In this document: positions 1 to 64,000 of the stretch, in pieces | Layout: every line of letters begins with the position of its first letter | Position numbering within the stretch: position 1 is the first letter of the stretch | Assembly (NCBI GenBank): GCA_977020255.1 | Contig: CDROCS010000983.1 | Location: 186,001 to 250,000 of the forward strand | DNA length: 64,000 nucleotides | Origin: Obrimoposthia wandeli | Taxonomy: Eukaryota | Direction: 5' to 3' | Position numbers and translations under genes: made by a program | The notes under the pieces: generated by a model | Seen by the model: the letters and a program-made list of their open reading frames with translations, nothing else | The model's database searches: none | Told to the model about the DNA's origin: nothing

Positions 1-308
1 ACTTTAGATTTCACTTTAAAAAAGTTAGTAAAACAATATATTTATTAATTCAAAAGCTTTTTTTAATAAACAAATTTCTAACGTAAACAATAGCTTTGCA
101 AAATTATTGAACATTACTCTTTTGTACCACGGGAAAATAATATAAAAATTACATGTTCTGTACTTTTTCAAGACCTACTTTTCTAATTTCTAACTTAAAA
201 AATAACTTCGTAAAATTATTGAAGATTACTCTTTCATGGTTTACTCACCTCTCACTTGTCGCGACCTATGAAGATGAGAAATGGTGGCCGCGTTTCGAAG
301 TATTCCTG

Positions 309-495
309 TCTGAGAGCTTCTTCACGAACTATTGGATTCTGAGTGCTTCTTCGCAAACTAATGGAGTTTGAGTGCTTCTAAATAAGGAAGCCTGAGTTAT
401 TCTTCGCGAAATAAGTGCTTTTAAGTGCTTTCTGAGTGCTTTTTCGGGAACTAAAGGAGTCTGCGTCCTTCTTCGCGAATTAATGGAGTCTGAGT
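309..495. repeat. Degenerate ~29-bp tandem repeat (TCTGAGTGCTTCTTCGCGAACTAATGGAG-like), ~6 copies
   Basis: TCTGAG-type unit starts at 309, 338, 367 and 431, 460, 489 (29-nt spacing). Confidence 0.75.
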
Positions 496-1652
496 TCCAC
501 GATTAATAGGTTCCCGTTCTTCTTACTTAACTAAATCTCAACTTCCTTTTTGAAACCCACTCATCCTACCCCCACTAGATTTATCTTCCTCGGCTCTTTC
601 TCGTTCTACTCATTCCACACACATTTCCCCACGACCTTTTCAAGATCCTAATTTATTATTTTTTCTATTTAAATTCATTTTGACCTTTGATTTTAAGGTT
701 AATTTTTTAAAATATAAATAATTATTTTATATATATTATTCAATTTTCCTTATTCTAACACAAACATAAAATTAAGTTATTTTAAAATTAAATTTTTTTA
801 ACATATTCAAATAGAGTTATAATAAGTATGTTTGTGTTTGAATATACATTTGTTTAATAACATCAAAAAGAAAAATATAAATTCGCAGTAATTATTTATA
901 ATTGATATTAATTGCACTGTATTTGAAACAATTTTGTGTCATATTTTTAATACATTAAATGTAAACAATAAAAAGGCTCAATTTTTAAATTTTTATGTAA
1001 TCAATTTTAATGTTTTCTTTAAAGTTACAGTTGTAGAATAATGTTATTAGTCTTTCAGATATACATCAATGGAACCGATAAAAATCTTGCGGTAAGATGA
1101 ATATTTAGAAAATTGTTAATTATTGCTTTTAAAAAACACACATTTTATTGTAACAACTTGTACTTTAATTTTTATTTTAAAATTTAAATGCATTTGATAT
1201 TTGTGTTTCAAAACCGATTTGTTTAAATATGTTCAATAGAAACCATGAAAACTTTGCGTAAATTTAAATATTTAACATAAATAGTAAAGTCTTTTATTAA
1301 AAAATTTCACTTTAATGTTTAATTAAAAGAAAGAAGTTTTGTTGTAACATTAAAATTTGTTTTATGTTTGAATTTTAAACCAATGTGTTAAAATAAATCA
1401 TTAAAATAATGAAAATTTTGTATACATTTAAATATTTGCGAAAAATAGCTAAGTATTTTGAATTCTTATTAAACATTTTGCTGAATTTTTATCTAAAATA
1501 ACGATATTTAAATATTTTGTTTTAAAATCTGTTAAATTAAAATTATTTTAACCTTCAAAAATATTAACAAATTAATTTGGCAGACATTTAAATTTAAAAA
1601 ATATTATTATTTTTTTGAAATTACAATTTTTTGTTCATCAAGACACCTTAAC

Positions 1653-2279
1653 TTATGGAGGACTATAAGAGTATGGTTGAACTTGATTTTAATAGACAAA
1701 TCCAACCATGAAATAAAATAATCATGTTTGTTCTGATTCTGAACATTAATTTGTGGACGACCTTAAAAATTATACATGGTTAAACGCACAATATCAAGGC
1801 AAACAGAACCATGTACTTAAAATTTTAAAATTTTAAAACCCTTCCATATATGGCCGATCTAACCCTTATGGCTTAATTTGCCTTCTAAAGATGATCCCAA
1901 CCATGTACTCAACCATTGACATTTAAAACTTGATTTTGTCTTTAGCCCGACCCCTTCATCTATGACTGAACATGACTCTTTAAATTTATTGGCCAACCAT
2001 AGACGATCACAACCATACCTTCAAACCTTCAAGTCATAGCTGAACCAGACCCCCATTAGCTATGGACGATCACAACCCCTTGGATGTTTTGGCCAATCAT
2101 ACATGGTCACAACCATACCTTCAAACCTTTATAACCTTTCTCAGCCTGACCCTTTTTGTGTGGACAACTACTCTTGGGGGAGTACGTTATCATTTCCGGT
2201 ATACACATATTTACTTCCGGTTATGATGTAAAGGGCGATGGGTACCCCTTAGTGGTCTGGACTCATCAAACTACCTACT
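1653..2279. mobile_element. Right-hand terminal repeat of a Polinton/Maverick-like element (ends ...TACCTACT), with internal subrepeats
   Basis: Inverted homolog of 50998-51752; terminus reads AGTAGGTA on the - strand, the AG...CT/AGTAG-type end typical of Polintons; abuts a Polinton integrase fragment. Confidence 0.6.
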
Positions 2280-2284
2280 CAAGT

Positions 2285-2410
2285 ATTACAATATATTAAC
2301 TTGTGTTGATGTCTTCAGTATATTTGCCGGAGCTACACCTCAAAATTTTAAATCTGGTACAGATGTTTTAGAAGCAATGAGCAAAGCATTGTTAGCTTAT
2401 ATAGATCCAA
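2285..2410 (+). pseudogene. Polinton-type retroviral-like (RVE) integrase fragment
   Basis: Translates to YYNILTCVDVFSIFAGATPQNFKSGTDVLEAMSKAL, matching the YILTxIDVFSxxAxAxPxKxK motif; paralogous to 46562-46750. Confidence 0.7.
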
Positions 2411-4700
2411 TTAGACTGCTTGTTCAATATACGAAGGTTTATCAAGATAAATCTCACCTTTTTGCATGAAAATAATGTTTAAATCGTCAGTAATTTGAAT
2501 ATGACGCTTAGACCACGGACTAAAAGCAAGATTTACGAATTTTTGATCGTTATTTCGCAATACATGCTTCAAAACGCTTTTTGAGGTTTTCTGCCGTCGT
2601 GCTTTATTAGTTATTTTGTAACGTAAAAACATTTTTAAAATCGTTAGTACTAACAGCTCGTTTTCTCCAGTTAAAGTTCATCATGTTTAAATATTGGTAC
2701 TTGTTTATACTTAATAGTTATATGTACAGTATTTAATTTAACACCGAGACATAAATAAAACTGTAATAGATCAGATTGTATGCTATAATTTAACTATGGA
2801 CCATATGTTAGTAATAATTTTGCTACTGTTGAGACGGGAAGATATTCATGATATGGTGCAAGTGGCAAGTCGTCAACCATGTCATGAATATTAGGTGAGA
2901 TAGTCAAGTCAGTTTCCATCAAGTAACTATTGGGTAAACGTTTTAAATCCCTGCTTGTTATAAGCTCAAAGCTAATCTGTACAAGTTAATAATATCGATA
3001 AAGAGAATTATTGTATCATTGTCTGCTTGGACATAATGTTTGTTACTGAACGGGATTCCTTATCTAATACCTGTCCCAAACATGTATATTTCCACGTCCT
3101 GTATTAATTCTATAATATGTGTTTTTGATTAAAGCCCACTAGCCCAGCTAAGACCCGAAATGCTAAAAAAATTTAATGCCTCTATATTGTTGTTGTCTTT
3201 AACCTTTTGTCTAAAGACTTGAAACACGTCTCATAGCCAGTAAACGTCTAAATGCATATGCTCTAACATATTGTATTCGATAGTTTACACCCTAATACGG
3301 TCTATATCCTAAGAACCTCGGCACACGTACAATCAGTAAAACTAGGCTGAAATTCTGATTTATGTGGTAAGGCCGTTTCCATTAAGTTGACCTCACTATC
3401 GATATACTCATAAGGAAATGCCTTTAAGAAGTAATAATACTTAGAGTATGGTATCAATAAGTATAATAAGATGGTAGGATTTTAACTAGTGAATCAACAC
3501 TGGAGGGAAAATGTATGAATCAATGAATTTCTATGTCTCCTGTTTCATATCAATACGAAAGGACGTGATTTTTATCACTGGATTTAGATATATCTGAGTA
3601 TGATTTACTTTTCAAATTGGCATATTTAAGTATATAAGGTTATGGAATACAATTAGTAAAACACGTATCTTGCTGAATTTTTGTTATAAATTACATGTAT
3701 TATATGTAGCACCCAAATATTTCCCCGTAATATGGTCATATTCTTTAACCATTCTATTATTAAATGCGCCGCAAAGGTAACAATTGGCGTTATATAGAAA
3801 TTAGTACATCTTCATTAGTTAAATTTATTTAAGCTTGCATGTAATCAAGATGAAAATCCGAAACTTGACCATTTATTACTTCAGTCAATTTATCTACAAA
3901 ATAGGCATTACAATCAAGTCCATAGTAAGTAAAGTATTGAAAACTATCTACATTATTTTTAAATTGAACATCTGGTTCTAGTATTGATTCAAAATTTGCA
4001 TATAATACAAAAGAGGGAAAAACATACTTTGAAAAAAGGGTAAATTTACACAATGATTCTTTTGGTATGGTGAAGAATTATCTTGTATCAGTATTTACAT
4101 CACAATGCATGATGTACTTTTTAAATGCAAGTTCAGTTCACAAAATAAACAAGCATTTTGAGCACCAAGAAAGTCGGATACTGTATTTACGCGTATTCAA
4201 GAGGTGATTTAAATGAACTATCCCGTTAAAATGTTCTAACAAAACTTATTTAACCACTTAATCACTTTTCTTCAAGGACGTAAGATAAATAAGATTAACA
4301 TCATGGTTTTTTAATACAGTTTTATCAGTATGATTAACCTTTTTCAAACTATATTGAAAAACTGTGATTGAAATTTTATTATTACGTTCAAATTTAGGTA
4401 TTTCACATATCTTCATTGTCTTATCTGCATAAATAAGATCATTTAGATATGCTGTATATTGGTATGGTTTACTTATTTTTTATTTATGTCGTCATAATCT
4501 AAAATGGCCTTAACTGAAAAACAATTTTTGTCGTCTTTTAAAACATTCACAATCGTCTACATTTACAAGTGATTCAGGGATTTTTATGTACGATGTACAA
4601 CTAATGAAAAGTAATACAGTAAAATTCAAACTCAATTTGTACAATTTAGGTAGACCAAGCTAAACTCCAGGCACTATATACTTCCATTTTATTATTAAAT
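2400..4700 (-). pseudogene. Decayed protein-primed DNA polymerase B (Polinton/Maverick)
   Basis: Fragments in correct order on - strand with many stops/frameshifts: SYIKIPESL..IVNVLKDDKNCF; PSFVLYANFESIL; CYLC..DHITGKYLGATYNTCNL; KFIDSY; KGEIYLDKPSY. Confidence 0.8.
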
Positions 4701-5795
4701 TCGGTTGTTTTTGTATTAATAAAATTTCCTTCGAAAATAATAACCTTACAACTATTATGCCATGACTTGTAAGTACCATAACTTCCAATAAAATTCAATT
4801 TCTATATCATACTGAATTTTAAAGTCATCAATAAGTTTAATTAATTAACCTAATTTTTCGTCATTAATGTATAATTGTTTCATGTTTTCAGCCTCAGTAT
4901 CAAAATTAATGACGACTGAACTGCACCGCCTTGTTGGACAACTATAAGTTCAACTACAACAGGTTTAAATAAATAAGATTCAACAAGACGGGTGAACTCA
5001 ACTACATGGGGCTCAATTACCTCACTTCAACTATTGGCTAAATATTAGCAGAGTCAACTACAGGTTCATCTTCATCAAGAGTTTAGTCAATAATAGGCTC
5101 GACTTTGCTAATATTAGCTAAAATATCATCAATGTCTCTAAAGTCAATATAAAAATTGAATTTATCATTATTAAGATAGAGTCGAAAAACGTATATAGTA
5201 AAATCAAAAAATCGTTGTCAGTTAACGAATCTATATAATTAATTTTTCATGATTTATTTGTCTTATATTCAGATTTTTCATGGTTAAACAAATCTGACTT
5301 TATTTGTTTGTCTAGTGATAAATTATACAGATATTTGGCTTATTCTGATCTTTACAAATATCGGGCCCTTCTGTTTACATAATACTTTGCCATTATAGTA
5401 TAACAGGAGGTATCAAAGACAGTATTATTAAAATAAAAATATCGACTAAAAAATCCTCTTTCACTGCCACCAAAAACCCTAGAAAAACATGAACTTTAGC
5501 CATATCAATCAAAACAAATCTTATAATAGCATCACAGTCAAGTGTAATACCATTCAAATTGAAATATGTTTATAAAGCAAAAAGCACGGGGATTTTATTT
5601 ATCAATTCACTAATTTTAATGGCATTTTCCAATTATAATAAAACGGCGTTAACCTTAATATTACGTAGCTCACTCCGTTTAACCTCCAATTGAAAATTTA
5701 TTCCCCGTCTATTTGTTAATTTATGCTAACTTAAATCAATCGAGTCGGGATTTAACTTTAACTGTATGACATACTGCTTATAGGACCTATCATTA

Positions 5796-6158
5796 TCATC
5801 TAAATAGAGTAGATGGTGGTGTTAGCACTGATTTATTTAGATATATCATGTCAGTGAACTTTGTTAGAACAAAGCTAACATCGTGAATTCTAACCAGAGT
5901 CCATCCACTACTTAACTCGCTATAATTAGCAATTTTTTCATCTAGGTTTCTTCCAATTTCAGTTACAAAATTATCATAGAAAACAGTTGCTTTATGTGAA
6001 ATTACCCAAGTTTTAGACTCCTCATTGACATTTATAAACTGCACTGTTGTGCAAAATTGAACCTTAGCCTGTCCTAATTTAGTCACTTCTAATTTTAAAA
6101 GACTTTCAATATTTGAATCTACACCTACATTTAATAAAATTTTATTTCCTAATGGCAC
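5796..6158 (-). pseudogene. ORF with SGWTL..I motif resembling the pPolB N-terminal region
   Basis: ELSSGWTLVRIHDVSFVLTKF resembles the SGW-x4-I segment preceding Polinton PolB; no other motif. Confidence 0.35.
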
Positions 6159-6254
6159 CTTAACTATAATATATTTATTATTTAGGTGATACTCTATAGT
6201 AGCACCGTTTTCCCTACATTTCTTTATAAAGAAATTGGCCTCGCCTCTTTCTTC

Positions 6255-7347
6255 CTACAATCGCTGACAAACCTCCCCTAATTGAATGGGAAGACAACTA
6301 TTTATATTAACAGTTGATGCTGGTGCTGCTGATGTTGAGGCAATCGCAGCTGATGTAGTAGGTGCTGCCGCATATGATGAGACGATGGCGCTTGTAGATG
6401 CTGCATTTGAGATTAGAGTAGATGAGGTAGTAGCTGGCATTGCCGACGGAGAAGCAGCTGTTGTAGAGGTTGATGATGCATCTGCTGAAATAAATATATT
6501 AAAAATATATATATTTTTAAAAATTATTACCTCTAAGGCGTACAAACATAGATGTAGGCACTCGCGATGGGGGAGGCATAGCAGTCGTAGCGGATGACGG
6601 CGTCGGCTGTATTTCCTGAAAAAAAAAAAATATATATAATTACAATTTTAAAAAATAGTCAGAAAATAGTAATAAAAAAATACCTACTGAAGGCAATCCC
6701 GCTGTAGCTGGTTGAAAGTCCTCTTCATTGACGGAATCCATCCAGCTGTCGTCTGTTAACTCGACGAAATCGGATTTCTCGATGGTCTCCAACCGTTGTC
6801 GCTCCACTGAGACTGCTCCATCTCGAAATCTGACGGGGTGATATTTTCGATCCAGTCATTGTTCGAGAATTGGATTGCTGGCGCCAACTCTTCAAAATCT
6901 TCTTTGGAGATGTCGTTCATTCACTCATTGTTAGTTATTTGAGTGGATGAGGCCACTGCAGAATCGGGAGACGGGAGAGAAGGACAAATCGCAGGACCGT
7001 AAACGGGTTGAATGGCTACAACTGGAACAGGGGCATGAGCTGTAGCGACATGTGAATCGCGCACCAATTGCACGATAGCCCCCTTTTTGTTGTTGACCGT
7101 GAAACCGGGTAGGTGATCTCGATGTTCACTGAAGAAGTCTCGAAGTCCTTCTCCTCCATAGTTCTGCAGAAGGGGCAGACGAAGAATACCCGTCCTTGAG
7201 ATTTTATCCGATAGTAGGCGGACATTATGTCCATGCAGGAATCTCATCCTTGCGGAGCCGAAGCACCACAATAAGCAGGGTATAGGTTACACGTAATCTA
7301 AAAAAATTAATATTAATAAAGAAATAAAAAATAAAGTTTCTTACCAT
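6255..7347 (-). pseudogene. Intron-containing gene/pseudogene: Cys-rich N-terminus, acidic Trp-containing repeats, Ser/Thr/Ala-rich tail
   Basis: ATG at 7347 followed by 47-nt GT-AG intron (7298-7344); further introns 6616-6683 and ~6482-6530; CxxC/CPFCR motifs; in-frame TGA at 7244-7246 and apparent frameshifts; TATATAAG upstream. Confidence 0.55.
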
Positions 7348-8849
7348 ATTCATTATTTCAAATAGTCAGGTATTGAAATGAAAAAAGTGTTTGCTTATAT
7401 ACTAAATTTTATGCACACATGCTCTTTTCTTATTGGATGAAAATATTGTATTTATTCCTCCACTGAGAAGGATTGTTTATCATTGGTTGATAATATTATT
7501 TTTAATATATTTTATTCCTCCAATTAAAAGGATTATTTGTAATTGGATGAAAATTTTATTTTGTAAATAATGAATTTCTCCAATTAGAAGAATTGTTTAT
7601 CTACATGTCAAGTAATAATAAGATAGACTTAAACATTTTTTAATATGCGCAATGATCACCATGATCACGATATGGACAGCAAATATTTCGTGGAATTTTT
7701 AATATATGATCACGTGAAATATTTAAAGTATTCAATCTCAAATTTGGAAAATATTTTTTAAAGTCTTATACTTTTAGCCATCCATTTCATCAATAACATA
7801 AAAATTTCCATTTTCAATATAAAAATTAGATTTAATTATATCAAAAATATATATTTCACAAAAAGCTTTATGTCCTTCTCTCCATTTTAATAAATGAAAA
7901 TAATTAGTTAGATATAAATTTCTAAATTTTTTCTTATAATCTAAACTCCTAAACCGGATATCTACATGAAATATGAAATACAAAGGATGATAAACGTCGC
8001 ATATATCCATAATACATAATTCTTTTATAATATAATCTCCATTTTTGTTAATGAAAGCCTCAAAATCTATGATTTATTCTTGCATAATTACCTAAATATG
8101 TAGCAAATCCCTTTGATTATATGAATAAATTTTTTTTTTTTTAAATAACAAAGTACTCAGGATTCATTTTTATCTTTAAGATTGGTACATATTTTCAATT
8201 CTCCTATGAATATTAAAATAAATTATATTAAATGTAAACATACCTAAATATTTTGAAAGTAAATTACATATTTTATCTGCAACAATTTCCAGAGTATCAT
8301 TTTTGCAGAAGTAATTTATTTTCATAATCTTCCATTAAATCTGGAGATAATTTAATGTATAATTTATTCCTAATTATTTTATTATCCATGTTATAAAAAA
8401 TATTATATATAAACTTGTTTATATTTAGTATGCTTGTGTAAAATATTTAAACAATTAGGTAACATTATATATAATCAATAAAGTCCAAAGAGAAAAATAA
8501 TATTCAAAAAAAAAATCTTTCGGTTTAATCTGGAGGATTCTCTTTCTTGCTGCTCGGCGATTGTCCTCCAAATACTCTCTTCATTATTCATCCAGTTTCT
8601 GGTCAACAGAGGGACAACCACGTGACGGTGTTTCAAGCACTGGGATATTTGAGGATTGTTGTGTCCCTATATTACCGGAGGAATATAGTTATCGTCGCTT
8701 GACTCCGGCTTTTTTACATTCATTGGTTTAAATTCCTAACCAGACTTTTTGCGGCCTAAATTTCAAACTAGAACTACACCACACTACATTAGTTTTAGGG
8801 CCTTCTCAGTTATATTGCACACAACTCTGAACCACACCAACCAAAAAAC

Positions 8850-9704
8850 ATAAAAAAGAAAACCTTCAGATTTGAGACTAGAATTAAGTAAGATAAGAAT
8901 AGGTACGCCACAAACATCTGTAAGCCCTATGTTGGGAATTAAAATATTACATTTTAAATTTAAATCAATTTATCGAAGTGGCCACAGTCGAACATCAATT
9001 TTTGTCAGTGATGTTCAGGTTTTATCTTGTGCTTCGAGGTAGGAAAATTTCCCGCAAAGTAGTAGATAACATAGAAGAAATGACTGCATCCTCTATCGTT
9101 TTTTCTACCTATCCAATTTTAAGTGCACTACATACACACATGTTATTTTACTGCTTCTATCTGTGTAGAGGTGCCGATTTACGTGTGTGTCTACAAATTT
9201 ATGTAATGTCACTTATGATAGAAAAATTAATATAAAATTGTTTGTCATAGAAAGATTTGATATAATTTCTAAACTACTTTTTTAAATTGCTACAGAAAAG
9301 AAGAATTATTGCTGATCATATTTATTACTGTTATTACAGAAAACAGAGAATATTACTGACCATATTTATTATTGTTATTACAGAATACAGAAATTATTGC
9401 TGTTACTACAGAATACGATACAGGAATTATTGCTGACCATAGTTATTACAGAATACAGAAATTATTGCTGACCATTGTTATTGCATTTACTGATTAAAAC
9501 AGAATTTTAACTGATCATTATTTTATTGTTATTGCTGAAAATATAATTTTGCTGATCATTATTTGTTGCTGTTATTACTGAAAACAGAAAATATTGCTAA
9601 TGAATTAGTTGGAAATAATAATCAAATATAACACCTATCCCTACAGAACTCACGTCGGGGACCTCCATACGAGAATCTAAGAGTTTCAATTAGAAACCCC
9701 AACA
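8850..9704 (+). mobile_element. Divergent 3' (U5) fragment of the LTR family seen at 22904, 26785 and 32816
   Basis: ACCTTCAGAT...GAACTCACGTCGGGGACCTCC...GTTTCAATTAGAAACCCCAACA mirrors the ends of the three larger LTRs; interrupted by a nested solo LTR. Confidence 0.7.
8930..9633. mobile_element. Solo LTR (704 bp) of a second family nested in the LTR fragment
   Basis: TGTT...AACA termini flanked by 4-bp direct repeat CCTA (8926-8929, 9634-9637); internal degenerate TTATTACAGAA-ACAGAAATTATTGCTGA repeats at ~9290-9600. Confidence 0.8.
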
Positions 9705-11574
9705 TGGGCATAACTTGAAGGTTATAGTGCTTATAAAATTTGAATTTTGCCCAATATTTACATCAGTAAAAAAATTAGCAGTGAGTGAAATTTCTCCGGA
9801 GATACCTCCAGTAGATCTTGAATCTACTGCTTTAGAAACTATAATTCGAAATTTTAGTAACCTTCTCTGAAACTAAGTGGGTTACATTTAAAAATAACTA
9901 ATGAATTCGGACTGACACTACACTTCTTGCGGCATTTCAAAATAATATTATTTTTTTAAAACTATAATATTTTTTATATTAACACACATTTATGATTTTG
10001 TAAAGATAACCATAGAATAGATTTCTTGTTGCATGATCCTGGTATTGTATCTTGTTATAGTAACTGTTCTTCCCTCTTTTTGAACAATTGAAACAAGCTT
10101 GTTTGTTTAATAAGTTGCAAATGGATCAAACACATACATTGTCATTATTTAACATAAATAGCTATCAATATTTCCTTGGCATATAAGAAATATCAGTATT
10201 GATAATGTAGCCTCCAAGTTTGAAATATAGAATCAGATCAATGTAGTAAACTCCATTGAAATTATCTTCCAATTATTATTCTGCCGATTCTTGCACTTAC
10301 ATTGAATTAGATTTTTTTTTAAAATTTACATTGTTTTTTACAATTTTTTTATATTTTAACAATTTTGTTTTTGTTGGTTTGTATCTCCGAATCAAATAAT
10401 CTGTAAATAAGCACTGTTGTAGGATTTGTTAAAGCGACAATGGATTTAATTTCTTAACGTTAATTTTCAGTTTTTGGTATTTGACATTAGTTTATGACAA
10501 AGTCTGATGCCAAAAGAAATATTAAGAATATACAGGGGATTTTAATCAATTATATAATTTTGACAGTTGTTTTGTTATTGCTCAAAAGTTGAACCTATAT
10601 ATTTTTATGACGATCGAAATAAATTTGATATTTTAGACACGATCAAGAAAAATAGAAAAATATTATTTTTAAAATCATTTATTCAAATCCAAAATTTCAT
10701 TCCATACACACATGCAAGGTTTTAAACTACAGAGGCATGCCTACTTCCTCTCTTTGGAGGAGGCAGAAGGGGTTGATCAAACTGGACAAATTCACCTGCT
10801 TATATATATTTATATATATAAATTTATATAAATAATTGTAACTGCTATTATTTACATTTTCCAATATTACATTTAAAATTAAACAAACAATTATTCAATC
10901 TTACAATATCAGTATAAAGCGATAAAACAAATGTATAGAACCAAATGTATTTAACAGATAATGTCATTATTCTTTGCAGTCACTGATATGCTTGAAATTC
11001 AGAATCCTTTGCCAATTTCTCAAAACTTGCTGGAATTGAAGTTGTGGCAACTCTCAAGTTGCATTCCAAGTGAAATTATGTAAGTCTTTTCATTATAAAA
11101 ACTACAAACATTTGTAGGAACTGCCGAACATTGAGGCATGTTTTCTGGCAAAATAGTATTAGTGGAAAGTTCATTAACGAAAGATAAAAGTAATAGTCTA
11201 ACAAAGGTAATATCCTGAATTTCTGTTGAAAATATAAATTGCTTTATTAAATTTTGATTTTATTATACTAATACTTTATGTTATTAACGATGACATTAAA
11301 TGTGGCCTTAAAAGACATTTTTGAAGTTGAATCTTAGAATTACTATAATAGTTGAATCTTTCTATTGGATTAATTTATACACGCGGCACAACTGCAATGT
11401 TGAGACAAATCACGGTAGGGCCGTCTATGAGAAGTAATCTGTTAAGTAGTCACAATTTAGATGACTACTTAAAAGTCGTTTTAAGTCTAACTCCAACAAT
11501 GCCTTTCTGCGCTCACTTTCGAAATTGTTTTCCAGACTGTATTGATAAGATAAGAAAGCTATATTCATAGTAAA

Positions 11575-11830
11575 TACACACAGGCAATTAAATTTCTTAT
11601 AGCATACCGTAAGGTGTCTTCTACTTCATGTAAGACCGATGAATCTCCTTGGGAGATTGTTTGTATGACACTGTTTTGTGGTTTCCTAGGTTGTGACAGC
11701 ATTTTCTGAGTATTTTCAGAGTATTGGAGAAGTAAATATTGTATTTTCTGGTAATTCAATTTCTTCCAAAAAGTGGGTCAGAAAGTTTAATTTGGTAATT
11801 TATTTTTATAATACATACATCCACTTTTCT
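11575..11830 (-). mobile_element. Dispersed repeat, copy 1 (copy 2 at ~47225-47450); possible Mutator-like transposase relic
   Basis: Clear nucleotide homology to 47225-47450; - strand carries W-x5-(R/H)TNNL reminiscent of the MULE RTNNxxE motif, with stops. Confidence 0.4.
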
Positions 11831-12406
11831 AATCCTGACCAATTTGTCGGCAGTTGGTATCTACTCGATCAGGTATTGTATCCAGTTTCTGAATATCTAC
11901 ATTAGCAATATGTATCACAACTTAGTATCCATCGACGTCACTGCATGTTACTCTTGATCACCACTTGAACAGTATGCAAGAGCTCATGATATTCATTGAC
12001 AACGAATGAACCTGCAGATCATCAACATGGCCAAGAAGCGCTTTTCTCAAACTTCAAAACTTACCATAATGTCGAGGCTTACGAACGGGTAGAAATACTA
12101 GTATCTTGTGGCTGAAGTCAAGTCGAGGCTGTTCGATTGGGCAGCCTACGTTAATATGGTCTCATTGGGTGCATGGGTTCCTGGTAATCAAACAATGACG
12201 TGATTCTTCGATACCTGGGCTTGTTGCAAGGATCAATCGATTCACTGGCTAAATACTATGCGAGCCTTAATCAAGTGAAGTGAAGAGACCTGGCACCTTT
12301 ATCACGATAGCAGTTACTCGGTGCCGACATTTAGACTCAGCCCCTAGCTTAACTTATCTTTTTCGAGACTCCTATCTCATTCTTCTCTTTCTTTCTCTTT
12401 CTAACA

Positions 12407-13807
12407 ATGGCAGAACCAGATGAATTCTTGGTATCGGTCAATGGAGACCCTGTTAAAGTAACGGGAATATTACCATGTACATTTATAATTGGACGTAATA
12501 CGATCACTATACCAGTTAGAATCATGAAAGAATGTCCTGAACCTACAATTTTAGGAATGGATGTATTATCACAACTTAAAGGGATAAGTATTGATTTACA
12601 AGATCCAAGATTGAAGGATAGCACATCAAACAGACAAATAAACCAAATTGATGTAATCATAGAGAATCCTATAAAAATCGGTAAAAGATCGCAATTTCTT
12701 ATTCAAGGTCACACATTATCAGAAGATAAAGGACCAGTTGTGTTCGAACCATCACGAGATTTCATAGAGAAATACGAATTACCAGTTGTGAGTACAGTAT
12801 GCCTGATCGAAAATCACAAAATACCAGTTAGACTGATGAATACAACCAACAATGACATCCTATTATACAGAGGAATGAGGTTGGGAAAGATAGCACAGAT
12901 GGAGAATCCCACCGTGTGTGCTATGAAACTCGATAAAGATACGAACGATTACGAAGAAATAGTAATCCAATCAGAAAGACTGACAACTAGAGAAAAGAAA
13001 CAATTACTTGATCTAATACATAAATTTCCGAAAGTAATTGCAAAAAATCCATATGACATAGGAGAAACACCTGTCATAAAACATACAATACCACTGACAG
13101 AAGACAAAGTAGTCAGAAGAAGACCATATCGAGTACCATTACAATTACAAGATGAAGTAAAAAGTCAGATTGAAGATATGTCTAAAACAGGAGTAATTAG
13201 ACCGAGTTTTTCGCCATTCTCAGCACCTGTGGTGTTGGTAAAAAAGAAGGATGGGAAAATGAGATTCTGTATAGATTTCAGAGAACTGAACAAGATCACA
13301 AGAAAAGATGTGTATCCATTACCTAGAATCGAAGAGATGCTCGATAAATTGGGTAATTCAGATTATTTTACGACATTGGATTTGCAGAGTGGATACTGGC
13401 AAATCGAGATAGAGGAAGAGGATAAACACAAAACAGCCTTTTCCTGCGGAGATGGATTATACGAATGCGAAAAGATGCCATTCGGACTGACAGGAGCTCC
13501 AGCAACATTTCAGCGTTGCATGAATTTTGTACTCGCATCGTGTGCAAACACGATGGTTTATATCGATGACATAATAATATTTTCGAAAACGTTCGAAGAA
13601 CATTTAAAAAATCTTGAAGTTGTATTTAAAAGACTGGAAAATGCTAAATTAAAAGTTAAACCTACAAAATGCGTATGGGCTAAAGAGCGAGTAACATTTT
13701 TAGGACATATAGTATCGAAAGAAGGCATTCGACCTGATCCGGCAAAGATCGAGAAAGTAAAAGCGCATTTAGCGCCAAAGACTGTTAAAGAGATACAGAG
13801 TTTTTAG
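12407..13807 (+). CDS. pol: Pol, N-terminal part: retropepsin C-terminal half, dUTPase-like spacer, reverse transcriptase
   Basis: SVNGDPVKVTG flap and ILGMDVL; RRRPYRVP, PFSAPVVLVKKKDGKMRFCIDFRELN, LDLQSGYWQI, MPFGL, YIDD; ends at a 1-nt frameshift in T5 (13801-13805) where QSFLGLANYYRRF is expected. Confidence 0.95.
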   Translation: MAEPDEFLVSVNGDPVKVTGILPCTFIIGRNTITIPVRIMKECPEPTILGMDVLSQLKGISIDLQDPRLKDSTSNRQINQIDVIIENPIKIGKRSQFLIQGHTLSEDKGPVVFEPSRDFIEKYELPVVSTVCLIENHKIPVRLMNTTNNDILLYRGMRLGKIAQMENPTVCAMKLDKDTNDYEEIVIQSERLTTREKKQLLDLIHKFPKVIAKNPYDIGETPVIKHTIPLTEDKVVRRRPYRVPLQLQDEVKSQIEDMSKTGVIRPSFSPFSAPVVLVKKKDGKMRFCIDFRELNKITRKDVYPLPRIEEMLDKLGNSDYFTTLDLQSGYWQIEIEEEDKHKTAFSCGDGLYECEKMPFGLTGAPATFQRCMNFVLASCANTMVYIDDIIIFSKTFEEHLKNLEVVFKRLENAKLKVKPTKCVWAKERVTFLGHIVSKEGIRPDPAKIEKVKAHLAPKTVKEIQSF

Positions 13808-13863
13808 GTCTTGCAAATTATTATAGACGATTTGTTGAACATTTTTCAGATATAGCAACACCA

Positions 13864-16800
13864 TTGAGAAAGTTGACGAGAAAAGATGAGAAGTTCATAT
13901 GGGGAGAAGAAGCCCAACAAGCGTTCGAGCATTTAAAAGAAAGATTGATAAAAGCACCAATATTAGCGTTTCCAGATATAAACCGACAATTCATACTTAT
14001 GACAGATGCAAGTAACTATGCTGTAGGAGCAGTATTGGGACAAGAGGATGACGAAGGAAGAGAACACGTCATCGCGTATGCGAGTAGAGGATTAAACAGA
14101 GCCGAAAGAGGATACTCTGTTATCGAAAAGGAATGTCTAGCCATAGTGTATTCGTGTAGACAGTACAGACACTATTTGCTAGGACAAAAAGTATTCCTGT
14201 ATACAGATCACAAACCACTACAGTTCTTATATAAACATAGAGATGAGATGAGTAGATTAAACAGATGGTTTCTAAAATTGGCCGAATTCGATCTAGAAAT
14301 CCGTTATAGAACCGGAAAGTCGAACGGCAACGCAGATTGTTTATCGAGATTGACAAATGTAGACGAGAAAGGAAACATAATTCCAGAAGAAGATGAAACC
14401 AATGACCAAAAAGGAGAAGCAAATCTACTGACGATTTTGCTAAAGACGGGTAAAATAGACAAAGAGATCATCAAAGAACAGAAAGAAGACGAAGAACTGA
14501 GTCTAATCAAAGAATTGTTGGTGAAAGGAGATCTAAACGATGAAATGACGAAAAAATACTCGATAAAAGAAGGAATCTTGTATATTGTCAATAATGTCGG
14601 AAAGATAGTAGTAGTAATTCCGAAGTCATTGAAACCAGCAGTGATGATCCAGTATCACGACGGAACACTAGGAGGACATCTGTCAGGGCGAAAGACAATA
14701 GCCAGAATCAAAGAGAAGTACCATTGGGATGGTATGGAAGACGACATAAAACAATGGTGTAAACAATGTAAAGTATGTTTAACCAGAAAAGACACCGGAA
14801 CTCGTACTAAAGTTCCGTTGAAACCAATGCCAGTTCCTTTGGCACCAATGGAATTCACAGCGATGGATATATTGGGACCATTGAGAGAATCAAGTAAAGG
14901 AAACAAGTATGTCATAGTATTTACGGATTACATGACGAGATGGGTAGAAGCATATCCCATGCAGAACCAGAAAGCTGAAACAATAGCGCAAATCTTAGTA
15001 GAAGAGATAATATTTCGATACGGAGTGCCTAGAAAGTTGTTAACGGATCAAGGTAAGAACTTCACTGGAGAAGTCATAAAAGCAGTATCGAAGATATTCG
15101 GAATCATGAAGTTACAAACTTCACCATATCACCCACAGACAGATGGTCTGGTAGAAAGGTTTAATAAAACTTTATGTATGATGGTACAATCCTATTGCTC
15201 AGATAAGCAAGAGGATTGGGATAAATATTTACCTTCATGTTTATATGCTTACAGGAATTCAGTTCGAGAGGCGACAGGTCACACACCATTCTATCTGATG
15301 TATCTCAGACAGAACAATATGCCAATGGATCTGGAATGGACCGAGCCAACATCTCAGTACCTAGAAACTGAACAATACATTGTCGTCATGAAGGAAAGGT
15401 TACAAGATGCTTGGACCAAAGCCGGATTGAAGTTGAAATTCAATCAAGAAGGTTACAAGGAACAATACGACAAAAAAGCAAAACCGCATGAATTTAGAGT
15501 CGGAGATCAAGTGATGATATTTTATCCAGTCATCGAACCAGGTCTATCGTTTAAACTTCATAGACCATACAAAGGACCATACAAGGTGATCCAGACAACC
15601 TCAACAAATTTGAAAGTAATCAACGAAGAGAATCGGAACAAGGAACCGATGATTGTACATGCAAATCGATGCAAATTAGTACCAAATAAAGATAATGCGT
15701 CACGATATGAGTTAAGATCACAGAAATCGAAATCGAATACCAATACCATTAAACTTACACGAATGGTAAGTGATCGGAACTACATAAACACGATGACGAG
15801 TGGTAGCGAGGAAAAACCAGCGAGAATTGGTATGCTCAGAATGAAGTACCAAGAGGAAAAGGAAGTAATCCGACACATCGCACCACAAGAGATATTAGAA
15901 GAAGACGAAGAGATAATAGTTGTTTTCGAAAAAACACAACCAACAGATGTGGCGAAAGAAGTCATTGTGAAAGATGCACTGACAAACGAATTTCTATGCG
16001 AACTTAGAGTGTCATACTACGACGGAAATACATTAGTCGCATCACTATATCAAAATTCCAATGTGTTTACGACTGAGAAAGTGATAATCGAAATCACATT
16101 GACACCAAACATAGTTGCATGGCAGAACTATGACAATACTGAAGCAGGACTAGCCAGTCAGGAAGAGAAGGAACCGGCCGGTGGTCACATACTGCATGGT
16201 ACACCAAAAAGACTCAAACAAGAATACCACGATGTAATAATGGTATTACGTAATTCACATGGGAAAAGAGATATCATGAGAGTCCATTTAATCGACGCTG
16301 ACACTGAAAAGATAATTTGTCAGATGGACACCAAATACTTTGATGGAAAGACAATTGTATGTTGTATACCAGAATCTCACCGATTAGAGACAGATCAAAC
16401 GGAAGTATCTGTAAGGTTGAGCGTAATAGAAGGATTCCATTCGCCAACCCATCCGGAAGTGACTAACAATAAAATCATCAAAGCAACGGCAGAGTTACGC
16501 ATTGACAGCGGATACCGGAAGTGGGAGGCTAAAAATAAAAAGCCACAAAGAATCAATATGATCCGAGAACAAGTGACCAACTCAATCCAGCCAAAATATC
16601 ATGCTGAAATAGTATCATCCGCGCCAAGTGTAATCACATCGATAAACGACGAAATTATAATTTTACTAAAAAATCGATGGCCGTCATCAACCGAGATACG
16701 AGTAAATTTAATTAATTATGCGAAGACACCGATATCTAAGCTGAATGTTACCTATTTTGATGGATTGTCCATCATGGGTAAATTAGAAACAATTGTCATG

Positions 16801-17280
16801 TGCTATGGAGCACAGTTCCAAGTTGAGATACTTAAAGATAGTGTAATACCGTATCCGATTCACAAATACGAAGGGGAAATCAATCCAATTATTCTAACAC
16901 CTTCATTAATTTCAGTTCAGACAGACATACCAGAATACCCTTCGAGCGAGTCTAGTGAAGACAGCGAACCGGAAAGTAACGATACAGAATCAACAGAATC
17001 CGAAGATAACATAATAGAGCGATTCGGAAGAACCATGGAGATTGAATTCGCTAAAGAGAGCAGAAAAAGACAAAACATAGAATTCGTGAAACAGAATATA
17101 CAAGAAAGACGAATTAAATCTGCAGAGGAGACCGAGTCGGAAGAAGACTCAACAAAGGAACAGACATCAGAGACAAAGATGAATATCCCTCCAGCAATAC
17201 GAATGCTGAGAGGAAAGAAACTGGCAAAACTAACTAACATCGACGAACAGATAGAAGAGATTAGAAAGACTAAAACTTGA
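13864..17280 (+). CDS. pol: Pol, C-terminal part: RT connection, RNase H, integrase (HHCC, DDE, GPY/F) plus ~500-aa extension
   Basis: TDASNYAVGAVL, EKECLAI, TDHKPL; H-x6-H...C-x2-C; MDILGPL, TDQGKNF, GLVERFNKTL; YKGPYKV; frame is open from the frameshift at ~13806. Confidence 0.95.
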   Translation: MRKLTRKDEKFIWGEEAQQAFEHLKERLIKAPILAFPDINRQFILMTDASNYAVGAVLGQEDDEGREHVIAYASRGLNRAERGYSVIEKECLAIVYSCRQYRHYLLGQKVFLYTDHKPLQFLYKHRDEMSRLNRWFLKLAEFDLEIRYRTGKSNGNADCLSRLTNVDEKGNIIPEEDETNDQKGEANLLTILLKTGKIDKEIIKEQKEDEELSLIKELLVKGDLNDEMTKKYSIKEGILYIVNNVGKIVVVIPKSLKPAVMIQYHDGTLGGHLSGRKTIARIKEKYHWDGMEDDIKQWCKQCKVCLTRKDTGTRTKVPLKPMPVPLAPMEFTAMDILGPLRESSKGNKYVIVFTDYMTRWVEAYPMQNQKAETIAQILVEEIIFRYGVPRKLLTDQGKNFTGEVIKAVSKIFGIMKLQTSPYHPQTDGLVERFNKTLCMMVQSYCSDKQEDWDKYLPSCLYAYRNSVREATGHTPFYLMYLRQNNMPMDLEWTEPTSQYLETEQYIVVMKERLQDAWTKAGLKLKFNQEGYKEQYDKKAKPHEFRVGDQVMIFYPVIEPGLSFKLHRPYKGPYKVIQTTSTNLKVINEENRNKEPMIVHANRCKLVPNKDNASRYELRSQKSKSNTNTIKLTRMVSDRNYINTMTSGSEEKPARIGMLRMKYQEEKEVIRHIAPQEILEEDEEIIVVFEKTQPTDVAKEVIVKDALTNEFLCELRVSYYDGNTLVASLYQNSNVFTTEKVIIEITLTPNIVAWQNYDNTEAGLASQEEKEPAGGHILHGTPKRLKQEYHDVIMVLRNSHGKRDIMRVHLIDADTEKIICQMDTKYFDGKTIVCCIPESHRLETDQTEVSVRLSVIEGFHSPTHPEVTNNKIIKATAELRIDSGYRKWEAKNKKPQRINMIREQVTNSIQPKYHAEIVSSAPSVITSINDEIIILLKNRWPSSTEIRVNLINYAKTPISKLNVTYFDGLSIMGKLETIVMCYGAQFQVEILKDSVIPYPIHKYEGEINPIILTPSLISVQTDIPEYPSSESSEDSEPESNDTESTESEDNIIERFGRTMEIEFAKESRKRQNIEFVKQNIQERRIKSAEETESEEDSTKEQTSETKMNIPPAIRMLRGKKLAKLTNIDEQIEEIRKTKT

Positions 17281-17293
17281 AGAGTCAGAATTA

Positions 17294-17791
17294 ATGCCAC
17301 AAATGAGTGAGATCATTCCAGGTAAGTTGTACCTCGGAAATGTGGAGGATGCAACAGATGAAAAGAAACTGTTGGAACAAGGGATAACATATGTGATCAA
17401 CGTTACAATGAATCACAAATCGCAATATCAGACGATCAGAGCTATGACATTAAGAGTAAAAGACTCAATGGATGCTAATCTTCTCGAATGGTTCGTAGAA
17501 ACAAACGAAATACTTCACAGAGAACTCCGAAACCAAGGAAAAGTGTTGGTACATTGCCAGAAAGGAATTTCTCGATCAGCAACTCTAGTATTAGCATATC
17601 TAATAAAGACTAGACGAATGCAGGTACTAGAAGCGCTAAAATACCTACAGGAGAGAAGAAGTATTGCAAACCCAAATCTTAATTTTTGGGACAGTTGGCA
17701 AATTACCAACTTCTGTTGCAAGAACAAAGACGGATGGACGACATTCCTGAGGATCCAAAGGAAAAGAATTTCCTCCAAGCATTATCACTGA
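17294..17791 (+). CDS. Dual-specificity protein phosphatase domain (catalytically intact motif), frameshifted into the next ORF
   Basis: SEIIPGKLYLG, VINVT, general-acid D in VKDSMDANL, HCQKGISRSAT (HCx5R), AYLI, NPNLNF; adding 1 T at 17683-17687 gives NFLGQLANYQ continuing into 17686-20133. Confidence 0.9.
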   Translation: MPQMSEIIPGKLYLGNVEDATDEKKLLEQGITYVINVTMNHKSQYQTIRAMTLRVKDSMDANLLEWFVETNEILHRELRNQGKVLVHCQKGISRSATLVLAYLIKTRRMQVLEALKYLQERRSIANPNLNFWDSWQITNFCCKNKDGWTTFLRIQRKRISSKHYH

Positions 17792-20133
17792 CTGGGTTAT
17801 TTTTAGCCGGAGTCGATAAAATTACACAGATAATGCCAAAAGTATTTTTATGTCATCCAGGAGATATAGATACTGCTGGATTAAAGTTCCATAGTATCAA
17901 CCGAGTAATCAACATTGTTGAAGTCGGAAACGAAATAATTAGTCTGTGTCAAAATACTGAAGATGACACCACTCGATACATACATGCTTCCAATCGAGAG
18001 ATAAACGATGCACAACAACATCTGACGAAATTGACTCAAACCATCCAAGCTGAAGTCACAGAAGGAAACGGCGTTCTGATATATCAGAAAAAAGGTACAA
18101 TGTTAGCGCCTACCATAGGTGTATCCTTGTTGGTAGAGTACCATGGTCACACGCCAGAAGAAGCAATGGTCTACATCAAACAGAATAGACCGAATACGGA
18201 ATTCAAACCGTTACTCGTTCGAGAAATAGAGAAATACACCGAAAAGAGGAAACAACAACGAGAAACAAATGAAGCTACAACAACAGTGCCCAGCTTTCAA
18301 TACCAAAGATTGCTAGCGATAGGCTTGTTAAGTTGTTTAATGCCGATAACGGGAGCACAGGAGATAGGCTCCAACCACGGAAATAGTTCCTGGTTCAACG
18401 AAATCCACAATTACACCATAAAGTACCATACACCGGCACTGATGATGTTATTAGTGTTGTTAGAACTAATTGATGTATGGATCATCCGAAAATGTCTTCG
18501 ATCTATGAGAACCGACAGTAAAAGATTTCAGTTTGTAAAGATGAAAAGACCAAATGGACCAACAAACAAAGTGCTTGTGTATCTAGACGAAAGGATCGAG
18601 GACAACATAGTAAATGAAGCGATATTTTACCCACAAAACAGAATACTGAATCAATTTCGAATAGATTACGAAGCTGACCGACAGCGCACACTTGACCAAA
18701 TATCAACAACATTCGCTGGATGCAAGCAGAAGAAAACGAGTTGTAAAGGAAATACAAAAGATGCTGATACAAAAGGACCAACGTATATATTCGATGGCGA
18801 TGTCATCAAAACACGTGAGTATGGAAGTAAAAGAGTGATAATTGAAACAATGGAAGGACATAAAACATGCTTGTCCGCCAAAAATGGATTCGGAAAGTTG
18901 ACGATACAAGGTAAACCAGTACAGTTGATTATCGGACGAGATGGAATCGAGGAAATGTCAAAACAACGACAGACAACAAAACGAACCAATCAGAAACAGA
19001 TATCTCTCAAACGATTGATAATTAAAACCCTTTGCAAAAGGTCAGTCAAGGCCCTGTGCACCGTTGCACAAGGATTGATTTATGGAGTAGTAATTGGATT
19101 GGTACTGCAAGCCATGCCAACCAGTAAAGCCGAATTGATGACACTATCCGAATATAATTTACATTTGAGAAATCTAGACAACACCCTAGAAATAATCAAG
19201 ACATCCCACAGTAGAGCCGTGATGATCATGTGTGTAAAAGGATGTCCAGGACGAATGTGTATAGTCCCAGCGACCGAAATGATAACACTTAATGGACATT
19301 ATGGAGTTAGTGTTGTCACATGTGAAGACTACATATTTGGACAAACTAAAATAGTGCTTCTCAGTGACATGTCCAACCAAAGTGCACACAAATTTAAAAT
19401 ATTAACCATCAAGAGTAAAGGAATACCAGCAGTACGTTACGGTATTCTAGAATTGGTTAATCCAATACTCGCACTGATCATTGGATTTATAATATTAATA
19501 TTACTCATCTTGTTTTGTTGTTCAAAGATAGAGTCGAGATCAAAAAAGAAACGTCATGATCTCGCAAGACGAACAGGTCAAATGAACTTACAAAAATTCA
19601 ACACAATTATACCAAGACCACCATTTTTAGATGAACCAGCACCAGAGTACCAGCCAACGATATACGAACACATCGAGGAAAGACCGTACTATATGAGTAA
19701 TTTGACTTGTTTCATTGAAGTTCCTGAGTTTAGGAATCGAACGATCATAGGAATCATGCTGATCGTACAAATCACCACTACCAAGGCTAGTTATGAGATC
19801 ATGATCAGTAAATGGAGACAAGACGTAATACGGGCAATATACATAGAAATTCCCCTACTAAAAACAAATCACGTAGTAGACATTCATCTACAGACGTCAG
19901 CAACTGACAATATCGATCAGAAATTGTATGTCATTCGACAGGTCAGAATAAAAATCGACCAAGATACACCCGTTTACAATTTAATATTATTGCATCATGA
20001 AAGAGTGTTATACCTACGGATAACAATATCAAAGAGGAAGCGGATTATCCAAAGTATCCGAACAAAGTCATTAATATTACCTAGAGATGAGCGCATCTGG
20101 AAAAATTGTCGACAGGATTATGATCACAGGTAG
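17686..20133 (+). CDS. Accessory polyprotein: pseudo-DSP domain followed by signal-peptide/ectodomain/TM modules
   Basis: 17821-18237 aligns by eye with the DSP (ITQIMPKVFL; YQKKGTML in place of HCQKGISR); hydrophobic segments at 18307-18357, 18436-18486, 19075-19131, 19465-19521, 19741-19788. Confidence 0.75.
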   Translation: MGQLANYQLLLQEQRRMDDIPEDPKEKNFLQALSLTGLFLAGVDKITQIMPKVFLCHPGDIDTAGLKFHSINRVINIVEVGNEIISLCQNTEDDTTRYIHASNREINDAQQHLTKLTQTIQAEVTEGNGVLIYQKKGTMLAPTIGVSLLVEYHGHTPEEAMVYIKQNRPNTEFKPLLVREIEKYTEKRKQQRETNEATTTVPSFQYQRLLAIGLLSCLMPITGAQEIGSNHGNSSWFNEIHNYTIKYHTPALMMLLVLLELIDVWIIRKCLRSMRTDSKRFQFVKMKRPNGPTNKVLVYLDERIEDNIVNEAIFYPQNRILNQFRIDYEADRQRTLDQISTTFAGCKQKKTSCKGNTKDADTKGPTYIFDGDVIKTREYGSKRVIIETMEGHKTCLSAKNGFGKLTIQGKPVQLIIGRDGIEEMSKQRQTTKRTNQKQISLKRLIIKTLCKRSVKALCTVAQGLIYGVVIGLVLQAMPTSKAELMTLSEYNLHLRNLDNTLEIIKTSHSRAVMIMCVKGCPGRMCIVPATEMITLNGHYGVSVVTCEDYIFGQTKIVLLSDMSNQSAHKFKILTIKSKGIPAVRYGILELVNPILALIIGFIILILLILFCCSKIESRSKKKRHDLARRTGQMNLQKFNTIIPRPPFLDEPAPEYQPTIYEHIEERPYYMSNLTCFIEVPEFRNRTIIGIMLIVQITTTKASYEIMISKWRQDVIRAIYIEIPLLKTNHVVDIHLQTSATDNIDQKLYVIRQVRIKIDQDTPVYNLILLHHERVLYLRITISKRKRIIQSIRTKSLILPRDERIWKNCRQDYDHR

Positions 20134-20596
20134 ACGACGTAAAGCCGTATGGAATTCCGTTAGGTTATTTTTCAGATTGCTAGAAACTGACAGCGTGACA
20201 GTAATGTGTCCCAACCCAGATGGCGTAATCAGATTCGAAATCCAAAGCCAAATGTTAGTACCACATTTCAACACAGAATGTCTGTGTAATCGAATTGCCA
20301 GTAATTCTACAGAGACCTCGACCATAATCATGATAATAACAGGTGAAATATTCTACATAACTCTAAGATACCAGAACCGTCGATTTCGTAGATACGGTAT
20401 AAGTATCAAACCCAGGAAAATCATTCCCAAAAGACCAAGCCTCGTCATACAGAAGGCAAAAGTAAACGAAAGTAAACGACATTCCAAGAAACCGACAGTG
20501 ATCAAAACAAAGACAGAAGCGAAAGAAAAAGAGCTAAATCCCAGAAACCAAAGTACAATTATTAAGAGGACAAGAGTGAGGGAACGATCCCACTAG
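20087..20596 (+). CDS. Probable frameshifted continuation of the accessory polyprotein
   Basis: Overlaps both neighbours; same A-rich codon style; no recognisable domain. Confidence 0.5.
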   Translation: MSASGKIVDRIMITGRRRKAVWNSVRLFFRLLETDSVTVMCPNPDGVIRFEIQSQMLVPHFNTECLCNRIASNSTETSTIIMIITGEIFYITLRYQNRRFRRYGISIKPRKIIPKRPSLVIQKAKVNESKRHSKKPTVIKTKTEAKEKELNPRNQSTIIKRTRVRERSH

Positions 20597-20973
20597 ATCC
20601 AAAACATCATTTTCAATCCAAAATAATAATACCTGTTCCACCAGAAACAAAACACCCAAATCCCCGAATTTTTAGAAAATCGGACATAATACATGGAAAC
20701 CGATCAAAACCCATGGAAATGTCATTCGAACCGACAAACAACAAAATGAAGTATGATTATAAATCATCAGACAGCGGAATAACAGCGGTCAATGCCCTAA
20801 TTGGAATGGCCGTAGTGTCAACAGCAGTGGTTTTATTGACAATCGTGTGCGTAAAAGGCAGTCAAGTATGCCCAGGAATACGACGAAAATGCGAAGGATT
20901 GCGATGCTGTGACACACCCATCATGGAGGAAGTGGAATTGCGACCCTTACCTCCGCCTCCCATCAAGATATGA
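20566..20973 (+). CDS. Terminal segment with TM helix and Cys/Pro-rich tail (ATG at 20713; frame open from 20566)
   Basis: ALIGMAVVSTAVVLLTIVCV (20794-20853) followed by CPGIRRKCEGLRCC and LPPPP. Confidence 0.6.
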   Translation, partial: EDKSEGTIPLDPKHHFQSKIIIPVPPETKHPNPRIFRKSDIIHGNRSKPMEMSFEPTNNKMKYDYKSSDSGITAVNALIGMAVVSTAVVLLTIVCVKGSQVCPGIRRKCEGLRCCDTPIMEEVELRPLPPPPIKI

Positions 20974-21096
20974 TGAGTCAGAGGAGGTTGTAGATAAATT
21001 AGTGTGTGAAATATGTAGAAATATCTAGAAGCGATTGTACAAATAGTAGAAGTATATAAAACTCATGTAGAAATTAATCATCATCATGTATTTAGA

Positions 21097-21396
21097 ATGG
21101 CCGAAGAATGCCCAATATGTTTAGAAGATCTAACCGAACGAAGAACAAGACCCGAAACCTGCAACCATTTACACCACGAGGAATGTTTATCGACATGGAT
21201 CAGAACTTATGGACAGTTCGGACACCCAACATACCCTCGTTGCCCTATATGCAGAAGACAATTCGCAAGATTCGTCATGTTAGAACCCAACCAAAGGGAT
21301 GTATATGTACAGGTGGTATTCTGCTGGAAGAATTTCGGAGAGTGTTGGTGTTATTACTGTTTGTCAGATCGACAAAATCAGACCATTTTTGTGTAA
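21097..21396 (+). CDS. RING-H2 protein 1 (putative E3 ubiquitin ligase)
   Basis: CPIC...CNHLHHEEC-LSTW...CPICR = C3H2C3; extra C-x6-CWC-x2-C motif. Confidence 0.9.
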   Translation: MAEECPICLEDLTERRTRPETCNHLHHEECLSTWIRTYGQFGHPTYPRCPICRRQFARFVMLEPNQRDVYVQVVFCWKNFGECWCYYCLSDRQNQTIFV

Positions 21397-21456
21397 AGAT
21401 CACACAACCACCAGTCCTCAATCGAGCCCAAATTCAACATCAACCCTCCCACAGTA

Positions 21457-21762
21457 ATGTCTGGAGAATGTTCCATCTGCTACGAGAGCATCGTGGACTT
21501 CTACACCAAGCCCAACAACTGCGACCACCTTTTCCACGTCGAATGCCTCGAGACGTGGATCCCCATCGCAAACAGCAACAACCCTCTCGACTTCCCAACC
21601 TGCCCGATGTGCAGAGCGACCTTCTCAGTACACTACGTGTACAACCAAGACAGCCTCCAAGCAGTGGTACCCATCGTACACTGCTGGAAAACCATCTGCG
21701 ATTGCTGGTGCTCGTTCTGCGTGGAGGAGCGAAGCACAGGCCAGCCCAATCCCCAACAATAA
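21457..21762 (+). CDS. RING-H2 protein 2 (putative E3 ubiquitin ligase)
   Basis: CSIC...CDHLFHVEC-LETW...CPMCR; extra HCWKTICDCWCSFC motif, paralogous to RING 1. Confidence 0.9.
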   Translation: MSGECSICYESIVDFYTKPNNCDHLFHVECLETWIPIANSNNPLDFPTCPMCRATFSVHYVYNQDSLQAVVPIVHCWKTICDCWCSFCVEERSTGQPNPQQ

Positions 21763-22095
21763 TCGAAGGTAACTTTCTGACTTGAACGTGACATCATGAA
21801 CTACCCTGTGTATCGCATACCGCGATAAATTAGCTACCATAATTGTAATCATAATTATAGAATCTTGTGAACTGTAAATTGACCATTACCATTTTTATGT
21901 ATGATGTTTAACTGAAATTGTAATTATTATACTGAATTTCTAAAAAAGACAATTTTTATGCTTAGTGTGAATGCGTAAACATGCCTAAAATCGAAACAAA
22001 ACTCGGTAGGATTAGATAACTAAGGATTCATTTTGAAATAAAATTTAAATTAACGATGAGAACGGTGAACCCCAAATTGAAGGAGTCATTTTCTC

Positions 22096-22632
22096 ATGCA
22101 GATGTTGTGCTCCGTATGCATGGAGAAGATTTGGGCGGTATCAGCATCCCCTGTCGGCTGCCGTCACAAATTTCACGAGGAGTGCCTCTATTTGTGGACC
22201 AAGGTTCGAACCTCCGGACAAATCACCTGTCCACTGTGCCGGACACCCTTCGCCAAATGGACACTCCAGAGCCGCGGAAGACACAAAGGCACCCGATCGC
22301 CTGCCAGCTGCATTGGTGGCATCCATTGCCAATGCTACGTGTGTCTCGCACGCCGGCGCGACACACAACTGGGCGTCCGCGAGAGATGGCGGTCTAGTCG
22401 AGACTGCCACTCGTGGTTCCAGGCCAGACGGCACTGGATTGAAAGCCATAACATGAACGGGCAGCAGTTCGACCTATTCATCGACAGCCCGCATTTGACC
22501 CGGAGCCAGCAACTCCATTTGTACAACGGGGACAGTCCGTCCTTTCCCGACCTTCCCCTGGAGCAGGTTCTACGCTACCTGACCAGTCGGAACCAGCCGA
22601 CAATAACAATTGACCTGACACATGAAAACTGA
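22096..22632 (+). CDS. RING-H2 protein 3 with C-terminal SIM-like motif
   Basis: CSVC...CRHKFHEEC-LYLW...CPLCR; CIGGIHCQCYVC; ends ITIDLTHEN. Confidence 0.85.
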   Translation: MQMLCSVCMEKIWAVSASPVGCRHKFHEECLYLWTKVRTSGQITCPLCRTPFAKWTLQSRGRHKGTRSPASCIGGIHCQCYVCLARRRDTQLGVRERWRSSRDCHSWFQARRHWIESHNMNGQQFDLFIDSPHLTRSQQLHLYNGDSPSFPDLPLEQVLRYLTSRNQPTITIDLTHEN

Positions 22633-23362
22633 CACTGTCCTCCCTTCTTTCCTTCCTAATCTGTAATTTTGTGTGTAAATTTTTAGTTGTGTATAAATAA
22701 TAGTGTATGGTTTGAGACTTGCTCCAAATTATATATTATGTTTCCCACTGGAAAACCGAGATTTTGAAAAAATTTTTTTGGGCATGTTTGTTGAAGTTGA
22801 ATGATTGATTTTGTAGGGATGAACCTAAAATCAACAGCCAAGGGCTTATTTAAGTAAAATCGATACGTTCCGGGGACGTAACTTTTTTGGAACCCCCGAG
22901 GTATGTTAAGGTTGAGAATTAAGAAAATTAAATATTTTAGTTGATTAAATACTAAAATAAAAATCCTTGAAAGCAAGGTCGAAAATTAAATTAAAATATT
23001 AATTTGAGTTTTAGAAGTAAAATTAGTGAAATATTAGGGTAAAATTAGGAGGACCACGAAGGTCGTGTATTATGCGAAAATATATAAAAGTTTAAAGTTA
23101 ATTAACAAAAGGGACAAAAATAAGAATTTAATTAAAAGAAAAACGGTTAATTAAAACCGTCAATCAAGAAAGAAAAAGGTAAGCACATTTTCGTGCAGTA
23201 AAATCAATTTAATTCTTTTCAGCTGTCGTTGACTGACAGGAAGAATTGAGATAGCCTCTGCTCCAGCAAATAACCGTCAATCAAGGAAAAAGTGAGCGCA
23301 TTTTGTGCAGTCAATAATTTTTAAATTTATTTCAGCTGTCGTTGACTGACAGGGATAGAAGC

Positions 23363-23370
23363 TATAAAAG
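23363..23370 (+). promoter_or_regulatory. TATA box in LTR U3
   Basis: TATAAAAG followed ~25-35 nt later by TCA-containing initiator-like sequence. Confidence 0.55.
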
Positions 23371-23436
23371 GCAGAGGATTTGGACACCAATTCACAATCA
23401 CAAATTCAGAATCACTCCCTGACTACAGGTTGAGCG

Positions 23437-23633
23437 GAATAGACTCAATCCGAAAATAACGAATAGACTCAATCCGAAAATAACGAATAGACTCAATCCG
23501 AAAATAACGAATAGACTCAATCCGAAAATAACGAATAGACTCAATCCGAAAATAACGAATAGACTCAATCCGAAAATAACGAATAGACTCAATCCGAAAA
23601 TAACGAATAGACTCAATCCGAAAATAACGAATA
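23437..23633. repeat. 24-bp tandem repeat GAATAGACTCAATCCGAAAATAAC x8 (perfect)
   Basis: Eight identical units counted from 23437 to 23628 plus a partial. Confidence 0.95.
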
Positions 23634-23764
23634 AAATATATCCGAATAGCCGCGATCCAACATATTAGGAGAAGACGATCTCACGAGCGCTCCATACGGA
23701 ACTGCGTCGGACAGCTCACCCGTACCGGAATCAGCGAGTCACTGGTAAGAACACAGACTAGGTT

Positions 23765-24202
23765 CATTCATTGCCCCTAGTAGGCAATTAGGATATATTC
23801 ATTACCCCTAGTTGGTAATTCTATATTTTCTTAATAATACACAAATTCATTGCCCCTAGCTGGTAATTAGGATCACTGCCTCTTTACCACAATCATTGCC
23901 CCTAGTTGGTAATTAGGATCGGACCTTTATTCATTGTCCCCAGCGACAATTAGGAAACCTACCAGACGTTTTTTCCCGTAAGATTCATTGTCCCTAGCTG
24001 ACAATTAGGTTCATTCATTGCCCCTAGTTGGTAATTCGGATAAATATTCATTGTCCCTAGTAGACAATTCGGTAAGACTCATTGTCCACTAGCTGACAAT
24101 TCGGTTCGTTCATTGTCCGTAGTTGACAATTAGGAGTAAGTTTTTATTGTCATCTTGACAATTAGGTTTTTAGGAGATCCCTTGTCTACAGTAGACAATT
24201 TG
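23765..24202 (+). repeat. Array of 12 hairpin-forming repeats (ATTGYC-N5-8-GRYAAT) with variable spacers
   Basis: Copies at 23770, 23801, 23849, 23895, 23933, 23987, 24017, 24050, 24081, 24112, 24146, 24181. Confidence 0.9.
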
Positions 24203-24471
24203 GGTCAAACACACACAGAGAGAGTAAGGAACAAAGAAACATTTAGCTAGAGATAAGAAGTAGGAGCGAAGAAATTTAAGAGAGTTGCGTTATAGATTAA
24301 CCAACCTGAGTAAGAAGACTAAACCTAAGAAACTTAATCACCTGAACGTAAAATCGATACGTGGTTCATCCCCACTTCTTGTAGAGACTCACAGAAGTCC
24401 TTTAGGAATTTTATCATACTTTTTAGAAATACGTACATAAACGTATTGTGGTGTTAGTTACGTGAATTTTG

Positions 24472-24477
24472 AATAAA
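24472..24477 (+). terminator. Polyadenylation signal in LTR
   Basis: AATAAA followed by conserved ATTTCCTACATTAG; same arrangement at 28316 and 34569. Confidence 0.65.
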
Positions 24478-25429
24478 CAATTTCCTACATTAGAACAAGT
24501 TGTTTTTACACCCTTCAGACTAAGAGACATCAATCAAATACCTTCAGATAGTACAAGAGATTAGGCAACCATAACACTAAGTAGGCCACGACCAACTTTA
24601 AGACCTGCTTCTAATCGAACTCACGTTGGGGCCCTCCGCACACTAAGAGGCTCTATACCAAGTTTCGTATAGAAACCCCAACAATTTTATGACAAAATTA
24701 TATGAAATTCTTTATTATTTTCTTTAAACTAAAAGAAATATTTAAATTAAATTAATATAGATTTAGTCAATTTTACTGAAATATGTAAAGATTTTCAGTT
24801 TTTATTATTTATTTAGATTGTTGAATTAGTGTTTAATTATATTCTTTCATTTGTTTGATCTAAAATAGGGAGAATTTGACAATTGATGTACTACAAAATT
24901 GTGTTTACATTAAATATACATATATATATATATATATTGAACTATGGCATTTAAACAGTCCTCTCTTTTTTACTTAAGAGATAAATCTGAGATAATATTT
25001 TGATTTTATGTTTTCAATTTGTCATGTGATTTCAGTTAATCAAATTGAAAAGCTAAAATGGCTCCAACTGATCAATGTATTTTTATCGTTCCTCAATAAC
25101 TGTAAATATTACGTCGATAATTTTGTACAAAGAGTATGGATGTTTAAATTGCCTGTGACCTGTCAATTGATAAAACTCTACGTCCACTTACAAAATGAAG
25201 CGTACATGGCCTTCCTAAATCAGGTAGAACACAAATTTGTGATGAAAAGAAAGTTTAATACGATCTTTCTTTGTGTAAAATTCTAGTACATTAATAATAA
25301 AAACTTTCCATGAGCTACAAATCCCATATTACGGAATTAAATTACACGAAAGCGAGCTGGGTTAAAAGATTGCCGAATCAAATTGGTTCATGGACCAAAA
25401 GAAGATGAACATCTTGATGTGAAACGTAT

Positions 25430-25650
25430 CTTACCAGCGTTGATGATGGCGTTGTTAGCAGGCAAAACTGACAAATTTGGGGCTTTCAGAATCATCATCG
25501 TGTGATGAAGATGTGGGTCAATGTTTGGGTTGGTTTCATCTTATTTGAACATATTTTGAACATATATATACACGAGACAATTATACTACAGGAACGTTTA
25601 CCCCAATATTTACCCTTGAAAATAATCTATTTCGTAGAGAAAAGGAAATA
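25430..25650 (+). pseudogene. Tc1/mariner-superfamily transposase relic
   Basis: DGVVSRQN*QIWGFQN...VNVWVG...ERLPQYLPL resembles G-x-VN-x-QN-x-RIW...VW-x-G of Tc3-like DDE domains. Confidence 0.5.
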
Positions 25651-26606
25651 CTTGTCAAAAATTGTTTGCCTAAGATTACGAATTCTATTTTAATAATTTG
25701 AACGTTATACAATGAAAAACAATGGTAATAAACAAGAAATATATGTTTAAAATAGTTGCATTTGCATAATTTTAGATCTTGTTTTTAGGATAGATCCGGG
25801 ACAATCTGATAAATAGATATATTAATAAAATTCCAAATACAAATACATGTAAAACAAGAAATATCAAAGGCTGATTGGTTAATTCTAAATATATTTATCA
25901 GCTACATAGAGGTAACATTGTCAGTGATTTCCTGTATTTTGGTATTTATCAGATAAAAACACAGTTCATTAATATGTTTTTAATCTAATAATTTCACGAA
26001 TGTTCACATCTAATTTGTTATTTTTGTTAAAACGTGACTATTGTTTCCTGGTGTTGTTCTAATTTGACTTTCTACGTGGAATCATTTATCAAACCAGCCC
26101 ACACTCAATACACATTGGTTTGTTGCTATTAACAGACGTAGATCCAAACATCAAAAAATCGTCACTATATTTCGGTAATTTTGTTCTATTTGGAGGAGAT
26201 TGATCTGTCATGTTAAATCACTTAAACCCACTATAACACATTATTTACATTTTGTTATTTAGTTAATAAAACGTACATTAACTGATTGAAAATAAAATTA
26301 TAAAAGCAATTTAAATATTGTGAAATATCTAAACATATTATTACTTGAATATTCTTTAGACCATAAGAAGAATCACTGACTTACGAAGAAACCTTCTCAA
26401 CTGATATTCATAAAATAATTTTAAATGTATACTATACAAATAATTACGTATTATTCAGAAATCCCCCATTTTAATAATAAAAAATAATTCCTATTATTTT
26501 AAATTTATAAAGGACAAGTATTTTGTTTTTTTCTGAATATATTTTAATAAAAATATCTAAAGATTATAAAAAATACCAATTGGTTATTAAAAGTGCTAAC
26601 ATCGAG

Positions 26607-28730
26607 AAAATTTATTGACTTTCATTATGAGAATATTAATCCATTCTGGAAATTACAATATGTGAAATTACAACACCTGATCATTTCTAATAAGTTGTAG
26701 TGTTTGAGTTCCTATTACGTTTTAAAATCATTTATTATATCTATAAACAAAAATTTATTGACTTTCATTATGAGAATATCAATCTGTTAGGATTAGGATT
26801 CTAATAATTAATGAAAATAATTAATTATTATATAGTGGAATAAATCCTTGAAAGCAAGGTTAAAAATAATATAAAATTGAATTGGAATTTTAAAAAAAAT
26901 GAAATAAAAAGGTATTTTAGGACCTTGAGGAGGTCAAGTGTTTGGTGCGTGATATATAATGGATTTTATAAATTTCAAAGTGCCCAAAAAGGATTTAGCA
27001 AGAAAAACCAAAGCAATTAAGAAAATAAGATTAATTAGGAAAGGCACTAAAGAAAGAAGAATTAAGTGCTACAAGAAGTAGGACATTGCAGCAAATAAAA
27101 TCACAGTAGCCGACTGGCTGAGAATTAGCCAGCCGGCAAGAACTTTGCAACAGTTGAGTGCTGTCTCCAGACTTTGGGAAGTGGCCAGCTGACAACAAGC
27201 GAGGTAAGAATCACTTAGTTAAGTGGCATTAATTTATTCTATTATCTAGGAGATATAACGAAGCAGAGTAGCGTAGTCGCGACACAAATTAAGTATCGTC
27301 GATAGAATCCGAGCACACCAGAGATATTCGAGCACATCCGGCAAAAGATATTTGATTATTCAGAAAAGCAACTGAAGAAAAAAGAAGGTAGAATACTGCA
27401 TACCAGACAGAATTACTTGATTATTCCCAGAAAAAACCTACTGCTATCACCGAAGCCGAGCTTTCCTATCGGGATCAAGAAACGCCAAGACTGGACAGCG
27501 GTCAGAACGGAATCGGATCAAGCCTGTCCAGCAATCGGTCGGAACGAGTCTGTTCAGCGGGCAATCAGATCTAGTCTATCTGACAATCAATCGGATCGGA
27601 CGAAAACGACACGAGGCAATTCATCTCACAAGTCGTCTCTGCGGAATCGGATTAAGAATATCCAGCGGTCAACCGGATCGAGTCTATCCAACAATCTATG
27701 CGAAGGACGGTAAGAGCAGAGTGTGAAAGTGTAAAAGTAAATTGCCCATATTTGTCTCATATTTTACCAAAGGTAAATTGGTTTGATTTGGTAGTGATAA
27801 AGATTAAAAGAAATTTTTAAAATAAGATTGAATATCAGCCCTCGTAAAAACAAGTTGAAATAATTTTAAAAGAAGTTTGTAAAATAAGATTGAATATCAG
27901 CCCTCGTAAAAACAAATTGAAATAATCTTAAAATAAGTTTTTAAAATAAGAAGTTCAATAAAGTGTTGAATTTAGAAGGTGTGTTAAAATTAAAGTTAGG
28001 ATATCAAAGAGTATAATTGTCGCGAATAAATGAACTCTACCAAAGATATCAAAGTAAATTGCCCCATATTTGTTCCATATTTGAGAGTGTTAACTCAGTA
28101 TAAAATCAAACCATATTTTTAGAGCAACCAGCTCTATAAAATCTACAACCTTAAATTACCCATATTTTTAGAGTAAAGACTCTAGTAAACAAACGACCCT
28201 CAATTAAAATCGATACGTGGACCATCCCCACTTGTGTAGAGACTTTGTGAAAAGTAACTAGGATTAGTCTTGTGGTTTTTAGAACGTGTTAGAACGTAAT
28301 TTCGTGTGTATTAGAAATAAAGATTTCCTACATTAGGCAGTGTTGTATTGAACAGAACCCTTGCAAGCAAGTAAGTGTCAACTACTCCATATACAACACC
28401 ACATTAAGGGAATTTTCCAGTACCCGTATACACAGCTCTTCACACATTTCGCAACACCTAGACATAATAAACCTTCAGATAGAAATTGAGATAGACAAGC
28501 ACAACTTAAGTAGGCTACAAACAACTACAAGCCCTGCTTCTATAGAACTCACGTTGGGGCCCTCCATCTGAGGATCTATATCTAAACTCCAAGGCAGTTT
28601 CATAGAGAAACCCCAACAAATCCATTCTGGAAATTACAATATGTGAAATTACAACACCTGATCATTTCTAATAAGTTTGTAGTGTTTGAGTTCCTATTAC
28701 GTTTTAAAATTATTTATTAAATCTATAAAC
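26607..28730. repeat. 143-bp tandem duplication whose second copy is split by solo LTR B
   Basis: TTTATTGACTTTCATTATGAGAATAT at 26611 and 26754; sequence resumes AATCCATTCTGG at 28619. Confidence 0.85.
26785..28618 (+). mobile_element. Solo LTR B (1834 bp)
   Basis: TGTTAGG...CCCCAACA with 4-bp TSD AATC (26781-26784, 28619-28622); shares ATCCTTGAAAGCAAGGT, AAAATCGATACGTGG and U5 end with LTR A. Confidence 0.9.
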
Positions 28731-29629
28731 AAACTTAGTATGAAAACTTATATGACGTTGATTTACTAGTAATTCATGTAAGCATATCTGCGCTAACAAA
28801 TCTCCAAAAATAAAACAAAATCAAAATAATAGGTTCATACAAGTAGTTGAAAATAATATATATGTAAAGCCCTTGAAAGTTAGTGTGAGAAATATATTTT
28901 AGAAAACACTATGTTACTAAATATAGTATCAGATTTTTGTTTTTGTTTAAATGAACTTCGATTAAAATTTGTTTTAAAAAATTGAATTTGTGTCAAATTT
29001 GAGTCAAGATTGTTTTCTTTTAAAAGTGTGATTTAGTAAGTTTAAACGTCTAAATATCTGAGTCGTAACACTGAAGTGTCTATTAGAGAACATCAGCCAA
29101 CAAAACCCCATCCCTCTTGAAATATAACAACTAAGAAATATTACAAATGTTAAAAATGAGAATATAGTTTTTCACATTATATTATAAAATATGTTAGTTA
29201 CAAATTAATAATTAATGTTCATTTTTTAATTTTGTTTACATTTTTGCATGAAAATGTAAATTAATCATTAAAATTTTGTTGTAAGTATTTTATGATGTCA
29301 GATATTCCAATGATATTTCAAATGAACTGAGCAAATAACTTTTATCAAATGAGTCACTGGCATAAGTGTATTATAATTTTCGAAATAATTGGATTTATCA
29401 AGACATTTAAATAATTAATTAAAATGTAAAGTTATGAAATATAGTAAACCAATGGTGACCAAAATTTGCTTGCAAAAGCAATTATAACTGTCAAAAATTT
29501 AGGAAAATATGGTGCTAAGGTAACATCAAGAGTTATAAATAGTCATCCCAAAGATTGATTAACTCATATTCTAAATAAAAATATTGTATAGTTAAAACAG
29601 AATAGTTTTTCAATCCCGTCAAAAGAAGA

Positions 29630-29950
29630 TGGGAGTAAGTATCCATAATGAGAGGTTTCGTCAGTCTATCTATAGAATCTATCACTTTTTCCGATGAATG
29701 GTCTCAGCTAAATGCCCCTAACAATGTTGGCAGCCTCGTGATAATCCTCAGAATGATTTGATAGAAAATATACCTTATAAAGGCGTGAGGTTATATTTTC
29801 CCTAGTAGTGGCTCAGTATGATAAATATTGACAGGGTGAAATATCATTAAACGTTTTTCTGAAGAATTGATTAAGGTTTTGTATGACATTCATTAAGACA
29901 AGTTGGTTTCTCATCTGAATAATGCAAGACTGCATGTTTGAAGAGTAATG
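29630..29950 (+). pseudogene. Possible mariner-like transposase relic
   Basis: SHLNNARLHV (29909-29938) resembles HDNARPH; rest heavily decayed. Confidence 0.3.
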
Positions 29951-32815
29951 TTCTAATATTTTGATAAAACAAACATTAATTATTAAAGTAATTAACTAGA
30001 AGTCCCAATATATTAAGAAACTTATAAAAGATGCAGTTTATTGCAAGTAAAAATTTCGTTAATCAAGATGAATTGTTGAAATAAATTAAAAAAGTGTACT
30101 AGTGCATTTATGAAATAATAGAAAAAATATATTTCGTAAATTATTTAAATTTATTTTTGAATTGTTTTAATATTTAATTATAAATCAGGGATATTTTATG
30201 TAAGTTTTGTTGAAATTTAGTTTTTAAAATGGGGTTTAAAAAGGTAGTAAATTGTGTTTTAGAAATTCGTTAAATCATTTTGACACGAAATTCGGTTACA
30301 CATTTTACTTCAAAATATTTATATTTCGTTTAACTTGAGAAACTACAAGAACAGAACCTTTAAGAATAATATTATCTCTAAAGTTAAGTATTTAATTTCA
30401 TATTTTTAAATCAAAGATTGAAACAAACAGATAATTTTTTAGATTTTTAAAGAAATATAAAATGTTAAAGGAAATTGACGCCGACTTAAATTCCATATTG
30501 CCAGTCTAATCCTCAGCCAATATTCATTAATTATTCCCAATTGTGTTTCTAATTATCGGTTTCTTAAATAATCTATCATTTCTAAATTGAAATTATGTCA
30601 AATTGTTTTACTTTGTGTAGAGAAATACACTTTACATTTGCTTTGATAATTTTGCTCTTAGCTCGACTGAAATCTGTACCCTGTTTTCATTTAGTCAGCT
30701 TATGTTATATTAGTTTTCGTTTTACATTTAAAAATGAGCCTTCCAATTTATTATAATTTCAGTTTCATTTTTAAAAAATCATCATATAATGAAAACAATA
30801 GTTAATTATTTGAAATTAATGATTTTGGTTTTATATTCAAAATTTGTTTGCAAATGCAACCGAAAGTTTGTATATATATAGTTTTTTTAAAAATATTTTT
30901 ATTTGTACCACTATTTGGGAGAAAAATGAAATCTTACAAAAGAAAATTCCAATCGGTATCCTTCAATATTAATTATTTTAAAATTAAAATTAAATCATAA
31001 ATATATGGCCTAAAATTTGTTTATATACATGTATTTAAAGAAAAATAAGTAATAATTAAAAAAAAAATTGATCTAAGATATATTTCAAATTATTTCGTCT
31101 GCATTTCATAACGATTTTTTATTCACTATTACTATTTAGTCACAAATTTAATTAAAAGTCACAATAAAATAAAATATTATCCAAATTATTTCGTAGGATA
31201 TAATGACCAAGCTTACAATGAGTAATTATTTTCTAAATATTTTCTATACTTCAGATTCTTGTCAACAAATGTGGTGATTTTTGGACAATCAAGTAATTGT
31301 TTTTATTATTATTTGGTGAAACTGAACTGCCGAAGACAAATTTCAATCAGATTTTATCTGTCACACTAAGAACAATCATGGTGAACATTCAAGAATTTTA
31401 TCAATTTCTATGTCTAGAGATGACTTTACAACACTTCAAATTTGTTACTTTGTGTCATCGGGAAATTTTATCGGAAAAATATTATATGTTGCTTATAATC
31501 TTTTTAACTTATTGAAAAAATTTATGAAATATAATGAATTGATAATTAATATAAATTATAAAATGAAATCCTCAATTTATAATTTGGTATAGTTTAAAAA
31601 TGACAATTTAAAAATTAATTAAGAATATTTTATAAATAAAATTTTGTAAGTATTTGAAGCCTTTTGTAGCTTTTGACAAATGATCTCAATCAAATTCAGT
31701 TAATTTATTTTATTTAATTAATAAAAAATACAGTAATAATCAAGTATTATTTGAATTTTAATAGATAATTTCTATGTTTGATTACAAGATAAGGTCATTC
31801 ATTATTATTTACTTCAAAAAACATTTCTTAAAACTAAAAACAACTTTTAAAATGAAATAAAACGCATATTCAATGTTACTATTAGATTTAGTTTGATATA
31901 TATTAATATAACTAATGTAAAAAGATATCCTACATATACAAATTTTGGCAATTTAAAACAATTTAATAAAATTTTATTTGATTGTTAGTTCAAATTTTCT
32001 CAATGCATATAGAATTAAATAATAAAAAAAAATATACGTGTTATATTTTGAAACAAAGTAAAATATGATCTATAAATTATAATTGGTCATAATTGTTATG
32101 GTATTAAAATAAATTAGATCTACCCAACTCTGTGTGTCAAGCTAATAATGTTACATCCGATACCAATTGAACTGTCCTAATGTAATAGTTCAATGTAACA
32201 TATCTCAAACTCAGATTTACATTTTTTTTAATATACCCTATTCCTGTTTCTTTTCTATGATAATATTTTTTACCTTTCAAATGATGGGCTTGTATTTTTG
32301 GATTAATTACAATCGAATGCTTTTTCGTCGATATATTATGTTTTACTAGATCTGTTTTACCTTTATTCCATTTGTTTTGCATAAAAATCTCTCAAATTTT
32401 ATAATAGTTTAATCTATAATTTTATTTTTTCCAAAGTTTAATTTTAAAAATACATTAAATTCTGTTAGAAAATTAATACCACAAATAACAGAATAACAGA
32501 ATAACAATCTCTTTTCAATTGATAAATCTACACTTGGCCTCGTATCTTATAATCAATTTTGTTTCATTTACTATACGACATTACATATTCCATACTCATT
32601 CACATTCGGTGTTTAAATGTAATATTTCATTATTTCTAAGTTAGAAATTCTAATAAAGAACCTTGAAAATTAAAGAAATATCCGAATTTTACGATTACAT
32701 ATTTTCAATTTTAATTGCAAAAATAACACATCAACATTAAAACTTTCATTTTAATGAAAAATGTTTTTGTTGGGATAGTTTTGCTTCTTGATTACGACAC
32801 AAAATAGTTTAAAAT

Positions 32816-34779
32816 TGTTAGGTTTAGGAATTAGAAAATTAAAATAATTAGTCGATTTTATACTAAAATAAAAATCCTTGAAAGCAAGGTTGAAAATTAA
32901 ATTAAATATTAATTTTAAAAATCAAAACTAAAATTATTGAAATTAAGATAAAAATTAGGAGGACCACGAAGGTCGTGTATAGTGTGGAGTATATAAGGTT
33001 AGAATTAATTACTAGTAAAGTGCAAAAGGGAACAATATAGAAATCTGCCAACGTCAGCAGAAAAAAGAAAAACTACTAACGTCAGCAGAAAGGTAACCAA
33101 TTAATAAAACATCTGTCAATTACTGATATTTAAGGAATCAGTTGAATTGACAGGCAGGCAGAAAAACCCAGTGACAATTAGGATCGGTCGAAGCAGCAAC
33201 CGGAGCAACAGGCAGGTGGTAATTTAGTGGTAGTGCTCGTTTAATTGATTTTTAGATCCCATTCCAAAGTCGACTGTGCAAATTATTTAAAAGAGACATT
33301 TAACTGGAAAACCCAACGACAATCAAAGTCGACTGTGCAAATTATTTAAAAGAGACATTTAACTGGAAAACCCAACGACTAGAAAAATCCATCGAATTAC
33401 TAAGCAGCGGATCCAGTGCCGGAGTATACCCACAGTTGCGGATAGGTGAGACGATTCGAATATTCATTGTCCCTCGTTGACAATTAGGATTGTAAATTGT
33501 CTCGAATATTCATTGTCCCTCGTTGACAATTAGGATTGTAAATTGTCTCGAATATTCATTGTCCCTCGTTGACAATTAGGATTGTAAATTGTCTCGAATA
33601 TTCATTGTCCCTCGTTGACAATTAGGATTGTAAATTGTCTCGAATATTCATTGTCCCTCGTTGACAATTAGGATTGTAAATTGTCTCGAATATTCATTGT
33701 CCCTCGTTGACAATTAGGATTGTAAATTGTCTCGAATATTCATTGTCCCTCGTTGACAATTAGGATTGTAAATTGTCTCGAATATTCATTGTCCCTCGTT
33801 GACAATTAGGATTTAATTGTCTCGCATATTCATTGTCCCTCGTTGACAATTAGGATTTAATTGTTTCGCATATTCATTGTCCCTCGTTGACAATTAGGAT
33901 TTTTGTCTCGCATATTCATTGTCCCTCGTTGACAATTAGGATTTTGTCTCGCATATTCATTGTCCCTCGTTGACAATTAGGATTTTTGTCTCGCATATTC
34001 ATTGTCCCTCGTTGACAATTAGGATTTAATTGTCTCGCATATTCATTGTCCCTCGTTGACAATTAGGATTTTTGTCTCGCATATTCATTGTCCTTCGTTG
34101 ACAATTAGGTTCACGAAATCATTGTCCATCGTTGACAATTAGGTTTTATACGAATCATTGTCCACAGTTGACAATTCGCGTTTGAATTCACAACAATAGA
34201 ATTTGCCGAGTTAAGAAAGCTTTACCCACACGATCTAAGTTAAGTTGAAGAAGTTTTAGGAGAGTTGTGTTATAAATTAACCAACCTAGAAAGAAGATTT
34301 GCATTCGCACCTTTATTGTCATAAGAATAAAGGTTTAACCTCCAAAATTCAAGCCGATAGCAAAGTTAAATTATTGAGAAATCTGTAGCGCGAGCTTATT
34401 CTCGAGTTAGAAGAATAACTCTAAAATCTCGATCACCCCGAACGTAAAATCGATACGTGGTTCATCCCCACTTGTTGTAGAGACTTACAGAAGTCTTAGG
34501 AACTTTTAATATATTTTTTAGAAAATACGTACATAAACGTATTGTTGTGTTTAGTTTCGTGAATTACCAATAAACGATTTCCTACATTAGAACAAGTTGT
34601 TTTTGCACCCTTCAGATTAAGAGACGTCAAAACAAACACCTTCAGATAAGAAAGAGAGATAGGCAACTATAACACTAAGTAGGCCACGACCAACTTTAAG
34701 ACCTGCTTCTATTCGAACTCACGTTGGGGCCCTCCACATTCAAGAGGATCTGTACAAGTTTCGTATAGAAACCCCAACA
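32816..34779 (+). mobile_element. Solo LTR C (1964 bp)
   Basis: TGTTAGG...CCCCAACA with 4-bp TSD AAAT (32812-32815, 34780-34783); ends closely similar to LTR A; 60-bp internal duplication at 33264-33380. Confidence 0.92.
33458..34175 (+). repeat. Tandem array of 17 hairpin repeats (core CATTGTCCCTCGTTGACAATT), 46-bp unit degrading to 44/42/41 bp
   Basis: Cores at 33463 then every 46 nt to 33785, shorter spacings afterwards; ATTGTC/GACAAT inverted arms. Confidence 0.95.
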
Positions 34780-35385
34780 AAATCACAAATACGTTTAAAA
34801 AGATTTAAATTATGATTTTATGTCTAAATTTAATTAAATTATTACTGTTTTTAAATAAAATTTATATATCAGAATCTGATGTAGATACTAAAGAGATTAT
34901 TATGGAAAATAATATTACAGATATAGATTATTTGAATCTTACTAAACTGCGAGCTTAAATACGTGGCTCTCAAAATATTTAAAATATGGAATTTTTTAAC
35001 TTTTTTGTATATTAGCTAGAATGATGCTATTTCGATAAAAAATTTAAATCTATATTGTATTTGTCACCTTCTAATATATAAATTGAAAATTATTTATTCT
35101 TAGACCATTTTATATTTAATCAACTTCTGTTAAGAAAATGATATACTGAATAATATTTTATCAAAAACTACTTTGAAAAAAATGCTTCAAAGAAAAATTT
35201 GTGTGAAAATATATTCTTTAAACTTATTTATCATAAGAAAAATTGCCAAAGTCTAAAAATCGAAAATAATCTCATAACATACTACAAGTTTTGATGATTT
35301 GTCATAAATATTATCTGCAAGTGTTGTGGTGTAAAGTCCAGCTGGATTTTCTGTGCTTTGGTGCAATTGAATAAATCATTCCATA

Positions 35386-35508
35386 TCATTCCAGAGATGA
35401 ATGTTCAGTTGAGTTTGACATGGGTTTCTTTGATTTGGTTCCCATCCATGACTTGAAGAGATCCCAAGTCGCTTTTCGTAAATTTCCGTCAAGTGTGGCG
35501 TATAGAAG
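35386..35508 (-). CDS. Putative terminal exon of the GPCR (TM7 end/helix 8)
   Basis: TTGTCATTATAG acceptor then LLYATLDGNLRKATWDLF...E*; phase 0, completing NP|LLY with the exon ending at 54788. Confidence 0.65.
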   Translation of the reverse strand, partial: LLYATLDGNLRKATWDLFKSWMGTKSKKPMSNSTEHSSLE

Positions 35509-36487
35509 CTATAATGACAAATTAATCAATTAATATAAATTTGGTGAGTGTAAACTTTTCACCCAGAATATTAGCAATAGTAGTGGCTTAAATTTTATTA
35601 AACTTCATTAGACAAAGTGAATAAATGATCTACTAATCAAATAGTGCTCGTATTGACGAATTACTTCCGGAATTATGAATGCTGAAATGTGTCAAAATAA
35701 AATTTTGAGTAATATAAAAGCACTTTATGAGTGTCTAGTTTTTCCTCGATACGTCTACAAATTAAAAAAAGGATTTAGCACAGTCAAGTACAGCAAGGCG
35801 AAAGCAAGATTATTTAAGAAGGGAAAATATAACTTTTTTATACTTGTCAGGGATTTCAACAGGTCTAAACCTTATCGAAATTATAGAAGGCAACATACTG
35901 AAACGCTTAGATTTATAGAAACATGATTCTGCAAATATTTGTTGAAAGACATACAAAAATTGTATTACATTTCTATAACAACCACCTGAAATCTGGTTAA
36001 ATTTATGCTTATAAGATTTAAATTGGTCAAGAAAAATGGTTAGCCTATAAAACACTAAACTTTGTAAACCTTTATTAAAACAAGCATTAGTAACGTTTTT
36101 CGTTCTATTTCCTATTTTTCTAGGAGGTTACGCTAACTTTTGACGAGTACTGTATTATTACTAACAAGACGGAATCAATATATTTATTATGTTTGTAACA
36201 TCTTTTGGGCTTCATCATATACTTTAAATAATCTTTTGTTTCGACTTGAAGCCACCTTCTTTTAAAAGCCGTTTTAATTTAGTAATTGAAAATTCCATTT
36301 AACTGAATTGCATATTCTAGTTAAATGCTGTGTATTAATAATAATAATAATTCAATACATTATTTGATCACAATATTTGCTAAAAAAATTATTTTTAATT
36401 AAAATATCGTTATTTTAAAATATTGAAAAATAATTAATAGAAAGTCTTATAAATATCGTTATTTTAAAATATTGAAAAATAATTAAT

Positions 36488-36616
36488 AGAAAGTCTTATA
36501 CGAAGAATGAAAAATTAAAGATAATCAAATTAGCAAAAGAAGCAAATATAATTCGTGCCACAGTGAACAAATCTTCAATAGATGAATCAAATATTAGAAG
36601 ATGGCTTAAGAATGAA
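36488..36616 (+). pseudogene. Brinker-type HTH, pogo-like transposase N-terminal relic
   Basis: RKSYTKNEKLKIIKLAKEANIIRA...IDESNIRRWLK matches the SYT-x2-FKLKVI...I-x-E-x2-VR-x-W pattern. Confidence 0.5.
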
Positions 36617-36764
36617 TCCAGTATGAGCGTTAAATTTATAAATTCCAGATCTCGAAGAATATGCATTTTAAAGTGGCTTGAATTAGAATAGAAAATACGA
36701 ACGTGGGTGGTTGAAATGCATTTGAAACGGAGTATAGTATCATCTGTGGATATTCAAGTATACA

Positions 36765-36875
36765 TGAAGGTGAATGTGTCATCTTTAATCCACCCCTGGA
36801 GGGGGAGAGGGCTACCACTGTTCATGTAAACCGTGCATGTGTGTGGCGTGAAACTTTATGCATGTGTAGGGGCAC
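36765..36875. mobile_element. Degenerate left-hand Polinton-type TIR (same family as 40682/43315/48642)
   Basis: TAATCCACCCC...GGGCTACCACTG...AACCGTGCATGTGTGTGG matches the TIR at 40700-40770. Confidence 0.6.
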
Positions 36876-39800
36876 ATACTTACATGTCAGACATTTAACA
36901 ATCTGTTATAATTGATGAAATTGTCTCAGAAACTGAATACTTTAAATGCGGAGCTCCTAAGTTTGATTCTTGGTCCAATCCGATTTTTGATTTAAACTTA
37001 GTCAATTGTAGCTATTAATAACAGATCAAATAATAATTTCTACTTTTATGCTGAAGACACAAATGTATTGGAAAATCTTATTAATCAAATAGTTATATGG
37101 ATGAAATCAAGATAATTCTTATTGAATGAAACTAAAGCTGAGGCTATATCACTTTTAAAAGAATAATATCAACAAACAAAAGGTTATATGCAAATTAGTA
37201 GAAAATTATTAAGATAAAATCTAAGATAAAAAATATTGATTGCGTTCACAAGGAAAACATCAGAATGAATTCTCAAAAATAGTGTATAGAACAGGAAAAA
37301 TTCATATCTAAAATATATAATTAAAAAGAAAATACCTTACTACTGAGATAACTAAAATGCCAGTACATACAATTATTTCATCAAGACTTAATTTTAAAAC
37401 AAATTTTGTTTAATATTCCAGCTTATCAATTAAATTGTTTACAAAACTGAATGAAGCTCAATATCAGAATTGAATTCAAGATCCTAATTATTATCAAAAA
37501 TATATTCTATCACACTTAAAACAAACAAGTAGTCTTCTCCAGTCTGTTGCAGTGAGAATGTTTTGCATCTTAGGAACAACGACGATGACTGCAGATTGGC
37601 CATAAATTCTTAAACAACAGAAGGATGCTAAATTTGAAATTTATGCTCCGAATCTGTACAATGATCTACTGATGAATATAATAATTATATATCATAATAG
37701 TTACCTATTGTGATATAATTGCATAGGAGCCAAAAATATAACTGGAATAAGTCCTTTTTATAATTGACACTAAATTATAATCGTATAACCGTATAACCGT
37801 GATCCAGAGTCTTTTTTAAATTTTAATTGACTAGCTTTTGACGTATGCCAGATATTGAACATTTACGTTACAGAATCATATTGTGATTTTAACCCGATTA
37901 GTTTTGTGTGGTTACATTTTATGTTTTGACATTTTACTATAACCTGTACTTTTAAGCCGTGTTTGTCGAAATTTTCTAAATGTATGAGTTAGAATTTTTG
38001 TCGGCCTGCGAAGCTATAAATGAAAATGAAATAAATTATTTAAATTCTTTTTATAGTATATTATACGTGTGAAGAGTGACTAGTTCAGCCAGTCAGACTA
38101 ACCTGTAATTTGTTTTCAAAAAACCCTCCAATGATACAGCAAAATAAAAGACCACTTCATGCTACCATTCATAGAATGTTCAGTATGCCTACAAATTGTG
38201 CTCCAACACCAAGAAAGAATTTTTGAATTATTCGTTAGGTCTTCGTAAATAATACGTTTTAATATGAATGTTTCAAAATCCGAGTGAGCATCAACGATAA
38301 TAGGGGGCTGGTTGTGAAATATATCAAAATAATCTTTAATTACCTTAGACATATGGATCAAACTTTTCACAGACACACACAGAAGTGTAAACTATGTAAG
38401 AAAATATTTAAGAAATACCTAAACAAATGGTCGATTAAAATCAATGACAATAATAATAAAAATGAAACTACCGTAAAATTTACATAATGAAATGATTAAT
38501 GAATTATAACTAATTATGGCAAAATTCAGGTCAGCTTTTTGTTTAACAATTTAAATATATATTAATCAAGCACAAATGCTACAGCCATCTGTGATTTCTC
38601 CAGAACCTTAGGAAGAAACTGAAACATTCATGTTATATTTCGGTTAATTAAACTAAACTAGATTTAGGAATCTACAGAATATTTATACACTAATAAGTTC
38701 CTTTTAAAGTGTTCTTGGGAAATTATGCATGGCTAATGGAAAGATACACAGATAGTCTATCACATTTTTCTAGATAGTTTAGATTGTCGCAGAGAAACAT
38801 TCACGCGGCATTTAAAAATTTTAAATTATTTTAGTATTTTATACAATATTTATTATAAAACAACGCATAAGAGATTAGTCAAAATATTAAAGGGATAAAA
38901 TATGTAAACTTTAAAACTTTTAATAACTAATTTATTTACCATAAAATAATGTGGCATGACTTGGTAGAAAAGAAAATTATATTCAAGAATAATAAAATTA
39001 TTTTGGTTGTAATTGTAATTTCTGACTTTACTCTTAATTTTTCGTCAAGTTCTTTCAGATTTAAAACATTTAAAATATTATTCAAGTCCAAACTAAATTC
39101 AAAACACAAAAGTGTTTTGTTGAATAAATCTGAAAATCTATGAAAATATGACAAAAATTGTAGGAAACGGTTAAGAATACCTAAATACTAAAAATACATA
39201 TGTGTATTTATAAAATATACTCAATGTTTTAAATCTTGAGATTGACACCGTTTGAACCAATCACATAGATGGAGAATAATTCAAACATACAAACAACATA
39301 TCATAAAAATTTTATATGGTTATCTAATTGTGTATTTAGTAAGTTAAATTGTATTATAATATTATACAATTATTTAATTCATGTGGGTAACTTATCATAA
39401 TTTAAAATGTTTAATTAGTTTTTATATATACCATCAATCAACTTTGATTCTAAAAAATGTTTTTATACTTTTCATTTATATAAACTTTTCACAGTTAAGG
39501 TTATTAATATTTAATTGAACAAAAGTATTTTGAGAATTTAAATTTAATCACATTTTAAATATAAGTTAGATTATCATGCGTTTTTTAATGTATGACTGTA
39601 CATGTCGTAGATGGGTATAGAAAAATTAGTTAGAGTCATTGTTGTACTATTTTAAAATGTACAAATATTTTAATCTTGGATGAACCGTTTGTCACAGGAA
39701 ATCTAACGGGGGAAAGGTCATACGCGGTATCTTCTAACTTAATCATTTGAATTTTAAAGGTTAATAATATTGAATTGGTGACGAATCTATAGATTTAAAA

Positions 39801-40681
39801 GAGGATATAAGTATTGAAAAGAATTAGAAGACTTTTTAAATGAGTAAAATTTCAAACTATATGCTTATTTAAGTTGTAAAATGTAATTTTAAATAGGTTT
39901 AATATATATAATTTTAAAATATGATTTTGTAGTCGGTCCAAAGAGGCGTAGGTAGAAGGCAGTTGAGTTGTTTTAATACCCTATGTTGAATTTATGGTTT
40001 TACATTAAAATTAAGCTTAAATCTGAAACTTTTCAAAATATTTGAGGTTAACGTATCATGCTGACCAATATTCAGTACATTTGTATAATACTACTAATAC
40101 TATATTTTTATTACTGGAATAGAAATACAACCCTTTTTACTCATAACTGTTACCACTACCTTAATTGGTCAAATGATCGATCGCAGATGCAATTGGGAAC
40201 GTTTGTATTTCCATATTTTTATTTTACACAAGATTCTCTAAATCTGATACAAATACGCACATTCAAAGTTAGCAGCTATTTCTTCTGAATTTCTGTTTAT
40301 TGACTAAAGACAACCTACATTAAGGTATAGTTATTAAGTATAACATGGGTGGCAAACAAGTTGATAGTGATAGAGAGGTCAATATCATCTAAATTGGTGG
40401 TTGATCACATTAAATAAAAATCGACCTCTTCTGACCAATAACATAATGTTAGAAATAAAAATAAGTATTGTTTGTAATAAACTGAATTACTTAAGCTTCT
40501 CTTATTATATATAATTAATACATATAACATAGTTACAATAAAAATGCAGATGTGCCCAAACACAAGTCATTTCTACAAATGCTGTAACGGACAACATAAT
40601 GATAAGGACACACAAAGGCGTTGTAGGAAAAACACGTTTGTTTTACTTTTCTGTCCAGAACCCTAGATCCCTGGCGACATA

Positions 40682-43315
40682 AGTAGGTGGATGTGTCCGG
40701 TCTAATCCACCCCTCTCCCCCTGTGGGGGCTACCACTGTCCTTTAAAACCGTGCATGTGTGTGGAGTGAAATTTTCTACCACCCTAACACTCAAAAAAAC
40801 CTAATTAACCCCATATAACACCCTGAAGCTGACGTGAGACGGCATCCTGTTGCCCTCGCGAATCTGGAAGCATTGCTGGTGTATCCTGTTCCGCTAGGAA
40901 TTCGTCCAATCCAGCTTCATCCCAGGCCCTCTTCAAGTTCTGGCTGGTTATTGGACGCGGAGAAGCCGTCTCCCAAGCCCTGGCCAAATTTTGGTTTATA
41001 CTCAATGTCTCCTACAGGCGTCGTTGACTCGGTGGCGGACTAATCTCGATCGGTGAGACTGGGATCCTCTCGTATAGAATTGGCCCGTCGTCCACTGGAG
41101 ATGGGAGAATCTACTACCGTCCAATCACCGCCTCAGAAGAATGGCAAATAGAGGTGCTACATTTTCTCGAGAACTTTTGCTCGCTTCGTCCGTTTCTTGG
41201 GAAAAGGAGTAATTTCTCCCCAAGTCTCCTCAATTATCCGGACGGGTTCCTGCAAAAAAAAACATTAATAACATTTTTAATAACATTTATTTATTTAAAA
41301 AATAATTAAATATCTAAAAATGTACCTCAATAATCTGATACGGAAGTTTTTCCTGTTGCTCTATCGATACCTCGGTCGATTTGAGCAGACAGGATTTCGC
41401 CTTTTTAAGGCGCCTCGTTTTCCGTACAGCAGCCCGCTTCGTTCGTTTCTGCGGGAAAGGATAAATTTTGCCCCACGTCTCCTCAGTTAATTGTATTGGT
41501 TCCTGCAACAAAAAACATCAATAAAATTTAAACATATAAATAATTTACCTCAATGACAGCCAGTTTAGGCTGTTTTACCAATTTGGCCTTCTTCCTGTGG
41601 ACTGTCTAAGTTTTGACCCGATGGCGTCGCGGTTTCCTCACTACCGCCTACTTCCTATAAGCGGGTAGTTTAAGAGTTGCCTCCTCCCAAATTTCCTCCT
41701 CCAAGTCGGCTTCCTATGAGAATAATTAAAATTATTATTTAATTTACAATAATTTACCTCAATTTTATCCGGAGTCGGTAGGTAACGCTGATCACTCCTG
41801 GGATCATCCTGGCTACATTGACTCGCCAAGTACTGCAGTTCAATTAGCCTCTCAATCGTGGTCACTGACGGTGCCAAATCCAGTTGCAGTTTCTGAAAAT
41901 AAAATTAAAAAACATTTTAAATAAATGATATCTAACCTCATTCGTCGCCTTTATTCTCCTAACAGAACGTATCGGAGATTGCGGCCTTCTAAACGGTTCA
42001 GGGACCGTATTGTCGGCTGTCGGAGTTGGAGTTGCAGAGGGAGTGAGACCGTCCCAATCGTCGGTGAACAGGTGCCACTCGTCCTCATCCAATTCTGCCA
42101 CCATTGACTCGTTGTCTCCTGGGGCTCCGATACTTGGTTGTATCCATTCGTCGATGAATGGAGTCAAGTCCTCCTCCCCATCCGACGGTACGTCATCGGT
42201 GATCAGCTCCTCGTCTGAGTCTGGTGCGAGGACTATCTCCGGCTGAGATAGCGGGATCAATTTCCAGGGGCGTTTGATTGCTGCCGCAAAATTGTCGAAG
42301 AGATTGGATCTCCTTGCTGCTACTGCCGAAGTTGCTGGACGAGTAGCTTCTGGGTTCTGAACGGGAGTACAGTCTTCCCAATTCTCAATCGAATCCTGAC
42401 TAGTCAGGTCGATATATTGGGATCTCTGTACTCCACCTCTCACCTCCATTGGTTCTTCTCTTAGAGTTGAGCTGGCCAATGGCGCTTCTTCTTTTAACAG
42501 CTCCGCTCTTTCTGCTGCTTCTCCTTCGTCTCCTTCGCTCACCACCGACGAGTCTTGACTAAGTAAGTCAATGTACCGCGCCGATGGTGGCGTTTGCTGC
42601 TGTACTGGAGAGAGATCCCCATACAGTTGAACCTCCATCTCTTCGCCTAGGTCAACGTTGTTGTAGAATGGCATTCTTGATTTATGATTTTGATTTATGA
42701 AAAATAATGAAAAGAGGTTTCCTTATATACAAAAACAACAGACTAACTCTCTTTTGTCGTCCAATCAGAGCGGGTTATTCAAATAATTTATTTGAAAAAT
42801 CCATAGGCTTTTCTCAATTTTTTAACTACGTTTGAATGCGAGAATATCATTGAATAAAAATAATTATTCGAAAATAGTACTATTTTCTTAAGTTTTTGTT
42901 GACTGAGTTCAATGTCCAATGAGTGTGTATTATTCAAATAATTTATTTGAAAATTTATAGTATTTTCTTAATTTTTTGTTGATGATTGAATACATTTATA
43001 TCTTTTGATTTAAAATAGTAATATTTTGTTGACTGTACATGTTTGGAGGGTATAATGTAAGAAAAACTAGCCTTTTGAGTGTATCTGGATATAAATTCTT
43101 AAAAGGAAATTTTTCGCGACCCTGTATATATGTATTGCTCGTCAGGCCACCTGGAGGGATTTTCAATTTTAAATGGTGTTATATGGGGGTAATTATTTTT
43201 TTTTAGTGTTGGGGGGTAGAAAATTTCACTCCACGCACATGCACGGTTTTAAGGGACAGTTGTAGCCCCCGGGTGAGGGGGAGGGGGTGCATTAGACCGA
43301 ACACATCCACCTACT
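40682..43315. mobile_element. Non-autonomous Polinton/Maverick-like element (2634 bp) with cargo gene
   Basis: ~141-bp TIRs (40682-40822, 43175-43315) starting AGTAGG and ending CCTACT; exact 6-bp TSD GACATA (40676-40681, 43316-43321). Confidence 0.88.
41157..42674 (-). CDS. Cargo gene, 5 phase-0 exons; acidic disordered protein with SIM-like motifs and basic repeats; TAG in exon 3
   Basis: Exons 42674-41937, 41892-41758, 41713-41549, 41502-41326, 41249-41157 with GT-AG introns of 44, 44, 46, 76 nt; in-frame TAG at 41650-41648 gives 312 aa. Confidence 0.7.
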
Positions 43316-45329
43316 GACATATCCCTTGTTGTGGACCTGCCAGTAGCGGTGGTTTCTTGGTATGTGGTTCGACGCCAACCAACTTCATTGATGCCCGAAT
43401 CGTTGCACGGATGTTGATCATCCGTAATCGTCTGTTTCATTGTGGGATGTGGTTTCGTTGTTGAGGATCAATGTAGCATATAATTAGGCGTCCAAGAAAA
43501 AAAAACATCACATAAGACCATCGTTGTCATTTGGGTTTCGAATCATACTTTCAGATAAGCTTCTCCAGAGTATCCGCTCCAGATTTAGTGGAGTTGTAAA
43601 ATTGTACAACAATGCGTTTGCCTTCCAATTGGTTTTGTTTAGACCAATGTGATATGATAGAAGAAGAACGGGTTACTTTTTTTATCCCAGAATGAATATA
43701 GCACATTGTTATTCTCGGATAAGTGAACTGTTTCGTCCTCTATCCTGTTTGCTGTACTTCTTGCTGTATGTGGAATTTCACGTCGGTTCGATCTTATGTT
43801 TCATACTATAGTCGTTTTTGAGCAAGCAAATGCATGGACAGTTTTAGTTAAAGAAATAAGTTATCAGCTGTCACGTTTTGTCAAGTTTTAAGAAACGTCA
43901 TAGCTAGCTTCATTTCTATTGCCTCAGAAATGGAGTACACTATATATTTTTCTTGAGAAGATAGAGTGTCATTACCGATGTAATCAAAGGGAATGTGTTG
44001 TTGTCAGTCACCCAATAAATCATAATGCCAAATTTACCCGGTTTTGTAGGTATGTATTGTCTAAAGCGTATGCAGCCACAGCAAAGAATGGTCTCGGTGA
44101 AAAATTGTTTTGCAAAGCATCGTTGATTAGAGTGACAGTACTTCTTAACGAAGCATGTTTTTTCGATATATGATACGGATAGATACATGCAGTTCAAGAA
44201 GAGCATTAATTTCTTCTTTGTTAGTATTGTGCTATTTTATGGCAGGATGCTCTCTGAAGATTTCTTTTTGGTATTGTAGGTTTCTATACATTGTCTCGGC
44301 GACGATATAATCATCAAGAAAGGTGCTAAGAGCTTCCAAAGGTGATTGTGGGTGTAATATATCACGAAAATTAAAATCTAATTAATTCAGCATATATTAA
44401 AATGACTTTAAACATTATTTTCCAAACTATTAAAGTATTTTACCTTAAATCTCTAATGATAGGCCCAACTGGGCACGTCTGAATTATAAAATATACAATT
44501 TTAATTAAGAAAAGTGCCCAGTGAGAAGATTAGCTTGGGTTGCCTTCCAACAGCTTGTGTGCTACGACCAGTTTATTCCATTTGAAGAAACAAGATATAG
44601 ATCATTGTGGTGATCTCCATCGGATTCCTCTTCGTATCCAATTACAATTTCATCATCTTCTTCATCAGTTGTATTTCCTATCCTGTATAATATATCTTCA
44701 TCTAATATTTCATCATCACTGGTGGTGTTATTATCACTCAGTTATCCAGTATCGTCGAATATTGCTGGTCTCTCCACTTCCATAACTACATGACCTGGCA
44801 TAGTCTCCACTAATTCGTCTTCGTCTTCAACATCTAAGATATTATGCAATTCAACATCACGTACATATATAGCGTTTCATATGTGTGCGACGTGCTATCA
44901 TAAAAAAACTAATATTATAATGTATAAATGTTTCAAAATATTACAGTTACTACAGATTGTTAACTAAACATTAGCAATTTATAAAAGAAACCATACGTTT
45001 GTATAAATTTAATATACTAAATAATTGATGCCAATTATATAAAACCCAGCTTACCATTTAGTAGATTACATTTATGATAAACTATCAAATTGATTTTATT
45101 GGTTCAATTATTTTTTTAGTATTTTCAATGAGTTTCAATGAATTATAAATGTTTATTGCAAATTTCTCTTTCATATAACTTGTATCTAGAAATAAAATAT
45201 TTTAATTTCAATTAATATAAATAATTTTTTCAAGTTTTCACTTTTGCGCTTGTTTAGTTAAATAAACATCTAACATCGTTGAAAATTCCAGCTTAGAATT
45301 GTCAATTTTTAATTTAATGCTATATTATT

Positions 45330-45830
45330 TTTGTAATGTAAATACTTGTTTATTTCTAAAATAATAAATTGAACATGTTTAGGAGTTGTTTAAAGCATTA
45401 AAAGTGACTTTTTCTCTCTTTTGAGCCATCAGATTCAAATACACAAACATAATGATTACCAATGTTTTGAAATAATTTGACGTTTGTATTTATGATTCCA
45501 TGGATTTAATTTATAAAAGTTTTATTTTATTTCTATGAAAATTCCCAACCAAACATCTTAGATCCACATCAATATAAGCACATTATTTATTTTACTATTG
45601 TAGTTTTCAAATATAACAAATTTTGGGTTTATGGAAGTAATTTAGACAATCACATAAAATTCAATGGAGAATCTTATTCATTTTTATTATATTAAATTTT
45701 CGCCACATCGAAATAGTTTTTAACACGTGCCAGATAATATATTTAAATTAGATTGGCAAATTGGAGATTTTGGTGCTTACGTATTATACGTTTGTTAAAA
45801 AACATAACTGGTCGGATGAGCTAGTATTCT
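45330..45830 (-). pseudogene. Possible second pPolB relic (C-terminal part)
   Basis: Weak similarity only (HQNLQF; YIDVD; LVGNF); highly decayed. Confidence 0.3.
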
Positions 45831-46561
45831 TGTTTAATAACATTATGTTTTTCTTTTAACAGTGACTCATTGCTAGACTCAATAATCCAGCAAATATATG
45901 TACGTGTAACTGATTTCGGTAAATCTATAAAATCAAAGTTTAATGTTAATTGGATGCTAATGACTGACTCTATCACATATTATCATTTTCTCACCCATCA
46001 CCCACTCACCCATGATTCCTTCCTAACTAAAGTATTTTATTCCTGGTGTGCTTATGAATTGATTTCTAAATTAGTTGTATTTAGCATTTTGTGATGGCAT
46101 ATTGTAATGATCATAAATATATAAACTTTTAAACAAAATTGATCATTTTCAAATGCATATTTGAACTATAATGATATTCTTATCTTATATAATAATTTGA
46201 TTAAATAATTTTAAAAAACAAAAAAATAATTTATTACGTTATTGTAACAGGATAGGATAAAAAAGAAGGAGCATAAAAAGAAGAAAGCTCCAAGGAAGAA
46301 TAAGGCTTCAATACAGTCAACTTCAAGTTGCATCACCTCCCAAAATATTGCGTCCACTATTGCCCAAGCTCCCAGGGACTGCAATTCCTCCACCAGTGAT
46401 TGTGCAGCTGAATAGGAAGCTGGGCTGACCAAAGAAGAAGCAGTTGTACCTCATGAACATCGCCCACTAGGAATATTGCTGAGGATGATCCCGATGATGA
46501 CTTTGTTAAATGTTTAAATGTTTAAATAATGACTGAACTTGCTGATTAAAAAATTCTTTTC

Positions 46562-47016
46562 CTAAACCGGTTTGCATATTTTGCGGGATGATTTTTTAAA
46601 TATTTCTTTAATGGCTCCAAGAATAGCAATTGAAAACTTTGCTTTAACTGGAACTGCATGAGCAAATCTGCTAAATACATCAATGCATGTTAAAATATAT
46701 ATGTATCCCTTATTAATGGAATAATAAGGAATCATCTCCATCAAATCCATTTGATATAAATAATTAGGTCTGCTGGTATTGTATGCTCAATCTGGAAACC
46801 TTCTCCTCGTCGGCTTGTTCAGACATAGGTTAACTGATCGCTCAGCCAGCTCTGCGTTTTCTTGTAATCCTGCTTGTTTCTTTTTGCAAATTGTGAAACT
46901 TCTGTAATTTTTGTAAACAAATTATTAAAGTCTGATTCCTTGTTAGCTTCCTGATACAAATCATCAGTAATAATTACATCTTTTTTAGAAATATTATTTA
47001 CTATAATTTGCATCAA
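46562..47016 (-). pseudogene. Polinton-type integrase relic
   Basis: QSWLSDQLTY..RRRF..YQMDLMEM..NKGYIYILTCIDVFSRFAHAVPVKAK matches Polinton integrase N-terminus and first catalytic Asp region. Confidence 0.8.
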
Positions 47017-47224
47017 ATCATTAAATTAATTTTATTCCATTCAACTTGCAAACTTCTGTTTGAGTTAGTCCACTATCCATTCCTCCACCATGATGCCAAA
47101 AAATGTTTTTGAATCTGGAATTGAAAAGAGTTTCATTTTGTAGCAAATTACATACGAAATATGTCTTTCTACTTCGAAATAAGATTAGATAAGAAAACTA
47201 TATTCATATTAAACACATGCAGAT

Positions 47225-47450
47225 ACTAAATTTCCATATATCAATATACCTTATGGTGTCTTCTACTTCATGTACGAGATTGTTTGTGCGACACTACCTT
47301 GTGGTTTCCCAGGCTGTGACAGCATTTTATGAGTATGTCCAGAGTATTAGAAAGGTAAATATTATATTTTCTGGTACTTCAATTTCCACCAAAAATTCAG
47401 AAACTTTAATTGGGTAAATTATTTTTATAATGCATACATCCACTTTTTAA
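47225..47450 (-). mobile_element. Dispersed repeat, copy 2 (copy 1 at ~11575-11830)
   Basis: Shared GGTGTCTTCTACTTCATGTA, TGTGACAGCATTTT and ATACATCCACTTTT blocks. Confidence 0.6.
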
Positions 47451-48529
47451 TCATTCGAAAAATTATTAATTTAAACGAGTTTGTTAATAGAAAAGATAAC
47501 AAAATCTAATACAAAAATTCTAAATCGATTTAACAGTGCATTGATAATCCAATTGATAATTCTCAATCCTGAAATCATAACTTTTCCAGTGGAAATATAT
47601 TTATACATAGCGTGTAAACTTCAAATATTTGAGTGCAGGAAACATTTCAGGTTAAAACATGCATTCTTCTTTTATTTTCCGTCATTTTATAAAGATTTAT
47701 TGGTTTCCCAACTGCATTTGATTGTATGGAAATGATTTGAATTTCAAATGGTAAATTGATTTCATTCAACGGTGTATTGCATCCCATAACACGACAACTT
47801 CCTAAAAACATTAATATGAAAAGACAATAAAAACTAACCTGAAAGAAAAACAACAACTGTAAAATCATCAAACTTTTTCAGATATTCTCTCGGCTTCTAA
47901 TCATTGAATGATAAGTGTGAAATATCATCTTATATTCTTCCTTTATAATTTATTTTTACAAGTTTCATTAGACTAAAATTGTTTCTTTATATATGTCTGA
48001 ACTTGCCTTTTATTGCATATTTCTTGTAAATATCTTACAAACCTATTATAATTGGATGATTGAAATCTAATATATTTCTTTCAATAAATTTCAATTTTAA
48101 ATATGGATTTAGTCCAATCATATTGTACAGCAAAATACAGCCTCTTAGGACTTTGAGTTAAGCTAATATGGTGTTTATATTTTCTATTTTAATAAATGTT
48201 TTAAAATTAATTTTGTCATGCATTTTGTTGTTTTCCTCATATATACCTAAAGTGAAGCTAATATGATGTTTTATTTTTTTAATTAAATATTTTGAAATTA
48301 ATGTTGTATTATTTTTCTAATAAAAATATATAAGTCTGATCTACATATTTTTGTTCTTCTAACAGGTATAAAAATGTAGTCATTTATTCCTACAAAATTA
48401 TTATTTTAAATCGCATCTACGATAAGTCAATGAGGTCAATATGAATTCTTGTGGACTTATTTAATCACTTTTGGGGTCGGATAAGAAATTCACAAAAAAA
48501 ATGGTCGTGTTACCTCCCATCGACTGGAC

Positions 48530-48642
48530 ACATATGCACGAAATTTCAGTCCACACACATGCACAGCTTTACAAACAGTGGTACCCTCTTCTCTGTCGGG
48601 GTGAATAACGGTGGATTAGACCGGACACATGCACCTACTACT
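48530..48642. mobile_element. Right-hand Polinton-type TIR
   Basis: GGATTAGACCGGACACATGCACCTACTACT; reverse complement begins AGTAGTAGGTG; homologous to the TIRs at 40682 and 36765. Confidence 0.7.
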
Positions 48643-50997
48643 GACACTTACAGTATTCGCCATAATTATTGCACATATTATATAAAATTATGAAATCATA
48701 TATAAGAATCTTAGATATACATAATTGAACTATATTCAATAAATAATTAAAACCGTGATAAATTACCATGTTTAATATAAAATTCATAATTTTGTATAAA
48801 TAAATTCATTTGAAGAAAAGATTTCAACTTATGCCTGGTCATAATTATTGCCCGTTTTATAAATCTTCATTTAAAAGAAAATAATAGAAATATAATGAAA
48901 GCGTTTGAATCTTTTATTTAAGATATAGCATTAATACTTTGTTTGGTAACCGTTTGAAGCTCTTATGACACTAAGACATTGATGTAGAGATGCATAAAGA
49001 ATTAATCGTAATTTTGTTTCATTCCTGGAATATAGGACATCTGAAGTAAATTTTAGAAAATTGTTTTTTACCGAGATATTATTTTCAATATTTCCATCAA
49101 ATTTTCTATTATATTAATGTGCAGTGACTGTGGGGTTAATCTAACATTTACATAAAATGTGAATTATCAAAGTAATTCATAGTTATATCAGATGAATGGC
49201 AACTAGCGCTATCTTGCGTAAAGGCGTTATTTGCATTGTAAAAGTTATTAATTCCACCTTCTAAAACTCATATGTATTTCGTTGAATCTAACCTAATTCC
49301 ACAAAGGTTCATTATTCTTATCCTTTGATAGCACCACATACCATAATAGATAAAGTGGCATATTTCACGATTTTGAATCATATCGGTAAACAAATCTTTT
49401 GTTAGTAAGTTATCTTACTAATTTGCTAACATATAAGTTCTTTGTTATCCTGATTTCATCTGAAACAAAATGACTTTTTCCCAGTTTTAAACTAAAAATT
49501 CCCCGTAAGTAATCACAAACAACATTCTCATTCTTTTATTTTTAACGATATTTCTGACTTCACAGGAGCTTTTCGTGAAAATAAACTTCTTTTTTTTAAA
49601 TGCTAAAGTTTCTTAACGAATTATTATTTTCCAAAGTAACCTTCTCATTTATCTCTTTAGTACTCTAAAATGGATCTTTAATTGATTCTCGACAAATAAT
49701 TCTTTTATTTTATTATTGTTTTGCATCTTCTTCAGGTTCTTTAGTATTAATAATGTTTCCTGCATTAATTATTTAGTTATTATCCTACTTGTGGTAGTTC
49801 AATGAATTCTGAGACATTTCAAAATGTATGTATGACTTTTTCCTTGTTCAACCATAAATATCGCAGTCCATCTTTTATTTTGCTTCATTTTCATTTTTTC
49901 TAAATAAAAGAGATAATAATAAAATAAATTGTCTGTTAAATAAATGCATAAAATAACACAATTAAGACATGTCACAATACTGTAAAATAATTTGGTAAAT
50001 AAAACAAGTGCAATAAATTTGTCCATCCAAAAATACGCTATATCTATCAAATAAAATATTTATCTTTAACTCTTGCATTCATATATTGAAATTGTCTATA
50101 AAAGTTAATTTAATTCTTTAATTAATTATTTCTTCAGGTTTATTGCTTCATATTTTTTGTGAAAACTAATATTTAAAACGAAGTGCAATATTTATGGCAA
50201 AAACTGTATAAGCACATATTCCCCATTCAGAAGTTCTAGGTTAAGTTATCGGAGAGATTGCAAGGTGTAATAGTTCAGATGTAGAATGCGCGATTTGCAA
50301 GTAGTGAAACCACTGATTAAATTTTCATCGCATCAGCTAATTTGATATCAAACCTAACATTTGGTACCTCCATGATTTGGACTCTAAATGATCTTATAGC
50401 TTGAGGACAGGCCTAATCTAAGGGGGTGATATATTAAGATAAATATTTGATAAAAATCCGTTTCTGACAATTAAAAGTGCATAATCCCTACTCAAAAATT
50501 CTGAGTTGGTTTATTGTGAGAAATTACGAACCATAGTTCGTCAGTAATAAAATGCGCATCTTTCAAGTAGTGATACCCGTGATCCAATTCCCTGTTGCGG
50601 CAAATTATTTGCTCCCGAACATTACACGTGTATGCTTTTACATTGAAATCATTAAATATCGACTAAAATTTATATAATTAAATAAAAATGTAGAAAAAAT
50701 ACATATTTTTGTTGAATTAATTGAAATTAAAAAAAATAAACCTACTTAAAAATAGTTACATTTTAAGAAATCAATTCAAACTTATATATTTGTTTCCACA
50801 CTTATAAAAAAATTCAAATATGAATGATAAATAAAGTAAAATATATTTTTAATAAATATTGAAAAAGTTGAAATAAATTCAAAAGATTTTCTTCGCTAAA
50901 AATATATTTTGTCGTTTTGAATTTGTTACATCCTCTTCTGTCTGAGTATATTTTGGAAATTCTTTTTTATTAACATTTGCAAACGTTATTAACGATA

Positions 50998-51752
50998 AGT
51001 AGGTACTTTGATGGAGTCTAGACCACTGGGGGGGTCCCCCCTTGTGTGCGCACACCAAGTTAAATGGTGTCACACCATAGAAATGTCACACCATAAGGGT
51101 GTCACACCATAAGGGTATATGTTGCCTCACCATAGGGGTGTCTTGCCACACCATAAGGTCTGGCTCAGAAAGGTTATGAAGGTTTGAAGGTATGGTCGTG
51201 ACCGTCTATGGTCGGCCAACATACCAAAGGGGTTGTGGTCGTCCATAAATCAAAGGGTCGGACTCAGTTTTGACTTGAAGGTTTGAAGGTATGGTCATGA
51301 CCATCTATGGTCGACCAACATACCCAAGGGGTTGTGGTCGTCCATAGATGAAAGGGTTGGGGTCAGTTTGGACTTGAATGTTTGAAGGTATAATTGAGGT
51401 CAACTATGGTTGACCAACACATCTAAAGGGTCATGGACGTCCATAAATCAAAGGGTCGGGCTAAAGACAAATTCAAGTTTAAAATATCAAGGTTTGAATA
51501 CATGGTTGGAATCATCTTTAAAAGACGACTTCATCCATATAGGTATGGTTGTCCATAGATGAAGGGTTAAAAAAATTGGAATTTCATAGTTTCAAGTACA
51601 TGGTTGTATTTGTCAACATATTACGAGTTTAATCATGTAAAAATTTTATGGTCGTCCACAAGTTAAGGGTCAAATTTGGAAAAACATGATAATTATATTA
51701 TATGGTTGTAATTGTCTATGAAAATTGAGTTCAAATATACTCTTAAAGTCAT
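50998..51752. mobile_element. Left-hand Polinton-type terminal repeat (family of 1653-2279) with TCACACCATA repeats and three 99-bp units
   Basis: Starts AGTAGGTAC; 99-bp units at 51181, 51280, 51379; inverted homolog of 1653-2279. Confidence 0.65.
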
Positions 51753-52179
51753 GCATGAAGAAATAAATTGAATATTCATATTATATTAATAAGACAATGG
51801 CAAAAATATCAAGTAATTAAAAAATAAAATTGTTTGTTGAGTTAATTTACTAAATTTGTATATAAATATATTTTCGAATAGTACAAAAGAGAAACGAATA
51901 ATGATAATTTCAATTATATTTACGAATATAATTGTATAATCGAGTTATTTAAAAATAAAGAATTTAAATTAAACTAATTATTTTAAAATATTTCAATTAA
52001 GGAATTTTATCAAACGAGATAAGACATTTTAATTATTTAATTGCATGAGTATGTATGAAAGGTTAACTTTAACATGGAGGTAAACTATGTGAAAATATGA
52101 AAGTTCACATCTTAATTATTATAACTTCATCAGGTTGTTACATCATCTTCATTGATTGATAGTATTAATTTAATAATTA

Positions 52180-53400
52180 GCTAGTACTCACTTGCAGTTT
52201 AAGATTCACTTGCAAAGATTCTTACTTGTATTTGCATTCATATTTGCATTCATTTACATCCATACTTGCATTCACTTGCATTCATTCTAACTCTCATATA
52301 TTTAAACTAGCATTCAAATTCATTAATATATTTACTAATTTTCATTCATAATTGACATTCGTACTTGCAGTCGTATTCTTTCTTACTTGTACTTGTAGAT
52401 GCATTCAATCATACTTGCATTCATTTACATTCAATCTAACTGTAATTTATTCAAACTATCTTTCAATTACATTCAAATACATTAATATTTTACTAATTTT
52501 CATTCATACCTTCAAACTTAGTGTTGTTTTCTATTAATCTTGCCATAACTTAGTCGTTCTAATTTTTAACATACTTCAATATCACTGCTTCTTATAGTAG
52601 CTTACTTGTTATTAATCTAACTGTAACTTAACATAACTTTATTCATACGAAAACTCTATTTTAATTTACTCATAGTCTAAATTACACTCGCATTCAATCA
52701 AACTATCGACACTCTTATTTTTATTTTTTCAATTACATTCACTTGCTAAGACTCTTGCTTGTATTTGCATTCACTTGCATTCACACTTGCATTCATTTAC
52801 ATTCAATCTAACTATAATTTATTCAACGAAAACTCTATTTTAATTTACTTATAGTCTAAATTACACTCGAATTCAATCAAACTATCGACACTCTTATTTT
52901 TAAATTACATTCACTTGCTAAGACACTTACTTGTATTGACATTCGTACTAGCATTCATACTTGTATTCACTTACAATCATTCTAAGTAGCATTCAAATTC
53001 ATTAATATTTTCCTAATTTTCACTTATACCGTCAAACATAGTATTGTTTTCTATTAATATTGCTGTAACTTAGTCATTCTAACTTTTAACATAACTCAAT
53101 ATCACTGCTTCTTATAGTTGTTTACGAAAATCGATTTTAATTTACTTATAGTCTAAATTATACTCACATTCAATCATACTATCGACACTTTTATTTTTAA
53201 ATTACATTCACTTGCTAAGACTCTTACTTGTATTTGCATTCATTTGCATTCATACTTGTATTCATTTACATTCAATCTAACTCTCATTTATTCAAACTAT
53301 CATTCAAGTATTCAAATAAATTAATATTTTACTAATTTTTATTCATAGCGTTAAACTTAGTGTTGTTGTTTTTTTTTCCCCGCTGTAACTTAGTCGTTAA
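52180..53400. repeat. Complex tandem repeat built from CATTCACTTG/TTGCATTC motifs and larger re-shuffled blocks
   Basis: ATTACATTCACTTGCTAAGAC at ~52731, 52904, 53202; ACTATCGACACT-containing block three times. Confidence 0.75.
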
Positions 53401-54787
53401 ATCGGAAAGAATGTATAAAGAATGGATTTTCTTACTTTGCAAATGTTATTCACTTGAGTTTGAAGATGATATTATGAAATTACATAATAAATATGTTTAA
53501 TTTTGTATTATTTTCTGACTTCTTTCTTATTTTTTTTTATTTTAATATATAATTTATGTTATTTAAAGAAATTTTATCATAATTCTTTAGATGTGTAAGC
53601 CTAGGAAAAAAAAACATTGATCTAAGTTTTCACATAGAATAGTGTGTGTGTTAAAAACCACATTCCTTAACTGATAAGAGTGAACTTTATACTAAATTTT
53701 CACATAGAATAGTGTGTGTGATTACGTAATACATTGAGTGAGTGAACTTTCACATAGAATAATTGATTGATAGATGTGTTGGTACTTTAATATTTAAAAA
53801 TTTGTAAAATAAAACAATATTTGAAGTTTTATTGCTTGACGGATTCTCTAATAGGAAACCAACCAATCTCTTTTAGTTTATTATAAAACTACGGCATTTT
53901 AAAACTTTTTAGGACCAAGTGTACGGCTCTGTTGTGAATCATTTGCCGTTTCCTTAAGTAGCATTCTGAAATATTGTATAAGAGTGAATTTTTAAAATCT
54001 AGTTTAGATGATGAAATACTTTCTGTAATTAACATTTGAATTTTCGTATTTCAAGTATTATTCTTCAGTTCAAAGTTGCATATCTTGGCTGTTTTGATTA
54101 TTTGTCGAATCATAGTCAGATTTTAGTTGATAACACATCCAATATTTTACCCAAAATGTCATATTTAATCAAGTGTTCATCGACTTTGATACCTGATTTA
54201 ATTACCTTGAAGTTGTAAATATTCTTTGTTGAACCACAGAGAATAGCTCTAGTTGTGAATTCGTTGAGTTTTAAGCATTCTGATTTCATTCATTTGTAAC
54301 GTCTTTTCAAATACAATTAACTTTATTCAAAGTGTTTAAATAATCACAAATATCGAATTCAACATGGTAGTTGATCTCATGATTCGACAATACATCTTCT
54401 AATTTCGTTGAATTCATAGATGTTTCTTTATTACATATATAGTCAAATTGTATTAGTACGTTTTAAAATAATCGGTTAAATTCTTAGTATGTGATAATTT
54501 TCAACACGCCTCCTGCAGAAGATTCGTCCCTGAGTACAGTAATATTATTAATGAATTATATCAATAATAAAAATTATTTTCATCTTATTCAGGATACTTA
54601 GCTAACTTAGGATACTTAGCTATATTACCGATTTCCAAAATGCATTGAGTGATAACAATGCAACTTTCTTAAATTTAGTGTGAGATTTTCTCTACTTAAT
54701 TAAATGAAGTAAATTCTGACTTTTATCATTATTCTGAGGACAATTCTTTGTGAATGGTCAAGGCAACTTGAAGTGGATTTGACTCAC

Positions 54788-55645
54788 TGGATTGAGACTG
54801 AAGGTGAGCCGCATGGCGTACTTCTTCCAGATGTTGCTGCCGATGGCCTTGCCATAAGTGTCGGAGGCATACTCGAACCAGTAGAGACTTACGCATATAG
54901 CGTAGATGATCATGTTGGTACACATGGCGATGCTGCCGCGTGAGCGCTTCATGACCTTCTTCATCTCCTCCTGGTTGCCGGTGAGCGTGACAATGCGCAA
55001 CAGAATACCGAGGTAGATGACTAGGCTTAGTACAATCGGTATATACTGGAAGAGCATATTGCGCAGCAGATCGATGGCCGGCGTTATAGAGCTCTCACGA
55101 CAGTCACCAATGATGGGGTCCATGTCGTACCAGAACAGCCAGACGATGCCACCGTAGAAGTAGACCATAACCGGCACGATGACGAAACAGACGTAGGCAA
55201 TTGCCACGAACCGATAGCTGCTCATGTGCTGCCGGTAGAAGATTGGGAAAAAGACGCCGAATAGCTTGTAGATGGCAACGAGGGTCTGACCGTAGTTGGA
55301 CACCGACAGAGCCTGGATGAAGATGCCGGCCTCGAACATACAGAAGTCGTCGTTACCGACCACGATTCGGTGCTTGAGCAGCATGAACGTCTGGACACAC
55401 TCAAATGGCAGGCAGAAAACGTTAGTCACGAAGTCGGAGATGATGACGCCTAGCAGGATCCGATAATTGGGATACTTCCATAGTGCCGAAAAATGTCGGA
55501 TCACGTACATGAAGAAGATGTTGCCGACCACCCCGAAAATGGCACCTGCGATGCTTAGCGCCAGCCACAGATCGATTAACTCGTACGTGTCTGACAGCTG
55601 AGTGTTGCTTCCATTCGACTTTTCTGTTTTCGTCTGGTTGTCCAT
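54788..55645 (-). CDS. Rhodopsin-like (class A) orphan GPCR, main exon (TM1-TM7)
   Basis: Seven hydrophobic segments; N-glycosylation sequons NQT/NGS; GN in TM1, D in TM2, Cys at top of TM3 and in ECL2, P in TM5; ends LNP followed by GTGAGT donor. Confidence 0.85.
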
Positions 55646-58600
55646 GCCGCGGCTCTGCAGCACAACATTGCCCCTTTTGGCTTATGTAGGTCCTGCTGCA
55701 GCCTCATTGGTTCAGATCAAACTGATAGCCGACCTATGGGCGCATGATGCTCTATTTTACAGGTGATCAGCCTCAGGAGATTCTCTGTTCTCTGTTAAAT
55801 CATTTTATATATACAAACTTAATTATTAAATAATATATCAGGAAGTTGAAATAAATTTTAAAATAAAATTAGTTATATCTAAACTTTTATTAATTTTTGT
55901 AATTAGCGCTTTATTAATCTTTATTTAAATATATTATTTTTTGTAAATAAATTTACAAAATTAATTTGATACTAAGCGATGAAGCTAAATAAAATATCGA
56001 ATTAATATATCAAGAGTTGGAATGACAACCACTTGAAGATTTCAGTACTTGTCCAGTGTTTTGGTACTCATTCCAGTGCCTAACTTCGCTGTCTACCAAG
56101 AAGATACTTATTTCGATGCGTTTAGACTTAAGTAACTTCTGGGGAATCCACAAGATTGATACAATCAGCTGATGTGTCGTGGAACAATACATTAAGGCAT
56201 CACTCAGAAAAGGTATGTAGATTTGATGATTAAATGTACTCACACCCTTCGCATTTTGAAGAAACATGCAGTTCGTACTCTACAACGCTCCCGGTTGATT
56301 CCCTTTTAGTGGAGGAAAGTTGGTAAGCAATCTCAACAGAACAGATCCTGAGTTCAATGAAACAATGCGGTATAACCGGAGGAGCTAGTGGACCCCAAGA
56401 CAATTATATCGACAGCTGTAAGCCTGTACACGAATGCCAAGATGATTTCAGAGCGTTGCTGTGACTTCAACAAAATGAGGATAGTAATGTTCATGAGTAT
56501 ATATATTTAAATGACTTTTGAAATCTTTCCTGTTCAAGATGTTTTATGATGATGAATAATTTCCAATAAGTAAACATAATTATTGAATAGGGTTTTATCA
56601 GCTAGATTTCATACCTACATTTCATATCCGTATGTTACATAATGTTATGTGAATTATTCTAATTAGTAATTTTGAAAATTTGCTAACGAATCAAATTTCT
56701 ACATATGACTAATTTACCACGTTCTTTCATATTTTGTCGGTTCAGACATATTTTAATTTTTTCTTTATGAAAACTAAATTAAAATGCATTTAAAAATTTA
56801 AAAAATTATATTCAAATGTTTATATGTAAGTAATTGATAAAACCAAACTAATTTTAAATATTCGATTTAATGATTTAAGTGTCCTCAAATCATTGTTTAA
56901 TTTTTTAAAATTAATATGATGAAAAAGAGTCTTAAATGACTTATTTATGGCATTTTTAATTAAAGCTATTAATTAAGAAGAATTTAATATTTTAAGGAAA
57001 GTATTTCATAATTTAGTTAAAATAGAACATTTGATTAAAATTTTAGTTATTTATTTGTACAAAAACCAACTGTTCAAGTATTAATATAATTTTAAAACTA
57101 ACATGTGCTAAAATACTTTTAAAAGAAGCACTAAAAATGAAAATCACATTTTAAATCTTTTATTTAATTTTAATTATATACATTCCTGATTTACGAAGAA
57201 AAATATTTGCGTACAAAAATTACTTAAACAATATGTTACTAGATCGATGTACCATGGTCAGCAAGAAGCTCAGTCTTGAGTTTGCGTGACTATGAACTAA
57301 ATAGTATTGTCCAAAAACGTGTGATCATGCAGCAGTATGAAAGTATTTATAGTTGCAAAACTGCAAAGATATTTAACATGAGAACACGATCAGAATATTT
57401 TAAAGTATGTTTAGGAGTACTGAGAGTGTGGTTGATGCATCACAATCCTAAAATTCCAGAATGAGATAAAGGTAGAAATTAAAAAGCACTTGCAAACTTA
57501 TTCGAAAACATCAACATTGACTGATCAATCAAAAATGTATGTAATTGTCGAAGAATTAATTATTATTGATAGAATGGAATTAAATACTAAAATATTCTAA
57601 ATTAGTAAAATAAATTAAATAGTGGGGAATGAGATGGCAATGATGGGTGGGTAGTGAAAGTAGCGATGAAGGTTTGTAAAAAGTTGTAATTCGATAAGCG
57701 ATATGTAAAATTGTTTAAAAAAGTTTAACAAATTACCTTGAGAATCCTTAGTGATTCAAAGAGGTTGGAGTCAAAGATTGATGTTATTATTGAAAAGTTG
57801 GTATGTAAGTTTGAAAAGTTAAATGTTAAATCAATAAAGATGTCTTATGTATTTACCCTCTATATCAAAACAGTAATACTCATCAAATTAGTTACATTGT
57901 GACATTGTGCTTAAATTATGTGGTCATCAAATTTTTTTCATTACCTTGTTCTTGAATTTTGTATTAATCAAATTAGTTATTATCTTTCGAAATTTTCGCA
58001 AATATTCAAAAAAATGCAGCTTGTTTGATTATACATTTATATTTAATCAATTTTTTACACATTATCAAATAAGAATAGAATCGAATATATATATTAGCTT
58101 TTAAATTATATTTAAGAACAACAACAATATTTTTATTGTAATAAAGTATTATTTTAAAAGAAAATATTAGTTAATACATTTTGAAACAATTATATATAAA
58201 AATCTATTTATATAAATGAAATTATTTATATAAAATCAATACATTATTTAATTTCAAAATATATTCCTTACAATCACAAAAGAAACTGAAAGAAAAATAC
58301 ATAAAATATTTAACAATTTCGTCCGTGTAAAAGAGTGATCGTATGCAACCGATTGCTTTTTCTCAACCCTCTTACGCTAATTGAAAGATCTGATTATTAA
58401 TTTTATCAAAATTTTAATTTACAAAATGCGCTCAAATATAGTGAGTTTTATTTTTAGTCTAAGTATCTTGGAGAAGAAAAATTAGAACGGTATTATAATA
58501 ATGCTAATTGCTAAATTCGTATTATTGAATATCTTGCTTGGTCTATTCGTATTAATATTTCACACAGACAAAAGAAATATTCTGATTATCTATCTATTAA

Positions 58601-60254
58601 ATATCAATTATGTTTAACTTTTCATAATCATATAGAATTGAATATTTCTTTTGTTAGACTCAATTCTTTATCTCTAAGTGATATTAAATTAGATAACGAC
58701 CTATTTCAAAGTCCCTTACAATGCTATAATATATTTTATTGTACATGATGTTATATTGCAATTAATATAATTGGTTTGTGTTACATAGTGTATTTTTAAA
58801 TTAAATCTACAAAAAATACTTAGAAAGTCACATTGTATTAAACTTACACCCAAGGACTTCAGTTTTGAACCGTTTAAAAATTGCATAATTGTTGAAATTT
58901 GTAAAAAATCTAAATCTAAAGAATAAACAATAAATAAAACGTTAAAATCGTTATAAAATTTCATTTGCAATGCTTCATTTATTTCAATTAATAATATTAT
59001 AAATCCAACTTTTAAAGTCGTTAACTTATATAATACTGTCTGACATTGGTTGAAGAAACTAAATGAATAACAAACTCTACAATAAATTTTCTGAGTATTA
59101 TTATTATGTAAATTATCTCAATGCAATAAACAAATGATTGGAATATTTAATTTGTAATAAAAATTATTTTTACTTTGATTTGTACATTGTGATGAAGATT
59201 TTGATGAATATAATTTTTGTACATTCGATTAATTTCAATAAAGCAATATATTAAGTGAACGAGTAAATTACTAAAAGAGCGAATAAATTTTTGCTCAGAA
59301 AATCAATGTACCAAATTTTAACATTTTTATTCAATATAATTAAATTATTTTTTTAAAAAAATCATACGCTGGATAATAAAAAAAGGGAATAACTTTTAAG
59401 TTGAATGCAGGATAAACTAATAAAAAAACTTATAACAATTTAATCAATAAAATAATATTTTTATTTTCCAACATGTATGTTCCCAATTTCTTTTTGCTTC
59501 GTTTTATTTTTCTCCCCTGTGAGAAGATAAGTTCAAACGTGGTGTTTCAATGTGAATCAATAAATGTTGAACAATAATTTTGTACACTTCAGAATAATTT
59601 CATAATTATTATCAACTCAAGAATCCTAAATTGGTAATAATTTGAACGTCGATAAAATTGTTAAACAATAATTTTGATAAATGTAAATATTTTTGTACCA
59701 AACTCTCTCAGCCACCGCGAAGCCAAATATAACATACTCTGTCAACAACCTGACGAACCCATGGTGGAGCAAAACAGTAGAAAACGCTGTTCACAGGGTA
59801 TAACTCTACCGCTCAAATTGTAGGCATTTCAGTTTAAATTAGAAGTAATTATTAGTTTTGTAAAATGCCTAATAGTAGTGTAAAGAGTGCTTTCTCGCTC
59901 ATTAACTCACCAGGCCCTTCCAATTGAACTTACAAGTAAAAAATATAATTTTTGTTTATTCACTTTTTACACAAACTTTATTTATTTATTCACTTATTTG
60001 GAGTTAATTTTAATAGTCACATGTTTTGTTTCAATGACCTATATAATTTCATTATTCAGAGTTAGGACGCGACGCGAATAATGAAATCCACCTAAAATTG
60101 AATACCCTCCATGCGCTGAATCGTCACATATTTTGTCCAGTGGGTATGTACTCCTAAATTGTGATCCAATTGGAAAACTGGCTATTTTATTAACTACATT
60201 GAGGTTGTAAAAATATACTTACTTCATATAAACGCGCATCTATATTTCAAGATT

Positions 60255-60540
60255 TGAACTTCAAAGTCAAAAATTCCATAAATGGATATGTTAGGGTCTT
60301 TTGAAACTATATTTCAAGTCTCAAATTATCTTGGAGTGGGGGCCAATACGAAAGTGTGAATTACATTATCTGCTACAGTGACGGCTGTCCCATCGATTTC
60401 CAGTATTTTTAGCAAGATGAGAGGGTCATTCAAATCTAGATATTCAACATAAGATCCTTGAATTTTAAACATAATATCCAAAATGTCATTTCCAGTAATG
60501 TTTGCCGGATAAATATATTCGAAATAAGCATTTTCAACAA
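60255..60540 (-). pseudogene. Polinton major capsid protein relic
   Basis: YFEYIYPANI...IMFKIQGSYVEYLDLNDPLILLKILEIDG...NVIHT and YPFMEFL resemble the EF-x-I-x-G...YLDL...DG...HSLF...YPY pattern. Confidence 0.6.
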
Positions 60541-61499
60541 CTAATGTGGTGGTGCTTGATCAAATATACAGAGTTCAGATTTACCATAATCCATTTTGAG
60601 GCAATTTAATTTTCATTAATTATAACTATAAAATTATAGTCAGGCCAAAAATATAAAGAGCTGAAGAAGTTTTTGAATCCCGAGATCTTTGTTTTATATG
60701 ATACAAAACACTTGGACGTTTATAAGACTCTTGAAGTAATATTCCATATCATCGATATTCTTCATGGATATCATATAGCTCAAGGTTATCTAATTTTTTA
60801 AAAATATATATCGTTTTTAACTTGATGACTATAAACAAAATATTAAATATTTTATTAATTCCATGATTTATGTCCAATAATGTAGGACAATTTAATTTGC
60901 GCGAGGTCAAGGCCAACATCAACTTATATAAGTGTAATATCCTTTGAATTTAATGATCGTACCAAAATATTTTTAAATTTGAACTTTTAAATGATTGCAC
61001 ACAAATCGGTTAAGAAAAACAAATGGTAATTATATCAGTTCAATGAAAAATAGTAAGTAAGTACGTCGCATATTTTTTTAAAAAGCTTGTAAAAATATTA
61101 CTCGCAAGACATTTGAAAAACATTTTTAAATAAATATTTTTCAAGATAAGTTTTGGAAAATATATAAATTGGATGGGAAATATTTACGGTAAGGTACAAT
61201 GTCTCATTTGAATAGCATCCAACCCTAGATTTGTCAAAGCATGTTTCTCTCGAGTAAGTCATGAGTATTAATCATCATCATAATAATCTAATAAAGTAAA
61301 TTATTGTTCTGTGTACTAGAGGACAACAGATCGCAGACCTACCCCAACCCATAACCCCCAATAAGCCATGTGATATGTGCTTGGATCCAGAATCCTTGTC
61401 ACCTGGAGTCTAAGTGAAAGGTATCCTAGCATATGGCACATAGCACATGGATCATCGGGAAGGAGGAGGTCTGCTCGAAACGACACTTTATGCTACTGA

Positions 61500-61730
61500 C
61501 GCCTTATAAGCTTTTTGGTACAAATCATCAATAACAATAACATTATTATATTTTAATAGAACTGATAAATTTTCATTGAAACCATCTATAATTTAAATAC
61601 CTTTTAATTTACGTAATTCGGATAGTACCAATTTTAATAAATTTCTCAAAATGTTGTATTATTTTGCAATAATTAAATTATAAAATGGGTTTACCACTGC
61701 CATGTGACCCTACTGTCTGATAAAAGGCAT
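61500..61730 (-). pseudogene. Polinton packaging ATPase relic
   Basis: Walker A-like VGSHGSGK (61690-61713) and Walker B VIVIDDL (61521-61541) in correct order, with stops between. Confidence 0.55.
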
Positions 61731-63033
61731 TATATATTTACGCTTATTAGTGATCAAAATCAACAAGACAAACAGATAGTTTATTATAGACGTTTTATTA
61801 ACTAATGCAATCGTGTAGAACTGAATAATAAAATTGAAACCACAAAGGTGATAGCATGAATCTCTTTGAGATTGACGAATTTAACGACACGCTAAAAATT
61901 GAAAAAATCTCTCTGGCATAGTTTCAGTAAAGTTAATTTGTGGTACAACTTTTTCACACAAAAACAACATTTATATGAATTATTTCAAATATATACACAT
62001 AGAAAATTAGATAATGTTAAAATTTTAATAGATTCAAAATCATTTTAACCAAACAAATTTGTGATAGGAATTATATCAAAATTTGTAATGTCTACTTTAT
62101 TCAAATGCCATTGGTATATTAGATATGTTGATTTTTTATAATTAATGCACATAATGTAAACATTTTTATACATCGTTTCATAGGTTTATAATATTTTTAC
62201 CAATTTGATAATGTACCTTGACAATATATACAAGTTACTACACCATCTTTAATTTAAAAAAACAAAGTCCTGTATTTATGTGCTAAACCAGTTTAATTTC
62301 AACGTAATGCTTCTATTCTAGCTCATTTTCTTTAAAAACTGTATTTTTAATAGCTTTATCAGTATAATGAAAAAATTTAATTCTATAATTTGCGCAATTT
62401 TATCATAAATAATAGGCAATATAATTAGTAGCCATAACAAAACGGTGTCAAAAATCAATATTATCATAAATTCGAAAGTAAAAATTTCGAACAAGATTAT
62501 CATGACTTGTAAGTAATAGTTTAAATCAAATAATTTGAGAATAAAAATTTGCCACTTGTAAATATACAGAGGATTGTACTTTAAACATCTTACTGCTGAA
62601 AATATTTTAGGTTCAAACATACAACCTGTACTCATGTTTGTGAAAATTTGATGATATTGATTATTTTATTTGGCTCTGCAAATACTGTAAGTGATTGAAT
62701 ACGGTCAAAAGAAATTTCAAATTTGCAACTTCCTTATGATTATTGAAGAAAATTCAAATTGAAAAATCTCCTGATTTGAAAATAACAAGTGTATAATCCT
62801 TATATTTAACCAATTGGGGTAAACTAAAATTGTATATATACTCGATACTTTCAATTTTAATAAGTAATGTAGAAATGTTTAACTCGCACAAGCTCTTGGT
62901 CATATTAAATTATATAGAGTAATATCTTTGAATTTTAACTAAAAAATGTGTACACGAAATGCTTTTCAATTATCGCACAAATTAGTTCAGTAAAGTGCAA
63001 GTTATATATGTCAATTATTTACCAGAATTGTTT

Positions 63034-63104
63034 TGTTAGGAGTAGGGTACGAATCCACGCTGTGGATCTGAAGTTCACCATCCTAACCACTTGGTTATCC
63101 TAGC
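63034..63104 (-). pseudogene. Decayed tRNA-like sequence, most similar to tRNA-Leu(TAA), apparent anticodon TCA
   Basis: GCTAGGATAACCAAGTGGTTAGGATGGTGAACTTCAGATCCACAGCGTGGATTCGTACCCTACTCCTAACA; cloverleaf with mismatches in the acceptor, anticodon and T stems and a degenerate D arm; no long variable arm. Confidence 0.6.
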
Positions 63105-63739
63105 TCTGAATAATCAAATTATATTAAAAAACAATCGGAAATATCGGAGAAAACAATTAGGAAAAAAATAAGAGTAAACAGTTTGAGATTTGGATTCTTC
63201 CCAGTAGTTGAATTAAAATGTGCAAACCTCATATAATAATGTGTACTTACTCGCTCAGCAGCCCAATTAAGAATCAGTTGTGCTAATGAGTGAGAAAGTA
63301 CACTTTACACTACGACTAACATGTACATCGTATGACATTTTTAAGGTAGGCAAATATTGACTCGCCAATGCATCCTTGAATTTTGTCATCACCCCTGAAG
63401 TATGATCCAACCTGATCTGTGAAAGAAGATAATAACATTTGAATTAACTGTTTCATAATACTATATTTACATCAGTCTATGCACTTTATTTTTCGATGTC
63501 ATTTCAATGAAAAGATATGATGAGGATGATCTTTCGAAGTTTAGGAATTTGTGATACTTCTGTCTGCCCACTGTAATAGCATACCGTAGAAACAAGCTAA
63601 ACATCTTATTTCTTTTTGATTGATAAAATACACACAACTTTAGCTACTGGGGCAGAATGACAGGGTGGTATTGTGTTTATTCTTGAGGAAGGTGTTGAGT
63701 TCATTTTAAATACCAAGCACTCCACCCAGGCATGGAACA

Positions 63740-64000
63740 ATTCTTAACCAACAAATTAGCACATGTCCCATAATTTGATTATGGCCAACGTTATATGGGA
63801 TTTAAAATACATCGAGTGAATTCTGATGCTTAGATTATTTGCCAAGATAATAATAGGTATCCACAAGTACACCGTGTCCAACACGAATAGTAGAGCTGTA
63901 GCTCTAATGTTGAGTGGCAAGCTCGGAAAAGCTTTGTTTCGATATTCAAAGTTTTTTCGGAAATCACAAGGATGAGAATTATAGCGGATGACGGAATGAC
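63740..64000 (-). other. Possible fragment of another membrane (7TM-like) protein running off the window end
   Basis: Hydrophobic VIPSSAIILILVI and, in another frame, RATALLFVLDTVYLWIPIIIL; needs a frameshift. Confidence 0.25.

Follow-up and report, generated by a model that had tools for sequence, protein, structure and literature searches.

A high-copy Ty3/gypsy element with a Burro-like front half carries phosphatase, IPT-like and RING-H2 cargo beyond its integrase

Results

The window contains the rear half of an abundant Ty3/gypsy element

The window (the whole 64,000-nucleotide stretch of DNA analysed here) contains the rear half of an abundant, recently active, virus-like Ty3/gypsy element of ~23 kb, whose host is probably a marine flatworm. 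The front half of the element, read from other copies, matches the Gag-Env-Pol plan with an IAP that is given for Burro in the available parts of the published descriptions, and the cargo beyond integrase appears to be new. The copy in the window carries frameshifts and is truncated at its 5' end; because the 5' half is missing, the Burro-type backbone is hidden in it. A sequence-only reading of this DNA had placed the element at 12362..24683. The 3' LTR end was confirmed but the start was not, as 39/39 other matches begin at 12403. The accessory stretch, previously put at ~6.8 kb, measures about 7.2 kb from the integrase end to the LTR. RT, RNase H and integrase were located by Pfam at 12353-17280. 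The features, with the frame breaks of this copy, are as follows.

12403..13807, + strand: C-terminal half of the second aspartic protease, then RT (RVT_1, E 5e-39)
13789..15690, + strand: RNase H and integrase (zinc-binding, core and C-terminal domains; Pfam); frame break near 13800
15850..16920, + strand: three beta-rich repeats, probably IPT/TIG Ig-like, in frame with integrase
16920..17290, + strand: acidic, probably coiled linker; frame break near 17250
17294..17740, + strand: phosphatase DSP1 (DSPc), catalytic motif intact, without rhodanese/docking domain; frame break near 17680
17800..18260, + strand: pseudophosphatase (DSP2, DSP fold), catalytic Cys and Arg both lost
18290..20973, + strand: polyprotein tail with four hydrophobic segments, small Cys- or beta-rich modules, a basic region and a Pro-rich end; frame breaks near 18730-18760, 20100 and 20580
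21096..21785, + strand: open -1 frame of 229 codons overlapping RING1 and RING2
21097..21396, + strand: RING-H2 ORF 1, C-terminal Cys cluster; TATA-like motif at 21053; open in 21/21 copies
21457..21762, + strand: RING-H2 ORF 2, C-terminal Cys cluster; GC3 0.78; open in 21/21 copies
22096..22632, + strand: RING-H2 ORF 3, Cys cluster and an IDLT tail that we take to be SIM-like; the most divergent gene between subfamilies
22904..24683, + strand: 3' LTR, TG...CA, 1,780 bp
~23437-23652, + strand: 24-nt tandem array inside the 3' LTR
26785..28618, + strand: solo LTR assigned to subfamily C, the older one, and flanked by a 4-bp target duplication
32816..34779, + strand: solo LTR of the sister subfamily B, likewise flanked by a 4-bp target duplication and containing 46/44-nt arrays

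Further copies of the family were sampled from the assembly, in which the LTR end has 7,262 exact matches and the phosphatase motif 593. The LTRs are 1.7-1.9 kb long and the target duplications 4 bp. Among four copies with two LTRs, three have the 4-bp duplication, and the LTR pairs of two differ at only 0/1,730 and 4/1,875 bases. A primer-binding site lies 8 nt past the LTR in 4/4 and is complementary to the 3' end of one tRNA-Met(CAT)-like sequence in the assembly, a tRNA not called by ARAGORN. A combined pattern of the subfamily C LTR and the primer-binding site gave 0 matches. The TG...CA LTRs, target duplications and primer-binding site, together with the PR-RT-RNase H-IN order found by Pfam, are those of Ty3/gypsy elements (Metaviridae), and the assignment to a Ty3/gypsy family, now seen to have conserved and selected cargo, was thus borne out.

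Cargo and backbone form a single polyprotein

In other natural copies, pol and the accessory pieces as far as 20973 share one reading frame; what had been read as separate ORFs are frameshifted parts of that frame. This polyprotein has about 5,400-5,477 codons, a length taken from coordinates since none of the copies examined is open throughout. Its order is Gag, ubiquitin-like, Bcl-2-like, chuvirus-type Env, protease, BIR-BIR-RING and second protease, followed by RT, RNase H, integrase, three IPT-like repeats, DSP, pseudophosphatase and four membrane segments. The three RING-H2 ORFs lie downstream of it. The frame from integrase to stop is unbroken in 4/21 loci and frameshifted in the other 17, one of which covers the stretch only in part. 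The longest frame through the phosphatase reaches 4,895 aa (121 scored matches), and a Gag-to-protease frame of 2,708 aa was found. Frameshifting indels coincide with base runs at least 4 long in 52/169 cases, compared to a background of 8%, suggesting that some frame breaks may be errors. Because frames of other copies run across the RT/RNase H junction, programmed frameshifting there was rejected.

The Env matched Monjiviricetes_fusion on two segments (E 7e-66 and 7e-19), has a membrane anchor and, being of the gB/chuvirus type and located between gag and pol, has the GAG-ENV-POL arrangement of errantiviruses. A word-index search with Env returned 0/5,626 candidates at E <= 0.001, although Env relatives exist. 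As in Burro, a single polyprotein near 5,000 aa contains Env in frame and an IAP; Pfam detected BIR (E 3e-11) and RING (E 8e-12) in the 5' frame, and the BIR and RING motifs are present in 9 and 8 of 10 5' stretches, respectively. The ubiquitin-like (E 0.004) and Bcl-2-like (E 0.066) matches occupy the Burro-like position before Env, both below family cut-offs. MATH, dUTPase and ankyrin were absent from the 5' frame and the tail by Pfam at E 0.1, a search that remote forms could escape.

A phosphatase with an intact motif and a dead one are followed by membrane segments and RING-H2 ORFs

The three repeats after integrase are related to one another (20-27% identity in mutual alignment), as had been noticed from the sequence. 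Their assignment as IPT/TIG Ig-like domains is probable but weakly supported: atlas TIG clusters scored 0.89, and the best structural match was a plexin (Z 6.7, <8; rmsd 2.8; 84 aligned), obtained with a model of pLDDT 54, the single-sequence fold of the three repeats having a pLDDT of 38. The repeats had no Pfam match, no Foldseek hit at E <= 0.001, and nothing under E 0.08 in sequence and profile searches of solved structures.

The predicted dual-specificity phosphatase and its dead duplicate were both confirmed by DSPc matches and by the state of their motifs. DSP1 matched at about 17327-17692 (E 2e-33) and keeps HCxxGxxR; the HCx5R loop and general-acid Asp are present in an alignment to DUSP10. 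The motif was found at 20/21 subfamily A loci (the remaining one lacks coverage), 2/3 B loci and 0/1 degraded C locus. DUSP10/MKP5 was the nearest solved relative (E 7e-25) among the 60 solved-structure matches listed, and the best DSP relatives are about 29-45% identical. Dual-specificity phosphatases are known from viruses (poxvirus VH1, baculovirus PTP); no viral one was among those 60 matches. DSP1 thus resembles MAP-kinase phosphatases in catalytic fold and motif but is embedded in a retroelement polyprotein, and Pfam found none of their rhodanese/KIM docking domain, which makes any substrate a guess. DSP2 matched DSPc weakly at about 17845-18228 (E 1.2e-5) and recalls STYX-type pseudophosphatases as a dead partner domain.

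The tail, where several secreted or transmembrane modules had been noted, has four hydrophobic segments and matched no Pfam or PHROG family. PHROGs matched 0/8 element protein queries (the RING2 query was in the wrong frame). All three RING-H2 ORFs matched zf-RING_2 in Pfam (E 5e-10, 8e-9 and 1e-7) with C3H2C3 zinc ligands, which upholds the three domains; their role as ligases is a prediction. The overlapping 229-codon frame had no family match and could possibly be an overprinted gene.

The cargo is under purifying selection

The earlier reading had suggested looking for the cassette in other copies and for dN/dS < 1. The cassette was found in the same order on many contigs and in three subfamilies (A, B and C), and dN/dS was 0.04-0.50 outside RING1. 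In the two subfamily comparisons, dN/dS was 0.07 and 0.17 for the IPT-like repeats, 0.07 and 0.12 for DSP1, 0.05 and 0.15 for the pseudophosphatase, 0.16-0.50 for the polyprotein tail, 0.04 and 0.24 for RING2 and 0.27-0.29 for RING3 (dS about 1.0-1.1). RING1 gave 0.90 (about 8 changes) and 0.57. The cargo other than RING1 is therefore under purifying selection across three subfamilies. The duplicate phosphatase is catalytically dead as described, yet it is constrained like the active domain. Such selection indicates a benefit to the element and says nothing about the identity of the targets.

Comparison with Burro, errantiviruses and metagenomic relatives

Planarians carry giant gypsy elements known as Burro or GYPSM1 (Jurka 2007; Grohme 2018; as described in PMC6431247). 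According to the available part of that description, these elements share with the present one a single giant polyprotein, a CCHC-knuckle Gag, BIR and RING, an in-frame Env between gag and pol, thousands of copies and a flatworm host, which is probable here. They also have ubiquitin/SUMO-like and Bcl-2-like domains upstream of Env, the position of the sub-cut-off matches in the present element. The table-9 mitochondrial code (flatworm or echinoderm) and a marine-labelled run suggest a flatworm group other than Dugesiidae/Geoplanidae. In contrast, Burro exceeds 30 kb and its polyproteins have 4,873 and 5,140 aa (PMC6431247), compared to about 23 kb, both LTRs included, and about 5,400 codons here; MATH, dUTPase and ankyrin were undetected here; and two proteases flank the IAP in the present element. 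That part of the description, in which the word 'phosphatase' has 0 occurrences, mentions for Burro none of the cargo beyond integrase (the IPT-like repeats, the DSP and pseudo-DSP, the membrane tail and the three RING-H2 ORFs). No named Burro RT was among the 120 RT matches listed.

Errantiviruses of the HSV/gB type, described from flatworms, nematodes and bryozoans, share the GAG-ENV-POL order and Env class with the present element, and by eye the Env of a Schmidtea errantivirus (supplement file 3) has the same cysteine pattern and motif order (PMC13524379). In the available parts of that survey, which has nine flatworm entries with marine genera among them, no accessory domains are reported; 'phosphatase' and 'RING' occur 0 times in the text, and DSPc, phosphatase and zf-RING 0 times in 7 supplements. 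The architecture had been called unfamiliar. As far as these sources go, this fails for the backbone, which follows the published planarian Burro and GAG-ENV-POL plan (PMC6431247, PMC13524379), and stands for the phosphatase/IPT/RING-H2 cargo, which was not found in the literature searched; Grohme 2018 and Lee 2026 lie outside it and may list further Burro domains, including phosphatase.

Twelve mostly partial metagenomic relatives (P0173, P0174, P0183, P0186, P0187, P0190, P0284 and P0287; loci L064-L067) have RTs 55-62% identical to that of the element and form one clade of 13 with it (FastTree support 0.996). Where covered, they too have one frame in which Env precedes pol, a pair of proteases and a signal/membrane tail after integrase. 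Their cargo differs: it consists of ankyrin domains, domains resembling FN3 or Ig, and DEDD exonucleases encoded by ORFs of their own. The phosphatase/IPT/RING-H2 cargo was seen in none of the 12, most of them partial, and the absence of DSP, BIR and RING from their covered parts suggests that these are dispensable for the core cycle. An RT motif scan found five metagenome loci, four related and one an unrelated GC-rich element; scans for related loci with the RT or Env alignment found nothing in viral or metagenome contigs.

Discussion

We consider it likely that the family is a giant Ty3/gypsy element similar to Burro, autonomous and recently active, and that its captured signalling domains keep the host cell permissive. 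An ~21-kb LTR-to-LTR RNA would be translated as one polyprotein, from which the two aspartic proteases, probably with signal peptidase at the membrane segments, would release Gag, Env, RT-RNase H, integrase and accessory proteins. We propose that all these products would be made at Gag-like levels because a programmed frameshift is unnecessary. The Bcl-2-like and IAP parts would inhibit apoptosis, and the phosphatase would strip activating phosphates off kinases of stress or immune signalling, MAPKs being the likeliest, while the pseudophosphatase and the IPT repeats would act as a substrate trap or adaptors. The RING-H2 proteins, expressed from shorter transcripts, would be ubiquitin ligases targeting host restriction or silencing factors.

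The proposal of a complex-retrovirus-like element is consistent with the conserved, selected cargo and with the Env-type fusion protein of full-length copies, which fits such a lifestyle; transmission between cells and modulation of host kinases or protein degradation are predictions. A bolder version is tentative: marine invertebrates would host a lineage of infectious Ty3/gypsy elements resembling complex retroviruses, with a polyprotein longer than any other that we found described for a retroelement, an active/pseudo phosphatase pair suppressing MAPKs, decoy Rel/NFAT-type IPT domains, a SUMO-targeted RING ligase directed against SUMO-dependent silencing and an overprinted gene, within a wider clade that may swap its post-integrase cassette as large DNA viruses do their accessory genes.

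The cargo might instead serve the particle: the phosphatase would act on Gag, integrase or Env tails while particles assemble, and trafficking, budding and turnover of element proteins would fall to the IPT, membrane and RING parts. Poxvirus VH1 and baculovirus PTP are phosphatases packaged in virions; here the cargo is in frame with Gag-Pol and would be co-packaged, the DSP lacks a MAPK docking domain, and relatives retain the signal/membrane tail. This is nonetheless unlikely, since the 12 relatives share the backbone without DSP, BIR or RING in their covered parts, and Bcl-2-like and IAP domains suggest host targets. Somewhat less likely still is that the cargo is kept for the benefit of the animal, in stem-cell survival and regeneration, the element spreading with host tolerance. 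The very high copy number, the conserved cargo and the probable flatworm host agree with this, and according to the available part of PMC13465017, citing Lee 2026, there is a precedent in the BIR+RING of Burro1, which is reported to protect planarian stem cells against caspase-mediated death. However, selection was measured between transposing subfamilies and is fully accounted for by benefit to the element. It is very improbable that host genes were transduced once and carried as functionless passengers: most individual copies are frameshifted, but the low dN/dS of the cargo other than RING1, with dS values reaching 1.1, largely refutes this, the fusion is in-frame and intronless, and the distance of the best DSP relatives indicates an old capture. 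An assembly artefact or one-off chimera can be practically discounted, because even in a mixed assembly with bacterial and two animal cox1 types, and with individual breaks possibly due to base-run errors, the order recurs across contigs and subfamilies and a run from another study covers 26/30 bins.

LTR retrotransposons are usually regarded as minimal gag-pol elements. As PMC13465017 describes in the part available, Burro is a giant family with anti-apoptotic cargo important to the host. The present family extends such cargo to kinase-signalling and ubiquitin domains, apparently beyond freshwater and land planarians. It also provides evolutionary evidence of cargo upkeep (RING1 apart), even for a dead phosphatase, which is absent from the available parts of the Burro descriptions (PMC6431247, PMC13465017). 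As single domains, the DSP, pseudo-DSP and RING-H2 are small and readily assayed. Since the metagenomic relatives combine a shared backbone with exchangeable cargo, the transition from retroelement to complex virus is open to comparative study.

Copies, LTRs and age of the element family

We searched the 1.35-Gb assembly (6,912 contigs) for further copies of the element, whose ORF chain occupies window 12353-22632 on the + strand. The other matches to the 5' end of the window copy all start at 12403 (39/39), so this copy is truncated inside a protease. Window 15600-23000 was found at 21/21 scored places, including the window's own, at 97-100% identity, and 18 of these cover nearly all of it. 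A two-phosphatase-domain protein query gave 121/121 scored matches that were ~100% identical and stop-free, and a sequencing run of a separate study, with a marine-metagenome label, covers 26/30 bins, with 44/56 contigs at least 95% alike. Together, these results exclude a one-off transduction or misassembly. The cassette that the sequence-only reading had described after the integrase is carried by other copies, and subfamilies B (sister) and C (older) share it in unchanged order with the window's subfamily, A. Exact 24-mers numbered 7,262 for the LTR ends and 593 for the phosphatase loops, against 0 for reversed controls. LTR pairs are spaced ~23 kb end to end. Four copies were examined that have both LTRs; these run TG...CA over 1,710-1,902 bp and differ within a copy at 0/1,730, 4/1,875, 21/1,705 and 70/1,747 bases; 4-bp target duplications flank three of the four, and all four share a primer-binding site matching a tRNA-Met(CAT)-like 3' end. 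The family is large, young and recently active. Three LTRs lie in the window:

22904-24683, 3' LTR of the window copy
26785-28618, solo LTR with a 4-bp duplication, which led to subfamily C
32816-34779, solo LTR with a 4-bp duplication, which led to subfamily B

Each LTR subfamily has an internal tandem array of its own, of 24-nt units in A (23437-23652) and of 46/44-nt units in B (33456-34176), and these arrays explain some of the differences in LTR length.

Reading frame and the 5' half

At 4/21 loci a single frame of 2,153-2,291 codons runs from the integrase up to the stop codon at window 20973, and the longest frame that includes the phosphatase has 4,895 aa. Breaks in the window copy lie near 13800, 17250, 17680, 18730-18760, 20100 and 20580. 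In 20 pairwise comparisons, 52/169 frameshifting indels touched runs of at least 4 bases versus a background of 8%, suggesting that some breaks may be assembly errors. Open-frame lengths repeat between phosphatase-matched copies (e.g. 1,610, 1,455, 1,722 and 2,395 aa), indicating that the same break points recur, as near 13800 in the window; these would be either homopolymer errors or defective sublineages.

The 5' half, absent from the window, is a single open frame in 1/6 subfamily A and 1/2 subfamily B stretches. It encodes a CCHC Gag, an Env of the chuvirus/Monjiviricetes fusion glycoprotein type (E 7e-66), an aspartic protease, BIR, RING and a second protease. Sub-domain scans added a second BIR stretch and weak matches to ubiquitin (E 0.004), Bcl-2 (E 0.066) and Retrotrans_gag (E 0.007). 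The motif order repeats over ten 5' stretches (BIR 9/10, IAP-type RING 8/10, second protease 10/10). The whole coding span is ~5,477 codons by coordinates and ~5,360 from the first Met, with no single copy seen open throughout.

Phosphatases, repeats and selection on the cargo

Pfam assigned RT, RNase H, integrase, one strong and one weak DSPc and three RING domains to the window ORF chain; with the 3' LTR, this bears out the earlier domain inventory. The catalytic loop of the intact phosphatase, DSP1, is kept at 20/21 subfamily A loci; its nearest solved structure is the DUSP10/MKP5 catalytic domain (E 7e-25), and a docking domain is absent. DSP2 shares 21% identity with DSP1 and has neither the catalytic Cys nor the Arg. 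The best 150 matches among 1.84 billion representatives all lie in the phosphatase part (~29-45% identity), none aligning best in the repeats, and retroelement domains were found in 0/20 DSP matches scanned. The repeats match atlas TIG clusters (0.89), and their top structural rows include plexin, Met, EBF, NFAT and Rel chains (best Z 6.7). Since the model pLDDT is 54 and Z values under 8 are common, the possible IPT/TIG resemblance is a lead only.

Selection was examined by pairwise dN/dS between A and B, over 21 x 3 copies with 39-63 pairs per region and leaving out private changes, and between one A-C copy pair. Synonymous A-B changes were few, at 2-17 per region and 58 in RING3.

Pairwise dN/dS by region (A-B; A-C)
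Integrase: 0.03; 0.06
Repeats: 0.07; 0.17
DSP1: 0.07; 0.12
Pseudo-DSP (DSP2): 0.05; 0.15
Tail modules: 0.16-0.43; 0.29-0.50
RING1: 0.90; 0.57
RING2: 0.04; 0.24
RING3: 0.27; 0.29

These ratios show that the cargo is under selection, with dN/dS below 1 for the repeats, both phosphatase domains, the tail, RING2 and RING3; the RING1 values fall short of demonstrating constraint.

RING-H2 ORFs and an overlapping frame

RING1, RING2 and RING3 are open at 21/21, 21/21 and 20/21 loci, and all three share a C-terminal C-x5/6-C-x-C-x2-C cluster. GC3 is 0.78 in RING2 and 0.65 in RING3 versus 0.35-0.40 elsewhere. RING3 DNA is only 61-70% identical between subfamilies, which suggests a separate origin or exchange. 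Its tail, which we take to be SIM-like, is present at 19/21 A loci and in one C copy and missing from 3/3 B copies. A further frame overlaps RING1 and RING2:

21096-21785, + strand, -1 frame of 229 codons

It is open in 21/21 A, 2/3 B and 1/1 C copies (24/25) versus 0/22 control windows. In synonymous shuffles the chance of its staying open was P 0.009 (RING1) and 0.115 (RING2). Its residues are not preferentially conserved across copies, so an overprinted gene is only possible. The +1 frame is likewise open in the RING2 region.

Host and other features of the window

The assembly is mixed: alongside numerous bacterial-type cox1 genes without stops, two different animal mitochondrial codes are in use. 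Large contigs contain two mitochondrial-like segments in which AAA stands for Asn and ATA for Ile, as in NCBI table 9, the code of rhabditophoran flatworms and echinoderms. Element copies are present on one contig bearing a table-9 segment, and GC flanking the element is ~28%. From the code, the shared contig and the flanking GC, the host is probably a marine flatworm. The table-9 segments are multi-copy, and a second animal mitochondrial contig uses table 5. Elsewhere in the window we noted:

5796-8073, - strand, short ORFs resembling Polinton/adintovirus-type polymerase and exonuclease fragments; nothing in Pfam
41862-42722, - strand, acidic 286-aa ORF with repeated YIDLL/YIDLT motifs, which we take to resemble SUMO-interacting motifs; nothing in Pfam or PHROG
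54758-55681, - strand, stop-free rhodopsin-like GPCR frame of 307 codons (atlas 7tm_1 clusters, 0.96); nothing in Pfam
1655-2163 and 51146-51756, related arrays of 99-100-nt repeats in opposite orientation, ~50 kb apart
52199-53398, AT-rich complex repeat cluster

Relatives and the comparison with Burro

Metagenomic elements with an RT identity of 55-62% came from two sources, an RT search and a motif scan. In an RT phylogeny (FastTree, 121 rows, 270 columns, built after setting aside four proteins that were near-duplicates or fragments and removing four candidates on grounds of coverage), the window and its relatives form a clade of 13 with support 0.996, the 13 being picked by identity and the tree containing no named reference elements. 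In one relative a single frame of 3,735 aa has the order Gag-Env-PR-PR-RT-RH-IN-membrane tail; in others the integrase is followed by ankyrin and by FN3- or Ig-like domains, and DEDD exonucleases are encoded in separate ORFs. DSP, BIR and RING were absent from the stretches examined, most relatives being partial. Four related giant elements from one metagenome (L064-L067) have ankyrin, FN3-like domains and membrane tails after the integrase, with DEDD exonuclease ORFs downstream and, in two of four, a protease after the integrase. A different gypsy family, whose RT and integrase share 47-50% identity with those in the window, adjoins a subfamily C copy in opposite orientation (L056:3084-6389, - strand).

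Planarian Burro is described as an element of >30 kb with a single ORF of 4,873 or 5,140 aa, comprising Gag, SUMO-like, Bcl-2-like, in-frame Env and PR-RT-RH-IN, and also MATH, dUTPase, BIR and ankyrin (Arkhipova and Yushenova, PMC6431247); the word 'phosphatase' is absent from that text. A Hydra paper (PMC13465017) relays at second hand that the BIR+RING of Burro1 protects stem cells and that Burro has expanded in Dugesiidae and Geoplanidae. An eLife survey (PMC13524379) gives nine flatworm gB-type elements and GAG-ENV-POL as the flatworm arrangement; one published Env fragment resembles this element's Env by eye. The portions available of PMC8532177, PMC13238120 and PMC11410931 gave no further domain detail. 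Our element is ~23 kb rather than >30 kb, and Pfam detected none of the described MATH/dUTPase/ankyrin set in it. Because these two features differ and its RT is not placed against Burro, we do not assign it to Burro; it appears to work like Burro, and it belongs to the GAG-ENV-POL gypsy type. Among the paper listings searched, none reported a gypsy-encoded phosphatase, and the unrecognised combination claimed earlier is new within that scope, which lies outside the main Burro accounts (Grohme 2018, Lee 2026); the backbone follows the known GAG-ENV-POL/Burro plan.

The data establish the structure of the element, its activity and the selection on it. In the model that we consider most likely, one polyprotein would be expressed and cut into replication enzymes, envelope and host-modulating proteins, with three small ubiquitin ligases coming from separate transcripts. 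The host-modulating products may act on cellular targets, favouring survival of the cell and weakening its stress signals, and the element may be infectious.

Follow-up and report, generated by a model that had tools for sequence, protein, structure and literature searches.

Does a retrotransposon of Obrimoposthia wandeli carry an active phosphatase domain joined to a catalytically dead one, and has the dead domain been retained by selection? The question is raised by a 64,000-nucleotide stretch of contig CDROCS010000983.1 (positions 186,001 to 250,000, forward strand; hereafter the window), in which a preliminary description placed, at 17294..18237, a tandem of an active and an inactive DSP within a gypsy element. 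The window region is part of a Burro-like, Env-bearing giant Ty3/gypsy LTR element. The live/dead phosphatase tandem that it carries is real and under selection, and phosphatase activity is predicted for the first domain.

A truncated copy of a Burro-like giant element

The gypsy context was borne out by the RT, RNase H, integrase and LTRs that were found: protease, RT, RNase H and integrase follow in this order between LTRs that begin with TG and end with CA, and the target site is duplicated (4 bases at copy C2592). Judged by its LTR pair, C2592 measures 23.2 kb and C374 about 23.8 kb, the LTRs of full copies being 1.9-2.1 kb long. The paired LTRs are 93.9% identical in C374 and 99.7% identical in C2592, which is therefore a recent insertion. 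We take the primer site to be of the tRNA-Met type. Open frames spanning the first domain (DSP1) run to 5,497, 4,994 and 4,523 aa. The DSP1 P-loop pattern was matched at no fewer than 6,088 places in the genome and the loop pattern of the second domain (DSP2) at 5,099, counts that may include haplotype duplicates in the assembly; the reversed control patterns gave 0 and 0.

The similarity of the window copy to full copies spans 12,403 to 24,683. Its features are the following.

12403..13807, + strand: 5'-truncated start of this copy, with second aspartic protease, spacer and RT (RVT_1, E 5e-39)
13789..17280, + strand: RNase H, integrase, a beta-rich stretch of about 420 aa and an acidic segment (Pfam RT_RNaseH, Integrase_H2C2, rve)
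17197..17211, + strand: I-x-M-[LI]-R motif, candidate protease cleavage site 5' of DSP1 (recurrence at domain borders)
17294..17730, + strand: DSP1 catalytic domain (DSPc, E 1.6e-33)
17731..17814, + strand: inter-DSP linker, 28 aa (2/28 positions differ in most old-subfamily copies)
17815..18246, + strand: DSP2 pseudo-phosphatase (DSPc, E 1.6e-6, under the curated cut-off)
18307..18357, + strand: hydrophobic, signal-peptide-like stretch 3' of DSP2 (by eye; outside the strongest hydropathy peaks)
18358..20990, + strand: C-terminal polyprotein region, for which four membrane segments are predicted (hydropathy scan; best Pfam match only E 0.07)
21019-21396, 21397-21762 and 22081-22632, + strand: three separate short RING ORFs (zf-RING_2, E 5e-10, 8e-9 and 1e-7)
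22904..24683, + strand: 3' LTR with TG...CA ends and internal tandem repeats (matches both LTRs of C374 and C2592)

The second aspartic protease family was detected at the corresponding place of an open copy, and the C-terminal part shares one frame with both DSPs in an open copy. The beta-rich stretch matched no Pfam family, nor did the spacer between protease and RT, in which a dUTPase-like domain was sought. Six frame changes interrupt the window copy, near 13,800, 17,255, 17,682, 20,100, 20,580 and 20,945.

In C374, a copy read as two pieces, the polyprotein is ordered Gag (with a CCHC knuckle), Env, protease, BIR, RING, second protease, RT, RNase H and integrase, followed 3' of integrase by the beta-rich sequence, DSP1, DSP2 and the tail with four membrane segments. 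Its Env (Monjiviricetes_fusion, PF24664, E 7e-94) lies between zf-CCHC and the protease, and the BIR (PF00653, E 9e-8) and RING (E 4e-11) share an ORF with the DSP pair. Upstream of Env there are weak Pfam matches to ubiquitin-like (E 0.006) and Bcl-2 (E 0.096) families; searches of PDB and the ESM Atlas gave no support for the BCL2-like identity.

This layout agrees with the published description of the planarian element Burro/GYPSM1; no named Burro was among the Pol relatives listed. The description gives a polyprotein of about 5,000 aa, a Gag CCHC knuckle, a BIR, thousands of copies and an Env that is in frame with Gag and Pol, lies between the two and is similar to mononegavirus fusion proteins, all as in the present element; for its ubiquitin-like and BCL2-like segments there are weak candidates at matching places here (PMC6431247). 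Burro/GYPSM1 exceeds 30 kb, and strict Burro-1/GYPSM1 has MATH, SMC and ankyrin domains, for which the present element has no Pfam matches at E 0.1. Conversely, the DSP and pseudo-DSP 3' of integrase and the three separate RING ORFs set the present element apart from Burro/GYPSM1 as reviewed, where no phosphatase or DSP is named (PMC6431247).

Env-bearing giant gypsy polyproteins from metagenomes (e.g. P0159, P0164, P0167-P0173, P0217, P0220) are 43-52% identical from protease to integrase and share the Gag-Env-protease-Pol order and a variable cargo (ankyrin, Ig, C2H2, ubiquitin-like), but they have no DSP and no similarity from the third beta-rich stretch onward. No DSP was detected by HMM among the 120 listed of 412 Pol-region matches, about 20 of the 120 being Env-bearing polyproteins. 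Twelve relatives that were rescanned likewise had none; their cargo was of a different kind, with ankyrin and Ig among it. The DSP pair looks lineage-specific on these sequence comparisons.

DSP1 has the active-site residues of a phosphatase and DSP2 has none of them

Alignment with 26 other DSPs placed the catalytic residues of DSP1 at 17462 (Asp), 17555 (Cys) and 17573 (Arg). The intact P-loop and general-acid Asp ascribed earlier to the first domain are therefore both present, and DSP1 has the sequence marks of an active DSP: the D-loop Asp, an HCxxGxSR P-loop and the N-loop Asn. Its best PDB match is DUSP10/MKP5 (E 1.5e-24), followed among solved relatives by DUSP4, DUSP1, DUSP2 and DUSP16. 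With the MKPs (DUSP10/MKP5, DUSP8/16, DUSP1/4) it shares the triad and the N-loop PNLNFxGQL, in which the MKP motif F-X-F reads L-N-F, as in DUSP10. Unlike them it lacks a rhodanese/KIM domain and sits in a retroelement polyprotein, and a Leu replaces the allosteric Tyr (Tyr435 of DUSP10; PMC13147768).

In DSP2 the equivalent positions are Asn 17992 (acid), Gln 18085 (nucleophile) and Leu 18103 (Arg), in a P-loop that reads YQKKGTML. The replacement of HC..R by this loop was correctly described before; the change is not limited to Cys and Arg, the acid being lost as well.

DSP1 and DSP2 are 21% identical. A phmmer search of 1.84 billion representative sequences with DSP2 returned 2 proteins only, at 27% identity, both with intact DSP motifs; in the ESM Atlas, DSP2 matched DSPc clusters at 0.95 and the ten best family matches all agreed. 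An AlphaFold (AF2) model built with a DSP alignment reached pLDDT 81.9 and pTM 0.80, and in Foldseek it resembled MKP4, SDP1, DUSP8 and DUSP10 (TM about 0.7); this model was steered by its input alignment, whereas the Pfam, phmmer and Atlas tests are alignment-independent, and they back the DSP fold independently. Single-sequence prediction of the tandem gave a pLDDT of only 38. As judged from alignment and modelling, DSP2 is a DSP fold devoid of all three catalytic residues, that is, a predicted pseudophosphatase. Residues and fold together support the proposed tandem of active and dead DSPs, and we regard this anatomy of the pair as close to certain.

The same residues were read across copies. 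Besides the young and intermediate copies there is an older subfamily, found via a remnant in locus L099, which has 75-87% DNA identity (about 80%) and is decayed, and which retained the live/dead pair. Among 77 young and intermediate copies, DSP1 has its Asp and Cys in 77/77 and its Arg in 76/77; most of 34 old copies retain the DSP1 catalytic residues. No sampled copy has a Cys or an Arg at the corresponding DSP2 positions, and the Arg position holds Leu in 107/109 copies read (Ile in one, Val in one). None of the loci that were inspected, which cover 75-99% DNA identity, belonged to a deeper subfamily whose second domain is active.

These residues bear on the analogy with STYX and MK-STYX (STYXL1) drawn in the preliminary description, which notes that active/inactive pairs can be substrate traps or regulators. 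As a trap, DSP2 would use its inactive pocket to hold phosphorylated substrates. Like STYX and MK-STYX, DSP2 combines a DSP fold with substitution of the catalytic Cys, and two Lys of its loop could supply positive charge. STYX and MK-STYX are not known to occur in fusion with an active DSP. STYX-type proteins retain the G-I-S-R of the P-loop (PMC9464862), and the DSP2 loop ends in G-T-M-L. Since the Arg retained by STYX-type proteins is missing from DSP2, as is the acid Asp, the analogy is weak and we consider a phosphate trap very unlikely.

The two domains share one frame in most copies sampled

In the window the DSPs lie in separate frames, in overlapping ORFs at 17255-17791 and 17683-20133; the break near 17,682 precedes the last helix of DSP1, which is encoded in the second ORF. 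The proposal of a single tandem at 17294..18237 thus stood for the presence of both domains and fell for their common frame in the window. A start of the protein at 17294 is contradicted by open copies, in which DSP1 is in frame with Pol and the ATG encodes an internal Met.

All 12 loci retrieved with the window's own DNA, and hence ranked by likeness to it, carry the split. The two domains are read through in 26/30 copies picked on the first 129 aa of DSP1. In a survey of 67 copies, 30 of which were picked on full DSPc score, favouring an intact junction, 56 were open from DSP1 to the DSP2 P-loop and 42 to the end of DSP2, 25 being broken earlier. A programmed -1 frameshift between DSP1 and DSP2 was rejected in view of the 26/30 copies that read through and of the breaks being ungrouped by sequence: the copy nearest to the window (0.12% apart) has no break, and only 4/12 break-carrying copies have another such copy as their nearest. 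The breaks sit in single-base runs, and these runs also vary in length among short-read contigs (from which frequencies are not derivable). The breaks look like independent slips, arising in replication or in assembly.

Both domains are under purifying selection

Between the young and old subfamilies, dN/dS is 0.10 for DSP1 and 0.078 for DSP2 (DSP1: dS 0.80, dN 0.08; DSP2: dS 0.56, dN 0.04). Elsewhere in the polyprotein it is 0.009 for RT (at a depth of only about 4), 0.03 for RNase H plus integrase, 0.11 for the beta-rich stretch and 0.24 for the acidic segment. These values count differences from one natural copy that are common to most of 16 old loci, by simple counting with transition bias uncorrected and copies non-independent; the contrast is nonetheless a large one. 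With a dN/dS of about 0.08 between subfamilies, the dead domain is therefore under purifying selection; synonymous change is free, which argues against an RNA-level cause of the constraint.

Private differences have a dN/dS of 0.34-0.67 (about 0.3-0.7) rather than 1, and differ from majority differences with Fisher p of 4e-7 and 2e-8 (rounded counts); the segment downstream of the DSPs has a pN/pS of 0.33. Among 65 young and intermediate copies, which were not picked on DSP2, variants present in at least 3 copies were 56 synonymous and 10 non-synonymous in DSP2, and 52 and 12 in DSP1. The young-family figure for DSP1 is lowered by 30 copies that were picked on DSP1 protein identity. Loci with fewer than 500 aligned bases in DSP1-DSP2 were dropped before counting and bases lying 3 columns or less from a gap were masked; the two-group pN/pS table leaves out 18 intermediate copies, and locus L128 (the L124 site) is in the pN/pS and Fisher counts and out of the residue and 65-copy variant counts.

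Constraint on a dead domain could come from folding alone. DSP1 could be an active, host-directed phosphatase and DSP2, without influence on which substrates are taken, just a folded spacer or stabiliser between DSP1 and the membrane part, and the loss of every DSP2 catalytic position and its low identity to DSP1 would agree with this. DSP2 is nevertheless constrained as much as DSP1, with 15/144 positions differing between subfamilies as compared with 27/146 (p 0.56), and hardly any change is seen in its dead P-loop or in the linker, a pattern suggestive of a binding surface; we hold the spacer role to be somewhat unlikely. In conclusion, both DSP domains, the dead one included, are under purifying selection across subfamilies.

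DSP1 resembles host MKP-like genes

Public protein matches to the whole DSP1 domain reach 38-42% identity at best. In the genome, a host-type P-loop pattern was matched at 13 places (control 0), and DSP1 shares 57% identity with two host exons, L161 and L166, along 60-65 aa, a value for one exon and so for another region than the 38-42%. Vertebrate DUSP8/16 gave less, 41-48%, on those host exons. L161 and L166 have upstream exons, including a rhodanese-like exon 5' of L166 (weak, E 0.004), and the closest relatives found for DSP1 are thus intron-containing host DUSPs. A tree of the C-terminal exon (38 rows x 68 columns) left 27/35 inner branches open and the origin of DSP1 unplaced; a clade of DSP1 and DSP2 was neither shown nor rejected (p-AU 0.42). 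An old capture of DSP1 from a host MKP-like gene would be the simplest reading.

Outside the host, a scan of metagenome contigs with the tandem gave 33 pattern matches, none of them confirmed. Among proteins of 558-2,000 aa, 61 matched the tandem, each over at most 56% of the query and mostly DUSP8/16, and a phage collection yielded one Mollyvirus DSP (30%).

If both domains were passengers on an active element, DSP1 a recent host capture and DSP2 a decaying duplicate, one would understand why many copies are broken in the DSP region and why young copies are only about 2% apart. The excess of dS over dN between subfamilies, the contrast between private and majority differences, and the identity of just 57% with the nearest host exon found speak against it, and this reading, which we find scarcely credible, is largely refuted. 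DSP1 is thus hardly a recent, unselected capture.

Discussion

What might the pair do? The scheme that we favour, to which we give a probability of about 45%, is that of a selected cargo in which DSP2 would be a docking or allosteric partner and which would damp host stress-MAPK signalling and favour cell survival. DSP1 would have been captured long ago and without introns from a host MKP-like DUSP, the rhodanese/KIM docking domain being absent (Pfam finds no rhodanese match anywhere in the polyprotein), and DSP2 would stem from a tandem duplication or from a second capture. The element protease may free DSP1-DSP2 as one unit. The motif I-x-M-[LI]-R, a pattern chosen after seeing the sequence, occurs 5 times at domain borders against a shuffle mean of 0.13, and 0/2000 shuffles reach 5; it lies just 5' of DSP1 and is absent between the DSPs, and the pair may therefore be released together. 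The hydrophobic stretch 3' of DSP2 perhaps holds the unit at a membrane, as a tether or as a release point.

DSP2 would then act as a non-catalytic docking or allosteric partner, like D2 of receptor PTPs, where D2 domains serve in substrate recognition and D1 regulation (PMC9464862). The likeness is that of an active domain followed by a dead one of the same fold; receptor PTPs have the classical PTP fold, and no homology is claimed beyond fold. Cdc14 combines an inactive and an active DSP fold, with the inactive domain N-terminal. By such analogies, a docking or regulatory role would fit the conserved linker and dead loop better than a trap would.

The unit would dephosphorylate host stress MAP kinases (JNK/p38). 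This target is plausible given that MKP catalytic domains are the solved structures closest to DSP1, and it would fit the MKP-like sequence and the IAP cargo; specificity for MAPKs is uncertain because DSP1 has no KIM/rhodanese domain and the allosteric Tyr of MKPs is a Leu in it. For the other target suggested earlier, STAT, nothing in the analysis speaks. With the BIR-RING cargo and the possible BCL2-like domain, the unit may keep element-expressing cells alive; Burro cargo is tied to apoptosis and ubiquitination (PMC6431247).

Alternatively, the phosphatase unit could serve the element's own cycle, with Gag, integrase or another particle component as the substrate, DSP2 as a particle-targeting or structural domain, and host signalling not being the target. 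As an in-frame Pol fusion the unit is produced along with integrase and could end up in particles; neither a KIM docking domain nor the allosteric Tyr is present, and DSPs are found in many large DNA viruses. However, the Pol relatives listed or rescanned do without a DSP, which is hence dispensable for replication generally, and the BIR and RING that share the ORF of the DSPs are usually host-directed. We judge this alternative improbable and keep the host-directed scheme. A more specific version of it, in which the element has built a two-domain enzyme, a counterpart with DSP folds of the receptor PTP D1-D2 pair, whose active domain derives from an MKP and whose dead DSP replaces the lost docking domain, and which with the IAP/BCL2-like cargo suppresses stress-kinase and death responses, is put forward tentatively.

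LTR retrotransposons are considered to have only rarely fixed additional enzyme domains (PMC9289625), and a full-text literature search, whose scope did not extend to the first Burro publication with its supplements or to Repbase, where a DSP could be listed, gave no report of a DSP/pseudo-DSP in a retrotransposon. The dead domain is a clear case of a pseudoenzyme under purifying selection in a mobile element, in thousands of copies of varied ages. The pair suggests that the element interferes with host stress and cell-death signalling; for Burro, interference with host apoptosis is noted as unconfirmed (PMC6431247), and a phosphatase of small size, for which a standard assay exists, puts that idea within reach of a direct test. 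If it is true, suppression of host responses would have helped the element to reach thousands of copies, perhaps several percent of the genome.

Modules and LTRs of the element

The following features were annotated, in window coordinates.
About 15790–16950 (4299–5438, minus strand, in locus L044): three similar-looking beta-rich stretches, 3' of the integrase
21019–22632: three short ORFs with RING fingers, located after the polyprotein and before the 3' LTR
32800–34780: solo LTR-like copy of an LTR variant that contains a 46-bp tandem array
41862–42722, minus strand: acidic 286-aa ORF, without known family

The beta-rich stretches have a dN/dS of 0.11, and a Pfam search with them matched no family. 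Together with a BIR-linked RING, the three short ORFs bring the number of RING domains in the element to four. In the G000:C374 copy (pieces L045 and L044), the BIR-RING module is bracketed by two aspartic protease domains; the protease count is two or three in several metagenome relatives. The internal regions of elements bearing the variant LTR match the young family at 92–100% protein identity. At another locus, L048 (G000:C2592, about 48225), a putative primer-binding site lies directly 3' of the 5' LTR; it presumably resembles the 3' end of elongator tRNA-Met.

Two further observations concern the rest of the window. A repeat with inverted ends (40682–43315) encloses the acidic ORF, and similar DNA was found at other loci. 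An intronless 307-aa ORF (54758–55681, minus strand), seven-membrane-receptor-like by eye, had no Pfam match at E 1.

Fate of DSP2 and a DSP-fold gene elsewhere

Other copies of the element often break at a single-base run near 18088, inside the loop of the pseudo-DSP domain DSP2. These breaks are also present in short-read contigs, and comparison of the copies by sequence revealed no link between breaks and clade. Separately, a short DSP2 remnant with a common stop was observed in at least 17 places (loci L104–L120; 97–99% identity), having apparently spread as part of a different repeat.

A decayed DSP-fold gene was also observed at locus L098 (G000:C3080:206469-216468; 6901–7304, plus strand; HMM E 1e-13). 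It is 31% identical to DSP1 across 116 aa, its P-loop is degenerate, as is that of DSP2, and it is flanked by a TBP-like fragment and by an ORF resembling, by eye, a Polinton/Maverick packaging ATPase. A second kind of mobile element in this genome may carry a pseudo-DSP.

Burro-like relatives in metagenomes

Unnamed Burro-like polyproteins were found in metagenome assemblies (P0159, P0164, P0167–P0170, P0172, P0173, P0179, P0199, P0202, P0203, P0207, P0217 and P0220), with a cargo that varies (ankyrin, Ig, C2H2, ubiquitin-like). The Burro-like group may extend far beyond planarians.

Follow-up and report, generated by a model that had tools for sequence, protein, structure and literature searches.

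Among the closest described systems is Burro (GYPSM1), a giant planarian Ty3/gypsy element of >30 kb that encodes a GAG-ENV-POL polyprotein and carries cargo with an apoptosis and ubiquitin theme (PMC6431247); errantivirus-like Ty3/gypsy elements with GAG-ENV-POL organization have also been described in nematodes, bryozoans, and flatworms (PMC13524379). Spliced messages are the usual route of expression for ORFs at the 3′ end of LTR elements (PMC5408684), and one such case is CERV of the Caenorhabditis elegans element Cer1, an accessory protein from spliced RNA that functions in RNA export and has an essential Cys loop (PMC10309623). Among viruses, ICP0 is a SUMO-targeted ligase that acts against intrinsic defence (PMC3174244). 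Little is known of how LTR retrotransposons escape silencing sufficiently to occupy several percent of a genome, and descriptions of counter-defence proteins encoded by animal elements are few.

In the 64,000-nt stretch of Obrimoposthia wandeli DNA analysed here (the window), three RING-H2 ORFs (RING1, RING2, and RING3) make up an accessory cassette at the 3′ end of a ~23-kb Ty3/gypsy element, of which it is a fixed part (Table 1). The window copy is cut at position 12403, from which siblings match onward, and its polyprotein is split into several frames. Six siblings that were fetched whole all presented two LTRs and spanned 22.6 kb to somewhat over 23.5 kb; these copies are young, as their LTR pairs differ by 0–19 mismatches over 0.9–2.1 kb aligned. 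The element presents the protease-RT-RNase H-integrase order of Ty3/gypsy, with Gag upstream. Its LTRs end in TG..CA, six of six siblings have a primer-like site beginning with TGG behind the 5′ LTR, and the one full copy for which both flanks are present has a 4-bp target-site duplication. The same type of duplication flanks each of two solo LTRs in the window (26785–28618 and 32816–34779), which belong to related subfamilies and are ~74–88% alike to the 3′ LTR in aligned parts. Pfam matches in seven sibling ORFs follow the order zinc knuckle, ubiquitin-like, Monjiviricetes fusion glycoprotein (PF24664, E = 5e-96), protease, BIR (38.8 bits, over the cut-off), C3HC4 RING, second protease, RT, RNase H, integrase, and two DSP domains; the ubiquitin-like match is weak (E = 0.048, under the cut-off), and PF24664 follows the zinc knuckle within one open frame and precedes the protease and BIR within others. 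Two sibling loci upstream of the window breakpoint (L037 and L038) encode two aspartic protease domains as well as a BIR and a C3HC4 RING (IAP-like); with this IAP-like RING in the polyprotein and three RING-H2 ORFs behind it, the family encodes four RINGs in all. The tandem DSP-fold domains are located at 17294–17791 and 17734–20133 in the window; the first keeps HCxxGxxR, and the second, without it, is a pseudo-phosphatase.

Table 1. Features of the element copy in the window.
Feature	Position	Strand	Description
Polyprotein remainder	12403..20973	+	5′-truncated, multiply broken; protease region, RT, RNase H, integrase, two DSP-fold domains, membrane segments
RING1	21097..21396	+	99-aa RING-H2 with C-x6-C-x-C-x2-C motif; ATG 1 nt behind YAG
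RING2	21457..21762	+	101-aa RING-H2, beta-hairpin, C-x6-C-x-C-x2-C motif, helix; ATG 2 nt behind YAG
Intron	21769..22101	+	333-nt GT..AG; starts 6 nt after RING2 stop, ends at RING3 ATG; exactly missing in L218 and L220
RING3	22102..22632	+	176-aa RING-H2, C-x4-H-C-x-C-x2-C motif, predicted helical tail, terminal SUMO-interaction-like motif ITIDLT (type of the window copy)
3′ LTR	22904..24683	+	TG...CA, internal tandem repeats; same ends on both sides of full-length siblings

Burro and this element have in common a giant LTR format, a high copy number, a single huge polyprotein in which an env-type fusion glycoprotein stands in frame after Gag and before Pol, and a BIR, along with a cargo theme of apoptosis and ubiquitination (PMC6431247). 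In the element, this theme is represented by the BIR, the IAP-type RING, and the phosphatase domains; its ubiquitin-like match is the sub-threshold one given above. The element is shorter (~23 kb vs. >30 kb), and the Burro cargo domains MATH, BCL2, dUTPase, and ankyrin had no Pfam match at E 0.05 in the seven sibling ORFs, Pfam being less sensitive than the HHpred searches used for Burro. Compared by description, two proteases, an IAP-type RING, and two DSP-fold domains are present only here, and a 3′ array of stand-alone RING-H2 ORFs does not feature in the sections of the Burro account that were compared (PMC6431247). The nematode, bryozoan, and flatworm elements likewise have a GAG-ENV-POL organization, a class III-type glycoprotein, and many recent copies; RING, BIR, ubiquitin, and phosphatase do not occur in the main text of that study, the supplements of which may list the present family (PMC13524379). 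Public long polyproteins with the same glycoprotein family are 36–56% identical to the element in RNase H-integrase. CERV resembles the RING proteins as an LTR-element accessory protein from a 3′ ORF and spliced RNA, with a Cys-rich loop, but it is a single 517-aa protein that functions in RNA export and is not a RING ligase (PMC10309623). The first-pass annotation had considered a tandem expansion of small stand-alone RINGs atypical of LTR retrotransposons. A literature search, with most subscription papers and Repbase outside its reach, did not turn up any LTR element described as carrying an array of stand-alone RING-H2 genes, in agreement with this; the broader theme of ubiquitin and apoptosis, on the other hand, is not foreign to these elements, because Burro carries such cargo (PMC6431247). 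What appears to be new is a spliced, selected three-ligase cassette with an unassigned four-Cys motif, on an element backbone of a known kind.

The three plus-strand ORFs translate as the first-pass annotation described, and all pass the Pfam zf-RING_2 cut-off of 27.3 bits (40.6, 36.7, and 32.6 bits for RING1, RING2, and RING3, respectively); each has His as ligands 4 and 5. RING2 and RING3 are 35% and 34% identical to RING1 in an alignment of the three ORFs, in which the eight C3H2C3 ligands, W34, the CPxCR Arg, and the further Cys residues C76, C83, C85, and C88 are invariant, as had been noted for the ligands, the Trp, and the Arg; the previously given formula for the second motif, C-x4-6-(H/x)-C-x-C-x2-C, accommodates both versions present (Table 1). 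Classification of the three RINGs as paralogs rests on their common Cys motif and tandem position. RING ligases use this Trp, and the Arg that follows the last Cys pair, to bind and activate the E2. Among intact ORFs of RING1, RING2, and RING3, respectively, the eight ligands are kept in 34/35, 38/38, and 27/28, the E2-facing Trp in 35/35, 38/38, and 27/28, the CPxCR Arg in 34/35, 38/38, and 26/28, and the second Cys motif in 34/35, 38/38, and 26/28. Because these motifs are kept across copies with diverged synonymous sites, the three ORFs are not due to chance, and they almost certainly encode real proteins. The longest RING3 reading frame covers 22096–22632 (178 aa, plus strand), but RING3 most likely starts at the second Met, at 22102 (176 aa), since diverged copies lack the first ATG and 22102 is the first base past a splice acceptor that is used. 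GC3 is 76% in RING2 and 68% in RING3, as compared to 37% in pol; we ruled this out as evidence for a foreign origin, as a host-like ORF in the window has 75%. The window also contains an intronless 295-aa ORF (54758–55645, minus strand; GC3 75%) that looks like a seven-helix receptor by eye and for which no Pfam match and no homolog were found.

Exact 30-mers of RING1, RING2, and integrase occur 3,179, 3,798, and 5,847 times in the genome, respectively (0 for reversed controls); if all ~5,800 integrase-bearing copies were ~23 kb, the family would represent up to ~10% of the assembly, which is an upper bound, as many copies are truncated. All 150 scored RING2 matches encode a protein identical to RING2, and 28 of 30 loci chosen by RING2 contain all three RINGs. 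A second sample, free of the bias of choice by RING2, consisted of 17 usable stretches behind integrase matches without an exact RING2 30-mer; three of these end before the cassette, 12 contain RING1, RING2, and RING3 in order, and two have lost parts by deletion, so that none of the 14 integrase-chosen copies reaching the 3′ part presented a different cassette. A search with an outside RING gave 30 loci, of which 27 belong to this element, mostly at 65–95% DNA identity and with the same RING order; these include one partial RING3 duplicate, two RING1-RING2 fusions by deletion, and several truncated copies. The identical order across the integrase-chosen copies and the 65–95% identical loci indicates that the RING trio is old and fixed. 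The tandem expansion proposed in the first-pass annotation, and the copy-number variation among siblings suggested there as a check, are therefore not borne out; no fourth full RING was seen, the single partial RING3 duplicate (1/27 element loci) being the nearest case. A separate arrangement was observed in contig C91 (G000:C91:190000–206000, loci L208 and L209), where three tandem units that share LTRs consist only of leader, RING cassette, and LTR, with a junction that is not GT..AG; this RING-only deletion derivative is local, with two exact junction matches genome-wide, both in C91.

All three RING ORFs are under purifying selection, as functional proteins are, which also establishes conservation among copies. 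In the integrase-chosen sample, dN/dS is 0.36 for RING1 (n = 7; per-pair Fisher p 4e-4 to 0.1), 0.13 for RING2 (n = 6; p ≤ 2e-5), and 0.18 for RING3 (n = 4; p ≤ 4e-14); against older lineages, the corresponding values are 0.57 (n = 8), 0.15 (n = 8), and 0.23 (n = 5), making RING2 the most constrained of the three (0.13–0.15). These ratios were computed on intact ORFs only, and all pairs include the window copy and are hence not independent; a RING2 dN/dS of 0 among young copies was left out as an artefact of how those copies were found. Constraint in RING1 is concentrated in the RING part (0.30 against older lineages, as compared to 1.27 for the C-terminal part; 0.22–0.32 over both samples), while its Cys-motif half is little constrained (0.51–1.27 over both samples); in the integrase-chosen sample, the Cys-motif part presented a dN/dS of 0.51 in RING1, 0.14 in RING2, and 0.12 in RING3. 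These results largely refute the idea that the RING ORFs are neutral passengers, acquired a single time from host or viral DNA and then multiplied with the element during its burst. A huge recent copy number would by itself yield many identical copies, but dN/dS far below 1 is found between diverged subfamilies, including the integrase-chosen sample, and ligands and splice sites are kept while adjoining sequence changes; we thus regard neutral passage as hardly credible.

Two further observations concern the same region. The first 200 nt behind the RING2 stop (21769–21960, mostly intron) are 83–91% identical to older lineages and lie between ORFs with a dS of 0.5 (RING2) and >1.4 (RING3) against those lineages; this segment could be either a constrained non-coding signal or a recombination mosaic. 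In the -1 frame, a 225-aa ORF (21108–21785) is open over RING1 in 32/35 and over RING2 in 35/38 copies, and under synonymous shuffling such openness is rare over RING1 (p = 0.0055) and less so over RING2 (p = 0.13). This ORF was rejected as a gene, since 26 of 46 shared changes in RING2 are synonymous for RING2 and non-synonymous for it, as compared to seven of 46 for the reverse; its ATG arises from Glu-Cys codons, and we judge it a by-product, yet one that is unusually stop-free over RING1.

A search for RING3 starts with other upstream sequence identified three matches, two of which (L218 and L220) lack exactly 21769–22101; the third, considered as a junction, was a local variant. Only AG is common to both intron ends at the L218/L220 junction. 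Both loci are otherwise long elements, 94% alike before the junction and 75% alike after it (300 nt), and their intron losses are probably separate events, recombination of one junction being possible. The best explanation for a precise 333-nt loss in retroelement copies is reverse transcription of spliced RNA; element RNA is therefore made, and the donor behind RING2 and the acceptor at RING3 are used, which says nothing on translation. The GTAA donor behind RING2 is kept in 38/38 intact RING2 copies, and the acceptor AG is kept in 35/35, 38/38, and 28/28 copies of RING1, RING2, and RING3, respectively, a result that is informative mainly for RING3, where the upstream sequence has diverged. 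A YAG ends 1, 2, and 0 nt before the RING1, RING2, and RING3 ATGs, respectively, against a background of 5–10%, a pattern noticed post hoc. As the RING ORFs are located behind a polyprotein of an estimated ~5,000 codons, they need messages of their own; each RING protein may be translated from its own subgenomic message, generated by alternative splicing or by leader trans-splicing to the AG before each ATG. The genome was likewise searched for copies spliced at the RING1 and RING2 acceptors, and no match was a junction (0 matches in one search, five of five matches examined in another, and 20 of 25 matches examined in the last). The five candidates were one deletion with 6-nt microhomology, not GT..AG, and four copies with the normal spacer, and the 20 examined in the last search were point variants. 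No RING splice joint was present among 15 of 21 joints listed, from four runs that represent contigs of one sample.

Once the intron is removed, the three RING ORFs share a reading frame that is interrupted by single TAA codons, RING3 starting 6 nt behind the RING2 stop, and the RING1-RING2 spacing is constant at 360 nt in all 30 loci with both ORFs intact. This arrangement would be compatible with one multi-RING protein or a coupled polycistron, produced by read-through or stop-restart. We consider this very unlikely, as two in-frame junctions arise by chance in one of nine cases, shared spacer changes are mostly non-synonymous in that frame (5/6), and each ATG has its own YAG; TAA is, in addition, generally the least leaky stop codon. 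Separate messages thus remain our preferred reading. Short intron-like sequences were also observed elsewhere: the 3′ LTR contains two 44-nt units (23179–23222 and 23292–23335; GTRAG..TTTCAG), the strict pattern of which is absent from 13 other stretches tested, and the ~42-nt introns of one host gene array end in TTTCAG, a nematode-like form. A search for SL1 gave no match, and neither did its control. Host tandem ubiquitin-like exons with 270-nt spacing and ~42-nt introns are found at many loci in the genome, including C2592, C1456, and C2050 (L192, L194, and L196).

The AlphaFold2 model of RING2 (36 rows; pLDDT 78.5) contains a RING and a hairpin (residues 58–74), followed by a C-terminal Cys loop and a helix (residues 86–94) modelled at lower confidence (62–69). 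Over residues 1–68, it matched RING and U-box chains in a wide search (Z 6.5–7.6); a Foldseek search of the PDB gave no match at E 0.001, and its top row hints weakly at a Hakai-like dimer (E = 0.03, rmsd 9.9). Seven matches at E ≤ 0.001 were obtained from a viral library, led by baculovirus PE38, IE2, and CG30 (2e-4 to 7e-4) and an alphaherpesvirus RING ligase, with the ICP0 family at 9e-4 to 4e-3; this likeness is mostly that of a generic RING core (15–41% identity among the matches listed, TM-score ≤ 0.59). Atlas neighbours are small RING proteins, nine of the 10 listed rows being viral. RING3 was modelled poorly (pLDDT 57), a structure search with its helical-tail model gave only Z < 5, and the tail had no usable Atlas match. 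Sequence searches found no relative covering both RING and Cys motif outside this genome: a word-sharing search outside the element gave no candidate relative of RING2, a profile search for outside homologs gave generic RING matches only, and a CxCxxC motif behind the RING was present in none of 150 representatives and, among 105 viral and metagenome loci examined, in none of the 102 that have a RING.

The resemblance to RINGs of DNA viruses that the first-pass annotation emphasized therefore holds for the Atlas look-alikes and the best viral-library folds, but a weak, quickly built tree of 89 rows and 65 columns, in which most forks are open, places the element RINGs in a group with a PHRF1-like RING of the host and proteins similar to it (SH-aLRT 94). 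RINGs of viral contigs fall outside this group, and the three are not recovered as one clade. The host gene in question (L049), which we take to be a PHRF1-like RING-PHD gene (PHRF1/SCAF11-like), has the P-x2-C-x-H spacing of the element RINGs and matches them by profile over the RING (probability 80%, E = 1e-5). It differs in that its fifth ligand is Cys and in having CPxDR as well as a PHD finger, where the element RINGs are H2 with CPxCR, a four-Cys motif, and no PHD; the succession of RING-HC, CPxDR, and PHD that defines PHRF1-like proteins is thus not found in the element RINGs. The viral ligases ICP0, IE2, PE38, and CG30 share with the RING2 model a RING followed by a beta-hairpin, and type A of RING3 adds a SIM-like tail, as in SUMO-targeted ligases. 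These viral proteins, however, are mostly 200–580 aa, while the element RINGs are 99–176 aa, RING-H2 with a second Cys motif, and 15–28% identical to the baculovirus and herpesvirus rows; herpesvirus ICP0 and the baculovirus RING ligases are C3HC4. The likeness is at most one of role, not of membership.

At least one of the three RINGs is very probably an active ligase. Each protein would act as a small E3 ligase, in which the RING would recruit E2~ubiquitin of the host and the substrate would be chosen by the tail together with the C-terminal Cys motif; this motif probably forms a third zinc site and may be a zinc-bound substrate or dimer module. The likeliest substrates would be host proteins that silence or kill element-expressing cells, and the three paralogs may differ in substrate. 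On balance, we favour this reading as a whole, in which the element encodes E3 ligases that are expressed from spliced RNA and act on host defence proteins. An alternative that is less probable, although it deserves consideration, is that the RINGs are functional ligases or zinc-binding adaptors for the element's own cycle, involved in Gag/Env ubiquitination for particle release, polyprotein turnover, or export of unspliced RNA in the manner of CERV. The element does encode an envelope-type fusion glycoprotein (PF24664), Cer1 provides a precedent in CERV, which is made from spliced RNA, requires its Cys loop, and has a role in RNA export (PMC10309623), and selection by itself cannot separate self from host targets; three divergent paralogs and several RING3 tail types would nevertheless fit several or moving host targets better, and the searches described above found no relative with RING plus CxCxxC outside this genome, even though related GAG-ENV-POL polyproteins are widespread.

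It is quite unlikely that the RINGs are decoys or a selfish poison/antidote device, which would block E2s, SUMO, or host RING partners, or in which one protein would harm cells in the absence of another, with no productive substrate ubiquitination. Tiny stand-alone RINGs leave little room for a substrate arm, the trio is retained together, and the second DSP-fold domain of the element, without its catalytic Cys motif, suggests that decoy domains may occur in this family. The CPxCR Arg, however, is kept in nearly all intact ORFs (counts above), and this residue of RING ligases serves catalysis, beyond binding.

Within the favoured reading of ligases directed at host defence, RING3 provides a more specific lead. 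RING3 occurs in several tail types, and the 175–176-aa type ends in TIDLT; this tail is present in 15/23 young, 4/5 older, and 1/4 integrase-chosen intact RING3 copies, is absent from the shorter types, and is kept across lineages with saturated synonymous sites. The word I/V-D-L-T/S occurs 0 times in 5,329 residues of sibling polyprotein. A SIM combines a hydrophobic core of four residues with a flank that is acidic or phosphorylatable. SIMs are loose motifs, and RNF4 uses four of them, as compared to the single one in RING3 (PMC12751080). The IDLT type of RING3 is thus a putative SUMO-targeted ligase, a lead that rests on one loose, polymorphic motif, and it may act in a manner similar to ICP0. 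In C. elegans, SUMO promotes Argonaute-directed silencing (PMC8131101). A bolder scenario, which we regard as rather improbable, is that the envelope-bearing retrotransposon has become a "complex" endogenous virus with a spliced, immediate-early-like cassette of three E3 ligases, one of which, a SUMO-targeted ligase, would destroy SUMO-dependent silencing machinery by convergence with ICP0. The whole kit would then account for the rise of the family to thousands of copies and for the inflated genome, and a zinc module linked to RINGs and new in kind would be present in the four-Cys motif. The cassette brings retrotransposons a step closer to DNA viruses, which direct RING ligases at intrinsic immunity, and it represents spliced accessory-gene expression in a Burro-like element. 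It also offers three small, intact, selected candidate ligases suited to single expression and assay, with natural RING3 variants with and without the SIM-like tail as a built-in control.

Elsewhere in the window, a 270-aa acidic ORF (41862–42674, minus strand) without a Pfam match is located inside inverted repeats (40725–40799 and 43196–43270) and contains two YIDL(L/T)SQDS motifs, which are presumably SIM-like. Parts of this ORF recur in other loci, and it may possibly belong to a second mobile element with SUMO-binding-like motifs.

What the first reader, a model, noticed from the sequence alone, without database searches (positions are those of the whole stretch)
23745..24202. Covarying hairpin array immediately downstream of the LTR splice donor: candidate packaging/export RNA element
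Twelve repeats keep a 6-bp stem while sequence changes in pairs: ATTGCC/GGCAAT, ATTACC/GGTAAT, ATTGTC/GACAAT and G.U-wobble ATTGCC/GGTAAT, with loops of 5-8 nt and variable spacers. In both LTR A and LTR C the array starts ~17-25 nt after a GT donor, so it would be kept only in unspliced RNA, like retroviral Psi or CTE/RRE elements. Alternative: a DNA dyad site (TGTC-N-GACA dyads also occur upstream of the TATA at ~23224 and ~23336).
Basis: partly seen in the sequence, partly recalled or inferred. Interest (0 to 1): 0.75.

Follow-up and report, generated by a model that had tools for sequence, protein, structure and literature searches.

The report
Palindromic repeat array in retrotransposon LTR
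The long terminal repeat of a Ty3/gypsy-type retrotransposon carries 12 tandem copies (17 in a second copy) of a short palindrome whose arms are conserved and change together; this fits small RNA hairpins that dock a protein, but a DNA binding-site array is not excluded and the proposed packaging or export role is untested.

Summary
LTR A (22904-24683) has 12 dyad units between 23770 and 24199. LTR C (32816-34779) has 17. The arm pattern occurs 25 times against 0.2 expected by chance. Pairing is kept in 99% of cells, and two stem positions changed on both sides, one through a G.T intermediate. Between positionally matching units of A and C the arms are 35/36 identical, against 12/21 for centres and 25/43 for spacers, so the arms are under constraint.

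- There are few independent compensations (null P about 0.013-0.017).
- Single hairpins are weak and predicted to be outcompeted in context.
- Both strands fold equally well.
- Sister LTR B has lone arms but no hairpins.
- The array lies inside the LTR, upstream of the family's conserved AATAAA signal, so a second copy should sit at the 3' end of every transcript. "Kept only in unspliced RNA" therefore does not follow.
- In favour: a donor-like GGTRAGA 20-31 nt before the first arm motif, with a GC drop across it, is shared by all three LTRs.

My best reading, at confidence 0.4, is a multivalent hairpin platform in the sense transcript. Rivals are a DNA dyad array and a slippage-driven minisatellite. 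I did not fetch related copies; that step is referred.

The parts
22904..24683 (+). LTR A, directly downstream of the element's ORFs; contains the finding
   Evidence: TGTTAAG...CCCAACA ends. Homologous to LTR B and LTR C at both ends.
23081..23087 (+). TATATAA shared by LTR A, B and C (B 26953, C 32990), preceded by two small palindromes
23223..23352 (+). Two CTGTC-7 nt-GACAG dyads in a duplicated segment just upstream of an LTR-A-specific TATAAAAG (23363-23370)
23437..23633 (+). 24-bp tandem repeat, 8.2 copies, 100% identical
23744..23750 (+). Donor-like GGTAAGA; counterparts in B at 27709 and in C at 33445
   Evidence: GC falls across it in all three LTRs (0.55 to 0.39, 0.51 to 0.29, 0.47 to 0.36).
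23770..24199 (+). Dyad (hairpin) array of LTR A, 12 units
24420..24426 (+). T-run plus AG conserved in all three LTRs (B 28276, C 34515); a possible acceptor, by inference only
24472..24477 (+). AATAAA followed by a conserved block and a GT-rich run (B 28316, C 34569): likely poly(A) signal, marking the R/U5 border
   Evidence: PMC3601003.
26785..28618 (+). LTR B, solo, 4-bp target duplication AATC; no dyad units, only lone arm motifs
32816..34779 (+). LTR C, solo, 4-bp target duplication AAAT
33466..34175 (+). Dyad array of LTR C, 17 units. The last three match the last three units of LTR A by position.
12407..17280 (+). pol (reverse transcriptase, RNase H, integrase), read as one part
   Evidence: Pfam RVT_1, RT_RNaseH, Integrase_H2C2, rve. 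Best relative is 56% identical.
17294..22632 (+). Accessory ORF region: dual-specificity phosphatase, 815-aa ORF with a second phosphatase-like domain, two unassigned ORFs, RING-H2 ORF

Best explanation
The array is a tandemly multiplied LTR module of about 31 nt. Its core is a quasi-palindrome: a 6-nt arm, a 5-8 nt centre and a 6-nt arm. It sits in the variable middle of the LTR, between a conserved donor-like GGTRAGA and the conserved poly(A) signal. I read the units as short hairpins in the sense-strand LTR transcript, and possibly in the single-stranded cDNA copied from it. Together they would offer many copies of one small site, specific in both sequence and shape, to a protein; that is, a multivalent docking platform. 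In the 5' LTR copy it would lie just inside an intron. A second copy would sit at the 3' end of every transcript. Shown: the anatomy, the constraint on the arms, and the paired changes. Inferred: that the stretch is transcribed from an upstream start, that the donor-like site is used, that a protein binds, and what the platform does (marking or retention of full-length RNA, control of the adjacent donor, or control of the LTR poly(A) site).
For: Pairing and covariation:
- 95 of 96 cells form standard pairs and two pairs changed on both sides. One went G-C, G.U, A-U with the wobble form on the + strand; the other went C-G to U-A.
- The covariation score is 0.240, against 0.143 in shuffles (0/500 reach it) and at most 0.092 when partners are slid.
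- A null of five random stem substitutions, all placed in one lineage (generous to the null), gives two kept pairs with P of 0.013-0.017.

Constraint on the arms:
- Matching units A10-A12 and C15-C17 have arms 35/36 identical, centres 12/21 and spacers 25/43 (P 7e-6).
- Centre length varies from 5 to 8 nt while the arms stay intact. A hairpin loop tolerates this more easily than a rigid dimer site.
- All long insertions lie in spacers, and no decayed units exist.
- Centre and flank variants are shared across both arm classes, yet no mixed-class unit with an arm of each class exists.

Setting:
- The donor-like motif lies 20-31 nt before the first arm motif in three LTRs, with a GC step across it.
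- The conserved AATAAA lies downstream.
Against: Thermodynamics:
- Single hairpins fold at only -3.6 to -5.9 kcal/mol, and most do no better than shuffles.
- In context the mean probability of the local stems is 0.17 (LTR A) and 0.14 (LTR C), because pairings between units win.
- The whole-array z-score is about -3.6 on both strands, so the signal is palindromy, not strand-specific structure.

Signs that the arms are read as sequence:
- Arms are conserved in sequence, not only in pairing.
- LTR B has three lone left-arm motifs with the same G/A variation and three lone right-arm motifs, but no hairpins. LTR C spacers also carry lone left arms.
- The same TGTC-7 nt-GACA geometry occurs in two dyads upstream of a TATA box.

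Limits of the sample:
- Only about five stem substitution events are seen, and LTR C adds none.
- Template switching can create compensated changes without selection (PMC8794818).
- I have no expression data and no relatives. Rfam finds nothing.
Confidence: 0.4

Rival explanations
1. A DNA-level array: the units are dyad binding sites for a host DNA-binding protein, acting as an enhancer-like or boundary-like module of the LTR. The arms are two copies of one half-site in opposite orientation.
For: Arm sequence is conserved (35/36), not just the pairing. Lone half-sites occur in LTR B and in LTR C spacers. Two dyads with the same 7-nt spacing sit in a duplicated segment just upstream of a TATA box in LTR A. 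The centre is 7 nt in 26 of 29 units. Both strands fold alike. From my own knowledge, repeated protein-site arrays in LTRs and leaders are the commoner kind.
Against: A fixed protein specificity does not predict that both half-sites of a unit change in the same way (null P 0.013-0.017). Three units keep perfect arms with centres of 5, 6 or 8 nt. Three units have unequal half-sites that happen to be G.T-compatible on the sense strand. No motif library was available to name a factor.
Confidence: 0.25
2. A minisatellite without function: hairpin-prone repeats expand and contract by slippage or template switching during reverse transcription or replication, and arm-to-arm templated copying keeps them complementary.
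For: Every LTR of this family carries its own recent repeats. These include 24 bp x8.2 at 100% in LTR A, 46 bp x8 at 100% in LTR C, 62 bp x2.4 in LTR B and 35-44 bp units in the fragment at 9291-9589. LTR B and that fragment do without the dyad array. Template switching is reported to create and maintain hairpins (PMC8794818). Template structure is reported to stimulate reverse-transcriptase slippage (PMC5737552 abstract).
Against: The arms are far better conserved than centres, spacers or the flanking LTR between LTR A and LTR C. There are no decayed units, and insertions are confined to spacers. The array and its 3' border are retained in two subfamilies whose promoter-side sequence no longer aligns.
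Confidence: 0.2
3. One reading: a Psi-like or export-type RNA element that marks unspliced RNA because it lies just after the LTR donor.
For: The donor-like motif and the GC step are conserved in three LTRs. RNA export elements embedded in LTRs are a known kind: the Rec response element lies in U3, and LTR-derived sequence can act as a constitutive transport element (PMC11379458). The element has several ORFs after integrase, which would need subgenomic RNAs.
Against: The array is upstream of the conserved poly(A) signal, so it should also be present in spliced RNAs at their 3' end. It does not lie between a primer-binding site and gag. It is absent from LTR B. Nothing matches in Rfam. The hairpins are weak.
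Confidence: 0.12

Closest known systems
LTR-embedded responsive or transport RNA elements of retroviruses (for example the Rec response element in U3 of HML-2, PMC11379458)
   Same: A cis RNA element carried inside the LTR and so present at the 3' end of transcripts. It is associated with elements that make spliced and unspliced RNAs.
   Different: Those are single folded domains of several hundred nt, defined by function. Here there is a tandem array of 6-bp hairpins with variable copy number, no functional data and no Rfam match.
Leader packaging signals of retroviruses and LTR retrotransposons
   Same: Stem-loops placed after a donor on the sense RNA.
   Different: Packaging signals lie between the primer-binding site and gag and occur once per genome. 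This array lies within the LTR upstream of the poly(A) signal, so it would be duplicated at both RNA ends.
Repeated protein-site arrays of LTR elements (U3 enhancer repeats; the binding-site array in the leader of Drosophila gypsy). Recalled from my own knowledge, not tested here.
   Same: About a dozen copies of a short conserved motif with variable spacers, in the non-coding part of a Ty3/gypsy-type element, with copy number differing between subfamilies.
   Different: Here the motif is a dyad whose arms covary. Its position is inside the LTR and downstream of candidate TATA boxes. No factor is known.
Inverted repeats created and maintained by template switching (PMC8794818)
   Same: Short perfect stems with apparently compensated changes.
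   Different: That is a mutational route, not a function. It does not explain why the arms are so much better conserved than centres and spacers between LTR A and LTR C.

Membership tests
LTR of a Ty3/gypsy-type (Metaviridae-like) element | Terminal short inverted repeats of the TGTTRNR...YNYAACA kind | tested here: met
   TGTTAAG or TGTTAGG ... CCCAACA in LTR A, B and C. The motif is as quoted in PMC3601003.
LTR of a Ty3/gypsy-type (Metaviridae-like) element | Short target-site duplication around solo copies | tested here: met
   AATC around LTR B and AAAT around LTR C.
LTR of a Ty3/gypsy-type (Metaviridae-like) element | AATAAA with a GT-rich stretch near the 3' end; adjacent pol in the order RT, RNase H, integrase | tested here: met
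Leader packaging signal (Psi type) | Lies between the primer-binding site and gag, after the major donor, once per genomic RNA | tested here: not met
   The array is inside the LTR, about 270 nt upstream of the AATAAA and about 480 nt before the LTR end.
Leader packaging signal (Psi type) | Conserved base-paired structure | tested here: inconclusive
   Covariation is present, but the stems are weak and not favoured in context.
Leader packaging signal (Psi type) | Bound by the element's Gag and required for encapsidation | not testable with these tools
   No gag is present in this copy.
Constitutive or responsive RNA transport elements | Similarity to a curated family | tested here: not met
   No Rfam match at E up to 1 over 22800-34900, and none at gathering score in the whole window.
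Constitutive or responsive RNA transport elements | One extended folded domain with conserved internal loops | tested here: not met
   The units are separate 6-bp hairpins. The predicted global fold is not conserved.
Constitutive or responsive RNA transport elements | Present in intron-containing transcripts | not testable with these tools
   No expression data. The position relative to the donor-like site and the poly(A) signal is only inferred.
Protein-site arrays of LTRs (enhancer or boundary type) | Tandem short motif with variable spacers | tested here: met
Protein-site arrays of LTRs (enhancer or boundary type) | Half-sites vary independently of one another | tested here: not met
   The arms change together, though the events are few.
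Protein-site arrays of LTRs (enhancer or boundary type) | Match to a known factor's motif | not tested

The most novel reading that the evidence does not exclude
The variable middle of this LTR is an intron that lies wholly inside the LTR, running from the donor-like site at 23745 to the conserved T-run plus AG at 24420-24426. The covarying hairpin array within it would be a multivalent mark of RNA that has kept this intron, so array-bearing LTRs could be inherited only from unspliced RNA.
Probability: 0.12. Interest if true: 0.7.

Novelty: new variant of a known kind. Interest (0 to 1): 0.4.

Why it matters
Cis-acting RNA signals of LTR retrotransposons are known in only a few model elements. 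A platform built from many minimal hairpins inside the LTR would be a simple modular solution not described so far, and a long R region with its own donor would itself be unusual. The case is also a caution: tandem palindromes mimic covariation because whole units are copied, so the number of independent events decides the matter, not the number of units.

Tried and rejected
- **Competing hairpin.** A hairpin between the unit's centre and its 3' flank appeared in one single-unit fold. It is only 75% paired, with no changes on both sides, so I rejected it.
- **Coding.** Unit periods are not multiples of three. The only open stretch in LTR A is 81 codons through the 24-bp repeat, upstream of the array.
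- **Known RNA families.** None match.
- **tRNA genes.** None found.
- **Host identity.** This failed. The best pol relative is 56% identical and most are unnamed metagenome proteins. The phosphatase ORF has relatives at 41% identity or less. A 7TM-like ORF has no relatives. A look-up of another non-element ORF found nothing. Nothing suggests human DNA. The window has no N.
- **Consensus fold of the LTR 5' ends.** It showed no covariation, because the palindrome of LTR B was misaligned.
- **Fourth LTR fragment (8772-9704).** It holds only 3' blocks and tells nothing about the array.
- **Literature.** Searches for an LTR element with phosphatase and RING genes, for an LTR-internal intron or for hairpin arrays found nothing to the point.
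- **Donor-like motif as chance.** GGTRAG alone is frequent (34 in the window). Only its shared position in three LTRs carries weight.

Full report
**Setting.** The window is AT-rich (about 30% GC) and has no N. I do not take it for human. On the + strand, 12407-22632 holds a Ty3/gypsy-type element. It encodes reverse transcriptase, RNase H and integrase, followed by about 5 kb of further ORFs. These include a dual-specificity phosphatase, a second phosphatase-like ORF and a RING-H2 ORF.
- Breaks, counted and not placed: pol is read in two frames (one frame change). The 5' part (5' LTR, primer-binding site, gag) is missing as one truncation. No protease domain is recognised.
- Whether the accessory ORFs are intact cannot be judged without relatives.

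**The LTR family.** Three LTRs of one family lie in the same orientation: A 22904-24683 (right after the ORFs), B 26785-28618 and C 32816-34779. B and C are solo copies with 4-bp target duplications. A fragment of a fourth lies at 8772-9704. Their ends fit the terminal motif described for animal Metaviridae LTRs (PMC3601003). A, B and C share their first 170-280 nt and their last 350-400 nt. The middle differs. Shared landmarks, given as A/B/C start positions:
- TATATAA at 23081/26953/32990
- GGTRAGA at 23744/27709/33445
- a 12-nt motif at 24351/28207/34447
- a T-run plus AG at 24420/28276/34515
- AATAAA with a conserved block and a GT-rich run at 24472/28316/34569

**The observation.** It is confirmed.
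- LTR A has twelve dyad units.
- The pattern occurs 25 times in the window against 0.2 expected.
- LTR C has 17 units of a single type, 14 of them identical. It therefore adds conservation but no covariation.

**Pairing.**
- On an alignment of the 16 distinct units, 99% of cells pair and two of six pairs changed on both sides. The wobble form G.T occurs in three units, on the + strand only.
- No shuffle reaches the covariation score, and slid partners score far lower.
- The tool warns that related rows inflate this, and units are related by duplication. I count about five stem substitution events.
- A null that is generous to chance gives the observed two kept pairs with P 0.013-0.017. This is suggestive, not decisive.
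- Centre and flank variants are shared across both arm classes, yet no unit combines an arm of one class with an arm of the other.

**Constraint.** This is the strongest new result.
- The last three units of LTR A and LTR C match by position, and the flank beyond them aligns.
- There the arms are 35/36 identical, the centres 12/21, the spacers 25/43 and the next 130 columns 70/130.
- All long insertions in LTR A fall in spacers, and no decayed unit is detectable.
- The arms have therefore been kept by selection, or by a process that acts on the arms alone.

**RNA or DNA.**

For RNA:
- the paired changes;
- the sense-strand wobble;
- intact arms around centres of 5, 6 and 8 nt.

Against RNA, or for DNA:
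- Single hairpins fold at -3.6 to -5.9 kcal/mol, and most do no better than shuffles.
- In context the local stems have mean probabilities of 0.17 and 0.14.
- The array folds equally well on both strands.
- The arms are conserved as sequence, not only as pairs.
- LTR B carries three lone left-arm motifs with the same G/A variation and three lone right-arm motifs, but no hairpin. LTR C spacers carry lone left arms.
- Two dyads with the same 7-nt spacing sit upstream of a TATA box in LTR A.
- Template switching can yield compensated changes without selection (PMC8794818).

**Position in the transcript.**
- The donor-like GGTRAGA lies 20-31 nt before the first arm motif in all three LTRs, although the sequence around it no longer aligns.
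- GC falls across it in each LTR.
- GGTRAGA occurs nine times on the + strand of the window, five of them in these LTRs.
- Taken together, this supports an exon-to-intron border and a transcription start upstream.
- But the array lies upstream of the conserved poly(A) signal. It therefore belongs to R, or to U3 if the start is downstream. Either way it would also sit at the 3' end of every transcript. "Kept only in unspliced RNA" holds at best for the 5' copy.
- LTR-embedded export elements are known (PMC11379458), so a 3' position does not exclude an RNA role.
- The conserved T-run plus AG could be an acceptor inside the LTR. That is inference only.

**Verdict.**
- My best reading is a constrained, multimerised dyad module of the LTR, acting as short sense-strand hairpins that dock a protein (0.4).
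- The rivals are a DNA dyad array (0.25), a slippage-driven minisatellite (0.2) and the specific packaging or export claim (0.12, which is a narrower version of the first).

Noticed in passing
window 17294-22632 (+): The retroelement carries extra ORFs after integrase. One is a 165-aa dual-specificity phosphatase with an intact HCxxGxxR loop. One is an 815-aa ORF with a weak second phosphatase-like domain and weak matches to membrane-spanning segments. Two are unassigned, and one is a RING-H2 ORF. The phosphatase has relatives at 41% identity or less. No paper describing such a combination was found.
   Followed up: partly
window 23437-23633 (+): A 24-bp repeat, 8.2 copies, 100% identical, lies inside LTR A between the TATA box and the donor-like site. 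An 81-codon open stretch runs through it.
   Followed up: no
window 22965-22978 and 23051-23067; LTR B 26920-26940; LTR C 32961-32977: Two small palindromes lie just upstream of the shared TATATAA. By eye, the second differs between LTR A/C and LTR B at two stem positions on both sides. The alignment tool misaligned it, so this is not confirmed.
   Followed up: partly
window 22857-22868, 24351-24362, 28207-28218, 34447-34458: A 12-nt motif (AAATCGATACGT) occurs once in each LTR and once 35 nt upstream of LTR A, against 0.5 expected. The 20 nt before LTR A are not purine-rich, so no clear polypurine tract is seen.
   Followed up: no
window 22904-34779 and 8772-9704: Three LTRs of one family lie in the same orientation within 12 kb (two are solo insertions with their own target duplications). 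A fragment of a fourth follows the same orientation and is followed by TGG. LTR B sits in a local duplication (26638-26751 matches 28619-28733 at 97%).
   Followed up: partly
window 27440-27700 and 27804-27951 (LTR B); 9291-9589: Each LTR has its own tandem repeats: units of about 30 nt with lone GRCAAT motifs and a 62-bp repeat in LTR B, and 35-44-bp units in the upstream fragment. The family seems prone to repeats.
   Followed up: no
window 23745-24202 (+): GTAAG occurs four times in the array of LTR A against 0.34 expected at the window's rate. Three of these lie in spacers. This is not seen in LTR C.
   Followed up: no
window 54758-55663 (-): A 301-aa ORF with several hydrophobic helices, receptor-like, has no Pfam hit and no relative in the word search.
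   Followed up: partly
window 41862-42674 (-): A 270-aa acidic, low-complexity ORF in a GC-richer island has no Pfam hit and is not on record in the gene index.
   Followed up: partly
window 51066-51462, 52199-53295, 1652-2167: Satellite-like arrays are present: 99-bp units, and arrays of about 10-bp units. An inverted copy of the 51143-51760 segment lies at 1652-2167 (77-79% identical).
   Followed up: no

Follow-up and report, generated by a model that had tools for sequence, protein, structure and literature searches.

How does a segment of only 2.6 kb come to have Polinton-like ends placed around what appears to be a single spliced gene? We considered this question for the element at 40682-43315 (2634 nt) of a 64-kb window, i.e., the whole stretch of DNA that was analysed here. 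A preliminary description had read it as a Polinton-type insertion into a piggyBac element and, beyond that, as a MITE-like satellite that is kept for, or spreads, a single accessory gene.

The insertion and its ends

The element begins with AGTAGG at 40682 and ends with CCTACT at 43315. A copy of GACATA (plus strand) lies directly outside it on either side, at 40676..40681 on the left and at 43316..43321 on the right, and two 6-mers drawn at random from the window were identical with a probability of 0.0006 (200,000 draws). The terminal inverted repeats (TIRs) are 141 nt long each: the left one (40682..40822, plus strand), which begins AGTAGG and whose inner edge is a putative deletion junction, aligned with the right one (43175..43315, minus strand) over 144 columns at 88% identity (blastn E 6e-44), with 11 substitutions and 4 gap events, 3 of the latter being single bases in homopolymers. 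The AG...CT termini, the TIRs of ~141 bp and the exact 6-bp target site duplication (TSD) of the preliminary description were all recovered.

When the element and one GACATA were excised, the reconstructed empty site gave an open frame reading ..PQQGICRQGSRVLDRKVKQTC.., formed by the two flanks. The right flank (43322..44850, minus strand, far limit approximate) holds the N-terminal and core part of a decayed piggyBac-type transposase, rich in stops and frame breaks, which matched the transposase model DDE_Tnp_1_7 with 19.1 bits (E 0.00085), under the cut-off of 22.4. The left flank (40554..40681, minus strand) encodes a Cys/His-rich C-terminal transposase tail, in frame across the reconstructed site; it had no Pfam match, and we take it to be the piggyBac Cys-rich domain. 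The TTAA ends of the interrupted host element were searched for and not located. Taken together, the matching ends, the GACATA copies and the restored frame indicate a true insertion into a piggyBac element that is now dead. The earlier claim that removing the element rejoins a piggyBac Cys-rich domain thus held for the open frame and, below cut-off, for the transposase in the right flank, whereas the Cys-rich label itself drew no Pfam match.

Pfam searches of the element in all six frames (E<=1) returned no family, which is a weak test because a degraded pPolB-like relic in the window (~2400-6250) was likewise missed. Within this limit, and with integrase queries (see below) matching elsewhere only, the interior is free of pPolB, integrase and capsid genes, as had been stated. 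With no Pfam match inside the element, the Polinton case rests on the ends, and three related copies of the end sequence were found elsewhere in the window (identities are given against the left TIR, counted over columns aligned within the first 94 nt). One of them (48541..48642, minus strand, AGTAGTAGG.., 0.88 identity), located 5.2 kb rightward of the element, agrees with the left TIR at 29 of the first 30 nt. A left-type end at 36765..36858 (plus strand, 0.80 identity) is more decayed and is its possible partner, and the third (10691..10800, minus strand, 0.84 identity) lies outside the pPolB-like relic.

An integrase remnant (46556..46912, minus strand; rve E 1.6e-6) is found 1.7 kb inside the end at 48541..48642. 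Homologues of this remnant were recovered in 64 matches among 123 candidates (best E 8e-24), and these are standalone rve proteins, mostly of 330-390 aa and many with a chromodomain, a layout that we take to be that of the Polinton integrase type. Used as queries against the window, the 64 integrases matched solely outside the element.

A 6-bp TSD and (AGT)2 ends are the pattern reported for vertebrate Mavericks (PMC8097293), and typical Polinton TIRs are given as 100-1500 bp (10.1101/2023.08.22.554363). The 141-nt TIRs of the element fall within this range, and its 6-bp TSD also matches. Polinton termini are given as (AGT)2 or (AG)3; the AGTAGG present at both ends is one base off the exact (AGT)2 (5 of 6 positions), and at 48642 the related end shows AGTAGTAGG. 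Polinton-type integration is thus borne out by the TSD, by the TIR length and by an end type that the element has in common with the rve integrase remnant. Because related ends adjoin that remnant, the Polinton origin is firmer than the preliminary description could show, and the sequence supports the view that the ends of the element are Polinton ends, that it is of Polinton origin and that it truly inserted here. Having neither pPolB nor an rve integrase, it would be a derivative and not an autonomous Polinton.

A predicted spliced gene and its decay

The interior is predicted to carry a minus-strand gene with a putative start ATG at 42674, ~500 nt inside the right end. Upstream of this start lies a core-promoter-like block (42700..42765, minus strand) with CCAAT at 42761-42765, TATATAA at 42723-42729 and an initiator-like TCATT, which we assume to be a CCAAT box, a TATA box and an initiator, respectively. 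Also upstream, a pair of AT-rich repeats (42759-42862 and 42914-43017) proved 75% identical on sequence comparison. The coding part of exon 1 (41937..42674) is open for 246 codons; any open frame occurred at a frequency of 5e-5 in 20,000 shuffles. It is followed by intron 1 (41893..41936, 44 nt), exon 2 (41758..41892, 45 codons, open), intron 2 (41714..41757, 44 nt), exon 3 (41549..41713, 55 codons with 2 in-frame TAG), intron 3 (41503..41548, 46 nt), exon 4 (41326..41502, 59 codons, open), intron 4 (41250..41325, 76 nt, GC 0.12) and exon 5 (40823..41249), all on the minus strand and predicted from the sequence. The four predicted introns are GT-AG and in phase 0, with a GC content of 0.11-0.17 compared to 0.46-0.53 in the exons.

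Exons 3-5 share a basic repeat: exon 4 carries one copy with NLS-like K-R-x-K motifs, exon 3 appears by eye to be a diverged copy, and exon 5 begins with a third copy before continuing as a Ser/Pro-rich frame into the left TIR. Exon 4 and the start of exon 5 are 80% identical over 98 nt, and the donor context of intron 2, ATTGAG/GTAAATTAT, is identical to that of intron 3. We therefore attribute part of the exon count to tandem exon-intron duplication. The frame of exon 5 is fixed by its internal repeat, in which differences at codon positions 1/2/3 number 1/2/5. Of the five-exon gene with its own promoter that had been described, the exons, the introns and the TATA/CCAAT block were thus predicted again, yet the gene is broken and incomplete.

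In addition to the 2 TAG in exon 3, exon 5 bears 3 TAG, its frame breaks near 41157, and its coding sequence adjoins the left TIR at 40822/40823. On this side a GC-rich frame leads straight into the TIR, whereas the right TIR gives way to AT-rich non-coding DNA. No AATAAA was found on the gene strand beyond 41295. Since the last exon runs into the left TIR with no poly(A) signal, we read 40822/40823 as a deletion junction.

The TIRs differ by ~8% in substitutions, which amounts to ~4% per copy on the assumption that the element inserted with identical TIRs. A neutral simulation at 4%, covering substitutions only, gave 2.7 expected stops versus the 5 seen (P(>=5)=0.14, 3000 runs) and left exon 1 open with P=0.32; the stop count fits this model, and no selection is required to explain the stops. 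Set against the 4 gap events in 144 TIR columns, the single frame break in ~1.6 kb of exon hints at some selection, or at an older asymmetry between the TIRs. The repeats within the gene tell of an earlier period: the two copies of YIDL(L/T)SQDS in exon 1 differ by 5 synonymous versus 1 non-synonymous codon differences, the differences between exons 4 and 5 fall on codon positions 1/2/3 as 6/5/13, and those in the internal repeat of exon 5 as 1/2/5, patterns which argue that the gene was formerly under protein-level selection. As judged from its sequence, this evidence fits a cargo gene that was truncated at its 3' side and now decays about as fast as neutral DNA.

As a side observation, all five premature stops in the cargo frame (41549-41713 and 40823-41155) are TAG, where 45% would be expected for each under the null, possibly reflecting a mutational bias. 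The idea that TAG is a sense codon in the host was rejected: window frames of 1163, 816 and 484 codons are without TAG, and among new stops TAG is the most probable (45%).

With a net charge of -0.13 per residue, the product of exon 1 is acidic, and it is predicted to be disordered. Five of the six coding segments fall below the charge-hydropathy boundary, and a single-sequence structure model of exon 1, weak evidence at a pLDDT of 50, has one helix with the rest unfolded. Within exon 1 we noticed the twin motifs YIDLLSQDS and YIDLTSQDS, with cores YIDLL at residues 34-38 and YIDLT at residues 87-91 and with SQDS after each core. Both match the form of a type-B SUMO-binding motif (SIM), that is, a VIDLT-like core with an acidic or phosphorylatable flank. 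The strict type-B pattern [VILFY][VI]DLT occurred in 0.24% of 100,000 shuffles; the call is motif-only, and a relaxed two-copy test was picked after the motif had been noticed. The Tyr at the first position of both motifs departs from the aliphatic hhXh consensus of SIMs; Tyr is acceptable at the first position of the type-B form. The type-B SIM has been described as 'VIDLT' (PMC4161520), and SIMs with acidic or phosphorylated flanks are reported to be used by herpesviral proteins (PMC8616421). Exons 3-5, for their part, are basic, with K-R/K-x-K motifs.

Homologues of exon 1 were sought among 3747 candidates of 430-2000 aa, with none found, and Pfam and NCBIfam gave nothing meaningful; the best Atlas match (0.78) is unnamed. 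Exons 2-5 had no match in Pfam, the sole set searched. Two matches of exon 1 among 1.84 billion representatives were rejected as sums of weak repeats (per-domain <=4.5 bits), and a prokaryotic origin was rejected upon 0 matches of the element in bacterial and archaeal genomes and phages.

As predicted from these features, the cargo protein is a disordered orphan that has two SUMO-binding-like motifs, once conserved, together with basic repeats derived from exon duplication. Tentatively, and with some doubt on our side, the product of the intact gene may have been a disordered nuclear SUMO-binding regulator that countered SUMO-dependent silencing. In such a scheme, the two type-B-like SIMs would bind SUMO-modified host proteins, the basic repeats would give nuclear localisation, and the intact protein would work like viral immediate-early proteins against SUMO-dependent silencing.

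Known systems and the origin of the element

With animal Polintons/Mavericks of the adintovirus type the element shares AGT-type ends, TIRs, a 6-bp TSD, a linked rve integrase and decay in place; these are 13-25 kb long with core genes, whereas the element has 2.6 kb, no core gene and the AGTAGG hexamer. Its gene has predicted introns, in contrast to the intact genes of vertebrate Mavericks, which are described as intronless (PMC8097293). In nematode Mavericks, a high-GC region of 2-5 kb with intron-bearing genes is reported to be common between TIR and integrase (10.1101/2022.07.12.499685), and its cargo (wasp/wosp proteases, krma kinases) resembles ours in being TIR-adjacent, high in GC relative to the rest, poorly conserved and equipped with introns. 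That cargo consists of enzymes and is ascribed to host origin or horizontal transfer; here, however, a disordered linear-motif protein is the sole content left between the TIRs, and exon 1 is without a homologue in the sets searched. By analogy, the element looks like a nematode Maverick cargo region that has lost, by deletion, all that lay behind it. Such a relic is nothing unusual, since most Polinton copies are decayed, and an end-proximal, GC-rich, intron-bearing cargo region was already known from nematode Mavericks. What would be new is the type of cargo, a spliced, end-proximal Polinton gene for a motif-based disordered protein and not for an enzyme.

Adintovirus Oncoid genes, as characterized in PMC8502044, likewise encode accessory proteins of low similarity with short linear motifs and many CK2-type sites. 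They are defined by an LxCxE or CR1 motif with a CK2 site and paired CxxC, and no LxCxE, CR1 or CxxC was present in the six surviving coding segments (the 3' part being lost); the cargo instead has SIM-like motifs and duplicated basic exons. HSV-1 ICP0 and KSHV K-bZIP (PMC8616421) are comparable only in how they work, being nuclear viral proteins in which a SIM core is followed by acidic residues and Ser; they have no sequence relation to the cargo, whose surviving part has neither a RING nor a bZIP domain. If the twin motifs do bind SUMO, Polintons would join herpes-type viruses as carriers of SUMO-directed regulators, and such a cargo, if true, would bear on Polinton escape from germline silencing; SUMO is reported to act in piRNA-guided silencing (10.1101/533091). 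A phrase search of the literature on non-autonomous, mini or defective Polintons returned Tlr1 only, and among the matches listed there was neither a 2-3-kb gene-bearing Polinton derivative nor a link between Polintons and SUMO.

As to how the element arose, we regard it as on balance probable that it is an internally deleted Polinton, with the deletion made in place and the accessory gene a passenger. An rve-type integrase would have inserted a Polinton at the 3' end of the piggyBac transposase gene, which gave rise to the 6-bp duplication. A large part of the interior would then, most likely post-insertion, have been deleted, fusing the last cargo exon to the inner side of the far TIR and removing the polymerase, integrase and capsid genes in the same step, and the remainder (both ends, the promoter and the 5' part of the cargo gene) would have decayed neutrally. 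We infer both the deletion at 40822/40823 and its timing. The adjacent Polinton relics in the window decayed in place too, and Mavericks are reported to be mostly fossils (96% in vertebrates; PMC8097293). Polinton remnants of several sizes are described in C. elegans (10.1101/2024.01.15.575659) and in the Hessian fly (PMC8504770).

Both ends, a perfect TSD and one clean junction are, however, equally expected of a derivative mobilised in trans, and the completeness of the ends and the single, clean junction speak for it. Here the deletion would have occurred during extrachromosomal replication, as in a defective-interfering genome, and the 2.6-kb molecule, with both origins retained, would have been copied and integrated in trans by the polymerase and integrase of a helper, as a non-autonomous family member with the gene fragment as a passive load. 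Short non-autonomous Polinton families, such as those of zebrafish in repeat libraries (Repbase), favour this course of events. So do the mobile polB-less Polintons reported in butterflies (10.1101/2025.02.07.637071), which are likewise TIR-bounded derivatives without a core replication gene, though they measure at least 12 kb, still have other core genes as well as a cargo of TEs, and have their mobility documented by population data. Against it, the window holds a single copy: tblastx found no second copy of the interior in the 64 kb at E<=1, and blastn gave 18 short matches, the 15 listed being <=42 nt. Moreover, the three other ends in the window surround different interiors, 2.3 kb of useless interior would be prone to loss in an amplifying family, and a report on Anolis describes non-autonomous Polintons as not seen there (PMC3014272). 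We thus consider mobilisation in trans possible but rather doubtful. Should the junction recur genome-wide, it would define minimal Polinton cis-acting ends, which on one side would not exceed 141 nt, and provide a natural test of Polinton trans-mobilisation.

Readings in which the gene matters to the spread of the element fare worse. A one-gene satellite, kept or spread for a cargo useful to the element, the helper or the host, would have its gene end inside the left TIR, where an in-frame stop is indeed present; no lesion affects the promoter, the start or any of the four introns, the frame is open through exons 1, 2 and 4, and there is a single frame break. Yet the five premature stops, that very frame break, the missing poly(A) signal and a lesion count close to neutral, together with the failure of exon 1 to find any homologue in 1.84 billion representatives bar the two spurious repeat-summed matches, make such a satellite very improbable. 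The preliminary description had proposed it in MITE-like form, and this we no longer uphold: the gene is cut at its 3' side, its decay is neutral-like, and the window holds one interior copy. The satellite reading is also unsupported here because a GC-rich, intron-bearing, TIR-adjacent region is normal in full-length nematode Mavericks. MITEs are short, non-coding and have highly similar TIRs, whereas the element has 2634 nt, a gene remnant and TIRs that are 8% diverged. Also unlikely by a wide measure is a miniature-Polinton family that was copied in trans, amplified at 2.6 kb and once expressed a twin-SIM anti-silencing protein for itself and its helper, with an aged copy left here. Least credible to us is membership in a different cut-and-paste superfamily (e.g., Ginger), as a non-autonomous element with a captured host gene fragment. 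In its favour, the element codes for no protein diagnostic of Polintons, and Ginger1 elements are described as 2.6-7 kb long with TIRs of 40-270 bp and introns (PMC2836005), but the same source gives Ginger ends as TGT with a TSD of 4-5 bp, as opposed to AGT and 6 bp here, and ends of this type also flank the remnant of a standalone rve integrase and the pPolB-like relic (the latter weak by the tools used).

Neighbouring relics and other features of the window

The ends at 36765 and 48642 face each other, and the sequence they share runs slightly past the point at which the TIRs of the inner element diverge. From its sequence, 36765-48642 may be an older Polinton relic into which first the piggyBac element and then the 2.6-kb element were inserted, in a three-level nesting; no TSD was found around this end pair, and no Rfam family in 36000-49500. 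Outside the end at 48642 (48640-48648), ACT is followed by GACACT, which resembles GACATA at 4 of 6 positions, by chance or by a weak target preference. A 290-nt segment, 78% identical between its two copies (11544-11834 and 47183-47452), is common to the surroundings of two Polinton relics.

A decayed Polinton relic at 2400-10800 comprises an integrase fragment (2284-2409, plus strand), an exonuclease-like fragment (7777-8073) and the end at 10691-10800. Its decayed frame of 4 kb (~2400-6250) is presumably a protein-primed polymerase with an endonuclease VII insert, going by its motifs. This pPolB-like frame matched 0 of 283 candidates and no polymerase in Pfam; endonuclease VII was found at E 0.086, and Atlas clusters of DNA-polymerase N-termini at 0.90 with low recognition, both weak. 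The remnant of a second spliced low-complexity gene, with AT-rich introns of 45-70 nt and a Cys-rich start, lies at 6255-7348 (minus strand). It has repeated CCAAT boxes and TATATAAG, and its last exon leads, with one stop on the way and no change of frame, into the pPolB-like frame at 5796-6254, an Oncoid-like position. No protein similarity was found between this gene and the cargo, and a promoter likeness of the two, which gave the top non-self match of the window (score 42, the next being 36), was rejected, as 1 of 12 shuffled queries also scored 42 and most scored 36-40.

At 59874-63315, a different inverted pair of 30 nt with AGT-repeat ends encloses 3.4 kb. The fragment at 60329-60559 within it resembles, as we take it, the beginning of the major capsid protein of Polintons; Pfam, PDB and NCBIfam gave this fragment no support, and no TSD was seen at the pair. 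Possibly, 59874-63315 is a second shrunken Polinton.

The window further contains a large Gypsy-type retroelement (12353-22632), in which the reverse transcriptase, RNase H and integrase precede two domains of dual-specificity phosphatases and a RING finger. A GC-rich frame of 307 codons at 54758-55681 (minus strand) has the look of a seven-transmembrane receptor by eye, with 0 matches in Pfam and NCBIfam. An inverted pair (1655-2163 and 51146-51756), 77% identical over 480 nt, lies 49 kb apart with ~100-nt subrepeats in each member. Finally, two related segments ~10 kb apart carry tandem arrays of 24 nt and of 42-46 nt (23437-24320 and 33455-34300), and the segments 24308-24684 and 34404-34780 are 88% identical.
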